Positions 1 through 64,000 of a stretch of DNA of 64,000 bases are shown here, one piece after another. Position 1 is the stretch's first letter. The number at the start of each line of letters is the position of its first letter. Made by a program: the position numbers and the translations under genes. The DNA comes from Alphaproteobacteria bacterium (GTDB lineage: Bacteria; Pseudomonadota; Alphaproteobacteria; JAUHZY01): the NCBI GenBank assembly GCA_030425825.1, contig JAUHZY010000001.1, positions 512,551 to 576,550 on the forward strand. The letters run 5' to 3'. Under the pieces are notes generated by a model. The model had not been told where the DNA came from. It saw nothing but the letters and a program-made list of their open reading frames with translations, and made no database searches.

Positions 1-2809
1 CGTCGGTGGATCTGGTAATGATATTATTGGCGGTGATTATGGCGATAATACGCTGATTGGTGGCGCTGGTAACGATTCGATTTACGCTGGGCGCGCAGAG
101 GGCTATGTCGGTGAAGGTGAGTACGACGCACACAGATACGGCTCAACGACAAGTAATTTTGACGGATCAAATGATTATCTTGAATTAGGTGATGTCACAT
201 ACCTGGATGGTGAAACAGACCTTACGCTTGCGGCTTGGGTTACACCAACTAATGTCACTGGCGATAACCCTATTTTTGATAAGTTCTGGGACGGCTCGCA
301 ATCGAGTTTTTATACCTGGATTCGCAATGGTGATGTTCAAGCATATGTAAAACTGACAGATGGTAGTGTACACACACTGAACGCTGGGATGAGTTTGGAT
401 GTAAACAATACCTATCATGTTGCCATGGTCCTGGATAGCAGCGCGACCCGATTTAGTTTGTATGTTGATGGCGTTGAGAAAGATTTTGCGACAACGACAG
501 GCGTAGGGCTTCAAGGAAACGCAGAGGTTTTCCACCTGGGTGAAGGATATACAGGAAATGATTATAATGGTGGTATTGCAGGCGCTGGAATCTGGTCAAA
601 AGATTTAAGTTCAGCTGAAGTAAACGCTTTAATCAGTGACCCTACAAACATCCCAACGGATAATTTAGAAGCTTTTTATGCTTTTTCTGAAGGAGAAGGA
701 CACACCGTTTTCGATCTTTCTGGAAATGGTCGTCACGGTATATTGAAAAACATAACATCATCAAGTTTTTGGGATGATGTATCACAAGGTAACTATCACC
801 ATAACGCTGACAAAGGCTTTAGTGAACTGACATGGTTTGATGAAGTAGATGATTACATTCGATTAGACGGCGGAAGCGACATCAATATTGGCAAAGTCAA
901 CACGGTGAATATGTGGTTGTCATGGGACGCAAGTGAGCATGCTGGTACGCAAGCCTATCATCTTTCAGGTGGTGCGGATCACCAATATGTTTTGTACGGC
1001 TACACAGGCGGTATTTATTACCGTCCTCAAAGTGGCGGTCCAGCAGTTGGTTTTGTTGATGCAGGTTTTGGTGTTGATAATGAATTACACATGCTTAGTT
1101 TTGTCCGTAATGGGACGAATGTCGATTATTATCGTGACGGCGTGTATATTGATACGAAGACACTTGCCAACAACACATATGATACTGCAGTTCGTTCAAT
1201 TGGAACAAGCTCAGGGTCACGTATGCATGAAGGCTTGGCGCCTGACCTTGCCTTGTTTAATACAGATCTGACAGCCGACCAAATCACAGAAATATACAAT
1301 AATGGCAAACTTTTTGATGCCACAGGACACAGCGCGAGCGCGAATCTGGTGGCTCAATTCCGTGATGGTGGTTCGGCTGGGTATAGTGATCTGACAGGAA
1401 CGTATACCAATATTGTGGCGCAAGGGTCCCCCGAAACAATTAAAGTGCCAGGTGTTTTTGTTGGTGACGATGATGTTTTAGGGTTTGATCAGCTGAATCC
1501 AAAGCAACCTTGGAGCAACGGTGCCGAAACGTCAATCGACAACCAAGACCCAAGCAGCGGTAATAACAGCCTAGTCGGTGGCGACGGCAATGACACGCTG
1601 ATTGGAAATGATGGTCGTGATACATTCGTAGCAGGTGATGGTGATGATTGGATCGAGGCTGGTGTCGGGGGCAGTAGTTATACATTAGGGGCCGAGCTTG
1701 TTACCAATGGTAGCTTTGAAACAGACCTGACGGGGTGGTCTGATGTATTGACACCTGACAAGGCTCAAGAAGCGATCGCAGGTCGCACAGCAATGCGGAT
1801 AAATGATGATGACGTCAGCAACCGTGAAGGTGTGCGTGATTCGATTACAGGTTTGTCGTCTGGGTCATCTTACCAGCTTTCAGGGTGGGTTTATAAGTCA
1901 TCCGTCAATCCAGGTGCTGGAACACTTGATAAGGCGGTTTATTTTGAACTTGGCGTGATAAATTCACCAAATTTTGAATACACTCTTAATGCTTTCGATA
2001 CATGGGAGTATTTTTCGATTCAAATGATTGCAGGGTCTTCAAATCTTGATCTTGATCTTTTTGCAACCAGATATAACAACGCGCATACAGGAACGGCTTA
2101 TTTTGACGATGTTTCTTTGAAGCTGCTGACACATGGAACGACGGCAGATAACAGCATTCTTGGTGGATCTGGCGCAGATACGATCATTGGTGATGTTGCT
2201 AATGATATAATTAGCGCTGGATCAGGTAACGACTCTATAATTTCTAATGCTGGAAATGATACGATTGATGGTGGATTAGGAAACGACTCTATTAATGTTG
2301 GTATGGGTGCTGACAGTGTTGCTGGTGGTGATGGTAACGATAGCATTGACGGTGGCGATGGTGATGATGTTATCAGGGCAGGCGCTGGAAATGATGAGCT
2401 AACAGGCGGTGCCAGCGCGGACGAGTTCCACTTTGATTATGTGTTTTCTGCTTTTGACGGCGTTTCACGCGACAAGCTAACAGCCAGCTTTAGTGGTGAT
2501 GGATTCGATATTATTACGGACTTTTCAACGGATGATTCATTGCATATCTCTGTTGATAATATTGGTGGTGCACGCGTCAACAGTGCGGGCGACTTGCAAA
2601 CTTATGGTCCATCGGCGATATTTGTATCTGTTTCCAGCTCGACCGAGATTCACATTAACCTTGATGACTTGACGGGCACAGGCACAGGAAACCACGAGAT
2701 TGTGTTACAGAACCAGTCTAACATCACAGCAGGCTGGCAAGGTACGTTGCAAGAGTTTGCGGACGAACATGGTACATATGAGATTTACTTTAATGGGGTG
2801 GCGATTTAG
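1..2809 (+). CDS. 5'-truncated RTX-type adhesin/toxin-like protein with two LamG_3 (concanavalin-like) modules, a CBM_4_9-like module and a C-terminal run of GGxGxDxxx calcium-binding repeats. The frame is open from base 2, so the gene starts upstream of the window.
   Basis: Frame-2 translation has no stop from nt 2. Nonapeptide repeats GGSGNDIIGG, GGAGNDSIY at the window start and GGSGADTIIGDVANDIISAGSGNDSII...GGDGNDSIDGGDGDD near the C-terminus. LamG_3 signature AFYAFSEGEGHTVFDLSGNGRHG. GSFETDLTGWS is typical of CBM4/9-like modules. Confidence 0.8.
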   Translation, partial: VGGSGNDIIGGDYGDNTLIGGAGNDSIYAGRAEGYVGEGEYDAHRYGSTTSNFDGSNDYLELGDVTYLDGETDLTLAAWVTPTNVTGDNPIFDKFWDGSQSSFYTWIRNGDVQAYVKLTDGSVHTLNAGMSLDVNNTYHVAMVLDSSATRFSLYVDGVEKDFATTTGVGLQGNAEVFHLGEGYTGNDYNGGIAGAGIWSKDLSSAEVNALISDPTNIPTDNLEAFYAFSEGEGHTVFDLSGNGRHGILKNITSSSFWDDVSQGNYHHNADKGFSELTWFDEVDDYIRLDGGSDINIGKVNTVNMWLSWDASEHAGTQAYHLSGGADHQYVLYGYTGGIYYRPQSGGPAVGFVDAGFGVDNELHMLSFVRNGTNVDYYRDGVYIDTKTLANNTYDTAVRSIGTSSGSRMHEGLAPDLALFNTDLTADQITEIYNNGKLFDATGHSASANLVAQFRDGGSAGYSDLTGTYTNIVAQGSPETIKVPGVFVGDDDVLGFDQLNPKQPWSNGAETSIDNQDPSSGNNSLVGGDGNDTLIGNDGRDTFVAGDGDDWIEAGVGGSSYTLGAELVTNGSFETDLTGWSDVLTPDKAQEAIAGRTAMRINDDDVSNREGVRDSITGLSSGSSYQLSGWVYKSSVNPGAGTLDKAVYFELGVINSPNFEYTLNAFDTWEYFSIQMIAGSSNLDLDLFATRYNNAHTGTAYFDDVSLKLLTHGTTADNSILGGSGADTIIGDVANDIISAGSGNDSIISNAGNDTIDGGLGNDSINVGMGADSVAGGDGNDSIDGGDGDDVIRAGAGNDELTGGASADEFHFDYVFSAFDGVSRDKLTASFSGDGFDIITDFSTDDSLHISVDNIGGARVNSAGDLQTYGPSAIFVSVSSSTEIHINLDDLTGTGTGNHEIVLQNQSNITAGWQGTLQEFADEHGTYEIYFNGVAI

Positions 2810-2997
2810 TTTCCAGCCTTTGTTTTGTTGTGCATGTCTTGTTGCATAAATGTTTTAAATCTCTCTTCTTCTTTTTATTTTACACTCTTAATGCCTTCTA
2901 AAGCTAAATCTGGCACGCGCCGTGTATGTCCTTTTATGTAAAGTTTGTGCGCCCTTATTGGTAAACAGCTTCTGTTTAAAGAAGGACTATTTGTTTT

Positions 2998-4488
2998 ATG
3001 AGTGTATTTGGTGCGATGACGACGGGTGTATCTGGGCTGAAAGGCTTTGGCGGCGCTTTGAATCATATCTCTGAGAATATATCGAATGTGACGACCTTGG
3101 GTTACAAGCGTGTTGAGACACGTTTTTCAACGCTTGTAACGACGTCGACATCACGAGTTCATAATGCAGGTGGTGCGAATATTAAGCCTTCTTTCAGGAT
3201 CAGCTCTCAGGGTCTTCAACAACAATCTGACGTATCGACACACTTATCTGTAACAGGTGAAGGGATGTTTACGGTCACAGATCAATTGCCTGTTTCTGCG
3301 ATTACATCTTATGGTCGGAACTCGTTTTATACGCGTGCGGGTGATTTTATTGTTGATCAAGATGGGTATTTGAAAAACGGTGCGGGATATTATCTGCAGG
3401 GTTGGACAACAGATTCAAGTGGTGATGTGATTAACACCTCGCAATTGGCACCATTGCGTGTCACAGATATTGTTGATGCACCAATGCAGACAACAACGAT
3501 TGATTATAATGTGAATGTGCCATCCGGGGCACCACAGCCCGCTGCAGCTGATCTTGCGGCGGCAGCAAATCCAGCAGCGATTACAGGGGATAGCACTCAC
3601 CCATCTTATGATTCTGTTTTTGGCCCGAACCAAATTTTGGTTTATGACTCACTTGGTGGCGAGCATTCGATGACGCTTGATTGGACAAAAGTTCCTGCTG
3701 CGAACGCTGTTGGCGCAGGGTCTGCTTTTGGGAACAATGCGAATCCTAATAAATGGCTTGTTTCAATGACACCTACAACAAGTTTGGCAGGTGCGACAAT
3801 TACAACACGTTTTACAACAGAGGCTAGTGGGGTGCCTGCGGACTTAGCACAGCGAGAAATCGGTGTTGAGTTTGCTGCCGATGGATCTATTGTTGGGATG
3901 TGGAAAAACGAAGATGCAAATGTATATGGCGCCGGTGGTTGGGGATCAATGATTGCATTGCCTTCAGCGGCAGTTGAATTAGATCTAACATATGGTGGCA
4001 CATATCTACCAACAAGCCCACAAACAATCACCATTGATTTTGGCACCTTGAATGCAACATCAGGCTCAACAACACAGTGGAACGAGCCAGATATTTCGAT
4101 CAGAAACTTCTTGCAGGATGGCAACCCTGCTGGTGCGGTTGAAAATATTGATATTGATGGCGAAGGTCTGATCAATCTGAATTTTGATAATGGTAATTCA
4201 ACGCCACGCTATAAAATTCCTATTGCACGTTTTGCAAACTATAATGGCCTTCAACTGATCGACGGCAATGCCTACCTTGCAACCAGCTTTTCTGGTGATG
4301 CCTTTTATGCAGCAGCAGGCGATAACGGGCTGGGAACAATTACATCAAATAATCTTGAGCTGTCGAATGTTGATTTGGCAGACGAGTTCACAAAAATGAT
4401 CGTTGTACAAAGAGCTTACAGCGGCAATGCACGTGTCGTGACAATCGCTGCGCAATTGCTGGAAGAAGTCACCGCAATTACACGATAA
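2998..4488 (+). CDS. flgE: flagellar hook protein FlgE
   Basis: N-terminus MSVFGAMTTGVSGLKGFGGALNHISENISNVTTLGYKR and C-terminus SNVDLADEFTKMIVVQRAYSGNARVVTIAAQLLEEV match the conserved rod/hook terminal segments. A 496-aa length fits a hook protein. Confidence 0.85.
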   Translation: MSVFGAMTTGVSGLKGFGGALNHISENISNVTTLGYKRVETRFSTLVTTSTSRVHNAGGANIKPSFRISSQGLQQQSDVSTHLSVTGEGMFTVTDQLPVSAITSYGRNSFYTRAGDFIVDQDGYLKNGAGYYLQGWTTDSSGDVINTSQLAPLRVTDIVDAPMQTTTIDYNVNVPSGAPQPAAADLAAAANPAAITGDSTHPSYDSVFGPNQILVYDSLGGEHSMTLDWTKVPAANAVGAGSAFGNNANPNKWLVSMTPTTSLAGATITTRFTTEASGVPADLAQREIGVEFAADGSIVGMWKNEDANVYGAGGWGSMIALPSAAVELDLTYGGTYLPTSPQTITIDFGTLNATSGSTTQWNEPDISIRNFLQDGNPAGAVENIDIDGEGLINLNFDNGNSTPRYKIPIARFANYNGLQLIDGNAYLATSFSGDAFYAAAGDNGLGTITSNNLELSNVDLADEFTKMIVVQRAYSGNARVVTIAAQLLEEVTAITR

Positions 4489-4573
4489 GTCAGATAAAAC
4501 TTACTTAAAAGACTTGTTGTTTCTCTGAATTTTTCTTACTCTTACTGTCCTATTAAAAAGGGATCATACCATC

Positions 4574-7141
4574 ATGAAAAAGAAGCTTATTACGCTTGCT
4601 TTCCTCATTGCGTTTTTAATTTCGGGAGCATTGTTTTTTGCGCCGCGTTTTTTAAACTATGAAACACTTGGGCCGAAAATCAGTTCTGCCTTAAAGCAGT
4701 CAACAGGCATGGACCTTGATGTAAAAGGCGATTTTTCTTTAAGCTTTTTTCCTTCACCGCATCTATCTTTAAGTGATGTTGTCTTAAAAAAAGAAGGTGT
4801 AGACGCGCTTTATATCAAAGATGTGTCGATACAGTTAAAGCTGTTTTCTTTACTGCGCGGTGATTACTTACTTGATCAGGTTATTGCCGACAAAGTCATT
4901 ATTACCTTGATTCGCCACAAAGACGGCACATGGAACCTGGCACATAAAAGTAAAAAAGTGACAGGCGATACAGCACAAAATTTTAAGCTGAATTGGTTAA
5001 GCCTGACCAATGCAGAAGTTTTGTTTATTGACGAAATGAATAATAAAAAAGAGAAGTTTGAAAATATTGAACTGGGCTTAGCCTTGGGGTCTTTATCAGG
5101 GCCATTTAAATTACAAGGCAAAACTTACTTTCATAAAACACCTTATACGTTCAGGGTAGAAAGCGGCGTTTTAAGTTTTTCAACACCTTCAGAGTTTAGC
5201 GTGTTGTTAACATCTGATAAAACAGGGCTGAACGCGCAATATGTTGGTCAGTTGCACCGCAAACCAACACATACAGAACATCAAGGCGCCTTTAAGTTTT
5301 ATGTCAATAATACGACGGATCTAGATGATCTTTCCCAACTGTTATTGAATAAAGCGATGTCTTTACCCGCACCGCTTTCAAAAGGTGTGGCATTAGACGC
5401 TAATATAAAAGATGACGGCGTTATGACGACGGTCAAAGATATCTCAATGAATTTATCGGACGTTGTTCGCGTGACAGGCGATGTAGCTGTATCAAATCAA
5501 GAAGTCACTGTGAATGAGTTGAAAACAAAATGGGTTGGGGATACGTCTTTGCATTACAGCGGCACCTTTTCGCAAGGTGATATGAAAGGCAAAGTCGAGT
5601 TGTCTAGTAAAACACTTTGGCGGACTCTGGATGCTTTTGGTTTGCCACGTATAACGCCAGACAGGTTAAGTCTGAAGGCCAATATAAAAAAAGAAGCCGA
5701 TAAAATCGTCTTAGATCAAATAAATGGTATTTCAGATGAAGGAAAAGTGTTAGGGGCTCTTGACTTTCAGTTGGGAGAGCGACCTGCGGTTAAATATGAC
5801 TTAAGTTTTGGTAAATTAGATATGCGCCATATCTCAGAAGGCCAGAAAGGTGTCAAAAAAACATTAGAACAAAAGTTAAAATCTCTGGTGGCAGTAGATG
5901 CTTCTGGAAAGTTGGCTGCAGAAAAATTCTTTTATGATGGTGGGCAAGTGAAAGGCCTGGCAACAGACCTGGTTTTAGATAAAGGCGCTTTGACGTTAGG
6001 CGTTGATATTCGCGAAATGCATAAGCGTCCGTTTAATGCAAATATTGATCTTATCATGGTCAATGATGACGTTGCAGGCATGATGGATGTTGCAACAACA
6101 GTTCTACAAAAGCCTTTTATTATGTCTTCTAAGTTCAATGTAAATGCAGATGACTTTTCTTTTAGTCAGGCCGCCTTAACATGGGATGGCATTGCTTTTA
6201 ACGGGCAGGGTAGGTTGTTGCGCGGTGGACAGCGCCCTATTATCGACGCATCAGCAAGCGCCTACACATTGCCGTTATCTCTCTTCAAAAATAACAAGAA
6301 GAAAGTATCTGCCGATAAATCTGTGCCTGGGGATAAATGGTCTTCTGAACCGTTCGACTTTTCTCTTTTTAAGGCTGTGGATTTGGCTCTTTCTGTGAAG
6401 GCAAAAAAGTTCATTTTGGGTGATGACTTTAAAATAGAAGACAGCGACATATATGTTCAAATTATAGATCAATATCTAAAAGAGTTTATAATTGAAGGGC
6501 GTTATGGTGGAGGAAGTTTACGCAATACCCTGTCGATTGATCCACGAGAAGGCAGCCCAAAATGGCACGCGACTGTGGCTGCCGAAAAGGTTAACTTAAG
6601 TAAAACGGCATTACAAAAGCATCTTAATGATGGACAAGCTGCGATGACGCTTAATGTTAAAAGTAAGGGATCTTCGGTGCGCGAAGTGATCTCGAACCTT
6701 GAAGGCATGGGAAGATTGCAAGCAGAAAATGCTTTGATCAAAGGGTTTGACCTGAATGTTCTAAGAGATGGCATGAAAAACATTGGATCTACAGAAGATG
6801 TCTCAAAGCTTTTTTCAACGGCCTTTAAAAAAGGAAATACCAGTATTAAGAAGTTAGAAATACCCTTCGAAGTTAAGCGAGGTATTATTAATGCGACGAG
6901 TGGTATTACAGCAGGGGCGGATGTTTGGCGGCTTGAAAATGGCTTGGCATTTATTAATTTGCTGCAAAAAGAAATGGATGTACGTGGTGATATCAAGCTG
7001 AACACAAAGCAAGACTTACCCGCCATTGGCATTCGTTGGTACGGCAAGCTGAACAAGCCCAGTTATACATTACGGATTCGCAGCCTAGAAAACTTTATTA
7101 AAAAGAAGCTGTGGGACTTGATCAAAGAAAAGCTTGAGTAA
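4574..7141 (+). CDS. AsmA-family outer-membrane biogenesis protein
   Basis: N-terminal TM helix followed by LDVKGDFSLSFFPSPHLSLSDVVL (AsmA N-terminal motif). The C-terminal region resembles the AsmA C-terminal domain. 855 aa. Confidence 0.55.
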   Translation: MKKKLITLAFLIAFLISGALFFAPRFLNYETLGPKISSALKQSTGMDLDVKGDFSLSFFPSPHLSLSDVVLKKEGVDALYIKDVSIQLKLFSLLRGDYLLDQVIADKVIITLIRHKDGTWNLAHKSKKVTGDTAQNFKLNWLSLTNAEVLFIDEMNNKKEKFENIELGLALGSLSGPFKLQGKTYFHKTPYTFRVESGVLSFSTPSEFSVLLTSDKTGLNAQYVGQLHRKPTHTEHQGAFKFYVNNTTDLDDLSQLLLNKAMSLPAPLSKGVALDANIKDDGVMTTVKDISMNLSDVVRVTGDVAVSNQEVTVNELKTKWVGDTSLHYSGTFSQGDMKGKVELSSKTLWRTLDAFGLPRITPDRLSLKANIKKEADKIVLDQINGISDEGKVLGALDFQLGERPAVKYDLSFGKLDMRHISEGQKGVKKTLEQKLKSLVAVDASGKLAAEKFFYDGGQVKGLATDLVLDKGALTLGVDIREMHKRPFNANIDLIMVNDDVAGMMDVATTVLQKPFIMSSKFNVNADDFSFSQAALTWDGIAFNGQGRLLRGGQRPIIDASASAYTLPLSLFKNNKKKVSADKSVPGDKWSSEPFDFSLFKAVDLALSVKAKKFILGDDFKIEDSDIYVQIIDQYLKEFIIEGRYGGGSLRNTLSIDPREGSPKWHATVAAEKVNLSKTALQKHLNDGQAAMTLNVKSKGSSVREVISNLEGMGRLQAENALIKGFDLNVLRDGMKNIGSTEDVSKLFSTAFKKGNTSIKKLEIPFEVKRGIINATSGITAGADVWRLENGLAFINLLQKEMDVRGDIKLNTKQDLPAIGIRWYGKLNKPSYTLRIRSLENFIKKKLWDLIKEKLE

Positions 7142-7143
7142 AC

Positions 7144-8364
7144 CTAGCCTTTTTGATTTTCATGTGGGCGTTGTGGGCCAGCTGTTTTGTTTGTGTCCCT
7201 ACCATCTTTTTTGATTTCTGCAAGAAGGGGGACGCTTGGATCAATTGCGCTGCTTTGGTTTTGTGTCGTTTTTTCTAGATCAGATGATATGTTATATTCT
7301 TGTATAAATGGAATGTCTTTAAAGACGCCAATACTTCTTTCAACAACAGTTTTTGCACCTTCTAACATTTGATCAGGTGTTGCGTACTGTTTCTTAGAGG
7401 TTTTGTCTAAAATTCCTGCTCTTTTTAATTTTTCTGCATCTTTTTTAAGAAAAATTTGTCCCGAAACATCAAGCGAGCGTGTTGAAATTAGATCAATCAT
7501 GCCGTTATTCAATAAAACACTGTTACCATACAAGGCCCTTTGATTATGCTTTACAAGATAGTTTATTTCTAAGAGATTTCCTTGTATGTCATATGCAACA
7601 CGACCCTCTGTAACTTGTTTTCCAATGATGCCATTTCCTTTTTCTTCCTTGTTTAAGATGATCGCACCAATTTTACCATTGCTGTGATATCTGATCATTG
7701 CAGAAGAATGTATGAAGGGTTTTTTGCCTGTTCTTGGACCTTTCATGAAGTCAACTTTTTTATAGCTATGTCCATTTCGAAACTCAACAGAATGGTACAG
7801 CGTTCCGCCTTCATAATCACCTTTGCCTTTGATCTCAGCGATCGCATTGCTCAGGCGGAATGTGCCAAGTCCGTCAAGGTTACGAATATTTTTTTGGCCA
7901 GGCTTGTTATCCATCTCGTTATAGGAGGATGCAAAATTAAACTCGGTCTTTCCTTCTTTTGAGTAAGCACCATGAACAAAAGGATCTTCGTTGCGTACAA
8001 TAACATCAACGTAAGCGTTTCCTTTGCCGTTTGTGACCTTGATAACGCTTGAGTTTAAATGATTTACAACTGATTCAGGTTCGATAAGGATTTGAATATG
8101 GCGACCATCTGCAAGATGTGCCGTTCCATTTTCTGGAATATTTTGAACTTGTTTATTTCTCAAGTTTCCGCTTTTGGTCTGTTTTTGTAATAAGATTGTT
8201 TTTTGTGAGGCATCATACGTAATAACATAGTCATGGAAATTGATCTTCAGTAAGCGTTGGTTTTTACGCTGAGGAACTTTCACGAATGCGAAGTCGATTT
8301 TGGAATCTAGCTCTGGAAAGAAAGCTTGTTTGATGCTTTTCGTTGACGTGTATCCTTGATCCAT
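7144..8364 (-). CDS. hypothetical protein (406 aa)
   Basis: Long ORF converging on the asmA-like gene. No recognisable domain. Confidence 0.45.
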   Translation of the reverse strand: MDQGYTSTKSIKQAFFPELDSKIDFAFVKVPQRKNQRLLKINFHDYVITYDASQKTILLQKQTKSGNLRNKQVQNIPENGTAHLADGRHIQILIEPESVVNHLNSSVIKVTNGKGNAYVDVIVRNEDPFVHGAYSKEGKTEFNFASSYNEMDNKPGQKNIRNLDGLGTFRLSNAIAEIKGKGDYEGGTLYHSVEFRNGHSYKKVDFMKGPRTGKKPFIHSSAMIRYHSNGKIGAIILNKEEKGNGIIGKQVTEGRVAYDIQGNLLEINYLVKHNQRALYGNSVLLNNGMIDLISTRSLDVSGQIFLKKDAEKLKRAGILDKTSKKQYATPDQMLEGAKTVVERSIGVFKDIPFIQEYNISSDLEKTTQNQSSAIDPSVPLLAEIKKDGRDTNKTAGPQRPHENQKG

Positions 8365-8462
8365 TTTTTTTCCTCAATTTATCTTTTAGGAAAATGATTA
8401 TAGAGAATATTTGATATAAATCAATTAAAATATCCTTAAAAGATACGGTCATTCCCTTTTTG

Positions 8463-8478
8463 TAGAAAATATGGTATA
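8463..8478 (+). promoter_or_regulatory. extended -10 promoter (TGgTATAAT) upstream of the 8512 CDS
   Basis: Sequence aaatatGGTATAATacag lies about 35 bp upstream of an AAGGGGG Shine-Dalgarno sequence and the ATG. Confidence 0.4.
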
Positions 8479-8511
8479 ATACAGAAGGATTTTTACAAAA
8501 AAGGGGGTTTA

Positions 8512-9459
8512 ATGAAGGAGGACGTGAATATGCAGACATCACATCACTTTAAACAGCCCTTGATTGAGCGCACTTATCACCCTGACCACATTGATATTTA
8601 TATGCCTTATTTGCGGACGCTTTCCCTTGATGAAGCGGGTATTAATGGTGGCTTACGTTCTGCTGCCTTTAACCAAGAAGTGCTGCGAGGTAATTTATTT
8701 GGCGCGCACAAAGCATTTGAAACAGACTTTGTTACCAAAGGCCGTATCAAAAGACCACAACAGAAAAAAGATAAAAAAGATGAGACTGGTTACAAAGGTG
8801 AAAACAAAAACCTTATGCAGTGGATGATGCATATTATGGCGTATTGTTATCTGGCTTGTTGTGGGATGACAGAAACGATTAAAGAAACGTTCTTTCAAAT
8901 GGTTAAAAGAACAGGAAAACAACGCCTGGCACGCAAATCTCTGGGGCTTGTTGGAAAAAAAGGGATTGCAAGAATAGGGGGGAAGCTTCTTTCACGCGGA
9001 ACACCTATTGTCAGTTTATTGTTTCATGGCGGTGCATATCTTTTCGCCAAACAATCTGGAAAACAATCCCAAATTAATGAAGCAAAAGGTGGTCTGCTGG
9101 TCGGTGCATTAAGTGCAGGATCGGTGATTGGCATCAAAGCATTACTTGCTGCATCAATAATAGCACCTGTCGCAGCCCCAATCTTGATAGGTGTTGTTGC
9201 CGTGACAAGCCTGGCTGTGACACTATTTTATGGTCAAGATATTGGAAAGTTTATGACAAAGATTGGCGATAAGCTGTTTAAAAAATCTAAAAAGAAATCA
9301 CAGTATAAGGCGCGTTCTTACGAATTAGGCATGCAAGAAGTTGAGAATACACAACAAGAAGCGGAACAAGTTTTTGCAAAGAAACCTTTTCAAAGGTCTT
9401 CAAGTGCAGCACCTGCACAACAACATCTTATCCTTCAACAGCAAGGTGCTGAAAGATAA
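8512..9459 (+). CDS. hypothetical membrane protein (315 aa)
   Basis: AAGGGGG RBS. Long hydrophobic stretch GGLLVGALSAGSVIGIKALLAASIIAPVAAPILIGVVAVTSLAVTLF. Confidence 0.5.
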   Translation: MKEDVNMQTSHHFKQPLIERTYHPDHIDIYMPYLRTLSLDEAGINGGLRSAAFNQEVLRGNLFGAHKAFETDFVTKGRIKRPQQKKDKKDETGYKGENKNLMQWMMHIMAYCYLACCGMTETIKETFFQMVKRTGKQRLARKSLGLVGKKGIARIGGKLLSRGTPIVSLLFHGGAYLFAKQSGKQSQINEAKGGLLVGALSAGSVIGIKALLAASIIAPVAAPILIGVVAVTSLAVTLFYGQDIGKFMTKIGDKLFKKSKKKSQYKARSYELGMQEVENTQQEAEQVFAKKPFQRSSSAAPAQQHLILQQQGAER

Positions 9460-9468
9460 AGTCTGGCT

Positions 9469-9681
9469 TTATAAAAGCTCATCATCGTTTTGTGGTAAAA
9501 AGTGATCGATATATTGCTGGGCATGCTCTAAGTCAACAGCGCGATCGCTAATAACATACGCATATTTTTCAGCTTTTTCTTCGATCATTTCAGCGGCCAA
9601 ATTCGGATATTTTTTCTCAAGCCTTTTATGAACTTGTACATAAAGACGTAGCTTTTCTTTTGTCGTCATTCTCTGCTGCAT
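9469..9681 (-). CDS. small hypothetical protein (70 aa)
   Basis: ORF only. Confidence 0.3.
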   Translation of the reverse strand: MQQRMTTKEKLRLYVQVHKRLEKKYPNLAAEMIEEKAEKYAYVISDRAVDLEHAQQYIDHFLPQNDDELL

Positions 9682-10038
9682 ATACTTTCCTTCCCTTAAA
9701 CCATTCCAATAATTTGGAATAATTTACACATAACAAGTCCCCAAACTGCGCTAACAATAAGGGTTGCAAAAGATAAAATGTTTTGATGTGTTTTTGAGGT
9801 TTTCGTCGAACTCGGAGGTTCGTCTTCCTCGGCCCTGCAGGATGTTATCGTCGAATCTTTTGTCGAAACCTGCTCAGGTGGCGATATTATAGACATAATA
9901 TATACTCCCTCTTCATATATTATATCCTAAAAAGATACAAATTGTCAATTTGTACAACTTTGTTGTTGATGTGAAGATATTTTTAGGGTATAAAGCGCGC
10001 AAAATAATATTATTTAGGTACATAAGGGCATTAAAGGC

Positions 10039-11241
10039 ATGAGCAAACTTGTCACATATTTAGAAAAAGTAAAAACATCAATGAGTTCAACCGTTTCTTC
10101 AAGAGAGATGATTTCAGATGATTTGTTTCAAGAAGGCTTAGAAGTCATGCCTGCCTTTTTTAAAGAGGATGACTTAACCGTTTTTGAGAATATTTACTCA
10201 AAATACATGCAGGAGATTTCTTCTTTTACAAGTATTCTTGCTGCGAAACTTTCATCCAGTCCAGAGAATAAAGATTATTATCCTTTTTTGATGACAGGCC
10301 TACAGAGCAAAAAGGATGATATGGCCTCTCAACAAGTTGCTCAAATCATGGGTGAGCTTGCATCGACTATGGTAAATAACAAGCTTAAAAAAGATCAACA
10401 AAAAGCTGTTGAGAAATTATTTGCAGATAATCTTTTGCTGCCAATGCTTTCGCGCCTTGAAAAAGGTAAGCCTTCCGTGATTGAAGATGCCATTCTTAAA
10501 GCTGCCATGAAATTGGCAGAAAATGGCTTGTTTGTTTCTGATATTAAAACAGGGTTAATGAATTTTTACCGTGTTCCTATTGCACGAAGCCAAATGACTA
10601 AAATACATAAAGATACTCAAAATTTTGTTGATAAAACATTGCAGCAAAAATTGATTGCTGGATTAACAGATCCTGATAGTTCAATTTACAAAAAATCCCA
10701 TGAAAGAATTAAGCGTGTTGTCTTGGATGAAATGAAAAGAGTGAGCACACAAAATAGTCCTTTTTTCGCAAAAAATCTTTATGAAGATTTGATGAATATC
10801 ACCTTGAAGGATGAGCCAAAAGGCGGTGCTTTTGTTGGCTTTATGAGGCGTTTCTTTGCAAAGCCAACAGCAAAAAATATGTCAGTAGAAAAGGCAAATG
10901 CGTATGACGTGATGCGCAGATTCATTGAAGAAAACCCGACACATCCTATCCTTTTAATGAAGGATGGCGCGTTGGATCGTTTACATAACGGTATCTATAT
11001 GCAAGTCGGACATCCATTGCGTCGATCAGTCGGCGTTGTGCTGGCGCCATATATCAAAAAGAAAAACCCATGGGGCCGTCGTCATGCCAGTTTCCGCGTA
11101 TACAATAATGTCTTAGGACCCAAAAGTCCTGTCGTCAGGTTAATTAATCATATGGATGACTTCGGAAAAGTAATGGGTATAAGTAGTGGTTCACACAAAG
11201 AGAAACAGTTTTCTTTGGTGAAAAATAATCGCGAAAGATGA
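10039..11241 (+). CDS. hypothetical protein (400 aa), first gene of a co-directional cluster
   Basis: ORF with helical composition. No known domain. Confidence 0.5.
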   Translation: MSKLVTYLEKVKTSMSSTVSSREMISDDLFQEGLEVMPAFFKEDDLTVFENIYSKYMQEISSFTSILAAKLSSSPENKDYYPFLMTGLQSKKDDMASQQVAQIMGELASTMVNNKLKKDQQKAVEKLFADNLLLPMLSRLEKGKPSVIEDAILKAAMKLAENGLFVSDIKTGLMNFYRVPIARSQMTKIHKDTQNFVDKTLQQKLIAGLTDPDSSIYKKSHERIKRVVLDEMKRVSTQNSPFFAKNLYEDLMNITLKDEPKGGAFVGFMRRFFAKPTAKNMSVEKANAYDVMRRFIEENPTHPILLMKDGALDRLHNGIYMQVGHPLRRSVGVVLAPYIKKKNPWGRRHASFRVYNNVLGPKSPVVRLINHMDDFGKVMGISSGSHKEKQFSLVKNNRER

Positions 11242-11333
11242 AGTTTTCCAATATAAAAAATAAGTTGACAGCTTTTGTGTTTTGATCTAAAAAGGATACA
11301 AATAAGAATCATCAAAATAAATCAGGGCTGGGA

Positions 11334-11603
11334 ATGACACTAGAAATGACAAGGCAATCTGACGTAAATCAATTTTTCTCTAATATTGGTATGGGAACAC
11401 GACAGGATGGTTTTGATAAGCCTTTAGTCGACCATATGATGGATGTCGTTGGCGGTTTTTTTGCAGATGATCAAGCACAAAAAGCACAAATTCAACTGGC
11501 ACAAAATGACAATAAACCTGCAATTTTTGAAGAGCTGTCACAAACAAGAAAGCAGACAGCAGGATCAGAATTTTTTAACACAAATATAAAGTCTAACGGA
11601 TAA
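11334..11603 (+). CDS. small hypothetical protein (89 aa)
   Basis: ORF within the co-directional cluster. Confidence 0.35.
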   Translation: MTLEMTRQSDVNQFFSNIGMGTRQDGFDKPLVDHMMDVVGGFFADDQAQKAQIQLAQNDNKPAIFEELSQTRKQTAGSEFFNTNIKSNG

Positions 11604-11615
11604 AGGAAATAAAAA

Positions 11616-13511
11616 ATGGCACAACGACAAATACAAACAATGGACAGGTTTCTAGACGCAATTGGTGTGACGCTGGACGAAAAGAGCTGGGACAAGGATA
11701 TAGAGTTCCACGCGCAGCAGTTTATAGGTAAAGATTTTGTGGATGTTTTGCCGCTTAGTCCACAATCATTAGACTTTAACGAGATGGCACAATACGTAGG
11801 TTCAGAAGTAGCAACGGGTGAGAAATTATCCATTTCTTATAAAGACCAGCAAGTGGCTTTTGCACCAGAAACAATCACGCTGATATCGGGCAGTAAAACA
11901 TACAAAATGCAGCAAAGTGTCGATGATAAGGGAACTCTTGTTATTTGGGACGCCGATCTGTCAATCGAAAATGTTGATCAAAATAGATTTATTATTAAAT
12001 ACGGCAAAACAAGTAGCGCAGATGAAGCTTTCTTTGCGCCGTCTTTTCACCAAAGAAAAGGGGATGAGTATACAGAGCTGCGTACAAAGAAGCTGGCAGA
12101 TGGCTTTTATAATATTGATGCACCTGTGATTGAAAAGTACACGGTCAAAGACGGCGCCAAACAGATCACAGCAACATATCGCTTTGATGATGATGGGCTT
12201 GTCGAGTATAAAACTGATAAAGAGCATTTTGTATATGAACAAGACTTTTCTTCTATTACTAAAGATGGTTCTGAGTACAAATTACTTTATCAAGATGGTG
12301 ATTCATATATCGAAGAGAGCCATCCAGATTACACAGTCGTTTACCGCGCCAATGATGAAAAAAAGGTTGTAAGCTTTACGCAAAGTGATGATAGCGGCGT
12401 GATACGCTTTCAGGAAATTATGGCAGATTTGTCAGCGCGCGGTATTGAGTTGGAAGCTCAAGCACCAGAAAAAATAGCGTATACTTTCGCAGATGTTATC
12501 GCAGTGAATCAGTCTTATTTTGAAGACGGTCAGCAAGGTGAGTATCAACATATTGAAAAAGCAGGAACCCACTTCTTTACAACACCTCAGGTGGAAATTA
12601 CATTCAAAGATGGAGATGATTTTTACACCATTAATAATAAAGGCCTCAAAGAAATAAGACAAGTGGACCTAGAAACAAGTTATCCCAATAAAACAGTAAA
12701 AGAGTATGACTCTTTGAACGAGGCGTTGGAAAGAATGCCAAGTGATTTGACAAAAAGTGATAAGCTTTATTTAAACATGGTTGAAAAAACACCTGTTGTT
12801 GAAGGCGCTCATACGCTTCCTTACACTGTTGAAAAAGAATTTAAAGGCCAACAACTTACAAAAGCAACGCTGTCTCGTGATAGCGAAAAAGTTTTTTCTG
12901 TTGGATATGATGGTAAAAGCGAAATGCGTTACAAGGAAATGCCAGGACGTAAAGTCATTCCTATGTTTTCTTCATACAGAGAAACGTTCACGCAGACACT
13001 TCAAAATGGGCGTGTTTTAAGAGGTGAATTGACTTATGATAAGAAAAAAAATCTAGATAATCTCAGTATGACATGGGATGTTGGAAAAAGTAGTAAAGAA
13101 AAAAAATGGGACTTTGCCGTTAGTTTAGGGTTTTCTTTTGAAGACATTACACAAAAGCCAGTTGCTTTCGTCGATAAAGTTGTTCAGTTTTTAATACCAA
13201 GAAATATCAAGCGTCCTGTTTTTGGTTATGCTGATGAGATCTTAGAGTTCGCAAAATTGACAGGTGTTAAGGGGGTTCCAGAAAATAACGCAGTCGATCA
13301 ATATAAGAAGAAAAAGAAAACAGGTTTCCTTGGGAAGCTGGCATTGCTGACAGCAGCACTCAGCTTGAATGCAGCGCAGCTTCAGTCAAACAATATTGGC
13401 AATGACAATCTCGCGTTGTTGGGTGATATGGCTAAAGAAACAGGTGTCGAGGGCGTCAATAAGAACGCTGGAACACAGATATCAGCATTTAATCAAAAAA
13501 CAATGGCATAA
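11616..13511 (+). CDS. hypothetical protein with YD-like beta-hairpin repeats and a hydrophobic C-terminal tail (631 aa)
   Basis: Repeated xYxFxDDGxxEY motifs (TYRFDDDGLVEYK, LLYQDGDSYIEE, EITFKDGDDFYTI). C-terminal FLGKLALLTAALSLNAAQLQ. Confidence 0.55.
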   Translation: MAQRQIQTMDRFLDAIGVTLDEKSWDKDIEFHAQQFIGKDFVDVLPLSPQSLDFNEMAQYVGSEVATGEKLSISYKDQQVAFAPETITLISGSKTYKMQQSVDDKGTLVIWDADLSIENVDQNRFIIKYGKTSSADEAFFAPSFHQRKGDEYTELRTKKLADGFYNIDAPVIEKYTVKDGAKQITATYRFDDDGLVEYKTDKEHFVYEQDFSSITKDGSEYKLLYQDGDSYIEESHPDYTVVYRANDEKKVVSFTQSDDSGVIRFQEIMADLSARGIELEAQAPEKIAYTFADVIAVNQSYFEDGQQGEYQHIEKAGTHFFTTPQVEITFKDGDDFYTINNKGLKEIRQVDLETSYPNKTVKEYDSLNEALERMPSDLTKSDKLYLNMVEKTPVVEGAHTLPYTVEKEFKGQQLTKATLSRDSEKVFSVGYDGKSEMRYKEMPGRKVIPMFSSYRETFTQTLQNGRVLRGELTYDKKKNLDNLSMTWDVGKSSKEKKWDFAVSLGFSFEDITQKPVAFVDKVVQFLIPRNIKRPVFGYADEILEFAKLTGVKGVPENNAVDQYKKKKKTGFLGKLALLTAALSLNAAQLQSNNIGNDNLALLGDMAKETGVEGVNKNAGTQISAFNQKTMA

Positions 13512-13523
13512 AGGAGTTATAAA

Positions 13524-14039
13524 ATGCATTCAGATAACCATCAAAAGGCACAAGAATTTATCGTTGGTGTAGGGTATAAGCCCAGTGTGGATCTAACAGA
13601 AAAACTAGAACAGTTTCTAGGTGATTTACCAACAAGAAATGGAAATGAAGTTTTAGAGCGTGAAGGTGTTCGCTATATAATTCGTGAGGGCGTTGAAGAC
13701 GTTGCTGGTAACACAGTTTCAACAGTTAAAAAGTTTGATAAAGGAAGCCTCACTGAAGAGTATCGTTTTACTAATCAGAAATTGGCTGAATACAAGATCT
13801 ATGAAAATGAAAACACGCTAGAATCTTTTAAAATTGATGCTGATGGAAATTGTCAGTTTGCTCAAAATGGTCAAAAACTGATCTTTAAAACATCAGGGGA
13901 CTACGTTATTTCCAATCGTGTTGTTGCACACAATGAACCATCGACTCTGTTTGAAGAAATCAAAGAAACAGGTGCCCGTTATGGTCTTGATGTTGAGGCA
14001 GGTTTCATAAATCACGCTAAAGAGCAAGTTAATGGATAA
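13524..14039 (+). CDS. hypothetical protein, paralogous repeat family (171 aa)
   Basis: EEYRFTNQKLAEYKIYENENTLE motif shared with neighbouring genes. Confidence 0.5.
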   Translation: MHSDNHQKAQEFIVGVGYKPSVDLTEKLEQFLGDLPTRNGNEVLEREGVRYIIREGVEDVAGNTVSTVKKFDKGSLTEEYRFTNQKLAEYKIYENENTLESFKIDADGNCQFAQNGQKLIFKTSGDYVISNRVVAHNEPSTLFEEIKETGARYGLDVEAGFINHAKEQVNG

Positions 14040-15177
14040 TCAACTGACACGAGAAGAAAAAACATTCATGCGGTTTATTAACCACCATAACCTGCGTGAG
14101 TTCCATCGTGTCGCATTAAATATGTTTGGCTTAAGAAGAGACCCAAAGATCAAACAATTTTTAATTGATTTAGCTGACAGAGGTTACAAAACGCATGCGC
14201 GTGAAGGTGAGAATGGAAAGAACACAATTACTTTCAAGCATGGAGATGAAGAAATCATGTTTGAAAAGCAAGAGCATGGCTTGCTTGCTGAATTAAAAGA
14301 AAAAAAGCCAGTGCCGCGTGTTTTCCAAAAACTATCTTATACAAAATATGACGATCAGCTTGTTGATTCATTGGACGATTTTTTATCAGCAGATGATTTA
14401 AGTATGCTCGGCGATAAAATAAGTAATGCAGAAGGATTTATCGTCAGAAAAACATATCTGCCCGAAGCATATCAAAATAAAACAGCATTTTTAACAAGAA
14501 CAAAAAAGGGCGATAAAACAGTCGTAAGAAATGTTTTTGCCCTGTATCATGATACAGGAACAAATGCTATTGTTAAAAAAGCAATGGGGTCTCGCCGTAC
14601 TTTTTTCAATGAAGACCAAAGCATTGTTGACGTTTTTTCAAAACCTATTAACAAAAAGAATGTGATCGTTCTTTTTCAATATAAAGAAATTAATGGGCAG
14701 AAACATCTTAAGTCATGCCAGATTATGATCAAGGACCCTGTTTCGGGAAAAACCTTGATGTCATTGGATGCAGTTAAAAACAAGTCTCTGGAAAGCTTGT
14801 TAAGCAGTGCAAAGCAACAAAAATGGCGTGATGAACTATTGCGCGGCGCCGCGTTTTCAAACGATGAAAAAGACAAAATTATTGCCCATGCGCAAGAGTC
14901 ATTAGAATTAGTCACTTCTCAAGGCGTTAAATTGCCTTTACCTAAGAAGGTAGAAATGCCTGCTTTTATGAAGGTAGTGGGGGTATTTGTTCTTATGTCT
15001 TTCGGCTTTGCATCTTTTGCAAAACCACAGGTGCAGAAGCTGCCTAAATCACAATCTTATGGGGTTGCTGTGAATGATAATCCTGTCGATATGAAGCTTT
15101 TAAAGGCGGCTTCTTTTGATGGCGCTCATTTCTCTACACAACAAGATAAGCCATCAAGCCAATTTAAGGCGCGATAA
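14032..15177 (+). CDS. hypothetical protein with a C-terminal hydrophobic tail (381 aa)
   Basis: C-terminal MPAFMKVVGVFVLMSFGFASFAKPQVQKLP. Start overlaps the preceding stop codon. Confidence 0.5.
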   Translation: MDNQLTREEKTFMRFINHHNLREFHRVALNMFGLRRDPKIKQFLIDLADRGYKTHAREGENGKNTITFKHGDEEIMFEKQEHGLLAELKEKKPVPRVFQKLSYTKYDDQLVDSLDDFLSADDLSMLGDKISNAEGFIVRKTYLPEAYQNKTAFLTRTKKGDKTVVRNVFALYHDTGTNAIVKKAMGSRRTFFNEDQSIVDVFSKPINKKNVIVLFQYKEINGQKHLKSCQIMIKDPVSGKTLMSLDAVKNKSLESLLSSAKQQKWRDELLRGAAFSNDEKDKIIAHAQESLELVTSQGVKLPLPKKVEMPAFMKVVGVFVLMSFGFASFAKPQVQKLPKSQSYGVAVNDNPVDMKLLKAASFDGAHFSTQQDKPSSQFKAR

Positions 15178-15178
15178 G

Positions 15179-16720
15179 ATGGACGCAAGAATTAAAAAGA
15201 TTGTTGCGATAGAAAAAGCAAACCCAAAAGCTGTTTTCTTTGATGACACGCCAGCGGAAATCACAACGGATTTTGAGAACATATTGTGGGAACACGGTAT
15301 GTTGGATGTGTTCAAAAATGCTGAAAAATACCTGGTAACTTCGCTGTTCGATCAAGAAGACGATGCAATTGCTGAATACGAATATAACAACGTGCCATTT
15401 TCTAGCATTTTCCCTGACGAAGATAACGACACAGATGCCCAAGTAGTGTCAGTACGCGACAAGAAGTGGCCAGAAGGCATGCGTGTTCTGTTGCGCTTTC
15501 AAGGAGATGATTTAGATTATATTCATTTGAAGCGTAGCGATGGAAACAAAGCCTATGCTATGCGTGATAACAAGGAAAGCGGATGGATGTTCAACGAATT
15601 CATGCGCCCAGAAACAACAGGACTAAGCGCTGTTTATCAGTTTTCTCCAGAGGGAGGCGTGACGTCTTATACTTTTTTTGATGAAAAGTCTCTTATGCTG
15701 GCGACAGAAAAATATACTTTTGATGGGGACAAGCTATCGCTGGAAGTAGATGGGAAGTCATATAGCATCGAGCATGATGCGCAAGATGCTACTTATTTCA
15801 ATGCAGATACATTGTACAAAGTTGAAGATATCAAGGCGAACAGTTATGTTTTGAAAGCGTTTGCTGATACAGCGCGAGGCCTTAATGTTCAAAGGATCGC
15901 TGCTGGCGTCCAAGAAACATATTCTTCTGTTGCGCCTTTAAAAGGCATAATCCCTGAAGATGACATTGCTTACATGGAAAAAATCAATGTTACAGGGCCG
16001 CTAAGCGTATTAAAAATCAGTGCTGCCTATTCTTTTGGCATCACGATCAAGGGAATGCAAGATGGCGCTGCGTTCACATATGAATCTCTGTTCTCGCCAG
16101 ATTTGAGGGTGGAAAGTTTTAGAGAGATAAAAGGTGAAAATGTATATCGTCTTGTTAAAAAAGGTGATTCTGGTCATATAAAAGAAGAAATTCAGCACGC
16201 TATTGTGAAGGGAAATTCAAAGCTTGATTTTTATTATAGGAAAGAAGGGACATCACAAAACTTGCGCTATGTTCTTTTTGATCTTAGCGGTATTCGTTCT
16301 CCGGTGACATTCTCTTATGATGGAAGTGACGTGACGGAAAAAATATCACAAAAAAGAGCGCAATGGCAGAAAGGTTTTGAAGCTTTTACCTCAAAAAAGG
16401 AGGCCAAAGAGCTTGGTGATGAGATGTATAAAATGCTGGTTGATAAGAAAGATCGCATGGTAAAGAAAAGGCGCAATATCATAGAGTATGTCAAAGGAGC
16501 GAATGGTTTTTTAAGGCCACTTGCCCTGTTCATCGCCATGATTCCAGCAATGGCAGCCTTCGGAAAAGCGAAAGCGCAACCTTTGCCTTATAAGCAGCCC
16601 GTTATCAAAAATGTTTTAAATGATAATACGCCACATATTATTGGTCTTGATGAAGTAGGGCGCTCAGGAGTCGCATATTTTGATGTTAAAAAAGGATATG
16701 AAAATGTTTACAGCAAATGA
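15179..16720 (+). CDS. hypothetical protein, paralogous repeat family with a C-terminal hydrophobic tail (513 aa)
   Basis: KYTFDGDKLSLEVDGKSYSIEHD motif. C-terminal FLRPLALFIAMIPAMAAFGKAKAQPLP. Start at 15179 is chosen because it abuts the upstream stop; the ORF-track start at 15116 would overlap the previous gene. Confidence 0.5.
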   Translation: MDARIKKIVAIEKANPKAVFFDDTPAEITTDFENILWEHGMLDVFKNAEKYLVTSLFDQEDDAIAEYEYNNVPFSSIFPDEDNDTDAQVVSVRDKKWPEGMRVLLRFQGDDLDYIHLKRSDGNKAYAMRDNKESGWMFNEFMRPETTGLSAVYQFSPEGGVTSYTFFDEKSLMLATEKYTFDGDKLSLEVDGKSYSIEHDAQDATYFNADTLYKVEDIKANSYVLKAFADTARGLNVQRIAAGVQETYSSVAPLKGIIPEDDIAYMEKINVTGPLSVLKISAAYSFGITIKGMQDGAAFTYESLFSPDLRVESFREIKGENVYRLVKKGDSGHIKEEIQHAIVKGNSKLDFYYRKEGTSQNLRYVLFDLSGIRSPVTFSYDGSDVTEKISQKRAQWQKGFEAFTSKKEAKELGDEMYKMLVDKKDRMVKKRRNIIEYVKGANGFLRPLALFIAMIPAMAAFGKAKAQPLPYKQPVIKNVLNDNTPHIIGLDEVGRSGVAYFDVKKGYENVYSK

Positions 16721-17645
16721 TGCAGAACAAATCTTGGTCAAAGCAGGGTTTGATATGCAAGAACCTTATTCTGAATTGAATGACTTTATTGCTTGTGAAG
16801 GCTTTAAAAAAATAACAGTTGGCGACCTTAATGGTATTGATGACATTATTTTAAAGCATCGCGCAGAAGGGTACGGTGTTGTTGTCAAATACACGCCAGA
16901 CCAAAAAGGTTTTTGCGCGATACGCAATTATGATGATGGCAGAAAGCAAGAATATCGTTTCGGACACGATGGCAAGGCATTAGGCTTTGAGTATTCTGAA
17001 AACAATAAAGTGACAGCATATTTGATTTGCTCGAATGAAGATGATGATGACTTTAGGCTTGGTCAACAGACACTGGATGACACAATCGTGCCGCCACGCG
17101 ACAATTCGTATTTGTTTGAATTTAAAAATGAAAAAAATGGAGAAGAAGCGATTTTCTTTGTTTCGGAAGGCAAAAAAGAACCAGACGTTATTTCATTAAA
17201 ACAGAAAAACTATCAAGTTGATTATGGTCCTAATGGCGAGCTGTGGAATTTTGACTTAAAGAAGAAAGACAGAACATTCCCTGTTGTTATCAAAAATGGT
17301 GAAGCTGTCAGCGTTAGGAAAGCAGGATCAAATCTTAGTGAGGCTTTGTATGATGCAGAATGCGCAGCACATCGATTAAAAGACCTAGGTATTAGAATGC
17401 CGCAGAGCTTGAATCAGAACATTTTTGCTTATGTTTTTAATGGGTTAGTAAATCTTGTGCGTCCAAAATCTGCGATGACAAGTGTGCTTGTCGTAGGAGC
17501 ATTTAACGCAAATGCCACACGCGTTGAAATGCCTGAAATATCACAAGGTATTGCTTGCCAAGCATATGATCAAACGTCACAGCAAGATAATGTTCAAGAT
17601 GCAAAATCTGTCAATTATCCCATGTCACGCGATCGTACTTTGTAA
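16698..17645 (+). CDS. hypothetical protein, paralogous repeat family (about 315 aa)
   Basis: EYRFGHDGKALGFEYSENNKVTAY motif. The start (16680, 16698 or 16704) is ambiguous. Confidence 0.45.
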   Translation: MKMFTANDAEQILVKAGFDMQEPYSELNDFIACEGFKKITVGDLNGIDDIILKHRAEGYGVVVKYTPDQKGFCAIRNYDDGRKQEYRFGHDGKALGFEYSENNKVTAYLICSNEDDDDFRLGQQTLDDTIVPPRDNSYLFEFKNEKNGEEAIFFVSEGKKEPDVISLKQKNYQVDYGPNGELWNFDLKKKDRTFPVVIKNGEAVSVRKAGSNLSEALYDAECAAHRLKDLGIRMPQSLNQNIFAYVFNGLVNLVRPKSAMTSVLVVGAFNANATRVEMPEISQGIACQAYDQTSQQDNVQDAKSVNYPMSRDRTL

Positions 17646-17673
17646 GCATATCTTTGCGTTTCTCATGCTGAAG

Positions 17674-18183
17674 TTAGATCAAGCCATAATACATTGCTAA
17701 ATGTTCAAGGGCCAGGCGCAGTGTTGTCATACCTTCGATTTGGGCTGTGCGTCCTTTGCGTCCTTTCAAAGTGGCCCAATCACCCGCAGTATCTTCTAGA
17801 CAACAAACATGTATCAAGATAGGAGACAATGCGCGCCCTATATCTCGGATTGTTGTGCGAAAGCGTTCTTGTGCTTCTAGTCGTGACTCGGTTTCTGATC
17901 CTTGGCTGCTTGCCAGGCGTCCTGTCATAAGTGTTTTATAGCTTGCCGTCATTTTGGGCGATAAGCCTGCATAAAGAAAATCAGCATGCAGTTTTTTGCC
18001 GGCTTCATATTGAAACTTTGTAATTTGGTCGCGGCGGAAATAGCGTTCTAATGGCGCAGATGTCATATTTCTTGCGCGGCTTTGACCATTTTTAGGGGTC
18101 TCTACAATCATCTCAAAATGTTGTGCCATATATGCGCTGCCGTAATCATTTGCGTGAGATTGTATATGGGGTGTATGGGACAT
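17674..18183 (-). CDS. hypothetical protein (169 aa), phage-like early region
   Basis: ORF in a minus-strand block that also contains an XRE regulator. Confidence 0.4.
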   Translation of the reverse strand: MSHTPHIQSHANDYGSAYMAQHFEMIVETPKNGQSRARNMTSAPLERYFRRDQITKFQYEAGKKLHADFLYAGLSPKMTASYKTLMTGRLASSQGSETESRLEAQERFRTTIRDIGRALSPILIHVCCLEDTAGDWATLKGRKGRTAQIEGMTTLRLALEHLAMYYGLI

Positions 18184-18241
18184 TTCATTCTCCTTTTGGT
18201 TTCGTCTTCAGATGCCAGCATGGCTTTGTTATGTGCGGGGT

Positions 18242-18835
18242 TTATGCCTTTTTAATATCAAAATCTAACTCGCGGACCATGGGGTAGTGCTTGCGAATGA
18301 TTAAAAGGAGCAAGTCCCCGTAATTTGTTTGGCACCACCGGCGGTTTAGGTCTTTATCAAATTGTAATACGGCATTTTCACCTGTGATTTTCAAATGTGC
18401 TTTTTGCAACCAGCTGCGAAACTTTGCGATTTCTAAATGCTCGAGCAAGTCGCGTTTCCATGGTTCAGAAATGCTTTCAGGTTGTATGCGGGTTTGATGG
18501 ACTTGGCAAGCTTCCACAATTTTGCCAACAGTGGGCCAGCGATACGTTGTGTTTTCTTTTACAACGTCTCGCCAACCTTGACGGAGCGCGTCATGAGGGA
18601 TATGCGAAAGGGCCTCAATATACGCGTTGGCGATAATGGCAGATTGCTGATTCAATTCTTTTTCATCAGCCATGATAGGGGGGTAATACATAATCAGCAT
18701 TTCAAGCAAAACAGTATCCCAAATTTTTTGCAGTTTTTCTTTGTCCAAGCAAAGAGATTCTAAAAGACGTTTTGTCGTCATAAGATCAGGTTTATAGCGG
18801 ACCCTATGTGATTTTGCGGTAGATTTCAAAGTCAT
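18242..18835 (-). CDS. hypothetical protein (197 aa)
   Basis: ORF only. Confidence 0.4.
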   Translation of the reverse strand: MTLKSTAKSHRVRYKPDLMTTKRLLESLCLDKEKLQKIWDTVLLEMLIMYYPPIMADEKELNQQSAIIANAYIEALSHIPHDALRQGWRDVVKENTTYRWPTVGKIVEACQVHQTRIQPESISEPWKRDLLEHLEIAKFRSWLQKAHLKITGENAVLQFDKDLNRRWCQTNYGDLLLLIIRKHYPMVRELDFDIKKA

Positions 18836-19376
18836 TGATTTCCTCCTTTACGGCATGATCTGTATTTATATTTTTATAAGTATCTTCTTTATGTATTGTG
18901 CGTTTGTTTGTGTGTGAGTTTGTGTTTGATGACGTGTTCGAGCGCCTTGCCATTGCTGTCATTGGCGCAGTTGATAATCTGTGTGAATCATTGTGTGCAG
19001 GTTTGAAAAGGTGATCCTTATAATCTGTAATTGTTAAAACCGTTCCCTGCACTTTGTGTGCGTCTAAACTTGCAAGGTTGCTTTGTTGAATGCGCTTTAA
19101 AAACATGCGTGCTTTGTGCTCGGTAATATCAAATAAAGAAGCAATAAGGCGCGATGTAATATAAAGTTGACCTGCTTTTAGCTGGATGACGCGTGTCGAA
19201 GGCTGGGTAAGAGAAATCTCAAAGTCTTCCCAAGCCGCCATTTCGCATATCCACCCCCAAATTGCAGATTCGGTCATGTCTTTGAAAATGGGATTATACC
19301 ATTTGTCTCGAAATGTCTTTGTGAAACCACGACGTGGATAATAAGGAGGTGGTAACGGCTTTTTATAATACATCAT
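18804..19376 (-). CDS. hypothetical protein with a possible winged-helix DNA-binding segment (190 aa); possible phage replication-associated protein
   Basis: GQLYITSRLIASLFDITEHKARMFLKRIQQ resembles HTH segments of phage replication initiators. The match is weak. Confidence 0.35.
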   Translation of the reverse strand: MMYYKKPLPPPYYPRRGFTKTFRDKWYNPIFKDMTESAIWGWICEMAAWEDFEISLTQPSTRVIQLKAGQLYITSRLIASLFDITEHKARMFLKRIQQSNLASLDAHKVQGTVLTITDYKDHLFKPAHNDSHRLSTAPMTAMARRSNTSSNTNSHTNKRTIHKEDTYKNINTDHAVKEEINDFEIYRKIT

Positions 19377-19382
19377 CTGCCC

Positions 19383-19625
19383 CTAGTCGTTGCGTTCGCG
19401 CAGTAATAAGTCATAACCCAGTGCATTTACGCAGGCTTCAAAGTTCATCAAATTAGGCGTGCCATTCCCGTGTTCCCAAATCAGAACGGCGTTTCTATTA
19501 AGCCCTGCATGTTTTGCCAGTCTCTCTTGAGAAACATTCTTTTTTTTGCGAAGCTCATGAAGCTTGCGTATAAGAGGGTGGTTACTTTTGCAGATACCGC
19601 GCTTTTTTGTGTTTTTTTGAGTCAT
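19383..19625 (-). CDS. XRE-family (Cro/CI-type) HTH transcriptional regulator
   Basis: KKNVSQERLAKHAGLNRNAVLIWEHGNGTPNLMNFEACVNALGYDL is a canonical HTH_XRE pattern. 80 aa. Confidence 0.65.
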   Translation of the reverse strand: MTQKNTKKRGICKSNHPLIRKLHELRKKKNVSQERLAKHAGLNRNAVLIWEHGNGTPNLMNFEACVNALGYDLLLRERND

Positions 19626-19884
19626 TTAAGACCTCCTCTGTTTGATAGGTTAAGTAGTCTCGCCAGTGGTGGCGATAGTTAAGAAAAGATTTTTTTAATC
19701 CTTCTTTTAGTAGATCTTCTTCTTCAGGAGACAAACAGCATTTCTTCAAAAAGCGTAAATTATGAATATTTTTTATGATCTCAGATTTCCACATTTTTGC
19801 CATAACTTGAGATTTATAGCCTTTGTGTTGCCCGCTTAGGTGGCGTGGAATGCGTCCGTCATATTTTAAACTTAATGTGTTCAT
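19582..19884 (-). CDS. hypothetical protein (100 aa)
   Basis: ORF overlapping the XRE gene start. Uncertain. Confidence 0.3.
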   Translation of the reverse strand: MNTLSLKYDGRIPRHLSGQHKGYKSQVMAKMWKSEIIKNIHNLRFLKKCCLSPEEEDLLKEGLKKSFLNYRHHWRDYLTYQTEEVLNDSKKHKKARYLQK

Positions 19885-20188
19885 ATCCTTCTTCCTTGAG
19901 CAACAAATTGCAATAAATGCAACCTGCGCGTCAAGAGAAAATGACTATGACCGTATAAGTTTCAAAATGTAAATAATAAAGAATATTTGTTACTTATATA
20001 TTAAATATCAACTACTTAAAGTTAAGACTTTATTGTGATGTTTAAGATGTTTTCCTATAAAAAGCAGGGGAACTTTTTTTATACAATTTCATTTTGCGCA
20101 ATTTATAATTGTATAAATTTCATAGTGAGATAAAATATTTCTTAATTTGAGAATTCATGTTCTTGGATAGGTTTGCTGGGAATAGGGG

Positions 20189-21649
20189 TTATAGACCTTG
20201 TAGTAATTGTAAAATAGCATTCTCGTGTTGCGCAGCAAATGACAGGTTATTGATTTGCAGCTGACTGCGTGTTTGAAGTGATAGGTTGTTGGCTGCTTCT
20301 TCTTCTAAATCGGCAAGAGTCAGTTTGTCACCGGCTTCCAGGTTGACGTTAGACACCTGGTCAGCAAACGAAAAGCGATTTTGCAAAATGCCATAATCAG
20401 ACACAAAATAAGCTTCTGCTGCATCAATACGGTCAAGCGCACCATTAATTTGATTCAATGTCGTTTGTATGTTTGCATCTGTAAAATCGACAGTCCGTAA
20501 AGATAAAATCACAGTGCGTAAATCAAAATTATCAATAAGGTGGTTCGTATCTTTGCTAAGTCGTATATCAATGTGATCCTCGTACTCAAGCGAAGCATCA
20601 ACAATGTCGGGGTTTCCATAGGCCGCAATATAGTTGTCAGGAACATTCCCTGCCATGTCTACATATCCATTGGGCAGATCGCCACGAAATGCTGCAACCA
20701 AGTTGTTTGCTTGTGAATGTTCTGGTGCATCAAGAATATTACCACCATTATAAAGCTCTGTAATCTCAGCAGGCGTAAGGTCGGTTGAAAACAGATCAAC
20801 TTCGGGAATTGTTCCCATATGGCGTCTTGTCGCTTGCGTCGTGCTCATGCCTGTCATTTCTGTGCTTATGCCCGCGCCGGCAGGGATAACTTGGGGCGCG
20901 CCAACCTGGACACCATTACGGTAATAAGTAACTGTGGCACCATTTCTAACAAAGCTCATCATATGTAGGTTGCCATCATCCACGCCAACATCATTGGGGA
21001 AAACAACAAAGCTTGATCCGCCGTTAGCTCTGTAATAAATATCATCGCCGGCCATATAAATAAGATAGCCGTTAGCGTTGTTGTTAGATAAAGGGTAGGA
21101 TTGGTTTGCAGCATTAGGCTCATACGACATCCACATATTGACAGTGTTTGTTGTCCCTAAGTCAATCGGATTGCCGCCATTGTTATCCACACGCACATAG
21201 TCATCAACGCCATCATATTGTGGGCCACCAACATCGTCTGTTAAAAGGTTTATGCCATCTTTGTTTGAATCAAGTAAAATATCATCATATTCACGCAGCA
21301 ATTTGTTCGCATCAGGTTCTAGCAGTACAGCATCAGCTTCGCTGAGATTAAGCGCTTGTGTTGCTAGCCCTTTTACAGCTTCCATCACAGTTCTTGCTGC
21401 GGTAATGCCATTTTGTGTGACTTGTAATGTTGAAATGCCTTGGCCGATAGCGTCTTTGCGGCTCAGCATAAAGCTGGATGTATCGTATTGTGTCTCTGAC
21501 AAAAAATAGGCAGGGGCGTTGTCTAGAACCTCTGCAACTTTTTTTCCTGTCGCAAGACGTGCATCAGTTCTGTCGATATATTGTTGTGTTCTTCGAAGGG
21601 CAATTAGTGCGTTACGAGATGCCTCACTTAATCTGATTGAATCAACCAT
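20189..21649 (-). CDS. fliC: flagellin with a LamG_3 (concanavalin-like) module replacing the hypervariable domain
   Basis: Flagellin N-terminus (NALIALRRTQ...RLATGKKV...DNAPAY) and C-terminus (LTLADLEEEAANNLSLQTRSQLQINNLSFAAQHENAILQLLQGL). The central segment YDGVDDYVRVDNNGG...NTVNMWMSY...LHMMSFVRNGATVTYYRNGV...FSTDLTPAEITELYNGGNILDAPEHSQANNLVAAFRGD is homologous to RTX residues FDEVDDYIRLDGG...AQFRDG. GAGG RBS. Confidence 0.8.
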   Translation of the reverse strand: MVDSIRLSEASRNALIALRRTQQYIDRTDARLATGKKVAEVLDNAPAYFLSETQYDTSSFMLSRKDAIGQGISTLQVTQNGITAARTVMEAVKGLATQALNLSEADAVLLEPDANKLLREYDDILLDSNKDGINLLTDDVGGPQYDGVDDYVRVDNNGGNPIDLGTTNTVNMWMSYEPNAANQSYPLSNNNANGYLIYMAGDDIYYRANGGSSFVVFPNDVGVDDGNLHMMSFVRNGATVTYYRNGVQVGAPQVIPAGAGISTEMTGMSTTQATRRHMGTIPEVDLFSTDLTPAEITELYNGGNILDAPEHSQANNLVAAFRGDLPNGYVDMAGNVPDNYIAAYGNPDIVDASLEYEDHIDIRLSKDTNHLIDNFDLRTVILSLRTVDFTDANIQTTLNQINGALDRIDAAEAYFVSDYGILQNRFSFADQVSNVNLEAGDKLTLADLEEEAANNLSLQTRSQLQINNLSFAAQHENAILQLLQGL

Positions 21650-21694
21650 TTAAACCTCGTCTAAAATAAATCAAAATATACCTTGTGTCTGTCA

Positions 21695-21710
21695 TGCATA
21701 TTTTGTGCCA
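21695..21710 (-). promoter_or_regulatory. sigma-54 type promoter (-24/-12) for fliC1
   Basis: Minus-strand sequence TTGGCACaaaatATGCA matches TGGCAC-N5-TTGCA, about 45 bp upstream of the fliC1 ATG. Confidence 0.45.
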
Positions 21711-21756
21711 AAGTTTCTTATGTGTTTTATGCGTTATCTTGTTTGGAAGAGGGCGC

Positions 21757-23238
21757 TTATGACCTGCCCCCAAACAAGATATCAATCAAGTTCTGTATTG
21801 ATCGGTTTGAGTTCGTCATTGAGAAAATGCTCAATTGCTCACGTGTCTCAAGAGCCAATCTATTCGCAGATTCTTCTTCTAAATCTGCCAGCGTCAGTTT
21901 ATCGCCTGCTTCTTCATGCGTGTTGATCAGATCTTCTGTGAACTCAAGGCGGGTTTGTAATAATGCAAAGTCTGTTGCAAAGCTGGCAGCAGTGCTGTCA
22001 ATCCTATTCAGGGCAGCGTCAAGTCCATCAAGTGTGGCGTCTAAACCTGCGGAAGAAAAATCAACACCCACAATCCCTAATGAGAAAGTTCGCATATCAA
22101 CAGAGTGAATTGTGTGTGTTGTGTTGTCACTAAAATCAACGATCAGATCTTCTGCATACTCACCTGCTGTCGGCGCATCTGTGTTGGCCCAGAAATCAGA
22201 TAAGTTTGCATTTTGAATCGTGCCATCATTTCCATTTCCTGAGCTGTCATATGCTGTCGTACCATTTCCTTCGTCTAATGGCCAATAACCTTCTAGGCTG
22301 GATCCTGGAATAGCGCCACTGGTGTAAAGTGTTGCGACTTCTGATGGTGTAAGCGCTTCATTCCAGAGGCCTGTATTGGACATAGACCCCTCAAAAAATG
22401 GCCCGCCTGGCTTCAAGGCACCAATTGTCATATCAACAGTGGGATTGTGCATTGATGTAATGGGGTCATCGTCGTTCATAACAACAGCAGCCTCTGCGCC
22501 ATCAACATACAATCTTAAGTCACCATTATCCCAAGTGAAGCCTACATGGTGCCAATTGCCGTCATTAATAGGAACGGTTGTCTCATAGTTCTTGCTTGTT
22601 CCATAAGTGCCATCACCACTAATCAAGACATTAAGCTCACCAGATGCTGTCAGGCCTAGATAAAATCCTCTTTGATTTCCACCTTGTTCATAATGGCCTG
22701 TCATATATGATGATGTGTCTGTTGTTTGTACCCAAGTAAAGTTTGATAAATCGGTTAAGCTATGGCCAATATCTCCAACGTTTATGTGATCATTTACTCC
22801 ATCAAATGTTGCGACAAAATCTTCTTCAACAAGTAAGTTTGTGCCGTTCATATGCGTATCAGCAATAAGGTTGTTATACTCACCCAGTAGTTTATTAGCT
22901 TGCGCTTCTAGGATGGTTCTCTGTGCTGCAGATGCATTGCGCGCTTCTTCAGCCAGACCCTTGACCTGCTCAATGATGGCGCGACCACTGGTCAGGCCAT
23001 GCTGCGTTGCTTTCAACGTACTGATCGCTTGATCAATATCGTCTTTGCGTTTCAGTAGGCTATCCGCCTTGTCATAAAGGCCCTTCGCTTTGAAGTACTC
23101 AACAGGACCGTCCAGAATGTCGTTGACCTTCTTACCTGTCGCCAGGCGCTTCTCAACAGTCGCTGTCAGATCCTTGATCTGTTGATGGTTCAACAAGCTG
23201 TTTCTCATCGCGGAAGTGAGCTTAATGTCATTGATCAT
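21757..23238 (-). CDS. fliC: flagellin with a LamG_3 module replacing the hypervariable domain
   Basis: Start MINDIKLTSAMRNSLLNHQQ preceded by a GGAGGTGGG RBS. The ORF-track start at 23292 lacks an RBS. Flagellin N and C termini (LTLADLEEESANRLALETREQLSI). The insert FDGVNDHINVGD...LYVDGAEA...LEGYWPLDEGNGTTAYDSSGNGNDGT is homologous to the first LamG module of the RTX protein. Confidence 0.8.
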   Translation of the reverse strand: MINDIKLTSAMRNSLLNHQQIKDLTATVEKRLATGKKVNDILDGPVEYFKAKGLYDKADSLLKRKDDIDQAISTLKATQHGLTSGRAIIEQVKGLAEEARNASAAQRTILEAQANKLLGEYNNLIADTHMNGTNLLVEEDFVATFDGVNDHINVGDIGHSLTDLSNFTWVQTTDTSSYMTGHYEQGGNQRGFYLGLTASGELNVLISGDGTYGTSKNYETTVPINDGNWHHVGFTWDNGDLRLYVDGAEAAVVMNDDDPITSMHNPTVDMTIGALKPGGPFFEGSMSNTGLWNEALTPSEVATLYTSGAIPGSSLEGYWPLDEGNGTTAYDSSGNGNDGTIQNANLSDFWANTDAPTAGEYAEDLIVDFSDNTTHTIHSVDMRTFSLGIVGVDFSSAGLDATLDGLDAALNRIDSTAASFATDFALLQTRLEFTEDLINTHEEAGDKLTLADLEEESANRLALETREQLSIFSMTNSNRSIQNLIDILFGGRS

Positions 23239-23470
23239 GACCCACCTCCATATGCTAGAGCAACATCTCGCGATGAGCTTATGATACGCCACGCGCTACG
23301 CGCTTCGGCTATGAGGGCGGAAGTGAGCTTAATGTCATTGATCATGACCCACCTCCATACGTTAGAGCAACATCTCGCGATGAGATGATGATACGCCACG
23401 CGCTACGCGCTTCGGCTATGAGGGCGGAAGTGAGTTTAATGTCATTGATCATGACCCACCTCCATATGTT
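23205..23470. repeat. tandem direct repeat of about 107 bp x3 (about 2.5 copies), spanning the fliC2 RBS, start codon and first 8 codons
   Basis: gcggaagtgagcttaatgtcattgatcatgacccacctccatatg...cgcttcggctatgagg recurs starting at 23211, 23318 and 23424 with a few substitutions. Confidence 0.85.
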
Positions 23471-23811
23471 GTGTGCAGACACAAAACAGTACGCAGGAGC
23501 AAGCCCATGGCATCTGCCATGTTCTCTTTCCTTCTAAACTGTCTTGCGCACATCTTCAGCACGTTATTCTCCAATTTTCTGCACGAGATCTACCAACTAG
23601 AACTCGATACCGAGTTCTATTCAGAAGCAGTGCCAAAATGCATTTTTGGGTGTTTTTTTTGGTGTGCAGAAAAATGGGAAAATGTATTTGTGGATTTTAA
23701 TGCAACATCACGTGTGGCTTTGATGTGCTATGTAGATTTATTTTCTGATGGTTGTTTTTCAATTGCACGCTAGTTGCGTGTGCCGCTGTAAGGGGGCGCT
23801 GCGTGTTATTT

Positions 23812-24519
23812 TTATAGATAGCTGAATTGGGCGATAATACGTCCTTTGACCTGAATATTTTCAGGTGTACAGCAGTAATCTTCATAATTTGGGTTGTTGC
23901 AAGAAACCTTAAGGGTGCTAGATGATTGGTTTGTTAGAAGTTCTAGGCGCTTTATACGATAACCAACATCATCCCAAACAAGAAAAAAACCAGGAGGGCT
24001 GGGCTGGCAGTTAAGCGTATCAACCAACACCTTTGTACCCAAGGGAAGCTGAGGCGACATGCCGTCATCTCGGACTGTCATCATAAATAAGTACTTTAGG
24101 CTTGTCTTCGTTCTATTTTCAATAAAGTTAAGAGGAAGTTGCCAGTGGTTCACAGCATTGCAAGAGGGGTCTTCTAGATCAGAAAAATCGTTGATTTCCT
24201 GGATGGTTATCATTTTCTGATAAGGGTTTTCAAAGGCAACAGCCTCTTCACGAACAGCATTGTTGTTGGCTTCAAAATAGCTGGTGCTAATATTAATGCC
24301 TGCATGATGCATGACATCTGGAATGGAGGCGTCTATAAAAGCAGCGATAGAGCCCATTTCATGTAAGCGCAATTGTCGGTTGCCTTTAAGCATTCGAGAG
24401 ACTGCAGATGGTTCTATGTTGAGGTGTTTCGCAAGGTCAGCCTGTGTTTTACCTTGGTTTTTCAGTTTTGTTTTAAACCATCTTGCGTCCATAAAAACTT
24501 CCCATGATTTGTTGCTCAT
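23812..24519 (-). CDS. cI/LexA-like repressor: N-terminal XRE HTH plus C-terminal S24 peptidase domain
   Basis: GKTQADLAKHLNIEPSAVSRMLKG (HTH). The C-terminal GMSPQLPLGTKVLVD...VGYRIKRL pattern is typical of S24 self-cleaving repressors. The start may instead be at 24492 (MDARWF). Confidence 0.7.
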   Translation of the reverse strand: MSNKSWEVFMDARWFKTKLKNQGKTQADLAKHLNIEPSAVSRMLKGNRQLRLHEMGSIAAFIDASIPDVMHHAGINISTSYFEANNNAVREEAVAFENPYQKMITIQEINDFSDLEDPSCNAVNHWQLPLNFIENRTKTSLKYLFMMTVRDDGMSPQLPLGTKVLVDTLNCQPSPPGFFLVWDDVGYRIKRLELLTNQSSSTLKVSCNNPNYEDYCCTPENIQVKGRIIAQFSYL

Positions 24520-24742
24520 TCACCATTCTGTGCCGCAAGAAAAGGCACAAAACAATCCTCTGCATTCTTATTTCGCCATGGCTAACAAAAAAAAGATTTA
24601 TACAGACTAGCAATAAAGCAAGCTGATAAACAAGAAGGAATTGTTTTTTCTGCCTTTTTAGGGGGGGGAGAGTTATTACACTTCGCTAGGACGTGATAAT
24701 AAAGGAATTTAGGCTTCGCATAAAGTCTGTGTGTAGGCAGCG

Positions 24743-26476
24743 TTAGAACTTATACGTCAAACCCATAGAAAAGACTGGGTATATATCAGCGCCAGCAATA
24801 TCTTCTTCGATTTTTGCTTCTTCAGCTGCCAAGCTTGCTTGGAAAGTTGGATCATTTGCGGCTGTTCCGTTGCTTGTGAAGGCAATATCAGCAGAGCCGC
24901 TGAACAAAACCCCAAGGCGACTGTTAAAGCTAAGCCCTGTGCCAAGAATGCCATTGTCATAAAATGTTGAGTCAAAGCCAACGCCAACATATGGCGCAAA
25001 GTCATCAAAGCTTGCTTTGCCGTTTAAGGTGCCAACTTCTGATGCTGTATAAATTGTGCCACCCAGGTCGTATGTGCTGCTTGGGTCGGATATTAAGGTT
25101 GCTTCATTGCCGTTCCAGTAAATTCCTGCAGACATGTTAAACCCTGATTTAAAGGGATGCCACTCTGCCACGACACCAAGGTTAGAAAGGTCTAGATCCA
25201 AGTCGTAATCGACATCATCATAAGATTCGCTCATTGAGTGGCTAAATGCGTTTGCACCTGCGCGTAAAACCCACCTTGGACTGATATGTGCCATCAAGTC
25301 ACCACCAGCGCCGAGCGTTCCCACTGAAAGTGCTAGGGCATAACGTGTGTCGAAGTCTTCATCGCTTTCGCCATACTCAACGAATTTAACATCTTCTGTT
25401 TCATACTCATATTTCTTAATGCTTAACTGAGCGTGCTTTGGAATATGGTCTAGGCTTTGAACCTTTTTCACACGTCCCTGTGCATCACGGTAAAACTCAT
25501 GACGACCTTGCCCTTCTTTGCTGGGCATCAAAACAGGCTGTGAAGGTAATTGGCGAGAAGGCTGCAACATGGGCGCATAAGCAGGATGCATGGCCACGGG
25601 AGGGGCATAACCTGGGCGCATTTGATGAAATTGACCGCCATACATGTCAGTTTGTGGCGGCATTTGTTGTTGTGGTTGAGATTGCCTTTGTTGATAAGGG
25701 TCTTGTCGATAACCATAATCTATCTGCGGCTGTTGGGCGCGATGCTGTGTCACATCTTGGACGATTTGTGTCGTGTTCATTGGTTGATCAGACGCACCTT
25801 GCTTTTTCCATGCAGGCTTTGCTGATTCGACATACTGATTTTGAGGTTGGTAAGAGGGCTTTTGGCGTACTTGCAGCGGTGATCCCGTATTCATTTGATG
25901 CATAGGTGGGTTTCCTGACATTGCATCTGGACGCTGTAATCTTTGGTCGCGTTGCTCAACAGCTCTGTTCATCCAGTTTTTACGCTGCGTAGGCGGCACA
26001 TAAAAAGGTTTTTGAGATGTGTTTGTGCGCTCAGAAAATCTTAAATTATTAGATGAGGATGATCTTTTAAACTCTTGAAATTCTTGTCGACTTCTCTCGA
26101 TATAGCTGTCCACTTTTCTTTGAGGTGAAGTGTTTGAAGCAAGTGCCGTATTCGCAGATGAGTACGGCACTTTATTAGGGCGCTCAGATATGGGCAGTGT
26201 GTTAGAAGCATCTGGGCGCGCCGAATATGTTTGTATGTTTTTTTGATAGCTAGGCGTTGGATAGCCTGTGTTATATCCTTGTGCTGTGGCGATATCATCA
26301 CAAACCAATAAAAGGAAAAAAGCGATAGCAACAACTCTGGAAATGCTTATTCCAGCAGAAGATATTCTTTTAAGCTGTTGAAGTTTAAGGAACAAATTGA
26401 TCTCCAAGAAATAAGAGGCATGCGATATGAAATTCTGGATGAGAAAGAAGATACTAAAAAACCGACCTTTAGGCAA
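24743..26476 (-). CDS. secreted outer-membrane beta-barrel protein with a long P/Q-rich linker
   Basis: C-terminal alternating beta pattern ending GLTYKF with a terminal Phe. The signal-peptide-like segment KRISSAGISISRVVAIAFFLLLVCDDIATAQG is internal to the ORF-track model, so the likely start is a TTG near 26395 with a GGAG RBS. Q/P-rich middle region. Confidence 0.5.
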   Translation of the reverse strand: MPKGRFFSIFFLIQNFISHASYFLEINLFLKLQQLKRISSAGISISRVVAIAFFLLLVCDDIATAQGYNTGYPTPSYQKNIQTYSARPDASNTLPISERPNKVPYSSANTALASNTSPQRKVDSYIERSRQEFQEFKRSSSSNNLRFSERTNTSQKPFYVPPTQRKNWMNRAVEQRDQRLQRPDAMSGNPPMHQMNTGSPLQVRQKPSYQPQNQYVESAKPAWKKQGASDQPMNTTQIVQDVTQHRAQQPQIDYGYRQDPYQQRQSQPQQQMPPQTDMYGGQFHQMRPGYAPPVAMHPAYAPMLQPSRQLPSQPVLMPSKEGQGRHEFYRDAQGRVKKVQSLDHIPKHAQLSIKKYEYETEDVKFVEYGESDEDFDTRYALALSVGTLGAGGDLMAHISPRWVLRAGANAFSHSMSESYDDVDYDLDLDLSNLGVVAEWHPFKSGFNMSAGIYWNGNEATLISDPSSTYDLGGTIYTASEVGTLNGKASFDDFAPYVGVGFDSTFYDNGILGTGLSFNSRLGVLFSGSADIAFTSNGTAANDPTFQASLAAEEAKIEEDIAGADIYPVFSMGLTYKF

Positions 26477-26512
26477 TCTGTTTTTCCAGACAATGCCGCA
26501 TCAAGATAACCC

Positions 26513-27085
26513 TTAACGTCCGTATTTCTGAATAAACCCCTCTGCTTGCATGATTTTATGATATTGTGAAGGGGAAAGATTATTGTAATTCAATTGTATA
26601 TCAATGTTTTCAATGCCGCTGTTAGTGTACTCGGTGTATTTTGTTGGTAGCATAGACCCAGATTCGTACTCCACTTCGATTAAACTGTCGACAGTTGATA
26701 GAAGGAGATGTCCTGAATCAAGCTCTTGAAAGTTACCAATTTCTAAACGGTAAAGCGTATAATGTTCATCAGAGCTGTTGCCTTGAATCTCAATCAGGCT
26801 TTTTCTTCGCATCACACCATTTGTTGTATCAAATTTAGAAAATCGAAAGAAATCTTCTTTCTGACCATCGCTTTCGGTAATGCTTGTCTTTGAATCTTGG
26901 CAAGAGTCTAAGAGAGATTTTTCAAAAGGGCGTATAGAGGAAGCATTGTCGCTAACGCTTTGAGAGCTTTCAGAAACAAGCTTGGAAGCATTGCAGCCCA
27001 TCATTAGAATGATGCTTGTCAGGCCACCCCATAATATTGATGTATATTTCATTTTCGCACCTTTTTTCTTTTTTAATAGCATCAA
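26513..27085 (-). CDS. putative lipoprotein
   Basis: MKYTSILWGGLTSIILMMGC has lipobox LMMGC. The likely start is the Met at 27052. Confidence 0.5.
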   Translation of the reverse strand: MMLLKKKKGAKMKYTSILWGGLTSIILMMGCNASKLVSESSQSVSDNASSIRPFEKSLLDSCQDSKTSITESDGQKEDFFRFSKFDTTNGVMRRKSLIEIQGNSSDEHYTLYRLEIGNFQELDSGHLLLSTVDSLIEVEYESGSMLPTKYTEYTNSGIENIDIQLNYNNLSPSQYHKIMQAEGFIQKYGR

Positions 27086-27317
27086 TAATCCTATATGGCA
27101 ACAATTTTGACTTGTTTTACTGCCTTATGATAGGGGTGCGCTTTGTTTAACCGCGTTAATAGATATTTCCTTGAAGGTTTATATAAAACAAGCAGACCAA
27201 AAAATCACAAAAGTTAATGTGCTTAAAAAATAGTCATATTATCTCTTTTCCTATTCCGAGAAATATGTTATAGTCCATGACCCATATTGGTTAAAAGATG
27301 TTTGAGAGAGAGTTTTT

Positions 27318-27989
27318 ATGGAACAAGACGAGCCACTAACAGAAAAAGAGATGCGTAAACTCATGCGCCTTTTAACACGCCTTAACAAACCTAAGAAAAA
27401 AGAACCGGCATTATCAAAAAAAGAGATGCGTAAGCTAAATCATCTTTTGGCATCATACCGCAGGCTTGAAACCTCTTTGGTCGCAGGTAAGTATGGGGTT
27501 GCGCCAATCAAATCTCTGCACCCAAAAGCAATTATAGGGTCTTTGGACAATGTTTTTCCTTTTTTAATTCATGGTAGGGAAAAAGCACAAGATTTACGCC
27601 AGGGTCACTTTAAGGGCGCTTTTCATGCTATAGAGGTATCCCATCCTAACCTTGTAACCGTAATGATCGATTCGCTGAAGCGTACAAACTATGAGGGGCT
27701 TGCAAGAATGTTAGCGCTGTCTTTAAATATAGATCGCCGAGGACAGCGTGAAAAAACAGTTGAGGCTTTGAAGGGAGCCTTGGCAAAGAGTGAAGGATGG
27801 AATAAAGAAAGCAAAGCGGCTGTGCAAGCAGGATTATTTCACTACCATAATAACCACAAAAAAATAAAAGTTAGAGACTTGCCGGCAGATAAGTCAGAGG
27901 TAACGATCAGCGAAGAAGCTGAAATGACAGGTGTTAAAGTTGAAGCTTCTCTTGTCGTTGGTGATAAAAAGAATACGCGTACACATTAA
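27318..27989 (+). CDS. hypothetical protein (223 aa)
   Basis: ORF only. Confidence 0.45.
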   Translation: MEQDEPLTEKEMRKLMRLLTRLNKPKKKEPALSKKEMRKLNHLLASYRRLETSLVAGKYGVAPIKSLHPKAIIGSLDNVFPFLIHGREKAQDLRQGHFKGAFHAIEVSHPNLVTVMIDSLKRTNYEGLARMLALSLNIDRRGQREKTVEALKGALAKSEGWNKESKAAVQAGLFHYHNNHKKIKVRDLPADKSEVTISEEAEMTGVKVEASLVVGDKKNTRTH

Positions 27990-28040
27990 CTGTATTGCGT
28001 AAGTAAAATAAACATAAAAACATTAAATGGCACAAAATAA

Positions 28041-31000
28041 ATGAGTAAAAAACAGATTAATTATCTAGAGGTTCTAAGAGATAATGGTTTCTCGCAAGCC
28101 TTTATCGATGCTTTTTCTAAAAACCATGATATCAAAAAAAACGACGACTTTTTTGCGGCAATGAAAGCATCTGTTCTTGAAGACAGTGCTCAAGAAAATG
28201 ATGCTTACTTGCAGCTTTTTAACAGAGCTTTTTCACAAAATGGGCGTGACTTTGAAAAGTTTCTAGGTGTTTCTTATGACGCGGTTGGCGCGCAAGATAA
28301 GGGACGTCTATTCTTGGCACTTTTAAAGCGAGAATCGCGAAAAAAGCATGTGTCGCCAATTATTCGGGATACAATTCATAAATTGGTTTCAGGTTATCAG
28401 CGTCATGTTGAAAGTCCAAGGGTTTCTGCTCATTTGCCAGAGGGCATAGCCCATGACTTGTCGAAGAAAACAGCAGAGGAGCTGCGCGATATTATAAAAA
28501 AAGTAACACAAGACCAGATCGAAAAAATAGATTTCATCGAAAATACTATCATAGCGTTTTCGGGTGATATTGTCTCAGCATATCGTGCTACTGGCCTTTC
28601 AGAAGAAGAACGCCAAGACTTTGGTACACTTATTTATTCTTTCGCGTTTTCTGAATATTCGTATATTGGTGTTGATTTTTCTGAAAACTCGTTCGTGCGT
28701 GAAAAAATCTCAGCAACACTTTTTAAGCAGCTGCCTCTTTTCCTTAAATCTGACAATAAAGTCATGGGAACTTCTCACACACGCTTTTTTATGAACTTTT
28801 TAAAAACAAAATTAAATAACACGAATGGCGATGTAGATATGGGCCTGTATCTAGAGTCTTCTGCAGAAAAAATAGGGGAAGAAGCGGCGGGCCATTTTTT
28901 AGAACAAAGCCGTAAAACAAGCGGTAATTTCTTAAGTTACCTAGACGAAATTGAAAGAGATGAAAGTGCAAAACATGAAGGCTTGCACGAAAGCTTTATT
29001 GCAGCAGTTGTAGAAACAGCGACGAAATCACTAGAATCAAGCGCGTCTTTTGTTAACTCTAGAAAAGCGTTAGGGTTTTTAGAGTTTACCTTGTCGACAA
29101 AGTATATTGATGATGAAGCAAGACTTAAGCTTGTGAATGCGATTTTTAATAACTTGTATCATGTGACAGAAGAAAAACTAAAAAGACAACCACAAGACAA
29201 TAACGGAGATCCACTAGCGCATTTGAACAATCAAAACGTTCGTATGCTAGAGCGTGCTGCTGTTTCATTTTATGGGCGCTACTTTGCAGAAGAGCTCCCT
29301 CTGTTTTTAGAAGCATTTTCGCGTCATAAAAACCCTGATACGAGAAAGCAAAATGGCTGGAAAAAGAAAGACTTTGATGAAAAGGTAGAGCTGCTTACGA
29401 CAACCCTTGAAACAGTTGATATGCTGCGCCATAACGCACGTGATAAAGACACGCGTCTTTATTTAGATTTAGAGCTCTCTTCGAATGATGGGTATTGTGA
29501 TGATGTGATGGCAATTATCGACTTCATAAGGGACAGAAATAAGGGCACAGCAAAACAACAAAAGCCTTGGAGTGCTTTAATGGGTATTAAGCATGAGGTG
29601 AAAACATCTAATATAAAAGATAATGCATTGGCAGGGCGCTTGGAAAGAGCGTTCATCATTTCGCTTGAACGGGCACATGATCACAAAGAATCTGTTGACG
29701 AGGTGATGAAACGGATTGGGCATCTTGCAAAAAAAGACAAAGACGATTTGCAATCTTATCAGAATCTGTGGGGTAAATTAAAAAAAGGTATAATAAACAA
29801 CGACTCGTACGATGATGTGCAGCGAGGGGAAATGACCTCGGTTTTGAAAAATATTGAAAAAATATACGCACGACAAAGTGCTTTTCATTATTCGCGTCGC
29901 TATGAATTGCTTGGTGATGCCATTGGCCTGCGTGTGGGTCATTTTGATAAATCATCAGCGTTTTATTTAGAGGTTTTTAGAAAATATCTACAGGCTGCAG
30001 AAAAAAACAAAAGGTCTTGGCAAGCAAAGACATTGCCTTTGGTTGCAAATGATTTTGTTAATCGTTTGCATTCTGTTTTATCAGAATCACGGACAGTGGC
30101 AGATCCGTTTTATGTAAAAAAACTATCAGGTGCTTTGAAAAAAACGATCAATTCTTTGTACGCGTTCTCAACAATAAATAATAAGAACCTAGATGAATTG
30201 CGTGATTATACCTTAGGAAAAGGATTGAGTGCCAGAAGAAGGCGTATTGAAAATGACTTTAAGATTTTGTTCACGGACAAACCTTCGACATTAGCCTTTG
30301 TGAATCATTTGGGAATAGAGCATGCTTTCAAAGCAGAGGCATCTTCTGAACAAGTACAAGAGGCTTGGGATAAAGTTTTTCAAGAGAAAGACTTTGAAGA
30401 TATGAAATCTTCTGGGGGGTTGTTTGTCAAAATGTATATGGCATCACAAATGGATGTATCACTTAAAAGCACTTTTGAGAGTATTGCTTTAGAAATAAAG
30501 AAATATCTTTTGAAGGGAAAAGAAGATTCGACGAATGATAAGTTTTTCCATATTTTTGAAAAATTCCTTATCGCAGCAATTCACAAAGATTGTTCAGACG
30601 AAGTACAGGATATTCTAGAGTCTTTAAGAGGCAACAAATATAAACATTTAACACCTTTAAAAAACATCGTTGTCAAAGTAGATGATGCGTTGCAAAACAA
30701 GGTAGAGACAAAGCAAAACGGATTAGATGTTTTAGGTAAAGCTTTTGCGCACTCTGACAAAAGCATCGCTGGTGGCTTGAGTATGGGCGGCCTGTATTTT
30801 CTGACAGAGTTATCACCACCGCGTTTTAAAGGAAACAAAGTAAGCGATATAACTCAAGCAGTACAAAGATTTGCTGCGCGCGCTTTTAACGGGGTTCTTC
30901 CAAAACCACTTCGCCTGGATGTTGCTTTTAAAAATCCGGCTGATCAGGTGGTTCACAATAAGGTATCTCTTAACACTGAAAACCCAATCGTTTTACCAGA

Positions 31001-31070
31001 AGAGGGTGCTGTAAGAACAGGGTATATTCAGTCTTTGCAAAAGCCAGCCAAAGAACGTTTTTATCGTTAG
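28041..31070 (+). CDS. large hypothetical protein (1009 aa), candidate effector
   Basis: Long helical ORF with no recognised domain. Confidence 0.5.
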   Translation: MSKKQINYLEVLRDNGFSQAFIDAFSKNHDIKKNDDFFAAMKASVLEDSAQENDAYLQLFNRAFSQNGRDFEKFLGVSYDAVGAQDKGRLFLALLKRESRKKHVSPIIRDTIHKLVSGYQRHVESPRVSAHLPEGIAHDLSKKTAEELRDIIKKVTQDQIEKIDFIENTIIAFSGDIVSAYRATGLSEEERQDFGTLIYSFAFSEYSYIGVDFSENSFVREKISATLFKQLPLFLKSDNKVMGTSHTRFFMNFLKTKLNNTNGDVDMGLYLESSAEKIGEEAAGHFLEQSRKTSGNFLSYLDEIERDESAKHEGLHESFIAAVVETATKSLESSASFVNSRKALGFLEFTLSTKYIDDEARLKLVNAIFNNLYHVTEEKLKRQPQDNNGDPLAHLNNQNVRMLERAAVSFYGRYFAEELPLFLEAFSRHKNPDTRKQNGWKKKDFDEKVELLTTTLETVDMLRHNARDKDTRLYLDLELSSNDGYCDDVMAIIDFIRDRNKGTAKQQKPWSALMGIKHEVKTSNIKDNALAGRLERAFIISLERAHDHKESVDEVMKRIGHLAKKDKDDLQSYQNLWGKLKKGIINNDSYDDVQRGEMTSVLKNIEKIYARQSAFHYSRRYELLGDAIGLRVGHFDKSSAFYLEVFRKYLQAAEKNKRSWQAKTLPLVANDFVNRLHSVLSESRTVADPFYVKKLSGALKKTINSLYAFSTINNKNLDELRDYTLGKGLSARRRRIENDFKILFTDKPSTLAFVNHLGIEHAFKAEASSEQVQEAWDKVFQEKDFEDMKSSGGLFVKMYMASQMDVSLKSTFESIALEIKKYLLKGKEDSTNDKFFHIFEKFLIAAIHKDCSDEVQDILESLRGNKYKHLTPLKNIVVKVDDALQNKVETKQNGLDVLGKAFAHSDKSIAGGLSMGGLYFLTELSPPRFKGNKVSDITQAVQRFAARAFNGVLPKPLRLDVAFKNPADQVVHNKVSLNTENPIVLPEEGAVRTGYIQSLQKPAKERFYR

Positions 31071-31074
31071 CGTG

Positions 31075-33210
31075 TTATTTTTCGCGGTTATACATTTTCA
31101 TTAAAAGCTTATCAATAATGTGATGCTTGCGCTCAATATTCTCATCATGCACCTTGCCTTTTTCAGTTTCACGGTACATGGGTTGTGCAAAAAGGTTCCC
31201 ATGTCTTAGCTTTACACGTTTGCGCGCAACTTCGTTTTGTTTATCTTTCAGGTATTCTTCAAACAAGATCGCAATCTTGCCGCTGACAAAATAAGCCAAA
31301 ATATCCGCAGGGTTGTGAACGCCAAAAACGTTAAGGTGAACATCTTTGGCAAAAGTATCTTCAATCAGTTTTGCAGCAACAAATTCAGGGTTTTCTTGTT
31401 GCGCATCCATCTCTAAAACATCCGAGCTGTGCATAATTTGTTCAATATGAAATTTGTAAATCAGTTTTGATATGATCGCGATCGTGCTAATAAAACTGTT
31501 AAAAGCGGGGTTAGAAATATTTACAAATACAATGTGTTTTTCAGGGTCGGTATAGCCAACTTCTTCGGTGTTTTTTGATTCATAAAACGTTACTCTGAAA
31601 GTTGGAAGCCCTAAAAAGCGAGAATATTTCTTCGCAAATTTATTAAGAATCTTTTGTTTTTTTGACAGCGGCCAGCGAGCTTCATTCGAGAAATTCTGCC
31701 AAGCATCCATCAGTAAGCTTGTTGAAATACCATCCTTCAAAAGGTTTAGGTTTTTAAGGCGCTGTACAAACTCTTTTGACTGGGCTTCTTGCTTTTCTAA
31801 AAATTCTTCAGGTAAATGCAAATGCTCGACAAGTAATGTGATATACATCCCATCATCAGGGTCTAGTTCACGCAAAATTGACCGCATAAGATTTGTGATG
31901 ATATGAGGTTCTAGGCGGTCAATTAACTCTGGTGATTCTTGTAAGAATTTACGTGCAATGTCTTCTGGAACACGGCCCTCCATCATCAAGATAACTTGAT
32001 AAAGGTCATAAGGTTGTGCCTGGATCAAAAAGCGGTCAACAATACGGTTGTCATAAATATTTTTTGAAAAATAATGTTCAAAAATATAGGCCATTAGAAA
32101 GTCTTGCCCAACATCCTTGCTAGACAAAGCTTTGGTCAATGTTTGAGGGTCTGTTTTATGGGCGAGGATGTCAAATAACTCAAAGTCTTCAAGGTGCCAA
32201 CGATGCGCGCGTAAGTCTTTATTTTGACGGACTTCATCAAATGCATCTTTTATTTTGTCATCAAGTCCAAGAACATAAATCCAAGATTTGCCATATGTTT
32301 TGTAAAGCTCTTCGAAGTAGCTGCCTGGTTTCTTCGAAAGGTCAAGAAGTTCTTCATTTGTCAGATTAAGACGAGAATCATGGTTGTCTCCTTGGAAAGA
32401 AAACGCATGGTTTAAATACCCAATCTTTTTCTTGCGTAACTCAAGGCGTATTTTCTTAGGCAGGTTAAGATAAAATGCCCAAAATGCAGGCTCTGTTTTT
32501 GTAAAATACGGCTCTGCATCATCCAAGAAATAGACTGTCTTTAAATCCTTTTCGTCCAATTGATCGCGGACTTCAGCAGGTAAAGAGCAATAATCCAACA
32601 TCATATCCTTGTTGACTTCTTTATGTTCGCTGTAAAATCGGCTTTTTGTCAGCTTATCAAAATCATTATGTGTTAATTTTTTGATCAATTTTAAGGGTGT
32701 TTTTTGAAATGCCTTCAGGCCATCAATACCAAAGCGTTCACGGCTACTGGCAGGAACTTGCAGGACTTTTTCACACCATTGGGGCCTGACGAATAAAACA
32801 TCACTCGCATATAAAAACTTAATGCATTTTGGTGAAAGATTGACAGATTTTTTGCGCAAATTGCCATAATGCTGCCATTTCAGCCAGCCATATTGAATGC
32901 GTCTTTTATGCCTTTTTTCATGGTTTTCACTTTTTGTATCAATACCTTGCGCATCTTCCAGATGTTTATACGCGACAGGCGAGGTCAACATCATATTGCG
33001 CAGGCCAACAATTTCATCAACTTTTTTAAGATCTTCATCGGTTATCACGGATGCAACTTGCTTGGGGAAGCCAGGTGGCAACGTTTTCATTGTAAAGCTA
33101 GAGCGCTGTATTGTGGGCGCTTCTGTTAACTTTGTTTCTTCACGCTTGCGCCGTGCAGTATCCAGCCGCTTTGAGATGGAAGAAGTTGATGATAGTGACT
33201 TTTTTTGCAT
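31075..33210 (-). CDS. large hypothetical protein (711 aa), candidate effector
   Basis: Long ORF converging on the 28041 gene. Confidence 0.5.
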   Translation of the reverse strand: MQKKSLSSTSSISKRLDTARRKREETKLTEAPTIQRSSFTMKTLPPGFPKQVASVITDEDLKKVDEIVGLRNMMLTSPVAYKHLEDAQGIDTKSENHEKRHKRRIQYGWLKWQHYGNLRKKSVNLSPKCIKFLYASDVLFVRPQWCEKVLQVPASSRERFGIDGLKAFQKTPLKLIKKLTHNDFDKLTKSRFYSEHKEVNKDMMLDYCSLPAEVRDQLDEKDLKTVYFLDDAEPYFTKTEPAFWAFYLNLPKKIRLELRKKKIGYLNHAFSFQGDNHDSRLNLTNEELLDLSKKPGSYFEELYKTYGKSWIYVLGLDDKIKDAFDEVRQNKDLRAHRWHLEDFELFDILAHKTDPQTLTKALSSKDVGQDFLMAYIFEHYFSKNIYDNRIVDRFLIQAQPYDLYQVILMMEGRVPEDIARKFLQESPELIDRLEPHIITNLMRSILRELDPDDGMYITLLVEHLHLPEEFLEKQEAQSKEFVQRLKNLNLLKDGISTSLLMDAWQNFSNEARWPLSKKQKILNKFAKKYSRFLGLPTFRVTFYESKNTEEVGYTDPEKHIVFVNISNPAFNSFISTIAIISKLIYKFHIEQIMHSSDVLEMDAQQENPEFVAAKLIEDTFAKDVHLNVFGVHNPADILAYFVSGKIAILFEEYLKDKQNEVARKRVKLRHGNLFAQPMYRETEKGKVHDENIERKHHIIDKLLMKMYNREK

Positions 33211-33318
33211 GAGGGCACTCTAACACTTTGTCTTTCAGAAGGCCAGAGGCAGGTTGCCGATAGAAATGTTGCTTTATGGATAATGTTAGGTTAAAAGGGT
33301 TTTGAAAAGGAAAATAAA

Positions 33319-33843
33319 ATGATAAAAACACAAGAAACAAATGCTTTATTGGGGATGATTTCTCCAGAGTTGCAAGAGACTCATACATCTTACCTGAAGA
33401 GCAAGAAAAAATCGCGTGCTGCAAAAATTATTTTAGGTGTCGTGGCCGTTCCTTTGATTGCTGTAGGCGCTGTTTGTGCTCTTGTAACGACAAACACACA
33501 TGATACACAAGAAGGCTTGATATCCTTTGGTGGTGCGGTCCTTAGTCTTTTAGGTCTTGGTACGGCGATTAGTTTGATTGATAAAAAGGCATTTAAATTT
33601 GATAGCGAGGTGAAAGAATCTCACCAGTCATTAAAGCGAGGGCTGGCAGAATGTTTTCAAGGTCACCAGCAAGACCTGCAAACAGCACTAGAAAATAAGC
33701 ATGGCAGTTATAACAATCAATTAATATTAACAGGTATGAAGCAACAAATTGATGCAGGAGAAGGAATTGAGCCTTCTCAGAAAAATGTTGGTGCGCTTGT
33801 TTTCTATACAAATCATGGCAAAAACAGGTCAATAACAGCCTAG
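33319..33843 (+). CDS. hypothetical membrane protein with 2 TM helices (174 aa)
   Basis: ILGVVAVPLIAVGAVCALVTT and GGAVLSLLGLGTAISLI. Confidence 0.45.
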   Translation: MIKTQETNALLGMISPELQETHTSYLKSKKKSRAAKIILGVVAVPLIAVGAVCALVTTNTHDTQEGLISFGGAVLSLLGLGTAISLIDKKAFKFDSEVKESHQSLKRGLAECFQGHQQDLQTALENKHGSYNNQLILTGMKQQIDAGEGIEPSQKNVGALVFYTNHGKNRSITA

Positions 33844-33968
33844 GTTTTTCAACAAAACAGACCTCTTATTTTGAAACCTCTTTTTGTAATAAAACACTTG
33901 CTTATTTTTAAGGCATAAAGTATCCTCTTCGGAACAATAAAAGGCATAATGTAAAAAACGAGGTAGGA

Positions 33969-35495
33969 ATGAAAAAAGATCTGGATCAAGAAAAGCAAGA
34001 AATTACCAGTATCATATCTGACTTTATGATGGAACAAGGTGTTTTGTTTGATAAGTATATCGTCAATGTTTTGACGGTTCAGCCAACAGCATCTGCATTC
34101 AGGAAAGATATAAGCTTTGAGATCGCTTTTAAAGAGCCTCAATATAATGTTGGTGAAATTGACCTTAATGAATACAAAAATCTTAGCGCAGCTTTGATCG
34201 CAACATCATCCACGCAAAAAGTAACGACTGAAAAAACCAATGTTGAAGGCAAAAAGGGTTTTAAAGTTAATGTTCAGGGCTTTAGCAAAGATGTTTTAAA
34301 GCAAGAAATGGAGCACAAAGCCCTATCAAGCTTTTTAAAAAGAATAAAATGGGAAAAAAATTCAAACCCTGGGGTTTATAAGCTTTCTTTTGAAAATGGA
34401 AAGCCAAACCATCTTAATTTAAATTTTGAGCCAGATTATAATAGAAGCTTTATTCCTGGACGCATTAAAAAAACACGACAAGCATTTCTTAGGCTTTTAA
34501 AGGGTAAAAAATCAGTCGCGAAAAGTGTTGCAAAAGTGAACGTTGAAAAGCAACAGAAAGCAGAACAATACCTGCCATTACATCCTGCTAATCTAAAGGT
34601 TGGCTCAGAAGAGTATATGAATCAGCTCAATATTTTACAGGAACTTTTGTTTTTCTTAAACAAGAAGAGTACTTCTAAAAAAACAGATTATAGCTCTTTG
34701 ATACAGGATAATATTAATGCGCAGCGAAGCTTCATAAAAGACTTTATTCGCATTACAAAAGAAGAGGGGCAAGATCAAGGGCCTCAGCGCCAAGCTTTGT
34801 TGAGAGAGGTTTTTCCTCTTAGTGCCAATAAAGACAAGCAGCTCTCTCCTTTAATGATGAAGGTTGTTAAATCATCGTTTGGAAGTAAAGAAGCGTTTAC
34901 TGAGACGTTTTTATCTACGCCATTTAAAGCATTAAAGGCGGATAAAATACTTGATATGACAAAAAGCATCGCAGCAAGAGAAGCTGCTTTAGCATTGATC
35001 AAAACAGATAAATATACCCCCCTTATTGAATCCATAGAAAACTCTGAACAAGTTCGTCGCGCAGCAAAAGAAATGCGGGATGCTGTAAAGAAAAAAGAAG
35101 AGACTTTAACTGCATCTAACACCCCATTTATCCAGAAAAGTTACCAGTCAGTTCGTGACGTTGCAGAGGGTAAGCATCATACATTTACACGCTTACAAGA
35201 GTTATCAAAAGAATACAATTCTGTGTTGAACCGTATGGCTCGTTCGATTGGCAAGGCTGCGTCGTTAAATCGTGCGATGCGACAAATTGATCAATTGCTT
35301 GCACCTGAAAAATCCTTTCCTTTGAAGTTGGCTATTTTAAAATTTGCTAATGAAAGAGGCCTTTTGGAGAAAGAAAAAGGTGCAGAACGTTATTTGCAAA
35401 AATTGACAGGCCCAATGCCTGCTAAAAATCCAGAGGAAGCTCTGGATGCTGCTGCTCAAAAACTACCCATTTTTGCGTTTACCCACACAAAGTAG
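33969..35495 (+). CDS. hypothetical lysine-rich protein (508 aa)
   Basis: ORF followed by an intrinsic terminator. Confidence 0.5.
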   Translation: MKKDLDQEKQEITSIISDFMMEQGVLFDKYIVNVLTVQPTASAFRKDISFEIAFKEPQYNVGEIDLNEYKNLSAALIATSSTQKVTTEKTNVEGKKGFKVNVQGFSKDVLKQEMEHKALSSFLKRIKWEKNSNPGVYKLSFENGKPNHLNLNFEPDYNRSFIPGRIKKTRQAFLRLLKGKKSVAKSVAKVNVEKQQKAEQYLPLHPANLKVGSEEYMNQLNILQELLFFLNKKSTSKKTDYSSLIQDNINAQRSFIKDFIRITKEEGQDQGPQRQALLREVFPLSANKDKQLSPLMMKVVKSSFGSKEAFTETFLSTPFKALKADKILDMTKSIAAREAALALIKTDKYTPLIESIENSEQVRRAAKEMRDAVKKKEETLTASNTPFIQKSYQSVRDVAEGKHHTFTRLQELSKEYNSVLNRMARSIGKAASLNRAMRQIDQLLAPEKSFPLKLAILKFANERGLLEKEKGAERYLQKLTGPMPAKNPEEALDAAAQKLPIFAFTHTK

Positions 35496-35568
35496 GGGAA
35501 GGTTTAAGCGTCTTCTACTTGCCATAAGCGTACGCTTGGATGCATACTCTTAAACATAATCGGAAAAG

Positions 35569-35602
35569 ACCCGCTTTAGAGAAATCTGGAGCGGGTTTTT
35601 TT
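35569..35602 (+). terminator. rho-independent terminator
   Basis: ACCCGCT-(14 nt loop)-AGCGGGT forms a perfect 7-bp stem, followed by TTTTTTT. Confidence 0.65.
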
Positions 35603-35636
35603 ATGTCTTTTTCCCATTCCATATCAGGAGGTTACA

Positions 35637-36185
35637 ATGGATCCTATCACGCAAATTATCACAGATGCTTATGAAAACGTAAAAGACTTTACAACATCTT
35701 TCCGTCGCGATTTTCATCCCACAAAAAATGATAATACAAGATTTCGTAAACATGATTGGAAGCCTGAAAAGCGTGGACAAGCACTGTTGGATAAGCATGA
35801 GCGTCAAGACTTGATACAGGCGCTTGCGGAAGGTGCCAAAGAAGAAGAGATGGCAGAGCTGTATGGGTTAACTGTGCGTCAAGTAAAGAAAATGAAAAAC
35901 AATTACCGTGATGATTACAAGCGTTATAAGAAGCTGTTTGAAAAAGAGATGATCGAAGTTGAAAAACAGTCGACATGCGACCCTATTATGCTTGCCTTGC
36001 GCGCTTTAAAAGGGCGTGCATTAATGCACCCAAATGGCGCTGTTTTTCTAGATGGTAAACCGTCATGCGTTAAAGAAATGATGGCCTCAGCAAATATGGC
36101 GCTGAAGAAAGATGGCAAAGATCCCATTCCATACCCTGGTGTTCACGACCTACCAGATCACGGCGCGCCTGGGTTTAATGTATAA
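35637..36185 (+). CDS. hypothetical protein with a possible HTH (182 aa); alternative small-terminase candidate
   Basis: ELYGLTVRQVKKM HTH-like segment. Position upstream of terL. Confidence 0.4.
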   Translation: MDPITQIITDAYENVKDFTTSFRRDFHPTKNDNTRFRKHDWKPEKRGQALLDKHERQDLIQALAEGAKEEEMAELYGLTVRQVKKMKNNYRDDYKRYKKLFEKEMIEVEKQSTCDPIMLALRALKGRALMHPNGAVFLDGKPSCVKEMMASANMALKKDGKDPIPYPGVHDLPDHGAPGFNV

Positions 36186-36234
36186 GGCATAAACCAAGTA
36201 AAACAAATCATCTGCAACAGCACACATATTCAGC

Positions 36235-36432
36235 ACGCGACTGCGCGACGTTGCTGGTGCAACGAAAGCCTGCGTGGGTGAGCGCTAAATATAAATAAAG
36301 AGCGCGACTGCGCGACGTTGCTGGTGCAACGAAAGCCTGCGTGGCGAACGCTAAATATAAATAAAGAGCGCGACTGCGCGACGTTGCTGGTGCAACGAAA
36401 GCCTGCGTGGCGAACGCTAAATATAAATAAAG
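36235..36432. repeat. three tandem 66-bp direct repeats (iteron-like) immediately upstream of the terS-like gene
   Basis: agcgcgactgcgcgacgttgctggtgcaacgaaagcctgcgtggcgaacgctaaatataaataaag repeated three times. Each unit contains the inverted repeat cgttgc-TGGTG-gcaacg and a TATAAAT-like box. Confidence 0.85.
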
Positions 36433-36454
36433 AGCAAGGGAGGTACTTACACTT

Positions 36455-36691
36455 ATGAAAAACAATAATGATAAAAATGAAGTGCAGTCCCTTGCTCGCC
36501 ATTTTACAGAAGATGCGCTGAAAACGCTTGTTGGTATTATGAATGACCCCGAAGCCTCTGTGTCTTCGCGCGTTTCTGCTGCACAAACAATTCTAGATCG
36601 TGGTTGGGGAAAGCTGGGCAGTGGGGCAGCTAAAGATGAGCGTACAGCAGATGTTGTTGCCGAGTTTCTAAGCTGTTTACAAAAAGGGTGA
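36455..36691 (+). CDS. putative phage terminase small subunit-like DNA-binding protein (78 aa)
   Basis: AAGGGAGG RBS. Motif RVSAAQTILDRGWGK resembles the conserved LDRGWGKP segment of many small terminases. Positioned upstream of terL. Confidence 0.4.
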   Translation: MKNNNDKNEVQSLARHFTEDALKTLVGIMNDPEASVSSRVSAAQTILDRGWGKLGSGAAKDERTADVVAEFLSCLQKG

Positions 36692-37337
36692 TACTTTCTG
36701 CAACACTCTCTTTTTTTATCGCCAAACAAAAGATCAGCTTGTTAGCATGAAAAGGTGTTTTCAGTAATAATGTTAGTCGCATTCTTAAAATCGAGGATGG
36801 AGAAGATGCTGAAAAACAAATCACTGCGTTCACTGTTTGCCCTTAACAGATCCGTTTATCAGGGCGATGTCATGAGACTGGGAAAAAACTTTACAGGGCG
36901 TAATGCGCCACCTGTAAGACCATATCGTCTGATGGCTTTTTCTGCGCAAACAACACCTGTATCAATTGTGAAGTAATTTTCCTGAACGCCTTATGGCAGT
37001 GATGTACAAAAAAGGTGGGACCCCAAACAATTTCCCTAAAGGAAGAAGGAGGAGGGAGCAGGGAAGACCATCTGAAGCCCCTTTCTGTAGGCTTAACGCG
37101 ACTCATTCATGAGGGTTTATTATTTTCATCGCTATTCAACCAACAAAGTTGTTTTTTGTACTTTTTATTTTTCCGTGGAAGTAAGAGTAAAGCCTCCCTT
37201 TCTTACCTCCCTTTTCTTTTTTTAGTGAATCGGATTATATCATAGATAAATCGGAAAAGGAAACACTTTTTTCTCTTTTTTTTATAAATTCACATTGTTT
37301 TCATATAAAACAATAAGATAATTGGAAACTTTATAGG

Positions 37338-37775
37338 TAACGTTCAAACGCCACGCAGGCTTTGCGTTGCACTGGCAACGTCGCGCGGTCGCGCTCTGGC
37401 TATGCGCGCAGTTGCAGGCAGTGGGGGTGTGTAAGTGTTACGGGGAGGTGTTTCTTTTTTCATTCCCTCTCCCCTGGCGGGAGAGGGTGAGGGGGAAGTA
37501 TGCTGTGAGGAAGAGAGATGTGTCATAAAGATTATCTCACCCTCATCCCAACCTTCTCCCATCAAGGGAGAAGGAGATTATAGGGGAGAGAGGATGTTGA
37601 TTATAAAGCACAGCAGCCACACCGCCAGATGCAGCGCGCATAGCCAGAGCGCGACCGCGCGACGTTGCCAGTGCAACGCAAGCCTGCGTGGCGTTTGAAC
37701 GTTATACATAACTCCAGAGCGCGACCGCGCGACGTTGCAGGTGCAACGTAAAGCCTATGTGGCGTCTGAACGTTA
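37338..37775. repeat. palindromic element: 72-bp terminal inverted repeats (37338-37409 and 37634-37704) flanking a hairpin-rich 220-bp core, plus one additional direct copy of the same about 55-bp repeat unit (37716-37775)
   Basis: taacgttcaaacgccacgcaggctttgcgttgcactggcaacgtcgcgcggtcgcgctctggctatgcgcgc is the near-perfect reverse complement of 37634-37704. The unit is related to the 66-bp iterons at 36235-36432. The core contains CCCTCTCCCctggcGGGAGAGGG and CCTTCTCCCatcaaGGGAGAAGG hairpins. Confidence 0.8.
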
Positions 37776-37816
37776 TCTATAATTACGCGCAGCGTATAGC
37801 GTGCGTTATAAATTAC

Positions 37817-47686: not shown

Positions 47687-48481
47687 ATGCAAAACATGAT
47701 TTTTGACATTCCAGGACAACCAAGATTAACAATCCCCAAAACAAATGGCCCTGCCATTCGCCAAGCTATGGAGGCACAGCGCAAAGCAATCCAAGCGCAG
47801 AATCAGTGGAATCACTCTGATGCAGCATATGAATTTATTAAAAGGCATGAGAAGTATCGCCCTTATCCATATTTGGATACGAGAGGAAATGTGACCATAG
47901 GTGTTGGGACGATGGTGCCTGATGAATCTGTGATGATAGATACGCCGCTTGTTGATTTGCTTGGCAACCCTGTATCAAGAAAACAGCGTGGACAAGTCTT
48001 TCGTGATATAAAGGCATTGTGGCAACAAGAGAAATATAGAAACTTACAAGCGGAATATTTCCCAAATCCACATAAGGTGACTTTACCTGAGTCAGAAGCC
48101 GATCGTATCGCAAGAAAGTATATAGAAGAGGAACTGCCTCACATTAAAAATAAATTCCAAGGATTTGATACTCTGCCTGATGCTGCAAAAACAGCTATTA
48201 TCGACATGCAGTATAACTTAGGAGATGCAGGATTTCAGCGGACGGTTCCTGAGGGATCGAACAAAACGCCGTGGCCAAATTTTTATAGTGCAATTGATGC
48301 GCGTGATTTTGAAACTGCTGCCCGTGAAGCAAGTCGTAAAGGCATTGGCCTTGGGAGGAATCAAGAAACCCAGCAATTATTGATTGACGCCGCCAAAGAA
48401 TGGCAGCAACAGCAATCACAAAAGCCTGTTGCGCCAACACCAGAAGCGCAAGAGAAAGGCGGACTGTTATCTTTTTTCTAG
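47687..48481 (+). CDS. GH24 (T4-type) lysozyme-like protein, copy 1 of 3
   Basis: FIKRHEKYRPYPYLDTRGNVTIGVGTMV matches the catalytic E...D...T...TIGxG motif of phage-type lysozymes. AAGGAG RBS. The start is set at MQNMIFDIPGQ. Confidence 0.7.
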   Translation: MQNMIFDIPGQPRLTIPKTNGPAIRQAMEAQRKAIQAQNQWNHSDAAYEFIKRHEKYRPYPYLDTRGNVTIGVGTMVPDESVMIDTPLVDLLGNPVSRKQRGQVFRDIKALWQQEKYRNLQAEYFPNPHKVTLPESEADRIARKYIEEELPHIKNKFQGFDTLPDAAKTAIIDMQYNLGDAGFQRTVPEGSNKTPWPNFYSAIDARDFETAAREASRKGIGLGRNQETQQLLIDAAKEWQQQQSQKPVAPTPEAQEKGGLLSFF

Positions 48482-48955
48482 AGGTTTATGGTGATACACT
48501 GAGAAGTGCCTGTCATAAGTCGGTTGATAATCATAGCGACTTTTAAGCCTTCTTAAAGCATCACCATAATATTTCCATGATCCAGTAGAGATTGAGACTC
48601 TTTCCCAAGGTTGGCGAAAGCTCGAGATTTCTAGTCGTTTAAGAAAGCCTTCTTTTACGCTGGGTGGCAAGTCAGTATAGTCAAAATCGTCTGGAAATAT
48701 TCTATAGCACTGCAAAACCAGAACTTTTTCACCATTGTGAATAAGGTAGGGACAATTCAGGTCGAAAACTTCATATTTATTTTCATAGGTGATTTTTGTT
48801 TGTGAGACTGTCATTTTGCCACCTGCTGCAGGGCTTGGATGCCACACGCCATAAAACTCTTTATTTTTAAAAGGTTCTGTTAAAGGCGGATCGGGTGTAT
48901 CTGCATAGATACCCAGTACAATTAAACCCACAAAGAACATCAGAAAATATTTCAT
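48467..48955 (-). CDS. secreted partner protein with signal peptide (candidate immunity protein or lysozyme inhibitor), copy 1
   Basis: MKYFLMFFVGLIVLGIYADTPDPPLTEPFKNKEFYGVW is conserved in all three copies. The 3' end overlaps the lysozyme gene by 15 bp, convergently. Confidence 0.6.
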   Translation of the reverse strand: MKYFLMFFVGLIVLGIYADTPDPPLTEPFKNKEFYGVWHPSPAAGGKMTVSQTKITYENKYEVFDLNCPYLIHNGEKVLVLQCYRIFPDDFDYTDLPPSVKEGFLKRLEISSFRQPWERVSISTGSWKYYGDALRRLKSRYDYQPTYDRHFSVYHHKPLEKR

Positions 48956-49024
48956 GGATCAAGTTTAACCACAGGTTGTGATGTGTGCAATCTGTTTGTT
49001 TTATTAACCAAGGAGAGATTTTAA
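48956..49024. promoter_or_regulatory. conserved divergent intergenic spacer (family A), copy 1
   Basis: accacaggttgtga..gcaatctgtttgttttattaaccaaggagagattttaa shared with 50243-50311 and 51548-51613. Confidence 0.6.
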
Positions 49025-49786
49025 ATGAAAAATATGATTTTCGATATTCCAGGACAGGCAAGGCGTGTTATTCCTTTGTCTGATAAGCAAGCTATTATAA
49101 ACGCACAAATTGCACATAGAGAGGCAATGGATCAACAGAAAGCACAGGGCAGCTGGAAATATTTGGACCAGGTATTTGATTTTATCAAAGAACATGAAGG
49201 AGGAATTGTTCCAGCTCCATATCTTGATACAACAGGAAATGTAACAGTTGGTATTGGTCACAGAGTGCCAAATGCGCAAGCTATGACCAAGTTGCCTTTA
49301 GTAAATCCATTAGGTCACGATGTATCTGATGAAGTAAAACGACAGGCTTTTGATGCTGTGTATGGATTGCGTGAAAAACAAGAATATCACAATAAAATTG
49401 CTAAAAAGTTTCCAAGCCCATACAAGGTTCGATTACCAGATTCAGAAGCAGTACGCATTGCCAAAGAGTATATCAACAATGAATGGCCTTTGGTTCAGCA
49501 CAAGTTTAATGGTTTTGATACATATCATCCTAAAGCACAAATGGCTGTGATGGATATTCAGTATAACATCGGGAATAAAAATTTTTCTCAAGAGAAATGG
49601 CTAAAATTTTATGATGCAATGGCACGGCGAGATTATGAGTCTGCGGCCGTAGAGTCTCATCGCAAGGATGTTGGTCAAAATCGGAATGAAGAGGTGCGAA
49701 AGCTATTGCTTGAAGCAGCAGAAGAAACACGTGCGCAAACAAAGTCGCCTTCGAATGATGTTGATTTACTTGGAGAATGGTTTTGA
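49025..49786 (+). CDS. GH24 lysozyme-like protein, copy 2
   Basis: FIKEHEGGIVPAPYLDTTGNVTVGIGHRV. The N-terminal 45 aa are identical to copy 3. Confidence 0.7.
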   Translation: MKNMIFDIPGQARRVIPLSDKQAIINAQIAHREAMDQQKAQGSWKYLDQVFDFIKEHEGGIVPAPYLDTTGNVTVGIGHRVPNAQAMTKLPLVNPLGHDVSDEVKRQAFDAVYGLREKQEYHNKIAKKFPSPYKVRLPDSEAVRIAKEYINNEWPLVQHKFNGFDTYHPKAQMAVMDIQYNIGNKNFSQEKWLKFYDAMARRDYESAAVESHRKDVGQNRNEEVRKLLLEAAEETRAQTKSPSNDVDLLGEWF

Positions 49787-50242
49787 TGTTGTTGAGGTTG
49801 GGCGATAGTAATATCCTTCAAAACATTTTGAGTAGAGCATGTCTGGTTGGTAGGAAATACCAAAGAAAGCACCCGCATATGTATCGCAATAGCTGACTGA
49901 AAGGCTAACACCTTTATCTAAGTATCGAGGTTTTTTGATTGCGAGGCGAATCAATTCATACTTTGTTTCGCCGTAAGGGTATTTGACGAGGCATTTCAAA
50001 ATAACGTCTTGTTTCCCGTTATACAAAAGATAGGGACATTCTTCATATGAATCGTTCTTTTCAAATGAGATGCCTGTCTGTGTGATGGTCATTTTCCCCG
50101 CGGCAAGAACAGACGTGCTGCTTGCTTCCCACACACCATAAAACTCTTTATTTTTAAAAGGTTCTGTCAAAGGTGGATCGGGAACATCTGCGTAGATGCC
50201 CAGCACAATAAGACCAACAAAAAACATCAGAAAATACTTCAT
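49766..50242 (-). CDS. secreted partner protein, copy 2
   Basis: Same signal peptide and N-terminal 40 aa as copies 1 and 3, with a diverged C-terminal part. 21-bp convergent overlap. Confidence 0.6.
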   Translation of the reverse strand: MKYFLMFFVGLIVLGIYADVPDPPLTEPFKNKEFYGVWEASSTSVLAAGKMTITQTGISFEKNDSYEECPYLLYNGKQDVILKCLVKYPYGETKYELIRLAIKKPRYLDKGVSLSVSYCDTYAGAFFGISYQPDMLYSKCFEGYYYRPTSTTSKPFSK

Positions 50243-50311
50243 GTAATCAGCATAACCACAGGTTGTGACTTGCGCAATCTGTTTGTTTTATTAACCAAGG
50301 AGAGATTTTAA
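50243..50311. promoter_or_regulatory. conserved divergent intergenic spacer (family A), copy 2
   Basis: taatcagcataaccacaggttgtgacttgcgcaatctgtttgttttattaaccaaggagagattttaa contains the palindrome TTGCGCAA. Confidence 0.6.
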
Positions 50312-51085
50312 ATGAAAAATATGATTTTCGATATTCCAGGACAGGCAAGGCGTGTTATTCCTTTGTCTGATAAGCAAGCTATTATAAACGCACAAATTGT
50401 ACATAGAGAGGCAATGGATCAACAGAAAGCACAGAAAAACTGGAAGCATTTAGACAATACGTTTGATTTTATTAAGATTCATGAGGGAGATATTTCACAA
50501 ACACCTTACCTTGATACGACAGGCAATGTAACAATCGGTATTGGACATAAAGTAACAGATGCCGAAGCGATGGTGAAACTGCCATTGGTTAATCCGCTGG
50601 GACATGATATTTCAGATGATATGAAGCGACAGGCTTATCATGAGATTTATGAATTGCGTAATAAGCCTGAGTATAAGAATCGTGTAAATGGTTCATTTCC
50701 TAATCCTTACAAAGTAAAATTACCAGATGCAGAAGCTGTCCGTATGGCAAAAGAATACATCAATAATGAGCTGCCTTTAGTTCAAGATAAGTTTAATGAT
50801 TTTGATACTCTTCATCCCAAGGCACAAACAGCGATTATGGATATTCAGTACAATATTGGAAATAAAAATTTTTCTAAAGAGAAGTGGCCAAAGTTTTATA
50901 CGGCAATAGATCAACGTGACTATGATACCGCAGCGGCAGAATCTCATCGTAAGGATGTTGGGATAGAGCGAAATAAAGAAGTAAAAAGGTTGCTGCTTGA
51001 GGCAGCAGAAGAAATAAAGGCGGGTGCGATCGCAGCACCAACTCAAAACAATAGCACTAGTGGATTACTTGGTGAATGGTTTTGA
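50312..51085 (+). CDS. GH24 lysozyme-like protein, copy 3
   Basis: FIKIHEGDISQTPYLDTTGNVTIGIGHKV. Confidence 0.7.
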   Translation: MKNMIFDIPGQARRVIPLSDKQAIINAQIVHREAMDQQKAQKNWKHLDNTFDFIKIHEGDISQTPYLDTTGNVTIGIGHKVTDAEAMVKLPLVNPLGHDISDDMKRQAYHEIYELRNKPEYKNRVNGSFPNPYKVKLPDAEAVRMAKEYINNELPLVQDKFNDFDTLHPKAQTAIMDIQYNIGNKNFSKEKWPKFYTAIDQRDYDTAAAESHRKDVGIERNKEVKRLLLEAAEEIKAGAIAAPTQNNSTSGLLGEWF

Positions 51086-51547
51086 AGGAGGGGATGACTC
51101 TTTGTAGTAATATCCGCCACCACAATTTGAATATTTCATATATGGTTGTGAGGTAATGCCAAAAAAAGCACCGCTATATGTTTCGCAAAACCTTACATGA
51201 AGCATAATATTTTCATTTGAGTATTTTGGCCTTTCGAGAGAAAGACGTATAAGCATCAATTCTTGTGGCGCAAAGCCATCAGGATAATATGTCTTACATT
51301 GAAGGACAATATCTTGTGAACCATTATACAAAAGATAAGGGCATTTTTCGTAGGAATTGTTCTTTTCAAACGAAATCTTCGTTTGCGCAATGGTTATTTT
51401 ACCTGCGGGTCGAACCGTATTACTTATAGGTCTCCACACGCCATAAAATTCTTTATTTTTAAAAGGCTCTGTCAAAGGTGGATCGGGAACATCTGCGTAG
51501 ATGCCCAGCACAATAAGACCAACAAAAAACATCAGAAAATACTTCAT
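51065..51547 (-). CDS. secreted partner protein, copy 3
   Basis: MKYFLMFFVGLIVLGIYADVPDPPLTEPFKNKEFYGVW. Confidence 0.6.
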   Translation of the reverse strand: MKYFLMFFVGLIVLGIYADVPDPPLTEPFKNKEFYGVWRPISNTVRPAGKITIAQTKISFEKNNSYEKCPYLLYNGSQDIVLQCKTYYPDGFAPQELMLIRLSLERPKYSNENIMLHVRFCETYSGAFFGITSQPYMKYSNCGGGYYYKESSPPSKPFTK

Positions 51548-51613
51548 GTAATCAGCATAACCACAGGTTGTGACTTGCGCAATCTGTTTATTTTATTAAC
51601 CAAGGAGGAAAAA
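51548..51613. promoter_or_regulatory. conserved divergent intergenic spacer (family A), copy 3, here driving the portal gene
   Basis: Near-identical to 50243-50311 up to the RBS (aaccaaggagg). Confidence 0.6.
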
Positions 51614-53605
51614 ATGTCTAAAAATGATATCCAAACAATTTTAAAGCAAGAAATTGATCAATCGCTGTCCTATATGGGCGGAGAATTGGCACATTCGCGT
51701 AAAAAGGCGATGGAATATTACCTAAGCAAACCATTTGGCAACGAGGTTGAAGGCCGCAGCCAGGTTGTGTCTAGCGATGTTGCTGATACAATTGAATGGA
51801 TCTTGCCATCACTGCTTAAGATCTTTACATCCAGCGACAAGGTTGTGCGCTTTGACCCTGTTGGCGCAGAAGATGAGGCCGTTGCTGATCAAGCCACAGA
51901 TTACGTTAACCATATCTTTCAGAAGGATAATCCTGGTTTTGTGATTTTGTATACGTGGTTCAAAGATGCTTTGCTGCAAAAAAACGGCTTTGTGAAGTAT
52001 TATTGGCAAAAGAAAAAAGATATTTCGAAAGAAACATTTAAAGCATTAAGTGAAGATGCGTATGCACTGTTGCTTGCCGAAGTAGAGGCCAATAGCGACC
52101 TCAAAATAAAATCAAGAAAAGCAAATAAAATTAAGGAGAAAGAAGATGAATCTAATTCAAAAGATAAAGAAAGTAAAAACATTTCTGCAACATACGATGT
52201 TGTGGTTGAGCGACATATTGAAAAGAGCCGTATCTGCGTTAAAAACGTTAGCCCAGAAGAGTTTCTTATACATCCTGACGCGAAAACGATAGATGATGCT
52301 GCTTTTGTCGCACATCGCTTGGAGCGTTCGATTTCTGACCTTATCGCATCTGGTTATGATCGTAAAACAGTTGAAGCCTTAAGTGACGATGATGGCTTAC
52401 ATTTCAATGAAGAGCGTCAAGCACGACGTTTGTTCGATGACACGCCCTTGCATGAACGCAGCGATAACACACGCAAAGTCCCTGTATATGAGTGCTATAT
52501 TCGCCTTGATGAAGATGGAGATGGTATAGCAGAGCTTCGCAAAGTCACAGTTGCAGGGGCTGAACTAGAGGTTTTAGATAACGAAGAAGTTGACTTTATT
52601 CCTTTTGCTAGCCTGTCACCTGTGTTGATTCCACATCAATTCTATGGCTTATCTATCGCAGATCTTGTGATGGACTTGCAGCTCATTAAATCTACTGTGA
52701 TGCGCCAAGTGATTGATAATATGTATCTGACAAACAATAACCGTCATGTTGTCGTAGATGGACAAGTGAATCTGGATGATTTGATGACTTCACGTCCAGG
52801 TGGTGTGGTGCGTGTGAAAAACCCTGCTGCCATTCAAGCACTAAATGCGCAAAGCATGCCTGAAAAAGCTTTTGGCTTGCTGCAATATATTGATGGTGTC
52901 CGCGAAGAACGCACAGGCGTTACCAAGAATATGCAGGGCATGGATACAAATACGCTGAACAAAACAGCGAGCGGAATAAACCAAATCATGACTGCTGCAC
53001 AGCAACGGATTGAACTGATTGCGCGTGTATTTGCAGAAACAGGCGTGAAGGATTTATTCTCGAACTTGTTAAAGCTGGTTGTTAAATACCAAGATCAACC
53101 CCGCATGATTCGTCTTCGTAATGAGTGGGTGCCGATGGATGGTTCACAGTTTGACCCTGATATGGATGTCAGCGTTTCAGTTGGTTTAGGCACAGGAAAC
53201 AAAGATCAATCTTTGGCACATTTACAGAATATTTTGAACATCCAAAAAGAAGCTATTTCTGTACAAGGAGGTGTTTTTGGACCACTTGTTACTTTGGATA
53301 ATATTCATAATACACTTGCAAAAATGGTTGAAAATGCAGGCTTGAAAAATGTTGCTGAGTTCTTCCAAAAACCTAATATGGAACAGCTTATGGCGCAAGA
53401 AAATCAAAAAGGTACGGCGCCAAATCCACAGGCACAAGCCATGCTTGAGCAATTGAGGCTGGCATCAGAGAAAATCCGCATTGATGGCATGAAAGCTGAG
53501 ACAGATCGCTTGAAGGCCGAAACTGATGCGGCAATCAAAGAGCGTGAAATTCGCTTGAAAGAAGAAGCCGCACGACAAAAAACAGAAGAAGCTTCTGATG
53601 TTTAA
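51614..53605 (+). CDS. phage portal protein
   Basis: 663 aa. The start MSKNDIQTILKQE follows an AAGGAGG RBS; the ORF-track start at 51383 runs back through the partner gene and spacer. Portal-like central region and a C-terminal coiled coil. Gene order terS-like, terL, ..., portal. Confidence 0.6.
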   Translation: MSKNDIQTILKQEIDQSLSYMGGELAHSRKKAMEYYLSKPFGNEVEGRSQVVSSDVADTIEWILPSLLKIFTSSDKVVRFDPVGAEDEAVADQATDYVNHIFQKDNPGFVILYTWFKDALLQKNGFVKYYWQKKKDISKETFKALSEDAYALLLAEVEANSDLKIKSRKANKIKEKEDESNSKDKESKNISATYDVVVERHIEKSRICVKNVSPEEFLIHPDAKTIDDAAFVAHRLERSISDLIASGYDRKTVEALSDDDGLHFNEERQARRLFDDTPLHERSDNTRKVPVYECYIRLDEDGDGIAELRKVTVAGAELEVLDNEEVDFIPFASLSPVLIPHQFYGLSIADLVMDLQLIKSTVMRQVIDNMYLTNNNRHVVVDGQVNLDDLMTSRPGGVVRVKNPAAIQALNAQSMPEKAFGLLQYIDGVREERTGVTKNMQGMDTNTLNKTASGINQIMTAAQQRIELIARVFAETGVKDLFSNLLKLVVKYQDQPRMIRLRNEWVPMDGSQFDPDMDVSVSVGLGTGNKDQSLAHLQNILNIQKEAISVQGGVFGPLVTLDNIHNTLAKMVENAGLKNVAEFFQKPNMEQLMAQENQKGTAPNPQAQAMLEQLRLASEKIRIDGMKAETDRLKAETDAAIKEREIRLKEEAARQKTEEASDV

Positions 53606-54364
53606 ACAACAAGGTGTTTTTGGCAGAACACTTGAAGTAAGAACAGGAGGTCATGCTTCTGTTTCGCCTCGTACAATGGAACGTCGTGTAACAGATCCAA
53701 GTCCTGCGCTTCAAGACTTTGCCACGAAGGAGGGCAGCCAAGAGGCTGTCCCTTCTCATGACATCACCTATGTCGAAGGCGGTGCGTTGAATGATTATCC
53801 ATCACCCTCTGTTGGTGAAGGACAAAGCAGCAGCAATAGATGGAATGACTACGCCCCAGATCCCTTCGGCTGGGACAGTTTACCGGGGTCAGAACACCTC
53901 CCTTCAAAGCGTGGCTGGACATTGCCATCAGGTAGGTCCATCACAGCGCCATTCCCAGGACAAGAAGAAAGCTATTTCCGTTGGAGTGAGAATAAAATGG
54001 CACAACATCAGCGAAATATTGATGCATTAGATGCTGCCTATACTGTGTTCATGGAGGGAGAGGCACGCCAGCATGCTTCGGAACAACGAGATACAATGAG
54101 ACGCCAAGCTTTATACAACATCAATAACGGTATGGGGGCTGTGACGGCGGGTATGATATGGCACAACAAAGAAGAGAAGCAGGCCAGGTGAGTTTTTCTA
54201 GAACGACGCGTGATGTTATCAAAAGCCAAGCTTCCATGTTTGGTGCTAATAAAATACTTGGTGATTACGCAAATCCTGTGATCCAAAATTTGGGAGAGGA
54301 TATCATCAAAGACAGAATCAATCAGATAGGAGATTATCTGAGGAATCTAGGCCCAATTTACTAG
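53598..54364 (+). pseudogene. glycine-zipper toxin-like gene, deletion/frameshift derivative (two ORF fragments, 53598-54191 and 54158-54364)
   Basis: The N-terminal part matches the 56260 and 58047 proteins (TYVEGGA...WNDY.PDPFGWDSLPGSEHLPSKRGWTLPSGRSITAPFPGQEESYFRWSENK) up to GMGAVTAGMI. The C-terminal match (SQASMFGANKILG...INQIGDYLRNL) then continues in the +1 frame. The glycine-zipper segment is missing. Confidence 0.55.
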
Positions 54365-55195
54365 CTAATAAGTTTGGTCAATTTTTTGGAAAAACACTTG
54401 AATTGGCATACCTGGACGCCAGTTTCCAGCTAAACTCTTGATCTTTTCTTTCTGCTTTAAGGAAAGTCGCTGACGAGATTTTTCACGAAGAGACAAGACT
54501 TCCTTATCATTCAAAACAGACTCTTTATATTTAGGAAAAAACAAATGAGGATACAGGTCTCTTAAAAGATCGCTTTTTTGCTTATATGCTATGTCTGCAA
54601 TATCAAGAAGAAATTGTACTTTGAGTGGTTTGTGAAGACTTTTGTACTCTTTTTCATCCATAATAAAAGCGATCAGAAAGATACCGTTTAAATCGCCTTC
54701 ATCGGCGGCTTGCACAAAGTATTTTAAAGCATCTTGTGGTGTTTCACTTTCATATAAAAAGAATAGCCCAAGGTCAATCAAAGCACCGCCATCCTTTTTC
54801 TCTGCTGCCTTCTGTGTCCATTTCCATGCTTGTTTTGGGTCTTGCTTGACGGCAATGCCTTCGCTGTAAAAACGACTTATCTTATTCATGGCTTCTGGAT
54901 CACCTGATCTTGCGGCTTCTTGATATAGTGCGAAAGCCTTGGCAGGATTCTTTGCAACGCCCAAGCCATGTTCCCAAATAAGACCCTCTAATGTCTGAAA
55001 ACGTGGATGATCAGCAGAAGATGCCAGTACAAGCACCTGGTCATATTGTTTGTTATCAAAAGCAGTGAGTGCATTATCCCACAGCTGTTGGTCAATGGGC
55101 TGATCATAAGGGCTTGATTGATGAGAGGTATAAAACACACCTGCCGCAACAAGACATAAAACAAAAACAAAGGGGAAGAGAAGTTTCTTTTTCAT
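54365..55195 (-). CDS. Sel1-repeat protein with signal peptide, copy 1
   Basis: MKKKLLFPFVFVLCLVAAGV signal. Sel1-like repeats LEGLIWEHGLGVAKNPAKAFALYQEAARSGDPEAMNKISRFYSEGIAVKQDPKQAWKWTQKAAE. Confidence 0.7.
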   Translation of the reverse strand: MKKKLLFPFVFVLCLVAAGVFYTSHQSSPYDQPIDQQLWDNALTAFDNKQYDQVLVLASSADHPRFQTLEGLIWEHGLGVAKNPAKAFALYQEAARSGDPEAMNKISRFYSEGIAVKQDPKQAWKWTQKAAEKKDGGALIDLGLFFLYESETPQDALKYFVQAADEGDLNGIFLIAFIMDEKEYKSLHKPLKVQFLLDIADIAYKQKSDLLRDLYPHLFFPKYKESVLNDKEVLSLREKSRQRLSLKQKEKIKSLAGNWRPGMPIQVFFQKIDQTY

Positions 55196-55259
55196 AAAGC
55201 AACTTTAACAACCAGCAATTGAAAAAACTATCTTTTATTTTACCAATGGAGACCACCTA
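55196..55259. promoter_or_regulatory. conserved divergent intergenic spacer (family B), copy 1
   Basis: ataaagcaactttaacaaccag.aattgaaaaaactatcttttatttta recurs at 56200, 57987 and 59727. Confidence 0.6.
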
Positions 55260-55400
55260 TGTCGAAGGCGTTGTGGTACAAAGCAGCATCACTTCCTTTT
55301 ACAAGCATATCGCCAGCTATTGGGACGACGGCAAGCCATATTATACGACCTGCTGTCAAACAAGGAGTTGATGAGATATATAATTATTTTGACTATTAGT
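55255..55400 (+). pseudogene. decayed 5' fragment of a toxin-like gene
   Basis: METTYVEGVVVQSS... matches the N-terminus NDETTYVEGGAVQSS of the 56260 and 58047 genes, then degenerates and stops. Confidence 0.4.
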
Positions 55401-55401
55401 C

Positions 55402-56199
55402 TTATTGGATGGCGGCTGGGATTCTTATAAATGTTCCAGGACGCCATCTTTGAGCTTTATATCTTAAATCGGCAAGCTCTTTATCATTTAGATATTTGGG
55501 CAGGCTCTTTTCCAGCATTTTATAGTTTTTGTTTCTTCTTTCTTTATAAGGCGCAGGAAAAAAATACGAGCGGTCTGGTCCAAATCCAGATACATCTGTA
55601 AAGGCATTATTTACCTTGAGAATGTAGTATAAATAGGCACTGCGTTTGTAATCTTGAGATTCAAATGCATCGATGGCCTCTTCAAGTAGCATTGTCGAGT
55701 TGCCTGAATAAGCAGATCTTTGACGATAGTTATTGTATTTTTCACTTCTTTTGGGAACTGTTAATGTTAAATAAAAGTACTTGTCTGCGAAGGATAAAGT
55801 TTTTGATTTCTCAAGCCAATGGATAAGCTGGGTATCTGAAAGAAGAGGGGTGTTATCAAGCATATAAGCGATAACAATAAAAAGCGCATTTTCATCGCCT
55901 TCATCGGCACTCTTTTTTAAATTCTCGATATTTTGGCCTGTTAAATCATGCGTTTTTTTTATCCATTTCTGCATTTCAATACTGTCAGGTGAAATGTTTT
56001 TGTGCTTTAAATATCCAACGACTTTCCAGGCAGCATAAACATCCCCTGATTGCGCCTGCTCTTTAAGTTGTTTCAAGTTTTTTTGGTAAGAGTACCATGG
56101 AAGAATATGGCTAAAGGTCACAAAGAAAACAATGCAAAGAATAATGCCGCGCAATCTTACTCTGGTTGGGGGTTGAAGTGGGTTCTGATATTTTTTCAT
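55402..56199 (-). CDS. Sel1/TPR-like repeat protein, divergent family member
   Basis: N-terminal TM/signal. Helical repeat composition. The C-terminal RWRPGTFI resembles the NWRPG and DWRIG tails of the other copies. Confidence 0.55.
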   Translation of the reverse strand: MKKYQNPLQPPTRVRLRGIILCIVFFVTFSHILPWYSYQKNLKQLKEQAQSGDVYAAWKVVGYLKHKNISPDSIEMQKWIKKTHDLTGQNIENLKKSADEGDENALFIVIAYMLDNTPLLSDTQLIHWLEKSKTLSFADKYFYLTLTVPKRSEKYNNYRQRSAYSGNSTMLLEEAIDAFESQDYKRSAYLYYILKVNNAFTDVSGFGPDRSYFFPAPYKERRNKNYKMLEKSLPKYLNDKELADLRYKAQRWRPGTFIRIPAAIQ

Positions 56200-56259
56200 A
56201 AAGCAACTTTAACAACCAGTAATTGAAAAAACTATCTTTTATTTTAAGGAGGAACACCC
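56200..56259. promoter_or_regulatory. conserved divergent intergenic spacer (family B), copy 2
   Basis: ataaagcaactttaacaaccagtaattgaaaaaactatcttttattttaaggaggaacaccc. Confidence 0.6.
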
Positions 56260-57147
56260 ATGAACAATGACGAGACCACCTATGTCGAAGGCGGCGCGGT
56301 ACAAAGCAGCAACAATAGCTGGAACGACTATGACCCAGATCCTTTCGGCTGGGACAGTCTGCCAGGGTCAGAACATTTACCCTCAAAGCGTGGCTGGACA
56401 TTGCCGTCAGGTAGGTCCATCACAGCACCATTCCCAGGCCAAGAAGAAAGCTATTTCCGTTGGAGTGAGAATAAGATGGCACAACATCAGCGAAATATTG
56501 ATGCATTAGATGCTGCCTATACTGTGTTCATGGAGGGAAGTCATACACAAATAGATCGTGTCAGAAGCTTACAAGGCTCATATCCACCTGCCCATATTAA
56601 CGCACCTCTTTTTGGGAAGATGCGTCAATATGTTCCGCAACAACCCAGGACTTTAACGCCAGAACAGCAAAGTGCAATGAGACGCCAAGCTTTATACAAC
56701 ATCAATAACGGTATGAGTGCTGTGACGGCGGGTATGATTGGGATGAGTCGTGGTGCGTCTTTGGGTGTTCCTGGCATGGTCGCGGGTGGATTGTTTGGGG
56801 CTTTTAACGGTTATCAGGCGAGTCATGCAATTCAAAACAATCCCATAAATGCTTTAGATTTGGCAAGTCGATACGTCCCAATAGGAAAGGCGGTTGATAT
56901 AGGAAAAGATCTAAGTATTAGTGCTTTTAATCAATATCGCGAAAATGGTCATATAGATGCGTCTCAAGTTTTACGAGATACGGCTGTCAATCAAACTGTG
57001 GGAAGGGGAGTCAAAAGTATTCTGGGAGATAATTTGTCGCCAATTTCTGCGCTTGGAACAGAGAATATTTTGGGAGACCGTATCAATCGTGGTCTTAAAA
57101 AAATAGATGAGTATCTTTACCAAAAAGGGTATATCACTGGATATTAG
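56260..57147 (+). CDS. glycine-zipper membrane toxin-like protein, copy A (295 aa)
   Basis: AAGGAGG RBS. W/P-rich N-terminal domain. Glycine zipper GMSAVTAGMIGMSRGASLGVPGMVAGGLFGAFNG. Variable C-terminus. Confidence 0.6.
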   Translation: MNNDETTYVEGGAVQSSNNSWNDYDPDPFGWDSLPGSEHLPSKRGWTLPSGRSITAPFPGQEESYFRWSENKMAQHQRNIDALDAAYTVFMEGSHTQIDRVRSLQGSYPPAHINAPLFGKMRQYVPQQPRTLTPEQQSAMRRQALYNINNGMSAVTAGMIGMSRGASLGVPGMVAGGLFGAFNGYQASHAIQNNPINALDLASRYVPIGKAVDIGKDLSISAFNQYRENGHIDASQVLRDTAVNQTVGRGVKSILGDNLSPISALGTENILGDRINRGLKKIDEYLYQKGYITGY

Positions 57148-57986
57148 TATTGAAGGTTCATTGCCTTAAACTCTTTTTCAAACCCTGAGCCAATCTTCCA
57201 GTTTTCGGCGAGACGTTTTATTTGTTCTTTTTGTTGAGTTGTAAGCTTTTTGTCTAACTCTTTTTTTAATTGATGCAATTCAGGAAATGAGCTTGAAGAG
57301 AATCCTTTTTCAATATTAAAAAACAAATCTGGATAACGTTCACGCAGCAGAAAAACGCCTCTTTTTCCTTGAACAGAATCACTTAAATGAAGAAAAAAGA
57401 AGCGAACCAAATCAATTTGTGGATAGTCTTGGAAAGCACCATAATAAAATGCTAAAGCCCCGAAAGCAGCGGCACTTCCCATTTGCGCAGCTGCGGATAT
57501 TTTTTTATTTGCGTAAACAAGATGATCTTCACGTTCTTTATTTTTTATATGGTAATAGCCTATCATAAAAAGCGCGGAATAATCCTTTTTCTCTGCTGCC
57601 TTCTGTGTCCATTTCCATGCTTGTTTTGGGTCTTGTTTGACGGCAATGCCTTCGCTGTAAAAACGACTTATCTTATTCATGGCTTCTGGATCACCTGCCT
57701 TTGCGGCTTCGTGATATAATGTGAAAGCCTTGGCAGGATTCTTTGCAACGCCCAGGCCATGCTCCCAAATAAGACCCTCTAATGTCTGAAAACGTGGATG
57801 ATCAGCAGAAGATGCCAGCACAAGCACCTGGTCATATTGTTTGTTATCAAAAGCAGTGAGTGCATTATCCCACAGCTGTTGGTCAATGGGCTGATCATAA
57901 GGGGTTGATTGATGAGAGGTATAAAACACACCTGCCGCAACAAGGCATAAAACAAAAACAAAGGGGAAGAGACGTTTCTTTTTCAT
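57144..57986 (-). CDS. Sel1-repeat protein with signal peptide, copy 3
   Basis: The N-terminal 150 aa are near-identical to copy 1 and the C-terminus is diverged. 4-bp convergent overlap with the toxin gene. Confidence 0.7.
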   Translation of the reverse strand: MKKKRLFPFVFVLCLVAAGVFYTSHQSTPYDQPIDQQLWDNALTAFDNKQYDQVLVLASSADHPRFQTLEGLIWEHGLGVAKNPAKAFTLYHEAAKAGDPEAMNKISRFYSEGIAVKQDPKQAWKWTQKAAEKKDYSALFMIGYYHIKNKEREDHLVYANKKISAAAQMGSAAAFGALAFYYGAFQDYPQIDLVRFFFLHLSDSVQGKRGVFLLRERYPDLFFNIEKGFSSSSFPELHQLKKELDKKLTTQQKEQIKRLAENWKIGSGFEKEFKAMNLQY

Positions 57987-58046
57987 AAAGCAACTTTAAC
58001 AACCAGTAATTGAAAAAACTATCTTTTATTTTAAGGAGGAACACCC
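57987..58046. promoter_or_regulatory. conserved divergent intergenic spacer (family B), copy 3
   Basis: Identical to 56200-56259. Confidence 0.6.
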
Positions 58047-58871
58047 ATGAACAATGACGAGACCACCTATGTTGAGGGCGGCGCGGTACAAAGCAGCAAC
58101 AATAGCTGGAACGACTATGATCCAGATCCTTTTGGTTGGGACAATTTACCGGGTTCAGAATACCTGCCTTCAAAGCGCGGCATGTCATTGCCATCGGGCC
58201 GGTCAATCACGGCACCATTTCCTGGACAAGAAGAAAGTTATTTTAAATGGTCAGAGAGCAAGATAGCTGAACATCAACACAATATTGAAGCGTTGGACTC
58301 TGCTTACTCAGGCTTTGTTGAAGGCGTACAAAGTCTAGTACCGCAGTCACAGACCCTAACACCACAACAACAGAGATTGATACGTCAGCAAGCCATGTAC
58401 AATATCAATAATGGTATGGGGGCGGTGACAGGTGCGATGTTTGGCGCTAGTCGTGGTGCTCCGCTGGGGGTGCCTGGCATGGTTGCTGGCGGATTACTTG
58501 GTGCAGGGGCAGGGTATTTACAAACTCAACATATCCAGCAAAATATACCAGAAATCATGCAAGATGTGCAGCAGCCAGAGAATATTGCAGGAGCCGCCAT
58601 ATCATTATTGCCGCAAGCAAGAGGGACCGCACATATTTCTCGAGCAGCTTGGGATGCGGCAGCTAGTTTTTCTCGTCAGAAGAGAGAAAACAATTTAAGT
58701 TTCACAAAAACTGCAAGGAATATTATTGAGGGACAAGCATCAATGTTTGGCGTCAACAAAATTCTTGGTGGCGCTGCTAATCCTGTAGTTCAAAACTTTG
58801 GAGAAGCTGCAATCAGGGAAAGGATAAATCAGATCGGAGAATATCTAAGAGTCTTAAAATCAAGATATTGA
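58047..58871 (+). CDS. glycine-zipper membrane toxin-like protein, copy B (274 aa)
   Basis: GMGAVTGAMFGASRGAPLGVPGMVAGGLLGAGAGY. The N-terminal 90 aa are conserved with copy A. Confidence 0.6.
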   Translation: MNNDETTYVEGGAVQSSNNSWNDYDPDPFGWDNLPGSEYLPSKRGMSLPSGRSITAPFPGQEESYFKWSESKIAEHQHNIEALDSAYSGFVEGVQSLVPQSQTLTPQQQRLIRQQAMYNINNGMGAVTGAMFGASRGAPLGVPGMVAGGLLGAGAGYLQTQHIQQNIPEIMQDVQQPENIAGAAISLLPQARGTAHISRAAWDAAASFSRQKRENNLSFTKTARNIIEGQASMFGVNKILGGAANPVVQNFGEAAIRERINQIGEYLRVLKSRY

Positions 58872-58874
58872 TTT

Positions 58875-59726
58875 TTAGTTCAAATAATCAGTTGAAACGC
58901 CCATCGCTTTAAACTCTTTTTCAAACCCAGTGCCAATACGCCAATCCTGAGCCAGTTTTTTTGCTAGCTTTTTTTGCTCAGGCGTTGTTTTTTGAGAGAG
59001 TTCTTTTAGAAAGATCGCTAACCGAGGATCTTTCTTTTCGTCTTGCACAAAAGTTTTGAGAAAAAGATGTGGATAGCGCTCACGCAAAAGATTTTTGCCT
59101 CTTTTGTCTTTAACTAAGTCGTTTAAATTAAGAAAAAACTGAGAAAGCACAAAGTGATTAGGGAAGTCCTCAAACTGTCCCATTAAAATTGAAAGCATTT
59201 TAAAAGATTCATCACTACCATAATTTGCCGCTGCACTAAAATTTTTCAAAGAATAGTGTAAATTATCTTGAATTTGATCATTGTAAATAAAAATTAAGGC
59301 ATATTCTGTTAAAGCAAAATAATCATTTTTTTCTGCTGCGCGTTGCACCCACATCCATGCTTTTTCTTTGTCTTGTTGCACGTGCGTGCCGTCATGATAA
59401 AAACGACTTATTTTATTCATGGCTTCTGGATCACCTTTTTTTGCGGCTTTGTGATAAAGGGTGAAAGCTTTGCTAAGGTCTTTTTCAACACCAAGACCAT
59501 GCTCCCACATCAGACCTTCTAATGTCTTAAAGCGAGGATGTTTGGTGGATGTAGTAAGGCCACGTACTGTCGCGTATTGCTTTTGGTCAAAGGCGTGTAA
59601 AGCAGCGCTCCATGCCTGTTGGTCAATAGGTGCATCGTAACGTTTTGATTCATAATCAATATAGGCCCATCGAGCGGCCAAAGTAGACAGTAAAATAACA
59701 AGACTGAGAAGCAGTTTCTTTTTCAT
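58875..59726 (-). CDS. Sel1-repeat protein with signal peptide, copy 4
   Basis: LEGLMWEHGLGVEKDLSKAFTLYHKAAKKGDPEAMNKISRFYHDGTHVQQDKEKAWMWVQRAAEK. Confidence 0.7.
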   Translation of the reverse strand: MKKKLLLSLVILLSTLAARWAYIDYESKRYDAPIDQQAWSAALHAFDQKQYATVRGLTTSTKHPRFKTLEGLMWEHGLGVEKDLSKAFTLYHKAAKKGDPEAMNKISRFYHDGTHVQQDKEKAWMWVQRAAEKNDYFALTEYALIFIYNDQIQDNLHYSLKNFSAAANYGSDESFKMLSILMGQFEDFPNHFVLSQFFLNLNDLVKDKRGKNLLRERYPHLFLKTFVQDEKKDPRLAIFLKELSQKTTPEQKKLAKKLAQDWRIGTGFEKEFKAMGVSTDYLN

Positions 59727-59795
59727 AAAGCAACTTTAACAACCTGCAATTGAAAAAACTATCTTTATTTTAAGGAGAACAAGAAGGCGATTTAC
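59727..59795. promoter_or_regulatory. conserved intergenic spacer (family B), copy 4, followed by a degenerate gene start
   Basis: ataaagcaactttaacaacctgcaattgaaaaaactatctttattttaaggagaac, with no intact downstream toxin ORF. Confidence 0.5.
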
Positions 59796-59894
59796 AGCTA
59801 TTATTGGTGGTAAGAGATACACCTTGGTGAACGTCAGGAAGAAGTGCTTTAGTGATATGCTTGATTCTTGTTTTAAATACTTCATACTAAACAA

Positions 59895-60362
59895 ATGAAG
59901 AAAAAAGCTTTTATTCCTGAGAATATTGATTGGATTGTTTGGCGCGGTATGTTCTGGGAGACATTGCGCAATGCGATTATCTTTTTTACTTGGGGTGCGG
60001 CCAATGTTGTAATGGACGACCCGGAACAACATTTTTACATTCCATTTGCCTATGTGTTCTTTGCGCATTGCTTTTATTTGACGCATCGCATTTGTTACGC
60101 CACGCATACACGTTTTGATAAATATGCGGAAGCTTTTTTTAAAACAAAATCAGAATACAAATACAAGCTTGCTGTCAAAACATTTTCTCAGCGCTTGCGC
60201 CTGTTTTTATCTTTTTTATCGCGTGCTTTGGTGCGGCTTTCTTTGCTTGTGCTCTTTCTGCCAATGATGGTTGGTCTTATTAATATTCTTACGCCATACA
60301 GGTGGTTGCCTTATGATTACAAGCTGTGGTTTTATCAATACTTTATTTTATGGTGGGCATAA
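59895..60362 (+). CDS. hypothetical membrane protein (155 aa)
   Basis: Several hydrophobic helices (IIFFTWGAANVV, LSLLVLFLPMMVGLINIL). Confidence 0.4.
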   Translation: MKKKAFIPENIDWIVWRGMFWETLRNAIIFFTWGAANVVMDDPEQHFYIPFAYVFFAHCFYLTHRICYATHTRFDKYAEAFFKTKSEYKYKLAVKTFSQRLRLFLSFLSRALVRLSLLVLFLPMMVGLINILTPYRWLPYDYKLWFYQYFILWWA

Positions 60363-60623
60363 TTTTTCTTGATCGCAGATAAAATCTCTGTGTACAATAA
60401 AACAATGGCTTGTACGGATTATACTCTTTTACCGTTTTATTTTTCTCCCGCAGTGATGGACTCACTTGCGATACTTGCTATCATCACAATTACGACAATT
60501 ATTATTACAGGCTCCATTACAGGGGCACGAACGATCTCCACCGGTACGCAGTAAGCTGTTTTAGGCCCAACGTATCGGGCCTTTCAGAGCTTTAAGCCGA
60601 AGGTTTTTCGTTGAATTTGATTT

Positions 60624-60929
60624 TTGAAAAACGAAAGAATGGAGATGACCTTGAAAAATTTTCCCTATGAACAACTTGCCGCGATGGCTTTCAAGCGTCC
60701 AACAGAGATGCAAGAAGATCAACTTACTGCGGCTATGGACACACATAAAAAGCATCGCTTTGTTGATGAGTTAAATGGCTATTTAAGCGAACTAGGTGAA
60801 TCAACAAAAGCGCATGGCGAATCATGTAGCTGGGGTGAATATATCGCAAATAACTATAAAGAAAAAAATGCGCAAACTTTCTTAAATGACCTGCGTATAC
60901 AGTATCTTAGAAAAGTTATTTATAAATAA
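60624..60929 (+). CDS. hypothetical protein (101 aa)
   Basis: ORF only. Confidence 0.35.
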   Translation: MKNERMEMTLKNFPYEQLAAMAFKRPTEMQEDQLTAAMDTHKKHRFVDELNGYLSELGESTKAHGESCSWGEYIANNYKEKNAQTFLNDLRIQYLRKVIYK

Positions 60930-60956
60930 AATAAACAATAAATAGAGGAGGAACAC

Positions 60957-61223
60957 ATGCAAGAAGCTGTTTTGTATGAAGAAATATCACGTGGTCAAAC
61001 TGCAAAAGACTTACTGAATAATAAATTATTAAAAGATGCATTGGAAGCTGTAGAGGCCGCCGCGTTAGAAGAATGGAAAGAAACAGATAAAGATGCTTTC
61101 TCACAGCGTGAACGCATGTGGCAAAAGCTGCAAGTTATTGAAGAGTTCCGCCAGGACCTCACGCGCCATATTGAAACAGGCGCATTGGCAAAAGCACAAA
61201 TGAAAAGAAAAAAACGCTCATAA
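60957..61223 (+). CDS. hypothetical protein (88 aa)
   Basis: GAGGAGG RBS and ORF. Confidence 0.4.
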   Translation: MQEAVLYEEISRGQTAKDLLNNKLLKDALEAVEAAALEEWKETDKDAFSQRERMWQKLQVIEEFRQDLTRHIETGALAKAQMKRKKRS

Positions 61224-61284
61224 TGTTTCCTTTACAAAGAAATGTCTCCATTGTATAAAGCTGTAAAATAGAGAATGGATCAGT

Positions 61285-61788
61285 ATGTTTTACAGTAGGA
61301 AATACAGCTTTTATTGGAGTGAGAGACAGCAAAAACAGGCTGCTTTGAAAAAGATCAGTAAGCCTGCATATAAGAAATATAAGAAACAAAGATGGGCTTT
61401 AACTTATCAAGAGATCTCACTGTTAACAACTTTTTCACTTATTATCTCTTCGGCTATGTTAAGTCTTTCATCAAAAGTTTTTGCATCGAGAGTAACAGCT
61501 GTTACCGCTTTAACAAGTATGGCGACACTCTATCGCAACGGAAAAAACCTTGACCAGTTTGACAAGTTGGTGGGTAAAGATGTTCAAAATAGCTTTAAAA
61601 AGTCTTTGAAAAAAAGCGAAAGAAAAGCAGGAAAAAGAGCAAACCTAGCTGTCTTTATGTTAGAAGAAAAAAACGCAAAAATGCTCTCATACCTTACGAA
61701 GCAAATAGATGAAAACAAACCAGGCGCCTTCACGAAGACAGAAAACGTTCTGTTTATCGCAAAATTTAAAGCAGCACTTGAGAAATAA
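61285..61788 (+). CDS. hypothetical protein (167 aa)
   Basis: ORF only. Confidence 0.4.
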   Translation: MFYSRKYSFYWSERQQKQAALKKISKPAYKKYKKQRWALTYQEISLLTTFSLIISSAMLSLSSKVFASRVTAVTALTSMATLYRNGKNLDQFDKLVGKDVQNSFKKSLKKSERKAGKRANLAVFMLEEKNAKMLSYLTKQIDENKPGAFTKTENVLFIAKFKAALEK

Positions 61789-61794
61789 GAAAAT

Positions 61795-62361
61795 ATGATG
61801 AAACCTTTAACTTTTTTAAAACAAGAAGTCTTTCAACGTGTCTTTATGCCTTATCAGTATAAAAAGACATTGTTACGTCAACTTGCGCCAGATGGCCACT
61901 TGGAAAAATCATACCAAAAGTATCGCAAAACATATATGGCTGCTGAAGATAAAATATTGATGGCTGGAACCGCTGCATTAGGCACCGTTGTTTCGATGGC
62001 TGCGACCTTTATTTTGCCTGTTTCTTTTGTCGGTACCATTGCCTCGTTTACAGCCATTGTTTTCACCGCAAATGCTGCATTAACGCTCAAAAAACAAGTG
62101 AAAGAGCCGGCAAAATGGGCAAGAAGTTTAAAAGCACAACTGGCTATGCAAACGAAAGAACATATAAAAGAACAACTTCTTACACCTGAAGCATTGTCGC
62201 GCTTGACGATGATTGCACAAGAAAAGCAGTTAGAGGAAAAACCGTCTTCTCTACAAAAAGATCTTATTCAATCACTTGAAGACCAAAACTCGCAAAAGTT
62301 CTTAAAGGTCAGAAACATTAAACTATTAATCAACATGAATGAGAAATTAATGCGTTCTTAG
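61795..62361 (+). CDS. hypothetical membrane protein (188 aa)
   Basis: Two predicted TM helices (LMAGTAALGTVVSMAATFILPVSFVGTIASFTAIVF). Confidence 0.4.
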   Translation: MMKPLTFLKQEVFQRVFMPYQYKKTLLRQLAPDGHLEKSYQKYRKTYMAAEDKILMAGTAALGTVVSMAATFILPVSFVGTIASFTAIVFTANAALTLKKQVKEPAKWARSLKAQLAMQTKEHIKEQLLTPEALSRLTMIAQEKQLEEKPSSLQKDLIQSLEDQNSQKFLKVRNIKLLINMNEKLMRS

Positions 62362-63227
62362 GGTTTGTAAACACGCTGGAAAGGGCGGCGTTTAAAGATA
62401 ACCACTCCAACACCTGTCATTGTAAATATACCACCAATCGCTGTCATTGTTGATAATGATTCTCCCAAAAATACAACGGCAATCCAAATACCAAAAACAG
62501 GCTCTAACATCGAGAGTGGCATAACCTGATTGATTTCATAATTTTGTAGAAGAAAATACCAAACACTATAACAAAAAATTGATCCCACAATAAGTGAGCT
62601 TGTCAGCCAAAAAATATGACGATGTGAAAAAATTTCTAGCATCTCCATGCTGGGACTTTCAAAAATGAATGAGAGAATTAAGATAGGAATTGCTGCAAAA
62701 ACATTCATCCACGCATTCAGCGTAAAACCACTTATATGCTTTAAACGCTTAGCATATAAAGACCCTGCTGGAAAACAAATCGCAGCACCTAATGTGAACA
62801 AAACACCACTAAAAGTTCCATCCAGATGTGGGTTTCCAACGATAAAAATAATACCAATAAATGCTAAGGAAATGCCAATAGCACGCTGCTTGCCAAGCAT
62901 CTCAGAAAAGAAGATAGCTGCCATCAGTGAAGCAATAGGGACCTGTGTTTGAACAAGAAGAACACTGGCAGAGGCAGAAAGGTTTTGCAGGCCAAAGTAA
63001 AAAAGTGGCGTCATTAAAACACCCATGAAAAGGGTAAACACCAAAACGTCTTTAATATCTTTTCTAGGGAATTTAGTGAAGGGTGCCACCAAAGCACCTG
63101 TAATTAAGAAACGAACAGCGACCAAGAAAAGAGGGCTTATTTCACCAAGAATAACTTTGCTGATCGGGAAGCTGGCACCCCAAAATAAAATACACAACAG
63201 CGCAAGAAAAAGATGAAACGGTGTCAT
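62358..63227 (-). CDS. EamA/DMT-family transporter
   Basis: 10-TM hydrophobic profile. LFWGASFPISKV and the duplicated EamA-like halves. Confidence 0.7.
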   Translation of the reverse strand: MTPFHLFLALLCILFWGASFPISKVILGEISPLFLVAVRFLITGALVAPFTKFPRKDIKDVLVFTLFMGVLMTPLFYFGLQNLSASASVLLVQTQVPIASLMAAIFFSEMLGKQRAIGISLAFIGIIFIVGNPHLDGTFSGVLFTLGAAICFPAGSLYAKRLKHISGFTLNAWMNVFAAIPILILSFIFESPSMEMLEIFSHRHIFWLTSSLIVGSIFCYSVWYFLLQNYEINQVMPLSMLEPVFGIWIAVVFLGESLSTMTAIGGIFTMTGVGVVIFKRRPFQRVYKP

Positions 63228-63922
63228 CTTGTCATGACCAAAGCCAGAGATCCTTGAAGCTTTTTATCTGGCATAAAGTCTTTGCTGTCAGATTCTTTCT
63301 TTTCATTCTTTTTAAGAATGCGCATGTTCTCTGAACGGTATGACACAAAAAGATCTTCTGTTTCCTCATGAGGTTTAGAATCAGAGTAAACCATATGCAT
63401 ATTCTGAAGAACCGCCATCAGGTGTTTCTGTTGAAAATTTCTTTTTTGCGTATTCGTCATATCTGCAGTTGCTGTTTGAAACTCTGTCGAAACAAGGTGA
63501 TTATTAATGACGTTATTTGCCAGTGTTGCGGTGGTTTTAATCTCTTCCGGCGCGCATCTATATGCATGCGAGGCCAAAACATCAACATAAGCCTTAAAGT
63601 TTTCTTTTTCTAAAAGCTTTACACGCGCATGAAGCGGGTTCTTTTCATCATAATCAAGACGGCCAATCAAGTGATCACGGATTGTGACAAGCTCTTGTAT
63701 GCGTCTCTCTTCTGTCCAATAATCTTGACGATTGATAAGAATATTGGCCAAGTTTGTACCATAATGTTGCCCCATTATGTCAACAAACTGACCTAAACTG
63801 CCATCAATTTTTTTAAGACTTTTGTATAAGCCGCGACGCTTATTAAGAAGGGTCTGTGATTTTTTTGTTTTTTTCATATCACTCATATAATAATGGAGCG
63901 CTTCTGAAAACTCATTAACCAA
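63224..63922 (-). CDS. hypothetical protein (232 aa)
   Basis: ORF overlapping the EamA gene stop by 4 bp. Confidence 0.4.
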   Translation of the reverse strand: MVNEFSEALHYYMSDMKKTKKSQTLLNKRRGLYKSLKKIDGSLGQFVDIMGQHYGTNLANILINRQDYWTEERRIQELVTIRDHLIGRLDYDEKNPLHARVKLLEKENFKAYVDVLASHAYRCAPEEIKTTATLANNVINNHLVSTEFQTATADMTNTQKRNFQQKHLMAVLQNMHMVYSDSKPHEETEDLFVSYRSENMRILKKNEKKESDSKDFMPDKKLQGSLALVMTR

Positions 63923-64000
63923 AGACTCAGAAACATTGTCTATACTGTTTAGTTTATCGTCAAGATCACGTTTTATATAAATCTTGCCATTGGTGTAATA

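Follow-up and report, generated by a model that had tools for sequence, protein, structure and literature searches.

REP, BIME and REPIN sequences are GC-rich extragenic hairpin units arranged in tandem and inverted orientation in intergenic or intercistronic spacers and at convergent gene ends. They stabilise mRNA or act as barriers to transcription, and high copy number is their defining property. MITEs and foldback elements include the Correia, ERIC and RPE-type elements, and the MIRUs of mycobacteria are intergenic minisatellites in operons, dispersed at tens of loci. In phages, repeated sites are found beside small-terminase genes: the R3-R2-R1 sites of lambda cosB lie upstream of Nu1, and pacL and pacR of SPP1 bracket the start of gene 1. 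Known terminase sites are short (~7-20 bp) and are bound by the HTH of TerS.

The window, a 64-kb stretch of an alphaproteobacterial genome, contains six copies and one partial copy of a ~66-bp GC-rich repeat around a terS-like gene. Related bacteria lack them at the corresponding locus, so the repeats appear to be recent local non-coding DNA and neither a replication origin nor a packaging site. The repeat units and their neighbours are as follows.

35637-36185, plus strand: gene for an HTH protein of 182 aa (Pfam HTH_23, E=0.0018, below the curated cut-off)
36208-36231, plus strand: leftward continuation of A1 (CTGCAACAGCACACATATTCAG...), sharing homology in unit alignments with the inner extensions of B1 and B2
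36232-36298, plus strand: unit A1, 67 nt, ~95% identical to A2
36299-36364, plus strand: unit A2, 66 nt
36365-36435, plus strand: unit A3, identical to A2 (66/66), with the array end AAGAG
36455-36691, plus strand: terS-like gene, 78 aa (PHROG 641, E=7e-5; PaP3/NV1 profile, E=2e-5)
37331-37429, minus strand: B1, inverted unit with extension, the left arm of a palindrome
37430-37613, no strand assigned: palindrome interior, its halves diverged yet homologous (half-against-half alignment and fold)
37614-37711, plus strand: B2, direct unit with extension, the right palindrome arm, 71/72 identical to B1 over the unit
37714-37782, plus strand: B3, second direct unit, tandem to B2 at a period of 70 and ~89% identical to it; 35 nt separate it from the stop codon of the opposite-strand 461-aa gene
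37817-39202, minus strand: opposite-strand cargo gene, 461 aa, with no family match
39296-39326, plus strand: TerL leader box AAAACGTGCTTGGCGATCGTTAAATATAAA, a partial seventh copy, 25/30 identical to the 3' half of the A unit
39339-40715, plus strand: large terminase gene, TerL (Terminase_6N, PHROG 2, homologues)

The six copies sit where the original prediction had placed them around the terS-like gene, as recovered by TRF, a 31-nt core pattern and blastn. Three are in tandem (36232-36435), one is inverted (37331-37429) and two are direct (37614-37782). TRF reports the A array as 36236-36435 with a period of 66, 3.0 copies and 97% matches. The 31-nt pattern matches the plus strand at 36234, 36301, 36367, 37648 and 37718 and the minus strand at 37365, giving six matches compared to none in 100 shuffles. 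No further copies were detected in the remainder of the 64-kb window by blastn or by an nhmmer profile; all copies are confined to 3.1 kb, with none in the other ~61 kb. The GC-rich core of the unit has a GC content of 54-62% in a window of 40% GC. An inverted-repeat pair (I3) matches 36212-36267 to 37362-37417 at 80%.

In three independent Logan contigs, assembled from short reads of the same organism, ends or starts fall at window positions 36265, 36406-37391 and 37661, the exact points where 31-mers become common to several copies. Because these independent contigs break exactly at repeat boundaries, an assembly artefact is unlikely. The contigs join B1 and B2 to different flanks, and the copy number of the A array and the interior at 37392-37660 lie beyond the reach of short reads.

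Each unit carries two direct GCGCGAC heptamers and one small dyad. In A2 the order is AGAGCGCGAC-T-GCGCGAC, the hairpin CGTTGC-TGGT-GCAACG, AAGCCTGCGTGG and then the tail box GGCGAACGCTAAATATAAATAA. The A array had been described as three perfect 66-bp direct repeats, which is true of A2 and A3; A1 is ~95% identical and, owing to an indel, 67 nt long. The dyad reads CGTTGC-NNGT-GCAACG, with 6 bp of stem around a loop of 4 nt, and not the 5-nt-loop form CGTTGC-TGGTG-GCAACG proposed at first. Its stems are invariant among the copies, and the first two loop bases vary (TG, CA, AG). The AT box attributed to the unit, TAAATATAAAT, is present in the A units only, and the B units carry TAYMYATAA there. 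The AT-richest stretch (37276-37320) falls within the conserved spacer, outside the arrays, and a single repeat unit does not fold with unusual stability (z from -1.8 to +1.0). The array ends ~22 nt before the terS-like ATG, as had been noted, and is followed by a GGGAGG Shine-Dalgarno sequence; an open frame across A2-A3 terminates at an ATGA that shares bases with the start codon of the next gene.

Identity between the copies is graded, from 100% for A2 and A3 through 98.6% for B1 and B2 to ~91% for the core of A versus B units and ~89% for B2 and B3, a pattern that fits repeated local duplication. Between A and B units the core is conserved at 42 of 46 positions and the tail at 12 of 24 (Fisher p=2e-4). 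Since this 46-nt core, comprising the two GCGCGAC heptamers and the 6-bp hairpin, is conserved beyond the rest of the unit, some sequence-specific use of the core, or gene conversion between the copies, is likely.

The 3' half of the A unit (GGCGAWCGYTAAATATAAA) recurs before TerL, ending 12 nt ahead of its ATG. Outside the repeats nothing in the window aligns better to the unit than this TerL leader box, whose score is reached by none of 2908 random windows, and a 19-nt pattern of the box has 4 matches against 0.07 expected. The tail of the TerL-leader copy is intermediate between A-type and B-type tails. In one of the two orthologous loci, L075, the 13-nt AT box of this 3' half, GCTAAATATAAAT, lies 61 nt upstream of TerL and is the only match in 77 loci, with a chance expectation of 7e-6 per 100 nt. 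These two resemblances suggest that the TerL leader region gave rise to the repeat family by local expansion. The GC-rich core has no counterpart in the TerL leaders of L075 or of the second orthologous locus, L031, so that a local relative is demonstrated for the unit's tail only.

Region 37331-37711 forms a 381-nt imperfect palindrome, its halves homologous throughout and B1 and B2 as its arms. It had been predicted as a 360-bp hairpin with 72-bp terminal inverted repeats; the arms are indeed 71/72 identical, but the homology extends at lower identity to ~99 nt and the whole is longer. The outer 80 nt of the arms are 98.6% identical compared to ~60% for the interior, in which each half has one hairpin of the CCCTCTCCC/GGGAGAGGG type. 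The predicted fold is extremely stable (-277 kcal/mol, z=-17.8). All ORFs in the palindrome are short, overlap one another and are missing from the protein database; a six-frame chimeric query of the repeats against 5.8 billion proteins returned 0 matches, with self-matches also missing, and so has no bearing on copies elsewhere in the genome. A Rho-independent terminator was rejected on anatomy: no T-run follows either end of the palindrome, and the absence of a canonical U-tract on both strands sets the hairpin apart from classical intrinsic terminators. Within the palindrome, a minor 7-bp stem is all that the terminator scan reports.

These properties raise the possibility of a non-autonomous MITE-like or REPIN-like element, a foldback of 381-452 bp (B1-core-B2, B3 included or not) whose transposase is supplied in trans from another locus, the A array being either a tandemly amplified solo end or the product of a local hop. 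We regard this as rather unlikely, although it would account for terminal inverted repeats (72-99 nt) that are best conserved at their outermost part, a non-coding length below 600 bp, a GC content foreign to the surrounding DNA, a unit core more conserved than the tail, and the location of both insertions in intergenic spacers. If the repeat start is taken as TAGGTAACG, TA flanks both ends of the palindrome (TAGGTAACG...CGTTATCTA) and may be a target duplication, but TA also occurs in the unit's own TATAA tail, from which such a duplication is indistinguishable. MITEs do not usually have an end amplified into a tandem array, the window scans found neither a transposase nor a RAYT gene, and the resemblance of the unit tail to the resident TerL leader argues for a local origin.

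The gene order around the repeats is HTH gene, mini-TerS lacking an HTH, opposite-strand cargo, TerL, 10.6 kb of cargo and an SU10-type portal; the setting is a decayed, cargo-filled prophage. The 461-aa cargo gene, flanked by B3 and the TerL leader box, is absent from L031, and the promoter scan found a promoter-like site on the minus strand at 39264-39235. The HTH/mini-TerS/TerL/SU10-portal skeleton is also present in two related lineages (L031 and L075) and is thus kept in three alphaproteobacterial lineages, with cargo genes differing in the same slots. The repeats are absent from both relatives. L031 aligns to the window at 67-78% nucleotide identity in blocks that stop at 36143, 36458-36682, 37332 and 39339, and both repeat clusters are missing from it. 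Its homology stops at 37332 and the left palindrome arm starts at 37331, which, together with the absence of the repeats from L031 and L075, could also be read as an insertion of a mobile element. The HTH gene and the terS-like gene overlap (ATGA) in L031 and are 22 nt apart in L075; in the window they are separated by 269 nt, occupied by the A array.

A wider search gave the same result. None of 41 loci encoding relatives of the mini-TerS has a comparable array, nor do L032, L004 or L076, and an nhmmer profile of the unit run on 77 loci (702 kb) matched only L005, L073 and L074, contigs that are short-read copies of the window locus itself. L004 is a separate 15-kb stretch of the same genome holding an intact paralogous prophage, with 0 repeat copies. 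Thus no copy was found beyond the 3.1-kb stretch in the ~79 kb sampled (window and L004), which speaks against a mobile element. Searches with the unit core of genome, metagenome (two patterns) and viral contig collections, whose contents do not include the source genome, gave no real match either; three IMG/VR matches to the core pattern share only a common 20-mer. The whole region had no real match among phage and plasmid records. Rfam 15 gave 0 matches in the 64 kb at the gathering threshold and only chance-level matches (E of at least 0.5) at 35.9-38.0 kb under permissive settings, and a tRNA/tmRNA search and the promoter and terminator scan assigned nothing to the repeat units. A CRISPR array was rejected, as the units abut head to tail without spacers; sub-threshold Rfam CRISPR-repeat matches are located away from the repeats. 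A tRNA-derived att site was rejected on anatomy.

The neighbouring gene had been called terS-like, and this is supported by the PHROG terS match, the PaP3/NV1 profile match and an 83-aa homologue in an intact phage (L032), encoded directly before TerL and portal. Its product corresponds to the oligomerisation core of a small terminase without the N-terminal HTH: the family profile aligns only to residues ~72-135 of the solved PaP3/NV1 small terminases. The conserved core of the family is complete in the alignment, so truncation of the gene by the A array was rejected. In PaP3 TerS the HTH is the DNA-binding part (PMC7672466), and TerS-DNA recognition has been reviewed (PMC7672466, PMC9611059). 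The gene for the 182-aa HTH protein precedes terS in every related locus, including the same place in L004, L031 and L075, which makes its product a candidate DNA-binding partner. In a single-sequence AlphaFold model of this protein the mean pLDDT is 52, and only residues ~50-100, with three helices, are confident.

The repeats could be arrays of binding sites, with the HTH protein either serving the HTH-less mini-TerS as DNA-recognition partner in a pac- or cos-like arrangement bracketing terS, or regulating late genes through the terS-like and TerL leaders. Their placement recalls known sites, with three direct units ending 22 nt before the terS-like gene, as cosB is placed to Nu1 in lambda, and B units 0.65-1.1 kb downstream of it, like pacL and pacR in SPP1. 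The heptamer pair and the dyad, with invariant stems and a variable centre, have the look of a dimer site, the core is more conserved than the tail, and a tail box common to the TerL leader would be expected of a common control element. The HTH gene is always adjacent, and TerL and portal are intact (75-86% amino acid identity to L031). Yet both orthologous loci keep the HTH protein, mini-TerS and TerL and have no units, a comparable array is missing from the 41 mini-TerS-relative loci and from L032, L004 and L076, and the mini-TerS lacks the very domain that binds DNA in PaP3 TerS. No sigma-70-type promoter was predicted in any unit, the TerL box at 12 nt from the ATG is too close for the -10 element of a leadered mRNA, and, with no capsid or tail genes recognised in the window, self-packaging is doubtful. 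We consider binding-site arrays unlikely on this evidence, and the packaging (pac) region put forward originally is disfavoured by comparison, being absent from the two orthologous and 41 related terS loci; for the regulator operator sites put forward with it, the evidence points neither way. A more speculative and quite improbable version is that the skeleton is a domesticated GTA-like or cargo-delivering phage-derived element, in which the units would be cis sites of recent evolution. The HTH protein, as the DNA-recognising half of a split small terminase, would read them, and they would mark the packaging start or co-regulate the terS-like and TerL leaders; a related suggestion is that the TerL-leader box is a recombination site for cargo capture.

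An iteron-type replication origin of the prophage had also been suggested, and direct repeats with AT-rich boxes beside a large palindrome do resemble one. The units are 66-70 bp and not ~17-22 bp, however, the window scans turned up no replication gene, whether for an initiator, a helicase loader or another function, 35.5-39.5 kb contains 0 DnaA boxes with at most one mismatch, and the GC skew is unchanged at the site. L004, by contrast, has SSB, AAA_24 and HTH_36 genes well upstream of terS. As the repeats are also missing from the orthologous loci, an origin is highly improbable. The gene scans used Pfam, PHROGs, NCBIfam and PADLOC and covered most window ORFs of at least 120 aa and every ORF flanking the repeats; no recombinase was found in the window either.

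The explanation we favour, tentatively, is that the repeats are non-coding DNA that tandem and inverted duplication generated in place while cargo was being inserted, and that they now act at most as a leader or as a barrier in RNA decay or transcription. Tandem duplication would have produced A1-A3 and B2-B3, and inverted duplication B1/B2, from a source segment probably related to the leader of the large terminase gene, while the decayed prophage was being remodelled by insertion of the opposite-strand cargo. The A array separates the HTH gene from the terS-like gene, which overlap or nearly touch in the relatives, and may give the latter a new leader with an AT box and Shine-Dalgarno sequence. 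The 381-nt palindrome and B3 adjoin the 3' end of the inserted 461-aa gene, with transcription units converging on them from both sides, and a very stable hairpin here could form a barrier to transcription or RNA decay. We infer the barrier and leader roles from position only. Several observations sit less well with local non-coding duplication. The GC-rich core has no source in the L031 and L075 TerL leaders, the contrast between core and tail points to constraint by a binding protein or transposase and not to neutral junk, and arm ends far more alike than the interior are typical of functionally maintained ends. The hairpin is not a classical intrinsic terminator, and the absence of dispersed copies rests on ~79 kb of a 1.66-Mb genome. 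On the favoured reading the repeats are a lineage-specific family that had no ancestral function in packaging or replication.

The conspicuous repeats and palindrome beside a terminase gene would thus be a recent addition in one lineage, and since they are neither an origin nor a conserved packaging signal, annotation as ori, pac or cos should be avoided. If the units are binding sites, they offer a handle on how an HTH-less mini small terminase finds DNA and on how a remodelled prophage co-regulates packaging genes that lie dispersed between cargo genes. If they are mobile, they represent a new MITE-like family in poorly sampled host-associated alphaproteobacteria.

Compared with the described systems, the locus resembles REP, BIME and REPIN sequences in its GC-rich units with short hairpins, in tandem and inverted, in their placement in intergenic spacers and where convergent genes end, and in the long hairpin formed by an inverted pair. 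It differs in the length of the units (66-72 nt) and of the foldback (381 nt compared to ~100), in the ordinary fold stability of its single unit, in having no RAYT gene in the window and in being known from one locus. With MITEs and foldback elements it shares a non-coding length below 600 bp, terminal inverted repeats, a single long stem-loop, an intergenic position and restriction to one lineage, but here the element ends also occur in tandem arrays, the tail has its homologue in the leader of a resident gene, a single locus is known and any target-site duplication is ambiguous. As with cosB and pacL/pacR, a small-terminase gene has repeated sites directly ahead of it and is bracketed by them, whereas the TerS-like protein here lacks an HTH and the 66-bp units are not conserved in orthologous or related loci. 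Unlike the MIRUs, the repeats have a single known locus that includes an inverted copy, but they too are tandem repeats of 50-100 bp between operon genes, with an A2-A3 frame ending in ATGA at the next start.

Six copies of one repeat unit bracket the terS-like gene, as the original prediction had claimed. A 31-nt GC-rich core pattern (AGCGCGAC-Y-GCGCGAC-GTTGC-NRGT-GCAACG) matched six times in the window and in none of 100 dinucleotide shuffles, and neither blastn nor nhmmer, run with a profile of the six units, found a further full copy within the 64 kb. The GC content of the units is 54-62%, against 40% for the window. The copies are:

36232-36298, 36299-36364 and 36365-36435 (+), tandem units A1, A2 and A3 ahead of the terS-like gene, with three core matches
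37331-37429 (-), inverted unit B1, core match at 37365-37395
37614-37711 (+), direct unit B2, core match at 37648
37714-37782 (+), direct unit B3, core match at 37718

The unit has four parts:

part 1, two direct heptamers, AGAGCGCGAC-Y-GCGCGAC
part 2, a 6-bp/4-nt hairpin, CGTTGC-NNGT-GCAACG
part 3, AAGCCTGCGTGG
part 4, the tail

The A units form one array (36236-36435, period 66, 3.0 copies, 97% matches with Tandem Repeats Finder). They had been described as three perfect 66-bp direct repeats, which is true of A2 and A3, but A1 is only ~95% identical to them and carries a 1-nt indel. A frame open across A2-A3 (36318-36458) stops at the TGA of an ATGA over the terS-like start codon, the layout of translational coupling; A1 closes this frame through its indel, and the overlap with the start codon could thus be fortuitous. 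B2 and B3 (about 89% identity) make a second tandem pair with a period of 70, and B1 is identical to B2 at 71 of 72 positions. The ~25-nt left extension of A1 is also present on the B1 and B2 arms, and the TAAATATAAAT box is restricted to A tails.

Together, the B1 and B2 arms pair to form a single imperfect palindrome of 381 nt (37331-37711), whose interior halves align with each other and each contain a CCCTCTCCC/GGGAGAGGG-type hairpin. Single-strand folding of 37325-37790 bore out the predicted hairpin as exceptionally stable (-277 kcal/mol, z=-17.8), single units being unremarkable (z -1.8 to +1.0); no T-tract lies 3' of it on either strand. The arms match almost perfectly over their outer ~80 nt, compared with ~60% identity in the interior. 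Between A and B units the core agrees at 42/46 positions and the tail at 12/24 (Fisher p=2e-4). A core far better conserved than the tail, and arms best conserved at their outer ends, fit poorly with the reading we tentatively favour, that duplication in situ, both tandem and inverted, gave rise to the repeats while cargo was being inserted. Both features would be predicted by a transposable foldback element, a somewhat unlikely explanation, or by protein-binding sites, which we consider unlikely.

The objection that the repeats are an assembly artefact was checked with Logan short-read contigs of the source organism. One contig ends at 36265, the next covers 36406-37391 and a third begins at 37661. 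Every break falls exactly where 31-mers become common to several copies, and B1 and B2 are each attached to their own unique flank. An assembly artefact is therefore unlikely in the stretches that these contigs cover; the copy number of the A array and the palindrome interior are given as in the assembly.

The window opens with flagellar genes, and a decayed prophage follows them. The landmarks of the two regions are:

1-23 kb, flagellar genes
23812-24519, cI-like repressor
35637-36185, HTH protein, 182 aa
39339-40715, TerL
51383-53605, SU10-type portal

Most other ORFs scanned had no family match, and those interspersed with the phage genes lie mainly on the opposite strand. In the window, no gene was recognised for capsid, tail or replication proteins, for a transposase or for a recombinase. 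The 78-aa terS-like family profile matches the PaP3 and NV1 small terminases (E=2e-5) over residues ~72-135 only. PaP3 TerS binds DNA through its N-terminal HTH (PMC7672466), and the extent of the match indicates that the terS-like protein is without one. L032, a contig from an intact phage, encodes an 83-aa homologue directly 5' of TerL and overlapping it, with an SU10-type portal next. This gene order and the profile match justify the name terS-like, in the sense of an HTH-less mini-TerS. A second, intact prophage in the source genome (L004; TerL 75% identical) has a contiguous order of 145-aa HTH protein, full-length Terminase_2 terS, TerL and portal, and contains no repeat unit. TerL and portal are 370 nt apart there, compared with 10.6 kb in the window, where opposite-strand genes of 277 aa, 297 aa and 687 aa (GH108 lysozyme-like, with a long C-terminal extension) fill part of the interval.

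L031, a 26-kb ENA contig that represents the orthologous locus in a related organism, aligns to the window at 67-78% nucleotide identity in six blocks (31148-32829; 35481-36143; 36458-36682; 37026-37332; 39339-40684; 51595-53401), and the gaps between them contain both repeat clusters exactly. The stop codon of the HTH gene and the terS-like start codon overlap in L031 (ATGA); in the window, 269 nt with the A array lie between them. Homology ends at 37332, one base past the start of the left palindrome arm (37331), and restarts at the TerL start; window 37333-39295, the B element plus an opposite-strand 461-aa cargo gene (37817-39202), takes the place of an unrelated 0.8 kb carrying a different opposite-strand gene. 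The skeleton recurs in an alphaproteobacterial MAG (L075; TerL 64% identical), with a 22-nt HTH/terS-like gap and no repeats. No tandem array of at least 50 bp occurs within 3 kb either side of the genes of mini-TerS relatives (0/41 loci), nor near the terminase genes of L032, L004 or another compared locus, L076. Absence from all these loci marks the repeats as recent and specific to one lineage, an addition to the packaging module and not one of its conserved functional parts. The repeat-free orthologous loci also count against a replication origin, one of the functions first proposed and now very improbable, as do the wrong unit length and the lack of a DnaA box or a recognised initiator gene in the window.

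A partial unit copy lies in the TerL leader, ending 12 nt 5' of the TerL ATG. Its 39296-39325 segment is the top non-repeat alignment to an A unit on either strand of the window (25/30 identical to the 3' half), with a score reached by 0/2908 random windows. It has CGTTA in common with B tails and AAATATAAA with A tails. Of the four matches to the 19-nt box GGCGAWCGYTAAATATAAA, where 0.07 are expected, three fall in the A array and one at the TerL leader. The 13-mer GCTAAATATAAAT occurs once in 77 non-window loci, in L075, where it precedes TerL by 61 nt (expectation there about 7e-6 per 100 nt). From these matches at two TerL leaders, at least the unit's tail half would be kin to an ancestral TerL-upstream element. 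This lead, drawn post hoc from short AT-rich sequence, favours the family having originated locally. B3 and the leader box, oriented alike, flank the 461-aa gene. Similarly, a weak 35-nt direct repeat in L031 (11137-11171/11748-11782, 74% identical) encloses a 135-aa opposite-strand gene upstream of TerL, one copy being the TerL leader; this may be chance.

If the repeats did arise by duplication in place, the A array, with its AT box and GGGAGG Shine-Dalgarno, could act as a new leader of the terS-like gene, and the palindrome, lying 3' of the 461-aa gene, could form a barrier at the level of RNA or transcription, roles suggested by position only. A promoter-like site for the 461-aa gene is found at 39264-39235 (-). 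The terS-like operon is probably already ended by an AT-rich terminator-like hairpin and T-run (T8) at ~37255-37290, conserved in L031. The surrounding non-coding stretch 37026-37332 (L031 10625-10931; 68% nucleotide identity) has complementary purine/pyrimidine tracts (GGAAGAAGGAGGAGGGAG ... CTCCCTTTCTTACCTCCC) and no Rfam match, and is a candidate for a structured 3' UTR or small RNA. A 73-aa small ORF (36755-36976), with no family match, has a C-terminal ...PVRPY(R/Q)LM(A/T)FS conserved in L031, where the counterpart is frameshifted in a contig at 2x coverage.

Elsewhere in the window, a 107-bp unit is repeated ~2.4 times in tandem (23210-23468, 96-98% identical) between a flagellin-like gene, whose 5' end the copies overlap, and the cI-like repressor gene; this array may mark the prophage boundary. 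The portal gene is flanked by two sets of triplicated gene pairs, at 47543-51547 (~255-312-aa protein (+) with ~160-aa protein (-), 44-72% amino acid identity) and 53598-59726 (~197-295-aa protein (+) with ~280-aa Sel1-repeat protein (-), DNA identity up to 97% over 456 nt). Next to the flagellar hook gene flgE lies the gene for an 806-aa protein with RTX-type calcium-binding repeats (389-2809), which, together with many large orphan proteins, suggests a host-associated lifestyle for the source organism; its genome comprises one 1.66-Mb contig.

The skeleton common to the three lineages (window 31075-53605; L031 7168-16478; L075 147-6142) runs from a 711-aa gene (-) through HTH protein, HTH-less mini-TerS and opposite-strand cargo to TerL, with further cargo and then the SU10-type portal beyond TerL in the window and L031. 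Different cargo genes occupy the same slots across lineages. TerL and portal are intact (75-86% amino acid identity, window to L031), yet genes for capsid or tail proteins were not recognised; the skeleton may be the remnant of a phage, domesticated or GTA-like. Searches of public genome, metagenome, viral, phage and plasmid collections gave no match to the repeat unit, and the family is therefore new. Its kind is familiar, that of lineage-specific intergenic palindromic or tandem repeats; more unusual is a conserved packaging-gene skeleton interleaved with variable cargo.

Follow-up and report, generated by a model that had tools for sequence, protein, structure and literature searches.

Directly downstream of an intact phage portal gene, a small-genome alphaproteobacterium carries four units between 53.6 and 59.8 kb of the window (the whole 64-kb stretch of DNA analyzed here), each comprising a plus-strand gene convergent with a minus-strand gene. 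We propose, with about an even chance of being right, that this array consists of polymorphic toxin/immunity-type cassettes, which descended from a phage gene located directly downstream of the portal gene.

Organization of the array

The initial annotation had listed four gene pairs at 53598-59800. Four units are indeed present, but only two of the four plus-strand genes are intact, as opposed to all four partners:

53598-54191, plus strand: copy 1, 5' part; the ORF ATG overlaps the portal stop; decayed, with the zipper deleted and the frame shifted
54158-54364, plus strand: copy 1, 3' remnant (P0011), in a different frame; shares 59% identity with the P0002 C-terminus
54365-55195, minus strand: partner 1 (P0006, 276 aa); Sel1-like repeats, N-terminal hydrophobic anchor; Pfam Sel1 E 1.2e-17
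55196-55252: spacer copy 1; RBS and ATG of the next plus-strand gene deleted
55249-55400, plus strand: family-gene ghost of ~150 bp, recognized from the repeat, ORF translations and alignment
55402-56199, minus strand: partner 2 (265 aa), intact; divergent relative of the Sel1 partners, with an N-terminal TM anchor and the shared C-terminal W-R-P-G motif
56200-56259: spacer copy 2; AAGGAGG 7 nt ahead of the ATG; weak promoter-like TTAACA-18-TATCTT
56260-57147, plus strand: P0001 (295 aa), intact; N-terminal domain, helices, glycine zipper 161-184, C-terminal type A
57144-57986, minus strand: partner 3 (P0005, 280 aa); Sel1-like repeat protein; Pfam Sel1 E 2.9e-13
57987-58046: spacer copy 3; 57/57 identical to spacer copy 2
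58047-58871, plus strand: P0002 (274 aa), intact; glycine zipper G125-G156, C-terminal type B
58875-59726, minus strand: partner 4 (P0007, 283 aa); Sel1-like repeat protein; Pfam Sel1 E 6.8e-16
59727-59785: terminal spacer copy 4; family-gene homology stops right past AAGGAG, with no plus-strand gene beyond

The plus-strand paralogues are related to each other, as had been claimed (tblastn E 1e-39 to 1e-82, phmmer E 1e-34 to 1e-70), and the N-terminal and glycine-zipper peptides quoted earlier are found in P0001 and P0002. The 3' ends of P0001 and partner 3 overlap by 4 bp, and a 100% identical copy of the pair formed by P0002 and partner 4 occurs on a Logan contig of run ERR3428545. The near-identical spacer of ~57 bp recurs at 55196, 56200, 57987 and 59727, with 49-57 identical positions out of 57-59, while identity is at chance level in the left flanks of the spacers at 56200 and 59727 and in the right flank at 59727. 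The spacers number four and not five, as counted previously; copy 1 has none and follows the portal gene directly. The units would have arisen by tandem duplication, probably at the AAGGAG microhomology.

Copy 1, formerly counted as a gene, is also decayed: an internal deletion took ~70 codons, removing exactly the zipper, and shifted the frame. Its conserved N-terminal domain spans 53760-54158, and where the amplified copies start with an SD plus ATG, copy 1 has AAG in place of the ATG, yet partner 1 is intact. The ghost at 55249-55400 had been described as a single reduced toxin copy, a 5' fragment; it is a remnant, but retains ~14 conserved codons from the start (ETTYVEG..QSS) as well as a C-terminal piece (..GVDEIYNYFDY). 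The plus-strand gene has thus been destroyed in two of the four units, each time beside an intact partner, which is the pattern of orphan immunity genes; toxin genes would decay through internal deletion, and their immunity genes would be kept.

Linkage to the portal gene and to a second array

The portal gene had been overlooked in the initial annotation. So had a second array (47687-51547), just upstream of it, which repeats the design in three convergent pairs. The phage-related features and the second array comprise:

36455-36691, plus strand: terS-like small ORF (78 aa), assigned by a motif and not by an HMM
39339-40715, plus strand: terminase large subunit terL (458 aa), intact; Pfam Terminase_6N, phrog_2
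47687-48481, 49025-49786 and 50312-51085, plus strand: three T4-lysozyme-like genes; Pfam Phage_lysozyme E 1e-6
48467-48955, 49766-50242 and 51065-51547, minus strand: their partners of 158-162 aa, with signal peptides in the translations
51614-53605, plus strand: SU10-type phage portal gene (663 aa), intact; Pfam SU10_portal E 6e-224, phrog_1216

The four-unit array starts at the stop codon of the portal gene, and copy 1, taken as the founding copy, is the +1 gene. The terL gene, 11 kb upstream of the portal gene, belongs to a retained packaging module, and a 66-bp tandem repeat in three copies (36236-36435) precedes the terS-like ORF. Compared with the metagenome locus L011, the portal protein is 74-79% identical (dS 1.68, dN 0.20) and TerL 86-87% (dS 2.3, dN 0.09), and both are better conserved than the adjoining chromosomal genes. 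Judging from these rates, terL and the portal gene are under purifying selection and form a remnant of a phage DNA-packaging module that is maintained by selection. The only foreign homologue of the plus-strand family, P0010 (E 6e-9), lies 69 bp downstream of an orthologous portal gene. The next gene there is convergent, and its C-terminus can be aligned to the C-terminal motif of the partners (hhalign E 0.005). No secretion system, capsid or tail genes are visible within the 64-kb window. Polymorphic toxins at the +1 position of portal genes are known from prophages and prophage remnants (PMC5576092, PMC3482391).

In the second array, every lysozyme-like gene overlaps its minus-strand partner 3' end to 3' end. 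The muramidase-like proteins, which also match Pesticin in Pfam below the cut-off (E 2.9e-4), lack signal peptides, while their partners possess them. The N-terminus of the partners has a dN/dS of 0.04-0.05, and the spacer with a conserved hairpin is found also ahead of the portal gene. This adjacent array, with its convergent and overlapping layout, is a parallel in design that supports the toxin/immunity reading.

The plus-strand gene family

At least eight paralogues or fragments, with the N-terminal domain common to them, are present in the 1.66-Mb genome. This conserved domain of ~75 aa, rich in Pro, Ser, Gly and Trp, is followed by at least five C-terminal types, represented by P0001, P0002 together with copy 1, P0004, P0009 and P0132. 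Between P0001 and P0002 the N-terminal domain has dN 0.066 and a saturated dS of 1.37 (dN/dS 0.05), compared to dN 0.59 in the remaining protein; these rates indicate that the domain is held by strong purifying selection and not by recent copying. The earlier description of a family of glycine-zipper toxins has to be narrowed, as the family is polymorphic with one invariant N-terminal domain, but zippers occur only in three of the five C-terminal types (P0001, P0002 and P0132). Neither a zipper nor a hydrophobic segment was found in P0004, P0009 and P0010, and therefore 'membrane-active' cannot be the general activity of the family. The zipper segments themselves reach Kyte-Doolittle values of only 1.1-1.3, under those of a classical TM helix. 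P0001 shows a sub-threshold Pfam match to Bacteriocin_IIc (E 0.0066), and P0002 sub-threshold matches to Gly-zipper_Omp (E 0.02) and TraT (E 0.0038); searches of the family with Pfam, PHROGs, PADLOC, hhalign and, independently of NCBIfam, PDB sequences recovered no toxin, immunity or trafficking domain. The AF2 model obtained for P0002 has a pLDDT of 34 and is uninformative.

The plus-strand protein may be envisaged as the ~75-aa N-terminal domain, a helical linker and an exchangeable C-terminal module. The first would serve as a trafficking or targeting module with the same function in all paralogues, while the moderately hydrophobic GxxxG zipper of P0001, P0002 and P0132 might insert into the inner membrane from the periplasmic side, causing depolarization or permeabilization.

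The position next to the portal gene also suits a phage morphogenetic protein without any toxin role, such as a scaffold or a minor head or ejection protein associated with the portal, which would have been retained and duplicated together with a packaging module that became domesticated. In that case, the Sel1 partners would act in the manner of superinfection exclusion, blocking ejection proteins that arrive with incoming particles, or would be morons without any relation to the family. We regard this as unlikely, although the start of the copy 1 ORF overlaps the portal stop codon, as does an analogous gene in L074 with no demonstrable homology, the portal gene of related phages is followed first by a small ORF and next by a gene for a ~330-aa scaffolding protein, and the family is predicted, by a low-confidence model, to be mostly helical like scaffolds. 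The purifying selection on terL and portal means, moreover, that a particle may still be made. Ejection proteins of podoviruses such as T7 and P22 include peptidoglycan-cutting and channel-forming ones, and the lysozyme-like and zipper proteins jointly remind us of them. However, where the initial annotation had considered a phage structural protein, only the position agrees: no HMM of a scaffold, MuF or phage family matches, the scaffolding proteins of two related phages are dissimilar (hhalign Prob 0.02%), as is SPP1 gp7/MuF, no similar ORF is present among ~70 loci of phages or prophages whose portals are related, and BLASTP reveals no similarity to the genes that follow the portal in the resident prophage L073. 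No capsid gene adjoins the family, and therefore there is nothing at the locus to scaffold. Besides, at least eight copies with five unrelated C-termini would be surprising for a structural protein, and so would its decay while a periplasmic partner stays.

The Sel1-like partners

A Sel1-repeat partner had been assigned to each unit, and three of the four indeed score with Pfam Sel1 (E 1e-13 to 1e-17); partner 2 has no Pfam match and shares just 26% identity with the others. The N-terminal hydrophobic helices (KD 2.0-2.1, AF2 helix 6-25; hydropathy 1.97 at residues 16-34 in partner 2) look more like an uncleaved membrane anchor than a secretion signal, and on this basis the partners are predicted to be inner-membrane-anchored Sel1-like repeat proteins exposed to the periplasm. 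The plus-strand proteins have neither a hydrophobic N-terminus nor a signal peptide, and therefore the partner cannot be a cytoplasmic chaperone; a chaperone role had been one of the earlier suggestions. The AF2 model of partner 3 (pLDDT 81) exhibits an all-helical repeat fold, for which Foldseek retrieves SLR proteins, among them two immunity proteins (5jkp, 5jjo) and PA5086 (6lch). The variable C-terminal half of the partner would bind and neutralize the cognate toxin module.

In host-associated bacteria with small genomes, however, Sel1 proteins are often directed at the eukaryotic host. It is quite improbable, in our view, that the plus-strand proteins are effectors against a eukaryotic host while the Sel1 proteins, secreted or at the surface, independently serve in host interaction, as they do in Legionella and Helicobacter, with the pairing reflecting co-regulation, not neutralization. 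In favor of this reading, the genome is small and the window is rich in large, coiled-coil, charged ORFs without a Pfam or PHROG match, the best structural matches of partner 3 include LpnE and LceB of Legionella and HcpC of Helicobacter, and intracellular bacteria use Sel1-containing toxins against their hosts (Zhang et al., PMC3482391). This explanation, however, does not account for the convergent pairing, which is strictly one to one and has 3' ends that overlap, the joint inheritance of both variable halves as a single block, or the orphan partners next to decayed plus-strand genes, while the parallel array of muramidases with periplasmic partners points to a bacterial envelope target and the anchor-like N-terminus of the partner is at odds with secretion.

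Mosaicism

The near-identical N-terminal and diverged C-terminal halves previously attributed to the Sel1 partners characterize partners 1 and 3 (N-halves 97-98% identical in DNA, dS 0.1; C-halves saturated, dN 0.9), but not partner 4, which is diverged over its entire length (~53% aa identity). Between units 1 and 3, identity amounts to 87-100% in the 5' part of the toxin gene and 97-98% in the partner 5' half and spacer, dropping to 31-64% over the contiguous 3' halves of toxin and partner. Such a single contiguous variable block flanked by conserved arms is the footprint expected for cassette exchange, in agreement with the earlier suggestion of diversification by recombination. Homologous recombination in the arms (partner 5' half, spacer and toxin 5' part) would swap the two 3' halves as one block.

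The resemblances of the C-termini do not track each other between toxins and partners: the toxin C-terminus of unit 1 is similar to that of unit 4, and the partner C-half of unit 3 to that of unit 4. This mismatch counts against the toxin/immunity reading.

That the array is just a decaying segmental duplication in a dead prophage, with no current function, is very improbable: two of the four plus-strand genes are pseudogenes in a disrupted prophage remnant, but the intact copies, both with open ORFs, combine saturated dS with the low N-terminal dN/dS, all partners are intact, the spacer is 90-100% identical even beside unrelated flanks, and terL and portal exceed the neighboring chromosomal genes in conservation.

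Comparison with known systems

The initial annotation did not recognize the pairing as a described one; both Sel1-repeat immunity and portal-linked polymorphic toxins have been described. MuF phage toxins and Sel1-type T6SS immunity proteins come nearest, although no MuF or known toxin domain is detectable in the family. The array is reminiscent of the MuF toxins of temperate phages (Jamet et al. 2017, PMC5576092) and of the 'phage DNA packaging' trafficking class of Zhang et al. 2012 (PMC3482391), in that a prophage or its remnant, with terminase genes, has the gene directly after that for the portal, and the gene has conserved N-terminal and variable C-terminal modules and an adjacent putative immunity gene. 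MuF toxins are proposed to reach target cells via capsid packaging (PMC5576092, PMC3482391). Unlike them, the array family has no detectable MuF domain (Pfam at E up to 10; hhalign against SPP1 gp7, Prob 0.2%), its C-termini match no known toxin domain, the unit is amplified in tandem with its own promoter-bearing spacer, and no capsid gene is nearby. The putative immunity gene is convergent and encodes 265-283 aa that are predicted to be periplasm-exposed, in contrast to the small co-directional ORF of MuF systems, which are mostly from Firmicutes siphoviruses, whereas the portal here is of podovirus type (SU10/LUZ24-like) in an alphaproteobacterial host.

The partners also match, by Foldseek and HMM, two immunity proteins of Pseudomonas aeruginosa, Pa5087 (5jkp) and PA5088 (5jjo), and the related PA5086 (6lch), and in Klebsiella one of five tandem sel1 genes (Sel1E) protects against VgrG4 (PMC7108748). 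These proteins (Pa5087, PA5088, PA5086 and Sel1E) share with the partners the SLR fold, a length of ~260-280 aa and tandem paralogues beside a toxin gene. Other SLR proteins (Oxalobacter, LceB, LpnE) match the partners better, and therefore the fold is generic; besides, the window has no T6SS genes, VgrG or phospholipase, and the array partners are convergent, each with its own toxin-like gene. Toxins that depolarize membranes by a glycine zipper and carry a conserved N-terminal trafficking domain have been described as well, for example S. aureus EsxX and S. suis LXG-T2 (PMC12744356, PMC12955049). They resemble the array in the conserved N-terminal domain, the C-terminal GxxxG zipper module and membrane-associated immunity proteins or partners, but are Gram-positive T7SS substrates with LXG domains, none of which was detected in the array family, where zippers are confined to the three types named above.

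Pore-forming colicins, colicin M and pesticin reportedly (Cascales et al. 2007) have a convergent immunity gene on the opposite strand, acting at the inner membrane or periplasm. Colicins have an N-terminal, probably disordered domain ahead of the killing domain, a layout that the array family would share, and the N-terminal 'ETTYV/EITYV' is TonB box-like, as a candidate only. The second array, with its pesticin/T4-lysozyme-like muramidases and periplasmic partners, resembles pesticin. Unlike colicins, the family gives no match to the pore-forming, receptor or translocation domains of colicins. Neither a lysis gene nor an SOS box was identified at the array, and the locus is chromosomal and phage-linked, not plasmid-borne.

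Under the toxin/immunity reading, delivery might depend on packaging by way of the capsid or portal, the route put forward for MuF toxins, or on lysis-dependent release with colicin-like uptake. The plus-strand genes of this small-genome alphaproteobacterium are lineage-specific, and their layout recalls known phage-linked toxin systems.

Organization of the toxin-like/Sel1 array

Between 53.6 and 59.8 kb of the window lie four units, in each of which a plus-strand and a minus-strand gene meet or overlap at their 3' ends. The plus-strand genes are paralogues of each other (tblastn E 1e-39 to 1e-82). The four toxin-like/Sel1 units listed in the initial annotation are all present, with the reservation that only two of the four plus-strand genes are intact, copy 1 being decayed as well as the previously recognized fragment:

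53598-54364, plus strand: copy 1, in which ~70 codons including the entire glycine zipper are deleted, the rest continuing in another frame
55249-55400, plus strand: ghost copy of 150 bp, which retains the initial conserved codons plus a remnant of the C-terminus, with the RBS and ATG deleted
56260-57147, plus strand: P0001, intact, 295 aa
58047-58871, plus strand: P0002, intact, 274 aa

The minus-strand partners, on the other hand, are intact in all four units.

The units are separated by an AT-rich spacer of ~57 bp, which occurs in four copies (55196, 56200, 57987 and 59727) and not in five as had been counted before, and which is 90-100% conserved even where the flanking sequences are unrelated or about 50-60% identical. 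It holds AAGGAGG, located 7 nt ahead of the ATG of the plus-strand gene, and a weak TTAACA-18-TATCTT site. A promoter scan returned 29 sigma-70-like sites vs 30.4 in shuffled sequence, and since such sites are not enriched, conservation is the sole argument for a promoter or other regulatory role of the spacer. There is no match to any RNA family of Rfam within the window. In the last spacer the homology ends directly behind AAGGAG, and upstream of copy 1 the sole shared element is GAAGGAGG, a pattern which suggests that AAGGAG microhomology may have been used in the first duplication.

Whole-unit alignment of units 1 and 3 revealed 87-100% identity in the 5' part of the toxin gene and 97-98% identity in the 5' half of the partner gene and the spacer, vs 31-64% across the contiguous 3' halves of both genes. 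Units 3 and 4 reach 95-100% identity in the spacer and over the initial ~160 nt of the toxin gene only. The mosaic appearance attributed earlier to the Sel1 partners is borne out by substitution rates: between the partners of units 1 and 3 (Sel1-1 and Sel1-3) dS is 0.10 in the N-terminal halves, whereas the C-terminal halves are saturated, with dN of 0.90. With the two genes convergent, their variable halves adjoin and make up a single block with a conserved arm on either side, and this block fits the footprint that would be expected if the toxin module and the specificity region of the partner were swapped together. The tail of copy 1 has its best match in P0002 (59%), but among the C-terminal halves of the partners those of units 3 and 4 are the most alike; owing to this mismatch, simple pairwise co-variation is not seen.

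Members of the plus-strand family

The same genome encodes a further paralogue of 310 aa (P0004), two proteins of 76 and 207 aa (P0008 and P0009), found in an exhaustive HMMER search of 1.84 billion representatives, and one of 289 aa (P0132), reached via the cluster of P0008, which brings the total to at least eight copies or fragments. The exhaustive search identified one foreign member, P0010, a protein of 408 aa (E 6e-9), and a word-indexed search of 5.8 billion clusters placed the family in one NCBI contig (1,662,365 bp) only. All copies have the N-terminal ~75 residues in common, (M)NNDETTYVEGG...WNDY.PDPFGWDSLPGSEHLPSKRGWTLPSGRSITAPFPGQEESYFRWSE, followed by a helical stretch and then by at least five unrelated C-termini (from the alignments and P0132). 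GxxxG zippers were located in P0001 (G161-G184), P0002 (G125-G156) and P0132 (G191 onward), and are absent from P0004 and P0009, so the glycine-zipper segment proposed as a feature of these proteins belongs to some members and not to others.

In the N-terminal domain, comparison of P0001 with P0002 yields dS of 1.37, dN of 0.066 and dN/dS of 0.05, which indicates that its conservation results from purifying selection on old paralogues and not from recent copying; dN for the remainder of the proteins is 0.59. In the N-termini of P0001, P0002, P0004, P0132 and copy 1 (56272, 58059, 53765), residues 5-9 read ETTYV, EITYV or DITYV and are followed by EGG, a stretch that we take to be similar to TonB boxes as present in colicins, in pesticin and in TonB-dependent receptors. 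The motif 'DPFGWDS', also found in family N-termini, presumably bears a faint likeness to the TolB box of colicin E9.

Neither in 5.8 billion clustered proteins nor in 1.8 billion representatives does the N-terminal domain have any relative, except on one metagenome contig, and scans of genome, metagenome and viral contigs with a pattern of this domain found nothing. All Pfam matches of the family are sub-threshold and of the zipper type (Bacteriocin_IIc 0.0066, TraT 0.0038, Gly-zipper_Omp 0.02); no known toxin domain and no colicin domain was matched, the PADLOC defence models gave no match, and searches of PHROGs, PADLOC and PDB sequences returned nothing significant. The sole PDB sequence match, to the alpha-pore-forming toxin component SmhB, is non-significant (E 1.2) and was not counted as evidence. 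The AF2 model of the toxin-like protein (pLDDT 34) is unusable.

The family could also consist of purely structural phage proteins accompanied by exclusion partners, an explanation we regard as unlikely. Structural homology, raised in the initial annotation as the contrary outcome, found no profile support. MuF homology was rejected, since Phage_Mu_F and Phage_min_cap2 did not match P0001, P0002, P0004, P0132, P0010 or P0009 at E up to 10, and the family profile scored Prob 0.23% in hhalign with SPP1 gp7. Homology to phage scaffolds was likewise rejected, on the basis of hhalign Prob 0.02% against the Venkman and UFV-P2 scaffolds, no family homologue in about 70 related loci and no capsid gene in the window. 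Scaffold proteins evolve fast, however, and for this reason the family may yet descend from one.

Sel1-type partners

Sel1 repeats were detected by Pfam in three of the four partners (E 1e-13 to 1e-17). Partner 2 (55402-56199, 265 aa) has no Pfam match and is weakly related to the other three, with which it has in common a membrane anchor at the N-terminus, 'GD..A' motifs of the Sel1 type and the motif 'W-R-P-G' at the C-terminus; the Sel1 assignment made previously for every unit therefore stands for three of them and in a looser sense for the fourth. The profile of all four matches many solved Sel1-like repeat (SLR) proteins in PDB. The AF2 model of partner 3 (P0005; pLDDT 81, pTM 0.74) comprises an N-terminal helix (6-25), five to six helical hairpins and a C-terminal helical region, and its Foldseek matches are generic SLR proteins, including the Pseudomonas aeruginosa immunity proteins Pa5087 and PA5088 and the related PA5086.

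The N-termini of the partners (KKK(R/L)LFPFVFVLCLVAAGVF; LRGIILCIVFFVTFSHILPW) consist of a K/R-rich stretch and a hydrophobic helix of 16-20 aa, average about 2.0-2.1 on the Kyte-Doolittle scale, lack a lipobox, and are predicted to act as signal anchors, with the repeat domain located on the periplasmic side. The plus-strand proteins have neither a hydrophobic N-terminal segment nor a signal peptide, hence the two products of a unit would be made in different compartments.

A second array of lysozyme-like genes

Directly upstream of the portal gene, at 47687-51547, we found a second tandem array of identical design. Its components are:

47687-48481, plus strand: lysozyme-like gene
49025-49786, plus strand: lysozyme-like gene
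50312-51085, plus strand: lysozyme-like gene
48956-49024, 50243-50311 and 51548-51613: spacers with a conserved hairpin just before the RBS

The three genes are T4-lysozyme/pesticin-like (Pfam Phage_lysozyme, E 1e-6), encode no signal peptides, and the catalytic positions E, D and T are readable in HEG, LDTTG and VTIGIGH. The 3' end of each gene overlaps that of a gene for a signal-peptide protein of 158-162 aa, in which the N-terminus (MKYFLMFFVGLIVLGIYADVPDPPLTEPFKNKEFYGVW) is almost invariant (dN/dS 0.04-0.05 in the first 38 residues) and the rest is diverged. The whole looks like an array of muramidase effectors and periplasmic inhibitors. The spacer hairpin has a 10-bp stem, ACAGGTTGTGAC/TTGCGCAATCTGT, followed by a T-run, and since this spacer is found ahead of the portal gene too, the portal occupies a plus-gene slot of this array.

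The C-termini of P0004 and P0009 end like those of the three lysozyme-like proteins, the two families being otherwise unrelated, with a Pro/Ser/Thr/Asn-rich linker and then a short Gly/acidic-hydrophobic-aromatic tail (..LLGEWF, ..GLLSFF, ..EGDFW, ..FGLQF); such tails could act as a shared C-terminal sorting or binding signal. A fourth peptidoglycan hydrolase in the same 10 kb is encoded on the minus strand at 42667-44730, a protein of 687 aa in which a GH108 muramidase domain (E 1e-20) occupies the N-terminal part and several hydrophobic Gly/Ala-rich segments (Kyte-Doolittle 2.2) lie in the C-terminal part.

The packaging module and its relatives

The array is preceded by a portal gene that ends at 53605 and encodes an intact SU10-type protein (Pfam E 6e-224). 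The ATG of the copy 1 ORF overlaps the portal stop codon (..GATGTTTAA..), which puts copy 1 at position +1 of the portal; the amplified copies are not at this position. The portal belongs to a packaging module:

35637-40715 and 51614-53605: packaging module, comprising a 182-aa phage-like ORF, a terS-like ORF, terL and the portal gene
36455-36691: terS-like ORF, 78 aa, upstream of terL and preceded by a 66-bp x3 repeat

The terL gene is intact and located 11 kb upstream of the portal, and the 182-aa ORF upstream of terL has a homologue in a prophage. The tandem repeat (36236-36435; 66 bp x3, 97% matches), directly upstream of the terS-like ORF, is GC-rich vs its surroundings and could be a pac-like or regulatory element. 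Capsid or tail genes are not detectable in the window, where the machinery linked to the array comprises the terS-like ORF, terL and the portal only, and markers of T1SS, T4SS, T5SS, T6SS and T7SS are likewise absent from it. That the plus-strand proteins are host-directed effectors appears to us distinctly improbable.

The contig that carries P0010 (L011, 26 kb, from a metagenome) is syntenic with the window at 31-33 kb, 35.6-36.7 kb, terL and the portal, which is then followed by the family gene. It is free of the insertions seen in the window, where the module is interrupted by a 461-aa ORF and an 11-kb insertion. P0010 begins 69 bp after the orthologous portal gene and thus occupies the +1 position. 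The next gene, cut by the contig end, is convergent, and the C-terminus of its product aligns with the C-terminal motif of the partners at the equivalent position (hhalign E 0.005, weak). L011 has also a homologue of the 160-aa partner of the lysozyme-like array. Between the window and L011, terL is about 87% and the portal 74-79% identical, dS is saturated, and dN/dS is about 0.04 for terL and about 0.12 for the portal; neighbouring chromosomal genes are less conserved (54-65% identical). The combination of low dN/dS at saturated dS with conservation above that of the neighbours argues that both genes are kept by selection and are not rotting, which suggests domestication of the packaging module.

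An apparently ordinary prophage of the same lineage was found in a contig of Logan run ERR3428545 (L073), assigned to the same genome by protein identity. It carries genes for SSB, a cI-like repressor and terS, with terL and portal 76% and 53% identical to those in the window, the portal gene being followed by genes for proteins of 96 and 342 aa. It has no member of the family, and might supply capsids and tails in trans. A portal tree joins the sequences of the window, L011, the resident prophage and a locus from an Alphaproteobacteria MAG (L074, GCA_054385355.1, 1-5926) with 96% bootstrap, the order within the clade not being resolved.

In L074 the portal gene lies among chromosomal genes (sigma-70, glycosyltransferases), preceded by a minus-strand gene for a signal-peptide protein, and the sequence upstream is cut by the contig end. 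The plus-strand gene that overlaps the portal gene encodes a disordered N-terminus and a Gly-rich hydrophobic C-terminus, and is followed by a convergent gene for a signal-peptide protein, by a gene on the same strand for an anchored Sel1 protein and, farther on, by another minus-strand gene without an evident signal peptide. We considered L074 as a third instance of the module and rejected it on account of the portal tree, in which the branching order is not resolved, and of the post-portal gene, which has no detectable homology to the family, so that the likeness in layout is only an analogy.

The best relatives of the portal carry the names Alphaproteobacteria, Dongiaceae and Rhodospirillaceae. 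The start of the window contains flagellar hook, alpha-type flagellin and RTX genes, and many large ORFs at 7144-17645 and 28041-35495, among them a plus-strand block of six genes at 10039-17645, have no Pfam, PHROG or NCBIfam match at all. The organism appears to represent a poorly sampled lineage. We rejected a Bartonella GTA/ROR region, hinted at by the small genome, ~40% GC and alpha-type flagellins, since no other genome contains the family. The genes for terminase, portal and capsid lie side by side in BaGTA (PMC3610622).

Comparison with known systems

MuF polymorphic toxins have as their hallmark a location at +1 of the portal in the remnant of a packaging module (PMC5576092), a position shared by copy 1 and P0010. 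However, the MuF domain (PF04233, PF06152) is not detectable in the family, and in place of a recognized toxin domain and a small co-directional immunity ORF there is a convergent gene for an SLR-type protein of 265-283 aa, in a unit that has been amplified. The portal-linked position fits the 'phage DNA packaging' trafficking class (PMC3482391). With polymorphic toxin systems in general (Zhang et al. 2012) the locus shares a constant N-terminus joined to at least five C-terminal types, and their cassette recombination and orphan modules have counterparts in the mosaic profile, the dS contrast and the decayed toxins beside intact partners. The partners have the SLR fold of the Sel1-like-repeat immunity proteins Pa5087/PA5088, the related PA5086 and Sel1E; these, however, sit beside a T6SS effector, and the window contains no VgrG, Hcp, PAAR or Tle. 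Sel1 proteins have a precedent as immunity proteins in tandem arrays (PMC7108748), and glycine-zipper toxins such as EsxX provide one for membrane depolarization or pore formation (PMC12744356). Pore-forming colicins resemble the units in having a convergent partner, but not in any colicin domain of the toxin-like protein.

Discussion

A polymorphic toxin/immunity system fits the locus better than any alternative, as far as can be judged from sequence. This reading is favoured because one constrained N-terminal module is combined with many exchangeable C-terminal modules, because the partner is predicted to be exposed to the periplasm and its variable half would be inherited together with that of the toxin, because the plus-strand gene and specifically its zipper are preferentially lost while the partner is kept, and because an array of muramidases and periplasmic partners adjoins. 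Non-functional duplication, with decayed copies on one side and selection on the N-terminal domain on the other, is very improbable. By analogy, the zipper-bearing members would most likely act by membrane depolarization or pore formation from the periplasmic face. In its way of working we rank the locus with portal-linked polymorphic toxin systems, and not as a member of the MuF family, since the MuF domain is undetectable, the immunity layout differs and the unit is amplified.

Two delivery routes may be envisaged. Linkage to terL and the portal, and the selection acting on both, make capsid/portal-dependent packaging a candidate, while the convergent immunity layout and the TonB-box likeness that we presume for 'ETTYV' suggest lysis-dependent release with colicin-like uptake. 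In a more specific form of the former, which is speculative and to which we assign a low probability, a podophage packaging module (terS-like, terL, portal) would have been domesticated as a device for delivering protein toxins. The module would be maintained by purifying selection in at least two related alphaproteobacteria with no capsid or tail genes beside it, and the particles could be built in trans, e.g. by the resident prophage with its 76% identical terL. The invariant N-terminal domain would be the signal that targets the portal or capsid and by which polymorphic cargo, namely zipper pore-formers encoded downstream of the portal and muramidases encoded upstream, is loaded into them. 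The cargo would then be ejected into the periplasm of neighbour cells, kin being shielded by the periplasmic Sel1 and 160-aa partners. If this is true, the MuF route, itself still hypothetical, would have a counterpart in Gram-negative bacteria that is independent of MuF and uses a new trafficking domain.

A phage-linked polymorphic toxin with immunity is known already as a kind of system. New here are the N-terminal domain, the pairing with a convergent Sel1 gene in which the variable parts form a single exchangeable block, the expansion of the unit into an array, and the fact that two such arrays flank one domesticated portal. Polymorphic toxin systems are classed by their N-terminal trafficking domains, and this one, having no relatives except on one metagenome contig, would define a new class. 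Even if the proteins are not toxins, the locus would still be unusual as a lone packaging module maintained by selection. To our knowledge, trafficking of protein toxins by phage packaging machinery has so far been a bioinformatic proposal for MuF toxins only, and the portal linkage in two genomes would provide a second, independent case. In this locus the domestication signature of terL and portal is clear, and next to the same portal lies the enzymatically legible array of muramidases and periplasmic partners. Besides, the convergent layout, with both variable halves in one exchangeable block, may offer a tidy model for the co-diversification of toxin and immunity specificities.

Follow-up and report, generated by a model that had tools for sequence, protein, structure and literature searches.

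A toxin-like gene directly downstream of an SU10-type phage portal is probably a recently split copy within a toxin/immunity-like cassette array

Polymorphic toxin loci of the CDI, Rhs and Maf types combine conserved N-termini with variable C-termini and co-varying neighbours, and they occur as tandem arrays that include truncated or displaced toxin fragments with their immunity genes kept. Among T6SS phospholipase effectors, Sel1-like-repeat proteins directed to the periplasm confer immunity (Tli5/PA5086-5088) and are present in multiple tandem copies. The MuF polymorphic toxins of temperate phages are encoded directly 3' of the portal gene and couple a conserved N-terminal part to polymorphic C-terminal modules, with a putative protective gene adjacent (Jamet et al., 2017, PMC5576092). 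Prophage remnants, too, can contain MuF toxin genes close to a portal or terminase gene (PMC5576092). Glycine-zipper motifs are described as needed for toxicity or translocation in the TelE (PMC10434224) and Tde1 (PMC10240207) systems.

The locus examined here lies in a 64-kb stretch of DNA, analysed as a whole and referred to as the window (Table 1). Copy 1 of a toxin-like gene family and its outside homolog P0009 lie, like MuF genes, immediately downstream of a phage portal, and the family shares with MuF a conserved N-terminal part, variable C-terminal modules and a neighbouring putative protective gene. The two differ in several respects. No Pfam match at E≤0.01, including the MuF families PF04233 and PF06152, was obtained for P0001-P0004, P0009, P0011 or P0132; the conserved part of the family spans just ~85 aa and seems for the most part not to be globular; in place of a small co-directional ORF, the partner gene is convergent and encodes a Sel1-repeat protein of 265-283 aa with a hydrophobic N-terminus; and tandem amplification has carried the module away from the portal. 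Copy 1 and a nearly erased relative, remnant X, fit the pattern of truncated toxin plus orphan immunity gene known from CDI/Rhs/Maf loci. Unlike those loci, the family has no recognised trafficking or toxin domain, no secretion system was identified, and the toxin-like gene and its partner are convergent with abutting 3' ends. Copies 2 and 3 contain consecutive GxxxG repeats (GxxxGxxxG...GxxxGxxxGxxxG), a motif-level resemblance to TelE and Tde1 only, whereas copy 1 is without the motif and no zipper is obvious in P0004, P0009 or P0132. The Sel1 partners differ from Tli5/PA5086-5088 in having no T6SS context or phospholipase effector.

Table 1. Features of the portal-adjacent cassette array and its surroundings (window coordinates).
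Feature	Coordinates	Strand	Remarks
Large terminase, same decayed phage module as portal	39339..40715	+	Pfam Terminase_6N
SU10-type phage portal gene, intact, product P0012 (663 aa)	51611..53605	+	Pfam PF23899 E=4e-224
Copy 1 ORF1 (P0003, 197 aa)	53598..54191	+	Extension, conserved N-terminal core, first 8 zipper-region residues, 12-codon out-of-frame tail
Copy 1 5' extension, 53 codons ahead of HDITYVE	53598..53756	+	Residues ~21-51 resemble pre-core of P0009/P0132
GGAGG-TC-ATG in frame +1, opening a 12-codon ORF	53646..53655	+	Similar to L010 homolog start AAGGAGGAACTCATGCT
Deletion junction in copy 1	54157..54158	+	226 nt absent relative to copy 3 (58442-58667)
Copy 1 ORF2 (P0010, 68 aa), own ATG at junction	54158..54364	+	Homolog of paralog C-terminal modules
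Sel1-repeat partner of copy 1, 276 aa, convergent, hydrophobic N-terminus	54365..55195	-	Pfam Sel1 E=1e-17
Remnant X: 52-nt upstream element and ~15 recognisable codons (ETTYVEG..VQSS) of another toxin-like gene	55196..55290	+	
Divergent partner-like gene of remnant X, 265 aa	55402..56199	-	Shared C-terminal W[KR]PG motif
Copy 2 (P0002), intact, 295 aa	56260..57147	+	Glycine zipper present
Sel1 partner of copy 2, 280 aa	57144..57986	-	Pfam Sel1
Copy 3 (P0001), intact, 274 aa	58047..58871	+	Glycine zipper GASRGAPLGVPGMVAGGLLGAGAG
Sel1 partner of copy 3, 283 aa	58875..59726	-	Pfam Sel1
88-aa homolog of small gene normally directly 3' of SU10-type portals	60957..61223	+	

A sequence-only reading had proposed that copy 1 lost about 70 codons, not a multiple of three, that this loss removed exactly the putative membrane-inserting segment with the glycine zipper, and that the C-terminal sequence continues in the +1 frame. 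Nucleotide alignment of copy 1 to its paralogs reveals the deletion and places its junction at 54157|54158. The gap of 226 nt (75 codons + 1 relative to copy 3) is indeed not a multiple of three, but it is not confined to the zipper: the GxxxG zipper and ~50 further residues are gone, the stretch missing from copy 1 encoding 76 residues in copy 3 (FGASRG...WDAAAS). On the 5' side, the 66 nt at 54092-54157 are 95% identical to copy 2 (dS 0.04), and the 3' side matches the C-terminal module only, with ~72% nucleotide identity to copy 3. Past ...GMGAVTAGMI, ORF1 runs through 12 unrelated codons to a TGA at 54189-91. The homologous C-terminus (SQASMFGANKILG...INQIGDYLRNL) is carried by ORF2, in another frame as had been claimed, but in the -1/+2 rather than the +1 frame, because (54158-53598) mod 3 = 2. 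ORF2 shares 58% amino acid identity with the C-terminus of copy 3 and 42% with that of copy 2, has a moderate ribosome binding site (RBS; -6.1 kcal/mol), and stays open over its 68 codons in only 0.6% of composition shuffles. Copy 1 has no GxxxGxxxG in a hydrophobic segment, the motif having been deleted, and maximum Kyte-Doolittle hydropathy is 0.44 in ORF1 and 0.27 in ORF2, compared with 1.08 and 1.33 for the zipper windows of copies 2 and 3. Copy 1 thus shows the features of a split gene: a 3n+1 gap relative to intact paralogs, and loss of both the start found in the paralogs and the 52-nt element upstream of them. The public annotation lists both ORF1 and ORF2 as proteins.

The gene upstream of copy 1 covers positions 2-591 of the 593 in the PF23899 (SU10_portal) profile, and its product is 74-90% identical in amino acid sequence to the portal at L010, the locus that encodes P0009. 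The large terminase has 73-86% identity to its L010 counterpart and 75% to the TerL of locus L070; terminase and portal are 11 kb apart in the window as against 1.3 kb in L010. Matches to FlgE/flagellin, together with the source labels of the nearest portals, suggest a flagellated host that is probably an alphaproteobacterium. The gene for the 88-aa protein marks the far border of the inserted cassette array, which is an insertion separating the portal from this usual neighbour. Three lysozyme-like/secreted-protein pairs, with the same convergent layout as the toxin-like/Sel1 pairs, lie in the upstream region. Rfam and tRNA scans of the 64-kb window gave no matches, and promoter and terminator scans returned no more matches than in shuffled sequence.

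The family comprises at least six paralogs in the 1.66-Mb genome (P0001-P0004, P0007+P0008, P0010 and P0011 being the proteins from this source) and two homologs in one metagenome (P0009 and P0132), with none further outside. A conserved N-terminal core of ~85 aa (Y-DPDPFGW...LPSGRS...GQEESY) precedes a variable C-terminal half and is the sole part conserved in P0009 and P0132. Scans with the family profile found no relative in GTDB species genomes and no match in JGI metagenome or IMG/VR contigs. The family HMM likewise had no hit at E<1 among six-frame ORFs of 68 portal-fetched loci (9 GTDB, 59 metagenomic), indicating that ordinary SU10-type phages are without this gene. The P0009 contig is syntenic with the window (711-aa protein, sigma-like gene, terminase, portal), and P0009 starts 69 nt past the L010 portal. 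Its position directly 3' of a 74-90% identical portal argues that copy 1 occupies the ancestral site of the family. This ancestral, portal-adjacent position had been missed in the sequence-only reading.

Paralog alignments show a conserved N-terminal region and hypervariable C-terminal modules. The Sel1 partners are built in the same way, with conserved N-terminal and variable C-terminal halves, so arranged that the variable halves abut the variable C-termini of the toxin-like proteins between conserved flanks. The 3' ends of toxin-like and partner genes range from a 4-nt overlap to a 3-nt gap in copies 1-3, and outgroup pairs at L075 and L071 overlap by 18-20 nt. Pfam PF08238 scores above the gathering threshold in three partners (E=1e-17, 3e-13 and 7e-16), Sel1 proteins in the PDB match a partner at E=1e-29, and the C-terminal partner motif is conserved at outgroup loci too; a Pfam search of the partner-like product of remnant X gave no Sel1 match. 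Over residues 1-135 the copy 1 partner hardly differs from that of copy 2, but its C-terminal half is different; the C-terminal module of copy 1 is similar to that of copy 3, yet the C-terminal half of its partner is not clearly similar to the copy 3 partner. A near-identical 52-nt upstream element precedes copies 2 and 3, recurs in remnant X and is present at a fifth site as well. Remnant X has lost its RBS and start codon, and the remainder is unrecognisable, but its Sel1-side partner has been kept. A split paralog elsewhere in the genome (P0007+P0008) shows decay like that of copy 1 and remnant X. In this architecture the family members look like candidate toxins, and the Sel1 partners would be their immunity proteins.

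Searches of Pfam, PHROG and the PDB recovered no known toxin domain in the toxin-like family. The PDB profile search yielded noise only, Pfam matches to Bacteriocin_IIc and TraT were below threshold, and an AlphaFold2 model of copy 3 built from 9 sequences was unusable (pLDDT 36.7). The failure to find a toxin domain would also be expected if the family members were parts of the phage virion, ejection proteins or effectors of host interaction; the Sel1 proteins would in that case be chaperones or cargo unconnected with them, and copy 1 a broken structural or effector gene. The genes neighbouring P0132 or P0009 point the same way, since these outgroup members lie directly 3' of a portal and of a virion structural gene (phrog_3287, E=1e-103), as does the zipper-window hydropathy of just 1.1-1.3. 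We nevertheless consider this account somewhat unlikely. The many paralogs in the genome, which have a conserved N-terminus but hypervariable C-termini, argue against it, as do partner C-terminal halves that vary alongside and orphaned partners that have been kept. Related prophages carry analogous pairs of a plus-strand cargo gene and a minus-strand Sel1 gene, one of them with an HExxH protein, and these also count against a structural role, together with the convergent lysozyme-like pairs upstream.

The start of copy 1 had been described as translationally coupled to the portal and its N-terminus as a unique 50-aa extension. The ATG at 53598-53600 does overlap the portal stop codon TAA at 53603-53605, the overlap reading ATGTTTAA at 53598-53605, and copy 1 thus begins 8 nt within the portal ORF in the same-strand stop/start arrangement of a coupled pair. 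The geometry therefore stands as far as the overlap is concerned, but the RBS at this ATG is weak (-1.1 kcal/mol, versus -12.1 for copies 2 and 3). At L010 the homolog is separated from the portal by a 69-nt gap and has its own RBS; L071 has an 11-nt overlap, but the 265-aa gene concerned is non-homologous and was rejected as a family relative when hhalign found no homology. Counted to the point where the paralogs begin (MNNDE/MSNDE), the extra residues number 50, as proposed, and counted to the common HDITYVE motif they number 53, but they are not wholly unique. Residues ~21-51 align collinearly with the region just 5' of the core in P0009 (anchored shuffle p=0.004 and 0.001) and P0132 (p=0.032), the only two outside homologs, and other reading frames score far lower. 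An alignment of the extension to the first 60 residues of P0009 was not significant (p=0.8), nor was a local nucleotide alignment to L010 (p=0.13). The resemblance to the P0009 pre-core region suggests that the extension is partly vestigial coding sequence. Its GC content is 50%, compared with 30% in the intergenic sequence 5' of copies 2 and 3, and the first ~20 codons could plausibly be open by chance (p ~0.17-0.35). The paralog start codon is missing: the aligned AAGGAGG (from ~53727) is followed by no in-frame start, and copy 1 has neither the 52-nt promoter-like element nor the strong RBS of copies 2 and 3. The GGAGG-TC-ATG within the extension might possibly be a dead ancestral start site.

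Between copies 1 and 2 the N-domain has accumulated 13 synonymous and 5 non-synonymous differences (dS 0.33, dN 0.027, dN/dS ~0.08), indicating purifying selection on the copy 1 N-domain for most of its history. From its sequence, ORF1 may still encode a functional truncated protein. It could be a portal-coupled N-domain protein with an ancestral phage-related role, such as portal/capsid association or trafficking, ORF2 being a separate small protein or dispensable and the split a case of domain shedding. Besides the strong purifying signature, the stop/start overlap, the still-open ORF2, and the conservation of the N-terminal core alone in homologs beside portal and virion structural genes are compatible with such a role. 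The selection signal is older than the junction, however, since the adjoining conversion tract has a dS of 0.04; together with the weak RBS, the first ~20 codons plausibly open by chance and the plain decay of remnant X and P0007+P0008, this makes a working ORF1 improbable.

Alternatively, the frameshift could stem from an indel error in sequencing or assembly, in which case the gene would be a single ORF with an in-frame loss of ~75-76 codons that joins N-core to C-module without the zipper. Adding a single base at any point in 54128-54189 is enough to fuse the frames, this interval includes a G5 run (54134-54138), and a second family member (P0007+P0008) is split as well. Yet no disruption is seen in the long ORFs of the window (those of the portal, the terminase and the proteins of 806, 855 and 1009 aa), which speaks against frequent indel errors; correcting the G5 run would throw the conserved AVTAGMI out of frame, the junction itself has no homopolymer, and the loss of ~226 nt is real either way. 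We therefore hold this explanation to be quite doubtful. Programmed -1 ribosomal frameshifting that fuses ORF1 to ORF2 into a zipper-less isoform would fit the 64 nt open in both frames (54128-54191), but is highly improbable, given no X_XXY_YYZ heptamer anywhere in ORF1, no A or T run in the overlap, no such split in any homolog and a single frame across this region in intact paralogs. Of the two outcomes originally offered for copy 1, a detoxified remnant or a programmed-frameshift variant, the former is thus the better supported: the zipper region is gone, the gene lies in two frames, the promoter-like element and start codon of the paralogs are missing, and remnant X and P0007+P0008 have decayed in parallel.

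Taken together, we consider it probable, on the sequence comparisons above, that copy 1, at the founding portal-adjacent site, belongs to a toxin/immunity-like array of cassettes and was recently split and inactivated. Copy 1 would be the positional descendant of the founder of a lineage-restricted two-gene module, in which a conserved-core protein with a variable C-terminal half is paired with a convergent Sel1-repeat partner bearing a hydrophobic N-terminus, and whose home would be directly 3' of the SU10-type portal in a decayed prophage. Tandem amplification in this genome would have produced duplicates that gained their own 52-nt promoter-like element, strong RBS and internal start codon, with which copy 1 would never have been equipped. 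The N-terminus of copy 1 would be a shortened vestige of a longer ancestral one, its frame extending by happenstance to the ATG that overlaps the portal stop. The 226-nt (3n+1) deletion would have come later, taking out glycine zipper and linker, probably during or after gene conversion with copy 2 whose tract ends exactly at the junction, and would have divided the gene into ORF1, with the N-terminal core only, and ORF2, the 68-aa C-terminal module in the -1 frame. The most likely outcome is that the membrane-active function of copies 2 and 3, whatever its nature, was lost from copy 1, whose Sel1 partner would persist as an orphan. The anatomy, the homologies, the synteny and the lack of frameshift signals are seen directly; we infer both the recency of the loss and the loss of function, and likewise the toxin/immunity role of the family.

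A bolder possibility, which we regard as rather improbable, is that the N-terminal core is a phage-derived targeting module, analogous to MuF but unrelated in sequence, that links variable toxic C-termini to portal or capsid. The terminase-portal-88-aa remnant, kept for so long, might in that case have been domesticated as a device that serves a growing set of toxin/Sel1-immunity and lysozyme/immunity cassettes in delivery or release, and copy 1, reduced to the N-core and coupled to the portal, might be a working adaptor or decoy.

The breakage of copy 1 by deletion, as one member of a paralogous array, is ordinary gene decay, and its value comes from its context, the origin of the family beside a portal being unusual. 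The locus of copy 1 is the ancestral one, beside the portal, of a family that is uncharacterised, nearly specific to this genome and similar to a polymorphic toxin/immunity system in its behaviour, with every stage seen from intact to nearly erased copies. Cassettes of a plus-strand cargo gene and a minus-strand Sel1 gene are met repeatedly in SU10-type prophages, of which several are alphaproteobacterial, and also at a lone-portal locus of another metagenome-assembled genome, a distribution that points to a wider, undescribed class of accessory (moron) cassettes in phages. Should the toxin/immunity reading hold, this would be the second case, after MuF and unrelated to it in sequence, of polymorphic toxins born beside phage portals, with convergent Sel1-repeat proteins as their cognate partners.

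Copy 1, the toxin-like gene that follows the portal gene, is divided into two open reading frames that public annotation carries as separate proteins. In tblastn searches and alignments, ORF1 corresponds to the N-terminal 130-160 residues of its intact paralogs, copies 2 and 3, and ORF2 to their C-termini, with 58% amino acid identity to copy 3 and 42% to copy 2. With copy 3 as reference, the block absent from copy 1 is 58442-58667 (226 nt, or 75 codons plus 1), which encodes FGASRGAPLGVPGMVAGGLLGAGAGY...WDAAAS and contains the GxxxG zipper together with about 50 further residues; no segment of notable hydropathy is left in ORF1 or ORF2. The sequence-only reading had described a deletion of about 70 codons, not a multiple of three, that removed exactly the zipper and left the C-terminal sequence in the +1 frame. 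Alignment of copy 1 to copies 2 and 3 recovered the deletion, with similarity to copy 2 ending at 54157, and its length is indeed not a multiple of three, but it reaches beyond the zipper, and ORF2 is offset from ORF1 by 2 nt, which is a -1/+2 frame. The observation is real, with two details corrected.

Positions of features in the window
Feature	Position	Strand	Remarks
Terminase gene	39339-40715		intact
GH108-domain protein	42667-44730	-	687 aa; N-terminal GH108 lysozyme domain (E=1e-20), remainder without match; inside terminase-portal gap
Three convergent pairs	47543-51547	+ / -	lysozyme/pesticin-like (+), small protein of ~160 aa (-); 3' ends overlap by 15-21 nt; terminase-portal gap
Portal gene	51611-53605		intact
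ORF1 (copy 1)	53598-54191		197 aa; separate protein P0003 in public annotation
ORF2 (copy 1)	54158-54364		68 aa; separate protein P0010 in public annotation
Remnant X	55196-55290	+	fourth toxin-like unit
Partner of remnant X	55402-56199	-	Sel1-like
Copy 2	56260-57147		P0002
Copy 3	58047-58871		P0001
Fifth 52-nt element	59727-59778	+	with AAGGAG
Hydrophobic protein	59895-60362		155 aa
Small ORF	60957-61223	+	88 aa

A comparison of copies 1 and 2 over 240 nt of the N-domain gives 13 synonymous and 5 non-synonymous differences (dS 0.33, dN 0.027). By our own calculation from site counts, about 26 non-synonymous changes would be expected had copy 1 been neutral over its half of the divergence, so that its N-domain was under constraint for most of its history. 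The 66-nt tract before the junction (54092-54157) is 95% identical to copy 2 (dS ~0.04), the likeness breaks off sharply at its end, and the sequence that follows is an anciently diverged C-module whose synonymous sites are saturated relative to copy 3 (pS 0.83, pN 0.24). This pattern is compatible with recent gene conversion or recombination with copy 2, whose illegitimate resolution would have left the 3n+1 gap. Only 0.6% of shuffles leave ORF2 open, a figure compatible with a recent lesion and with residual function alike.

The best-supported reading is that copy 1 is a detoxified remnant, one of two possibilities raised from the sequence alone, and it is probably correct. That ORF1 still supplies a useful truncated N-domain protein, the reading on which the constraint bears, is unlikely, and a sequencing indel as the source of the split has only a slim chance. 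The other possibility raised earlier, programmed frameshifting that joins ORF1 to ORF2, is unsupported and scarcely credible: a -1 shift would be needed, no X_XXY_YYZ heptamer occurs anywhere in ORF1, slippage at the sole homopolymer of the two-frame overlap (a G5 run within 54128-54191) would shift the conserved AVTAGMI residues into the wrong frame, and the two-frame arrangement is found in no homolog.

The portal gene matches nearly the whole Pfam SU10_portal profile (E=4e-224), and the portals of podoviruses such as Pelagibacter phage HTVC106P and Pseudomonas phage tf are 38-44% identical to its product; the closest portals are labelled alphaproteobacterial. The proposed overlap of a start codon with the portal stop was confirmed, since ATGTTTAA spans both the ATG (53598-53600) and the TAA (53603-53605). 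This ATG has a weak ribosome-binding site: it scores -1.1 kcal/mol, where copies 2 and 3 reach -12.1 and the portal gene -11.4. For about the first 20 codons no convincing homolog exists and chance alone could account for the open frame (p=0.17-0.35), so that the overlap of the first in-frame ATG of ORF1 with the portal stop may be incidental. A strong GGAGG followed after 2 nt (TC) by an ATG lies at 53646-53655 (+), in the +1 frame relative to ORF1, and opens a 12-codon ORF. Apart from a spacer 3 nt shorter, it is similar to the ribosome-binding site and start of the homolog on contig L010 (AAGGAGGAACTCATGCT), and might conceivably be a dead ancestral start.

L010 is syntenic with the window, carrying a 711-aa protein (55-70% amino acid identity), a sigma-like gene (59%), terminase (73-86%) and portal (74-90%), then the family homolog P0009, which has an AAGGAGG ribosome-binding site of its own and starts 69 nt past the portal stop. 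The gene before a second outside homolog, P0132, encodes a phage virion structural protein (phrog_3287, E=1e-103), a convergent gene follows both homologs, and the C-terminal motif ..QKExIxxLxxxW[KR]PG.. is common to these convergent genes and the Sel1-repeat partners in the window. By the synteny, the setting of P0132 and the common motif, the toxin-like(+)/partner(-) pair and the portal-adjacent position, occupied here by copy 1, are ancestral. On L010 (10001-11453), P0009 (408 aa) and the next 87-aa ORF are the counterpart of the 467-aa P0132, so the L010 gene, too, is in pieces, as are the portal, terminase and 711-aa homolog of that contig; indel error in a contig of 2x coverage is the probable cause.

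Ahead of the core, P0009 and P0132 carry 154-180 residues, and copy 1 has 53 ahead of its (H/D)I(T/S)(P)Y(V/I)E motif. In alignments anchored on that motif, copy 1 residues ~21-51 pair with P0009 residues 126-154 (shuffle p of 0.004 and 0.001 in two runs against P0009, 0.032 against P0132), and the other two frames of the extension DNA score far lower. The 50-aa N-terminal extension described earlier is therefore present but not wholly unique. At 50%, its GC content is coding-like, whereas 5' of copies 2 and 3 the intergenic DNA has 30%; the paralogs' start Met lines up with an internal Met of P0009 (..QQEAM-DHISPYIE). On these comparisons, the duplicates seem to derive from a longer form by N-terminal shortening, and the copy 1 extension seems to be in part a vestige of the ancestral coding sequence.

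The family was searched for in three ways: by word index among 5.8 billion proteins, exhaustively with a profile among 1.84 billion representatives, and with a second profile to which the first outside match had been added. Across all three, members came from this 1.66-Mb genome (P0001-P0004, P0011, P0010 and P0007 plus P0008, of 76 and 207 aa, a second split paralog located elsewhere), and the only others were P0009 and P0132, both from one ENA metagenome. All share a core of ~85 aa (Y-DPDP[FL]G...LPSGRS...GQE[EK]SY) and diverge strongly downstream of it. Searches of Pfam, PHROGs and PDB with the family gave no match, and an AlphaFold2 model was unusable (pLDDT 36.7).

A near-identical 52-nt element, AAAGCAACTTTAACAACCAG[T/C]AATTGAAAAAACTATCTTTTATTTTA, which bears a promoter-like TTAACA-18-TATCTT match, precedes copy 2, copy 3 and remnant X, and is absent from copy 1. 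At the paralog-start position, copy 1 keeps AAGGAGG followed by no in-frame start codon. Directly behind the copy 3 partner lies a fifth element with no toxin-like ORF after it; what comes next is an ORF for an unrelated hydrophobic protein. Remnant X retains its element and ~15 codons (ETTYVEG..VQSS), its ribosome-binding site, start and nearly the whole gene being gone, and its partner is intact and divergent. The copy 1 partner is also intact; its residues 1-135 are nearly identical to those of the copy 2 partner (dS 0.087, dN 0.019), and its C-terminal half is distinct. In polymorphic toxin loci, toxin loss with partner retention is expected for orphan immunity genes, and by analogy the losses seen here would follow that pattern.

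The 88-aa ORF has homologs in intact SU10-type prophages, one of them (L070) in the same genome, where the small gene stands immediately behind the portal. Because that gene normally adjoins the portal, the 7-kb array at 53.6-60.9 kb is an insertion between the portal and its usual neighbour. The L070 prophage looks intact, its portal and TerL being 53% and 75% identical to those of the window. No scaffold or major-capsid homolog was found within the window or after the 88-aa ORF, and no capsid or tail genes lie near the terminase and portal, which are 11 kb apart, versus 1.3 kb in L010. These two genes may be what remains of a set of packaging genes, retained for a long time and possibly domesticated. 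The lysozyme-like/small-protein pairs between them look like peptidoglycan-hydrolase effector/immunity cassettes; in two of the three, the small proteins have near-identical N-termini that are hydrophobic and signal-like. Among the host genes, at 389-4488 and 20189-23292, are those for an RTX-repeat protein, FlgE and two flagellin paralogs; the bacterium is flagellated, and its small genome is not among the GTDB species representatives searched.

Comparable cargo(+)/Sel1(-) pairs occur elsewhere. In a related prophage, L072 (10348-13066), one is inserted between the portal/92-aa genes and the scaffold/SU10_MCP genes: its cargo, of 420 aa, has a metallopeptidase-like HExxH motif (HEAVH), and its secreted Sel1-like partner, of 471 aa, is convergent. 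An analogous pair at L071 731-5129 (Alphaproteobacteria MAG GCA_054385355.1) adjoins a portal 52% identical to that of the window, whose last 11 nt also belong to a non-homologous 265-aa gene, rich in P/S/A at its N-terminus; next come a convergent secreted protein of 260 aa, a weak Sel1 protein and then housekeeping genes. No recognisable phage genes lie downstream of this portal, and upstream the contig stops 730 nt away.

Among known systems, the MuF polymorphic toxins come closest: they are portal-adjacent, combine a conserved N-terminus with a variable toxic C-terminus and a neighbouring immunity gene, and occur in prophage remnants as well (PMC5576092). The toxin-like family gave no Pfam match to the defining MuF domain (PF04233 or PF06152) at E<=0.01 and has no small co-directional immunity gene; it is not a MuF member, although it may work like one. 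In TelE and Tde1, glycine-zipper-type motifs are reported to be needed for toxicity or translocation, and the zipper of copies 2 and 3 resembles these at the motif level only. The broken copy 1 is itself ordinary; what gives the locus its interest is the toxin-like family, portal-born and near genome-specific, together with the Sel1 partners.
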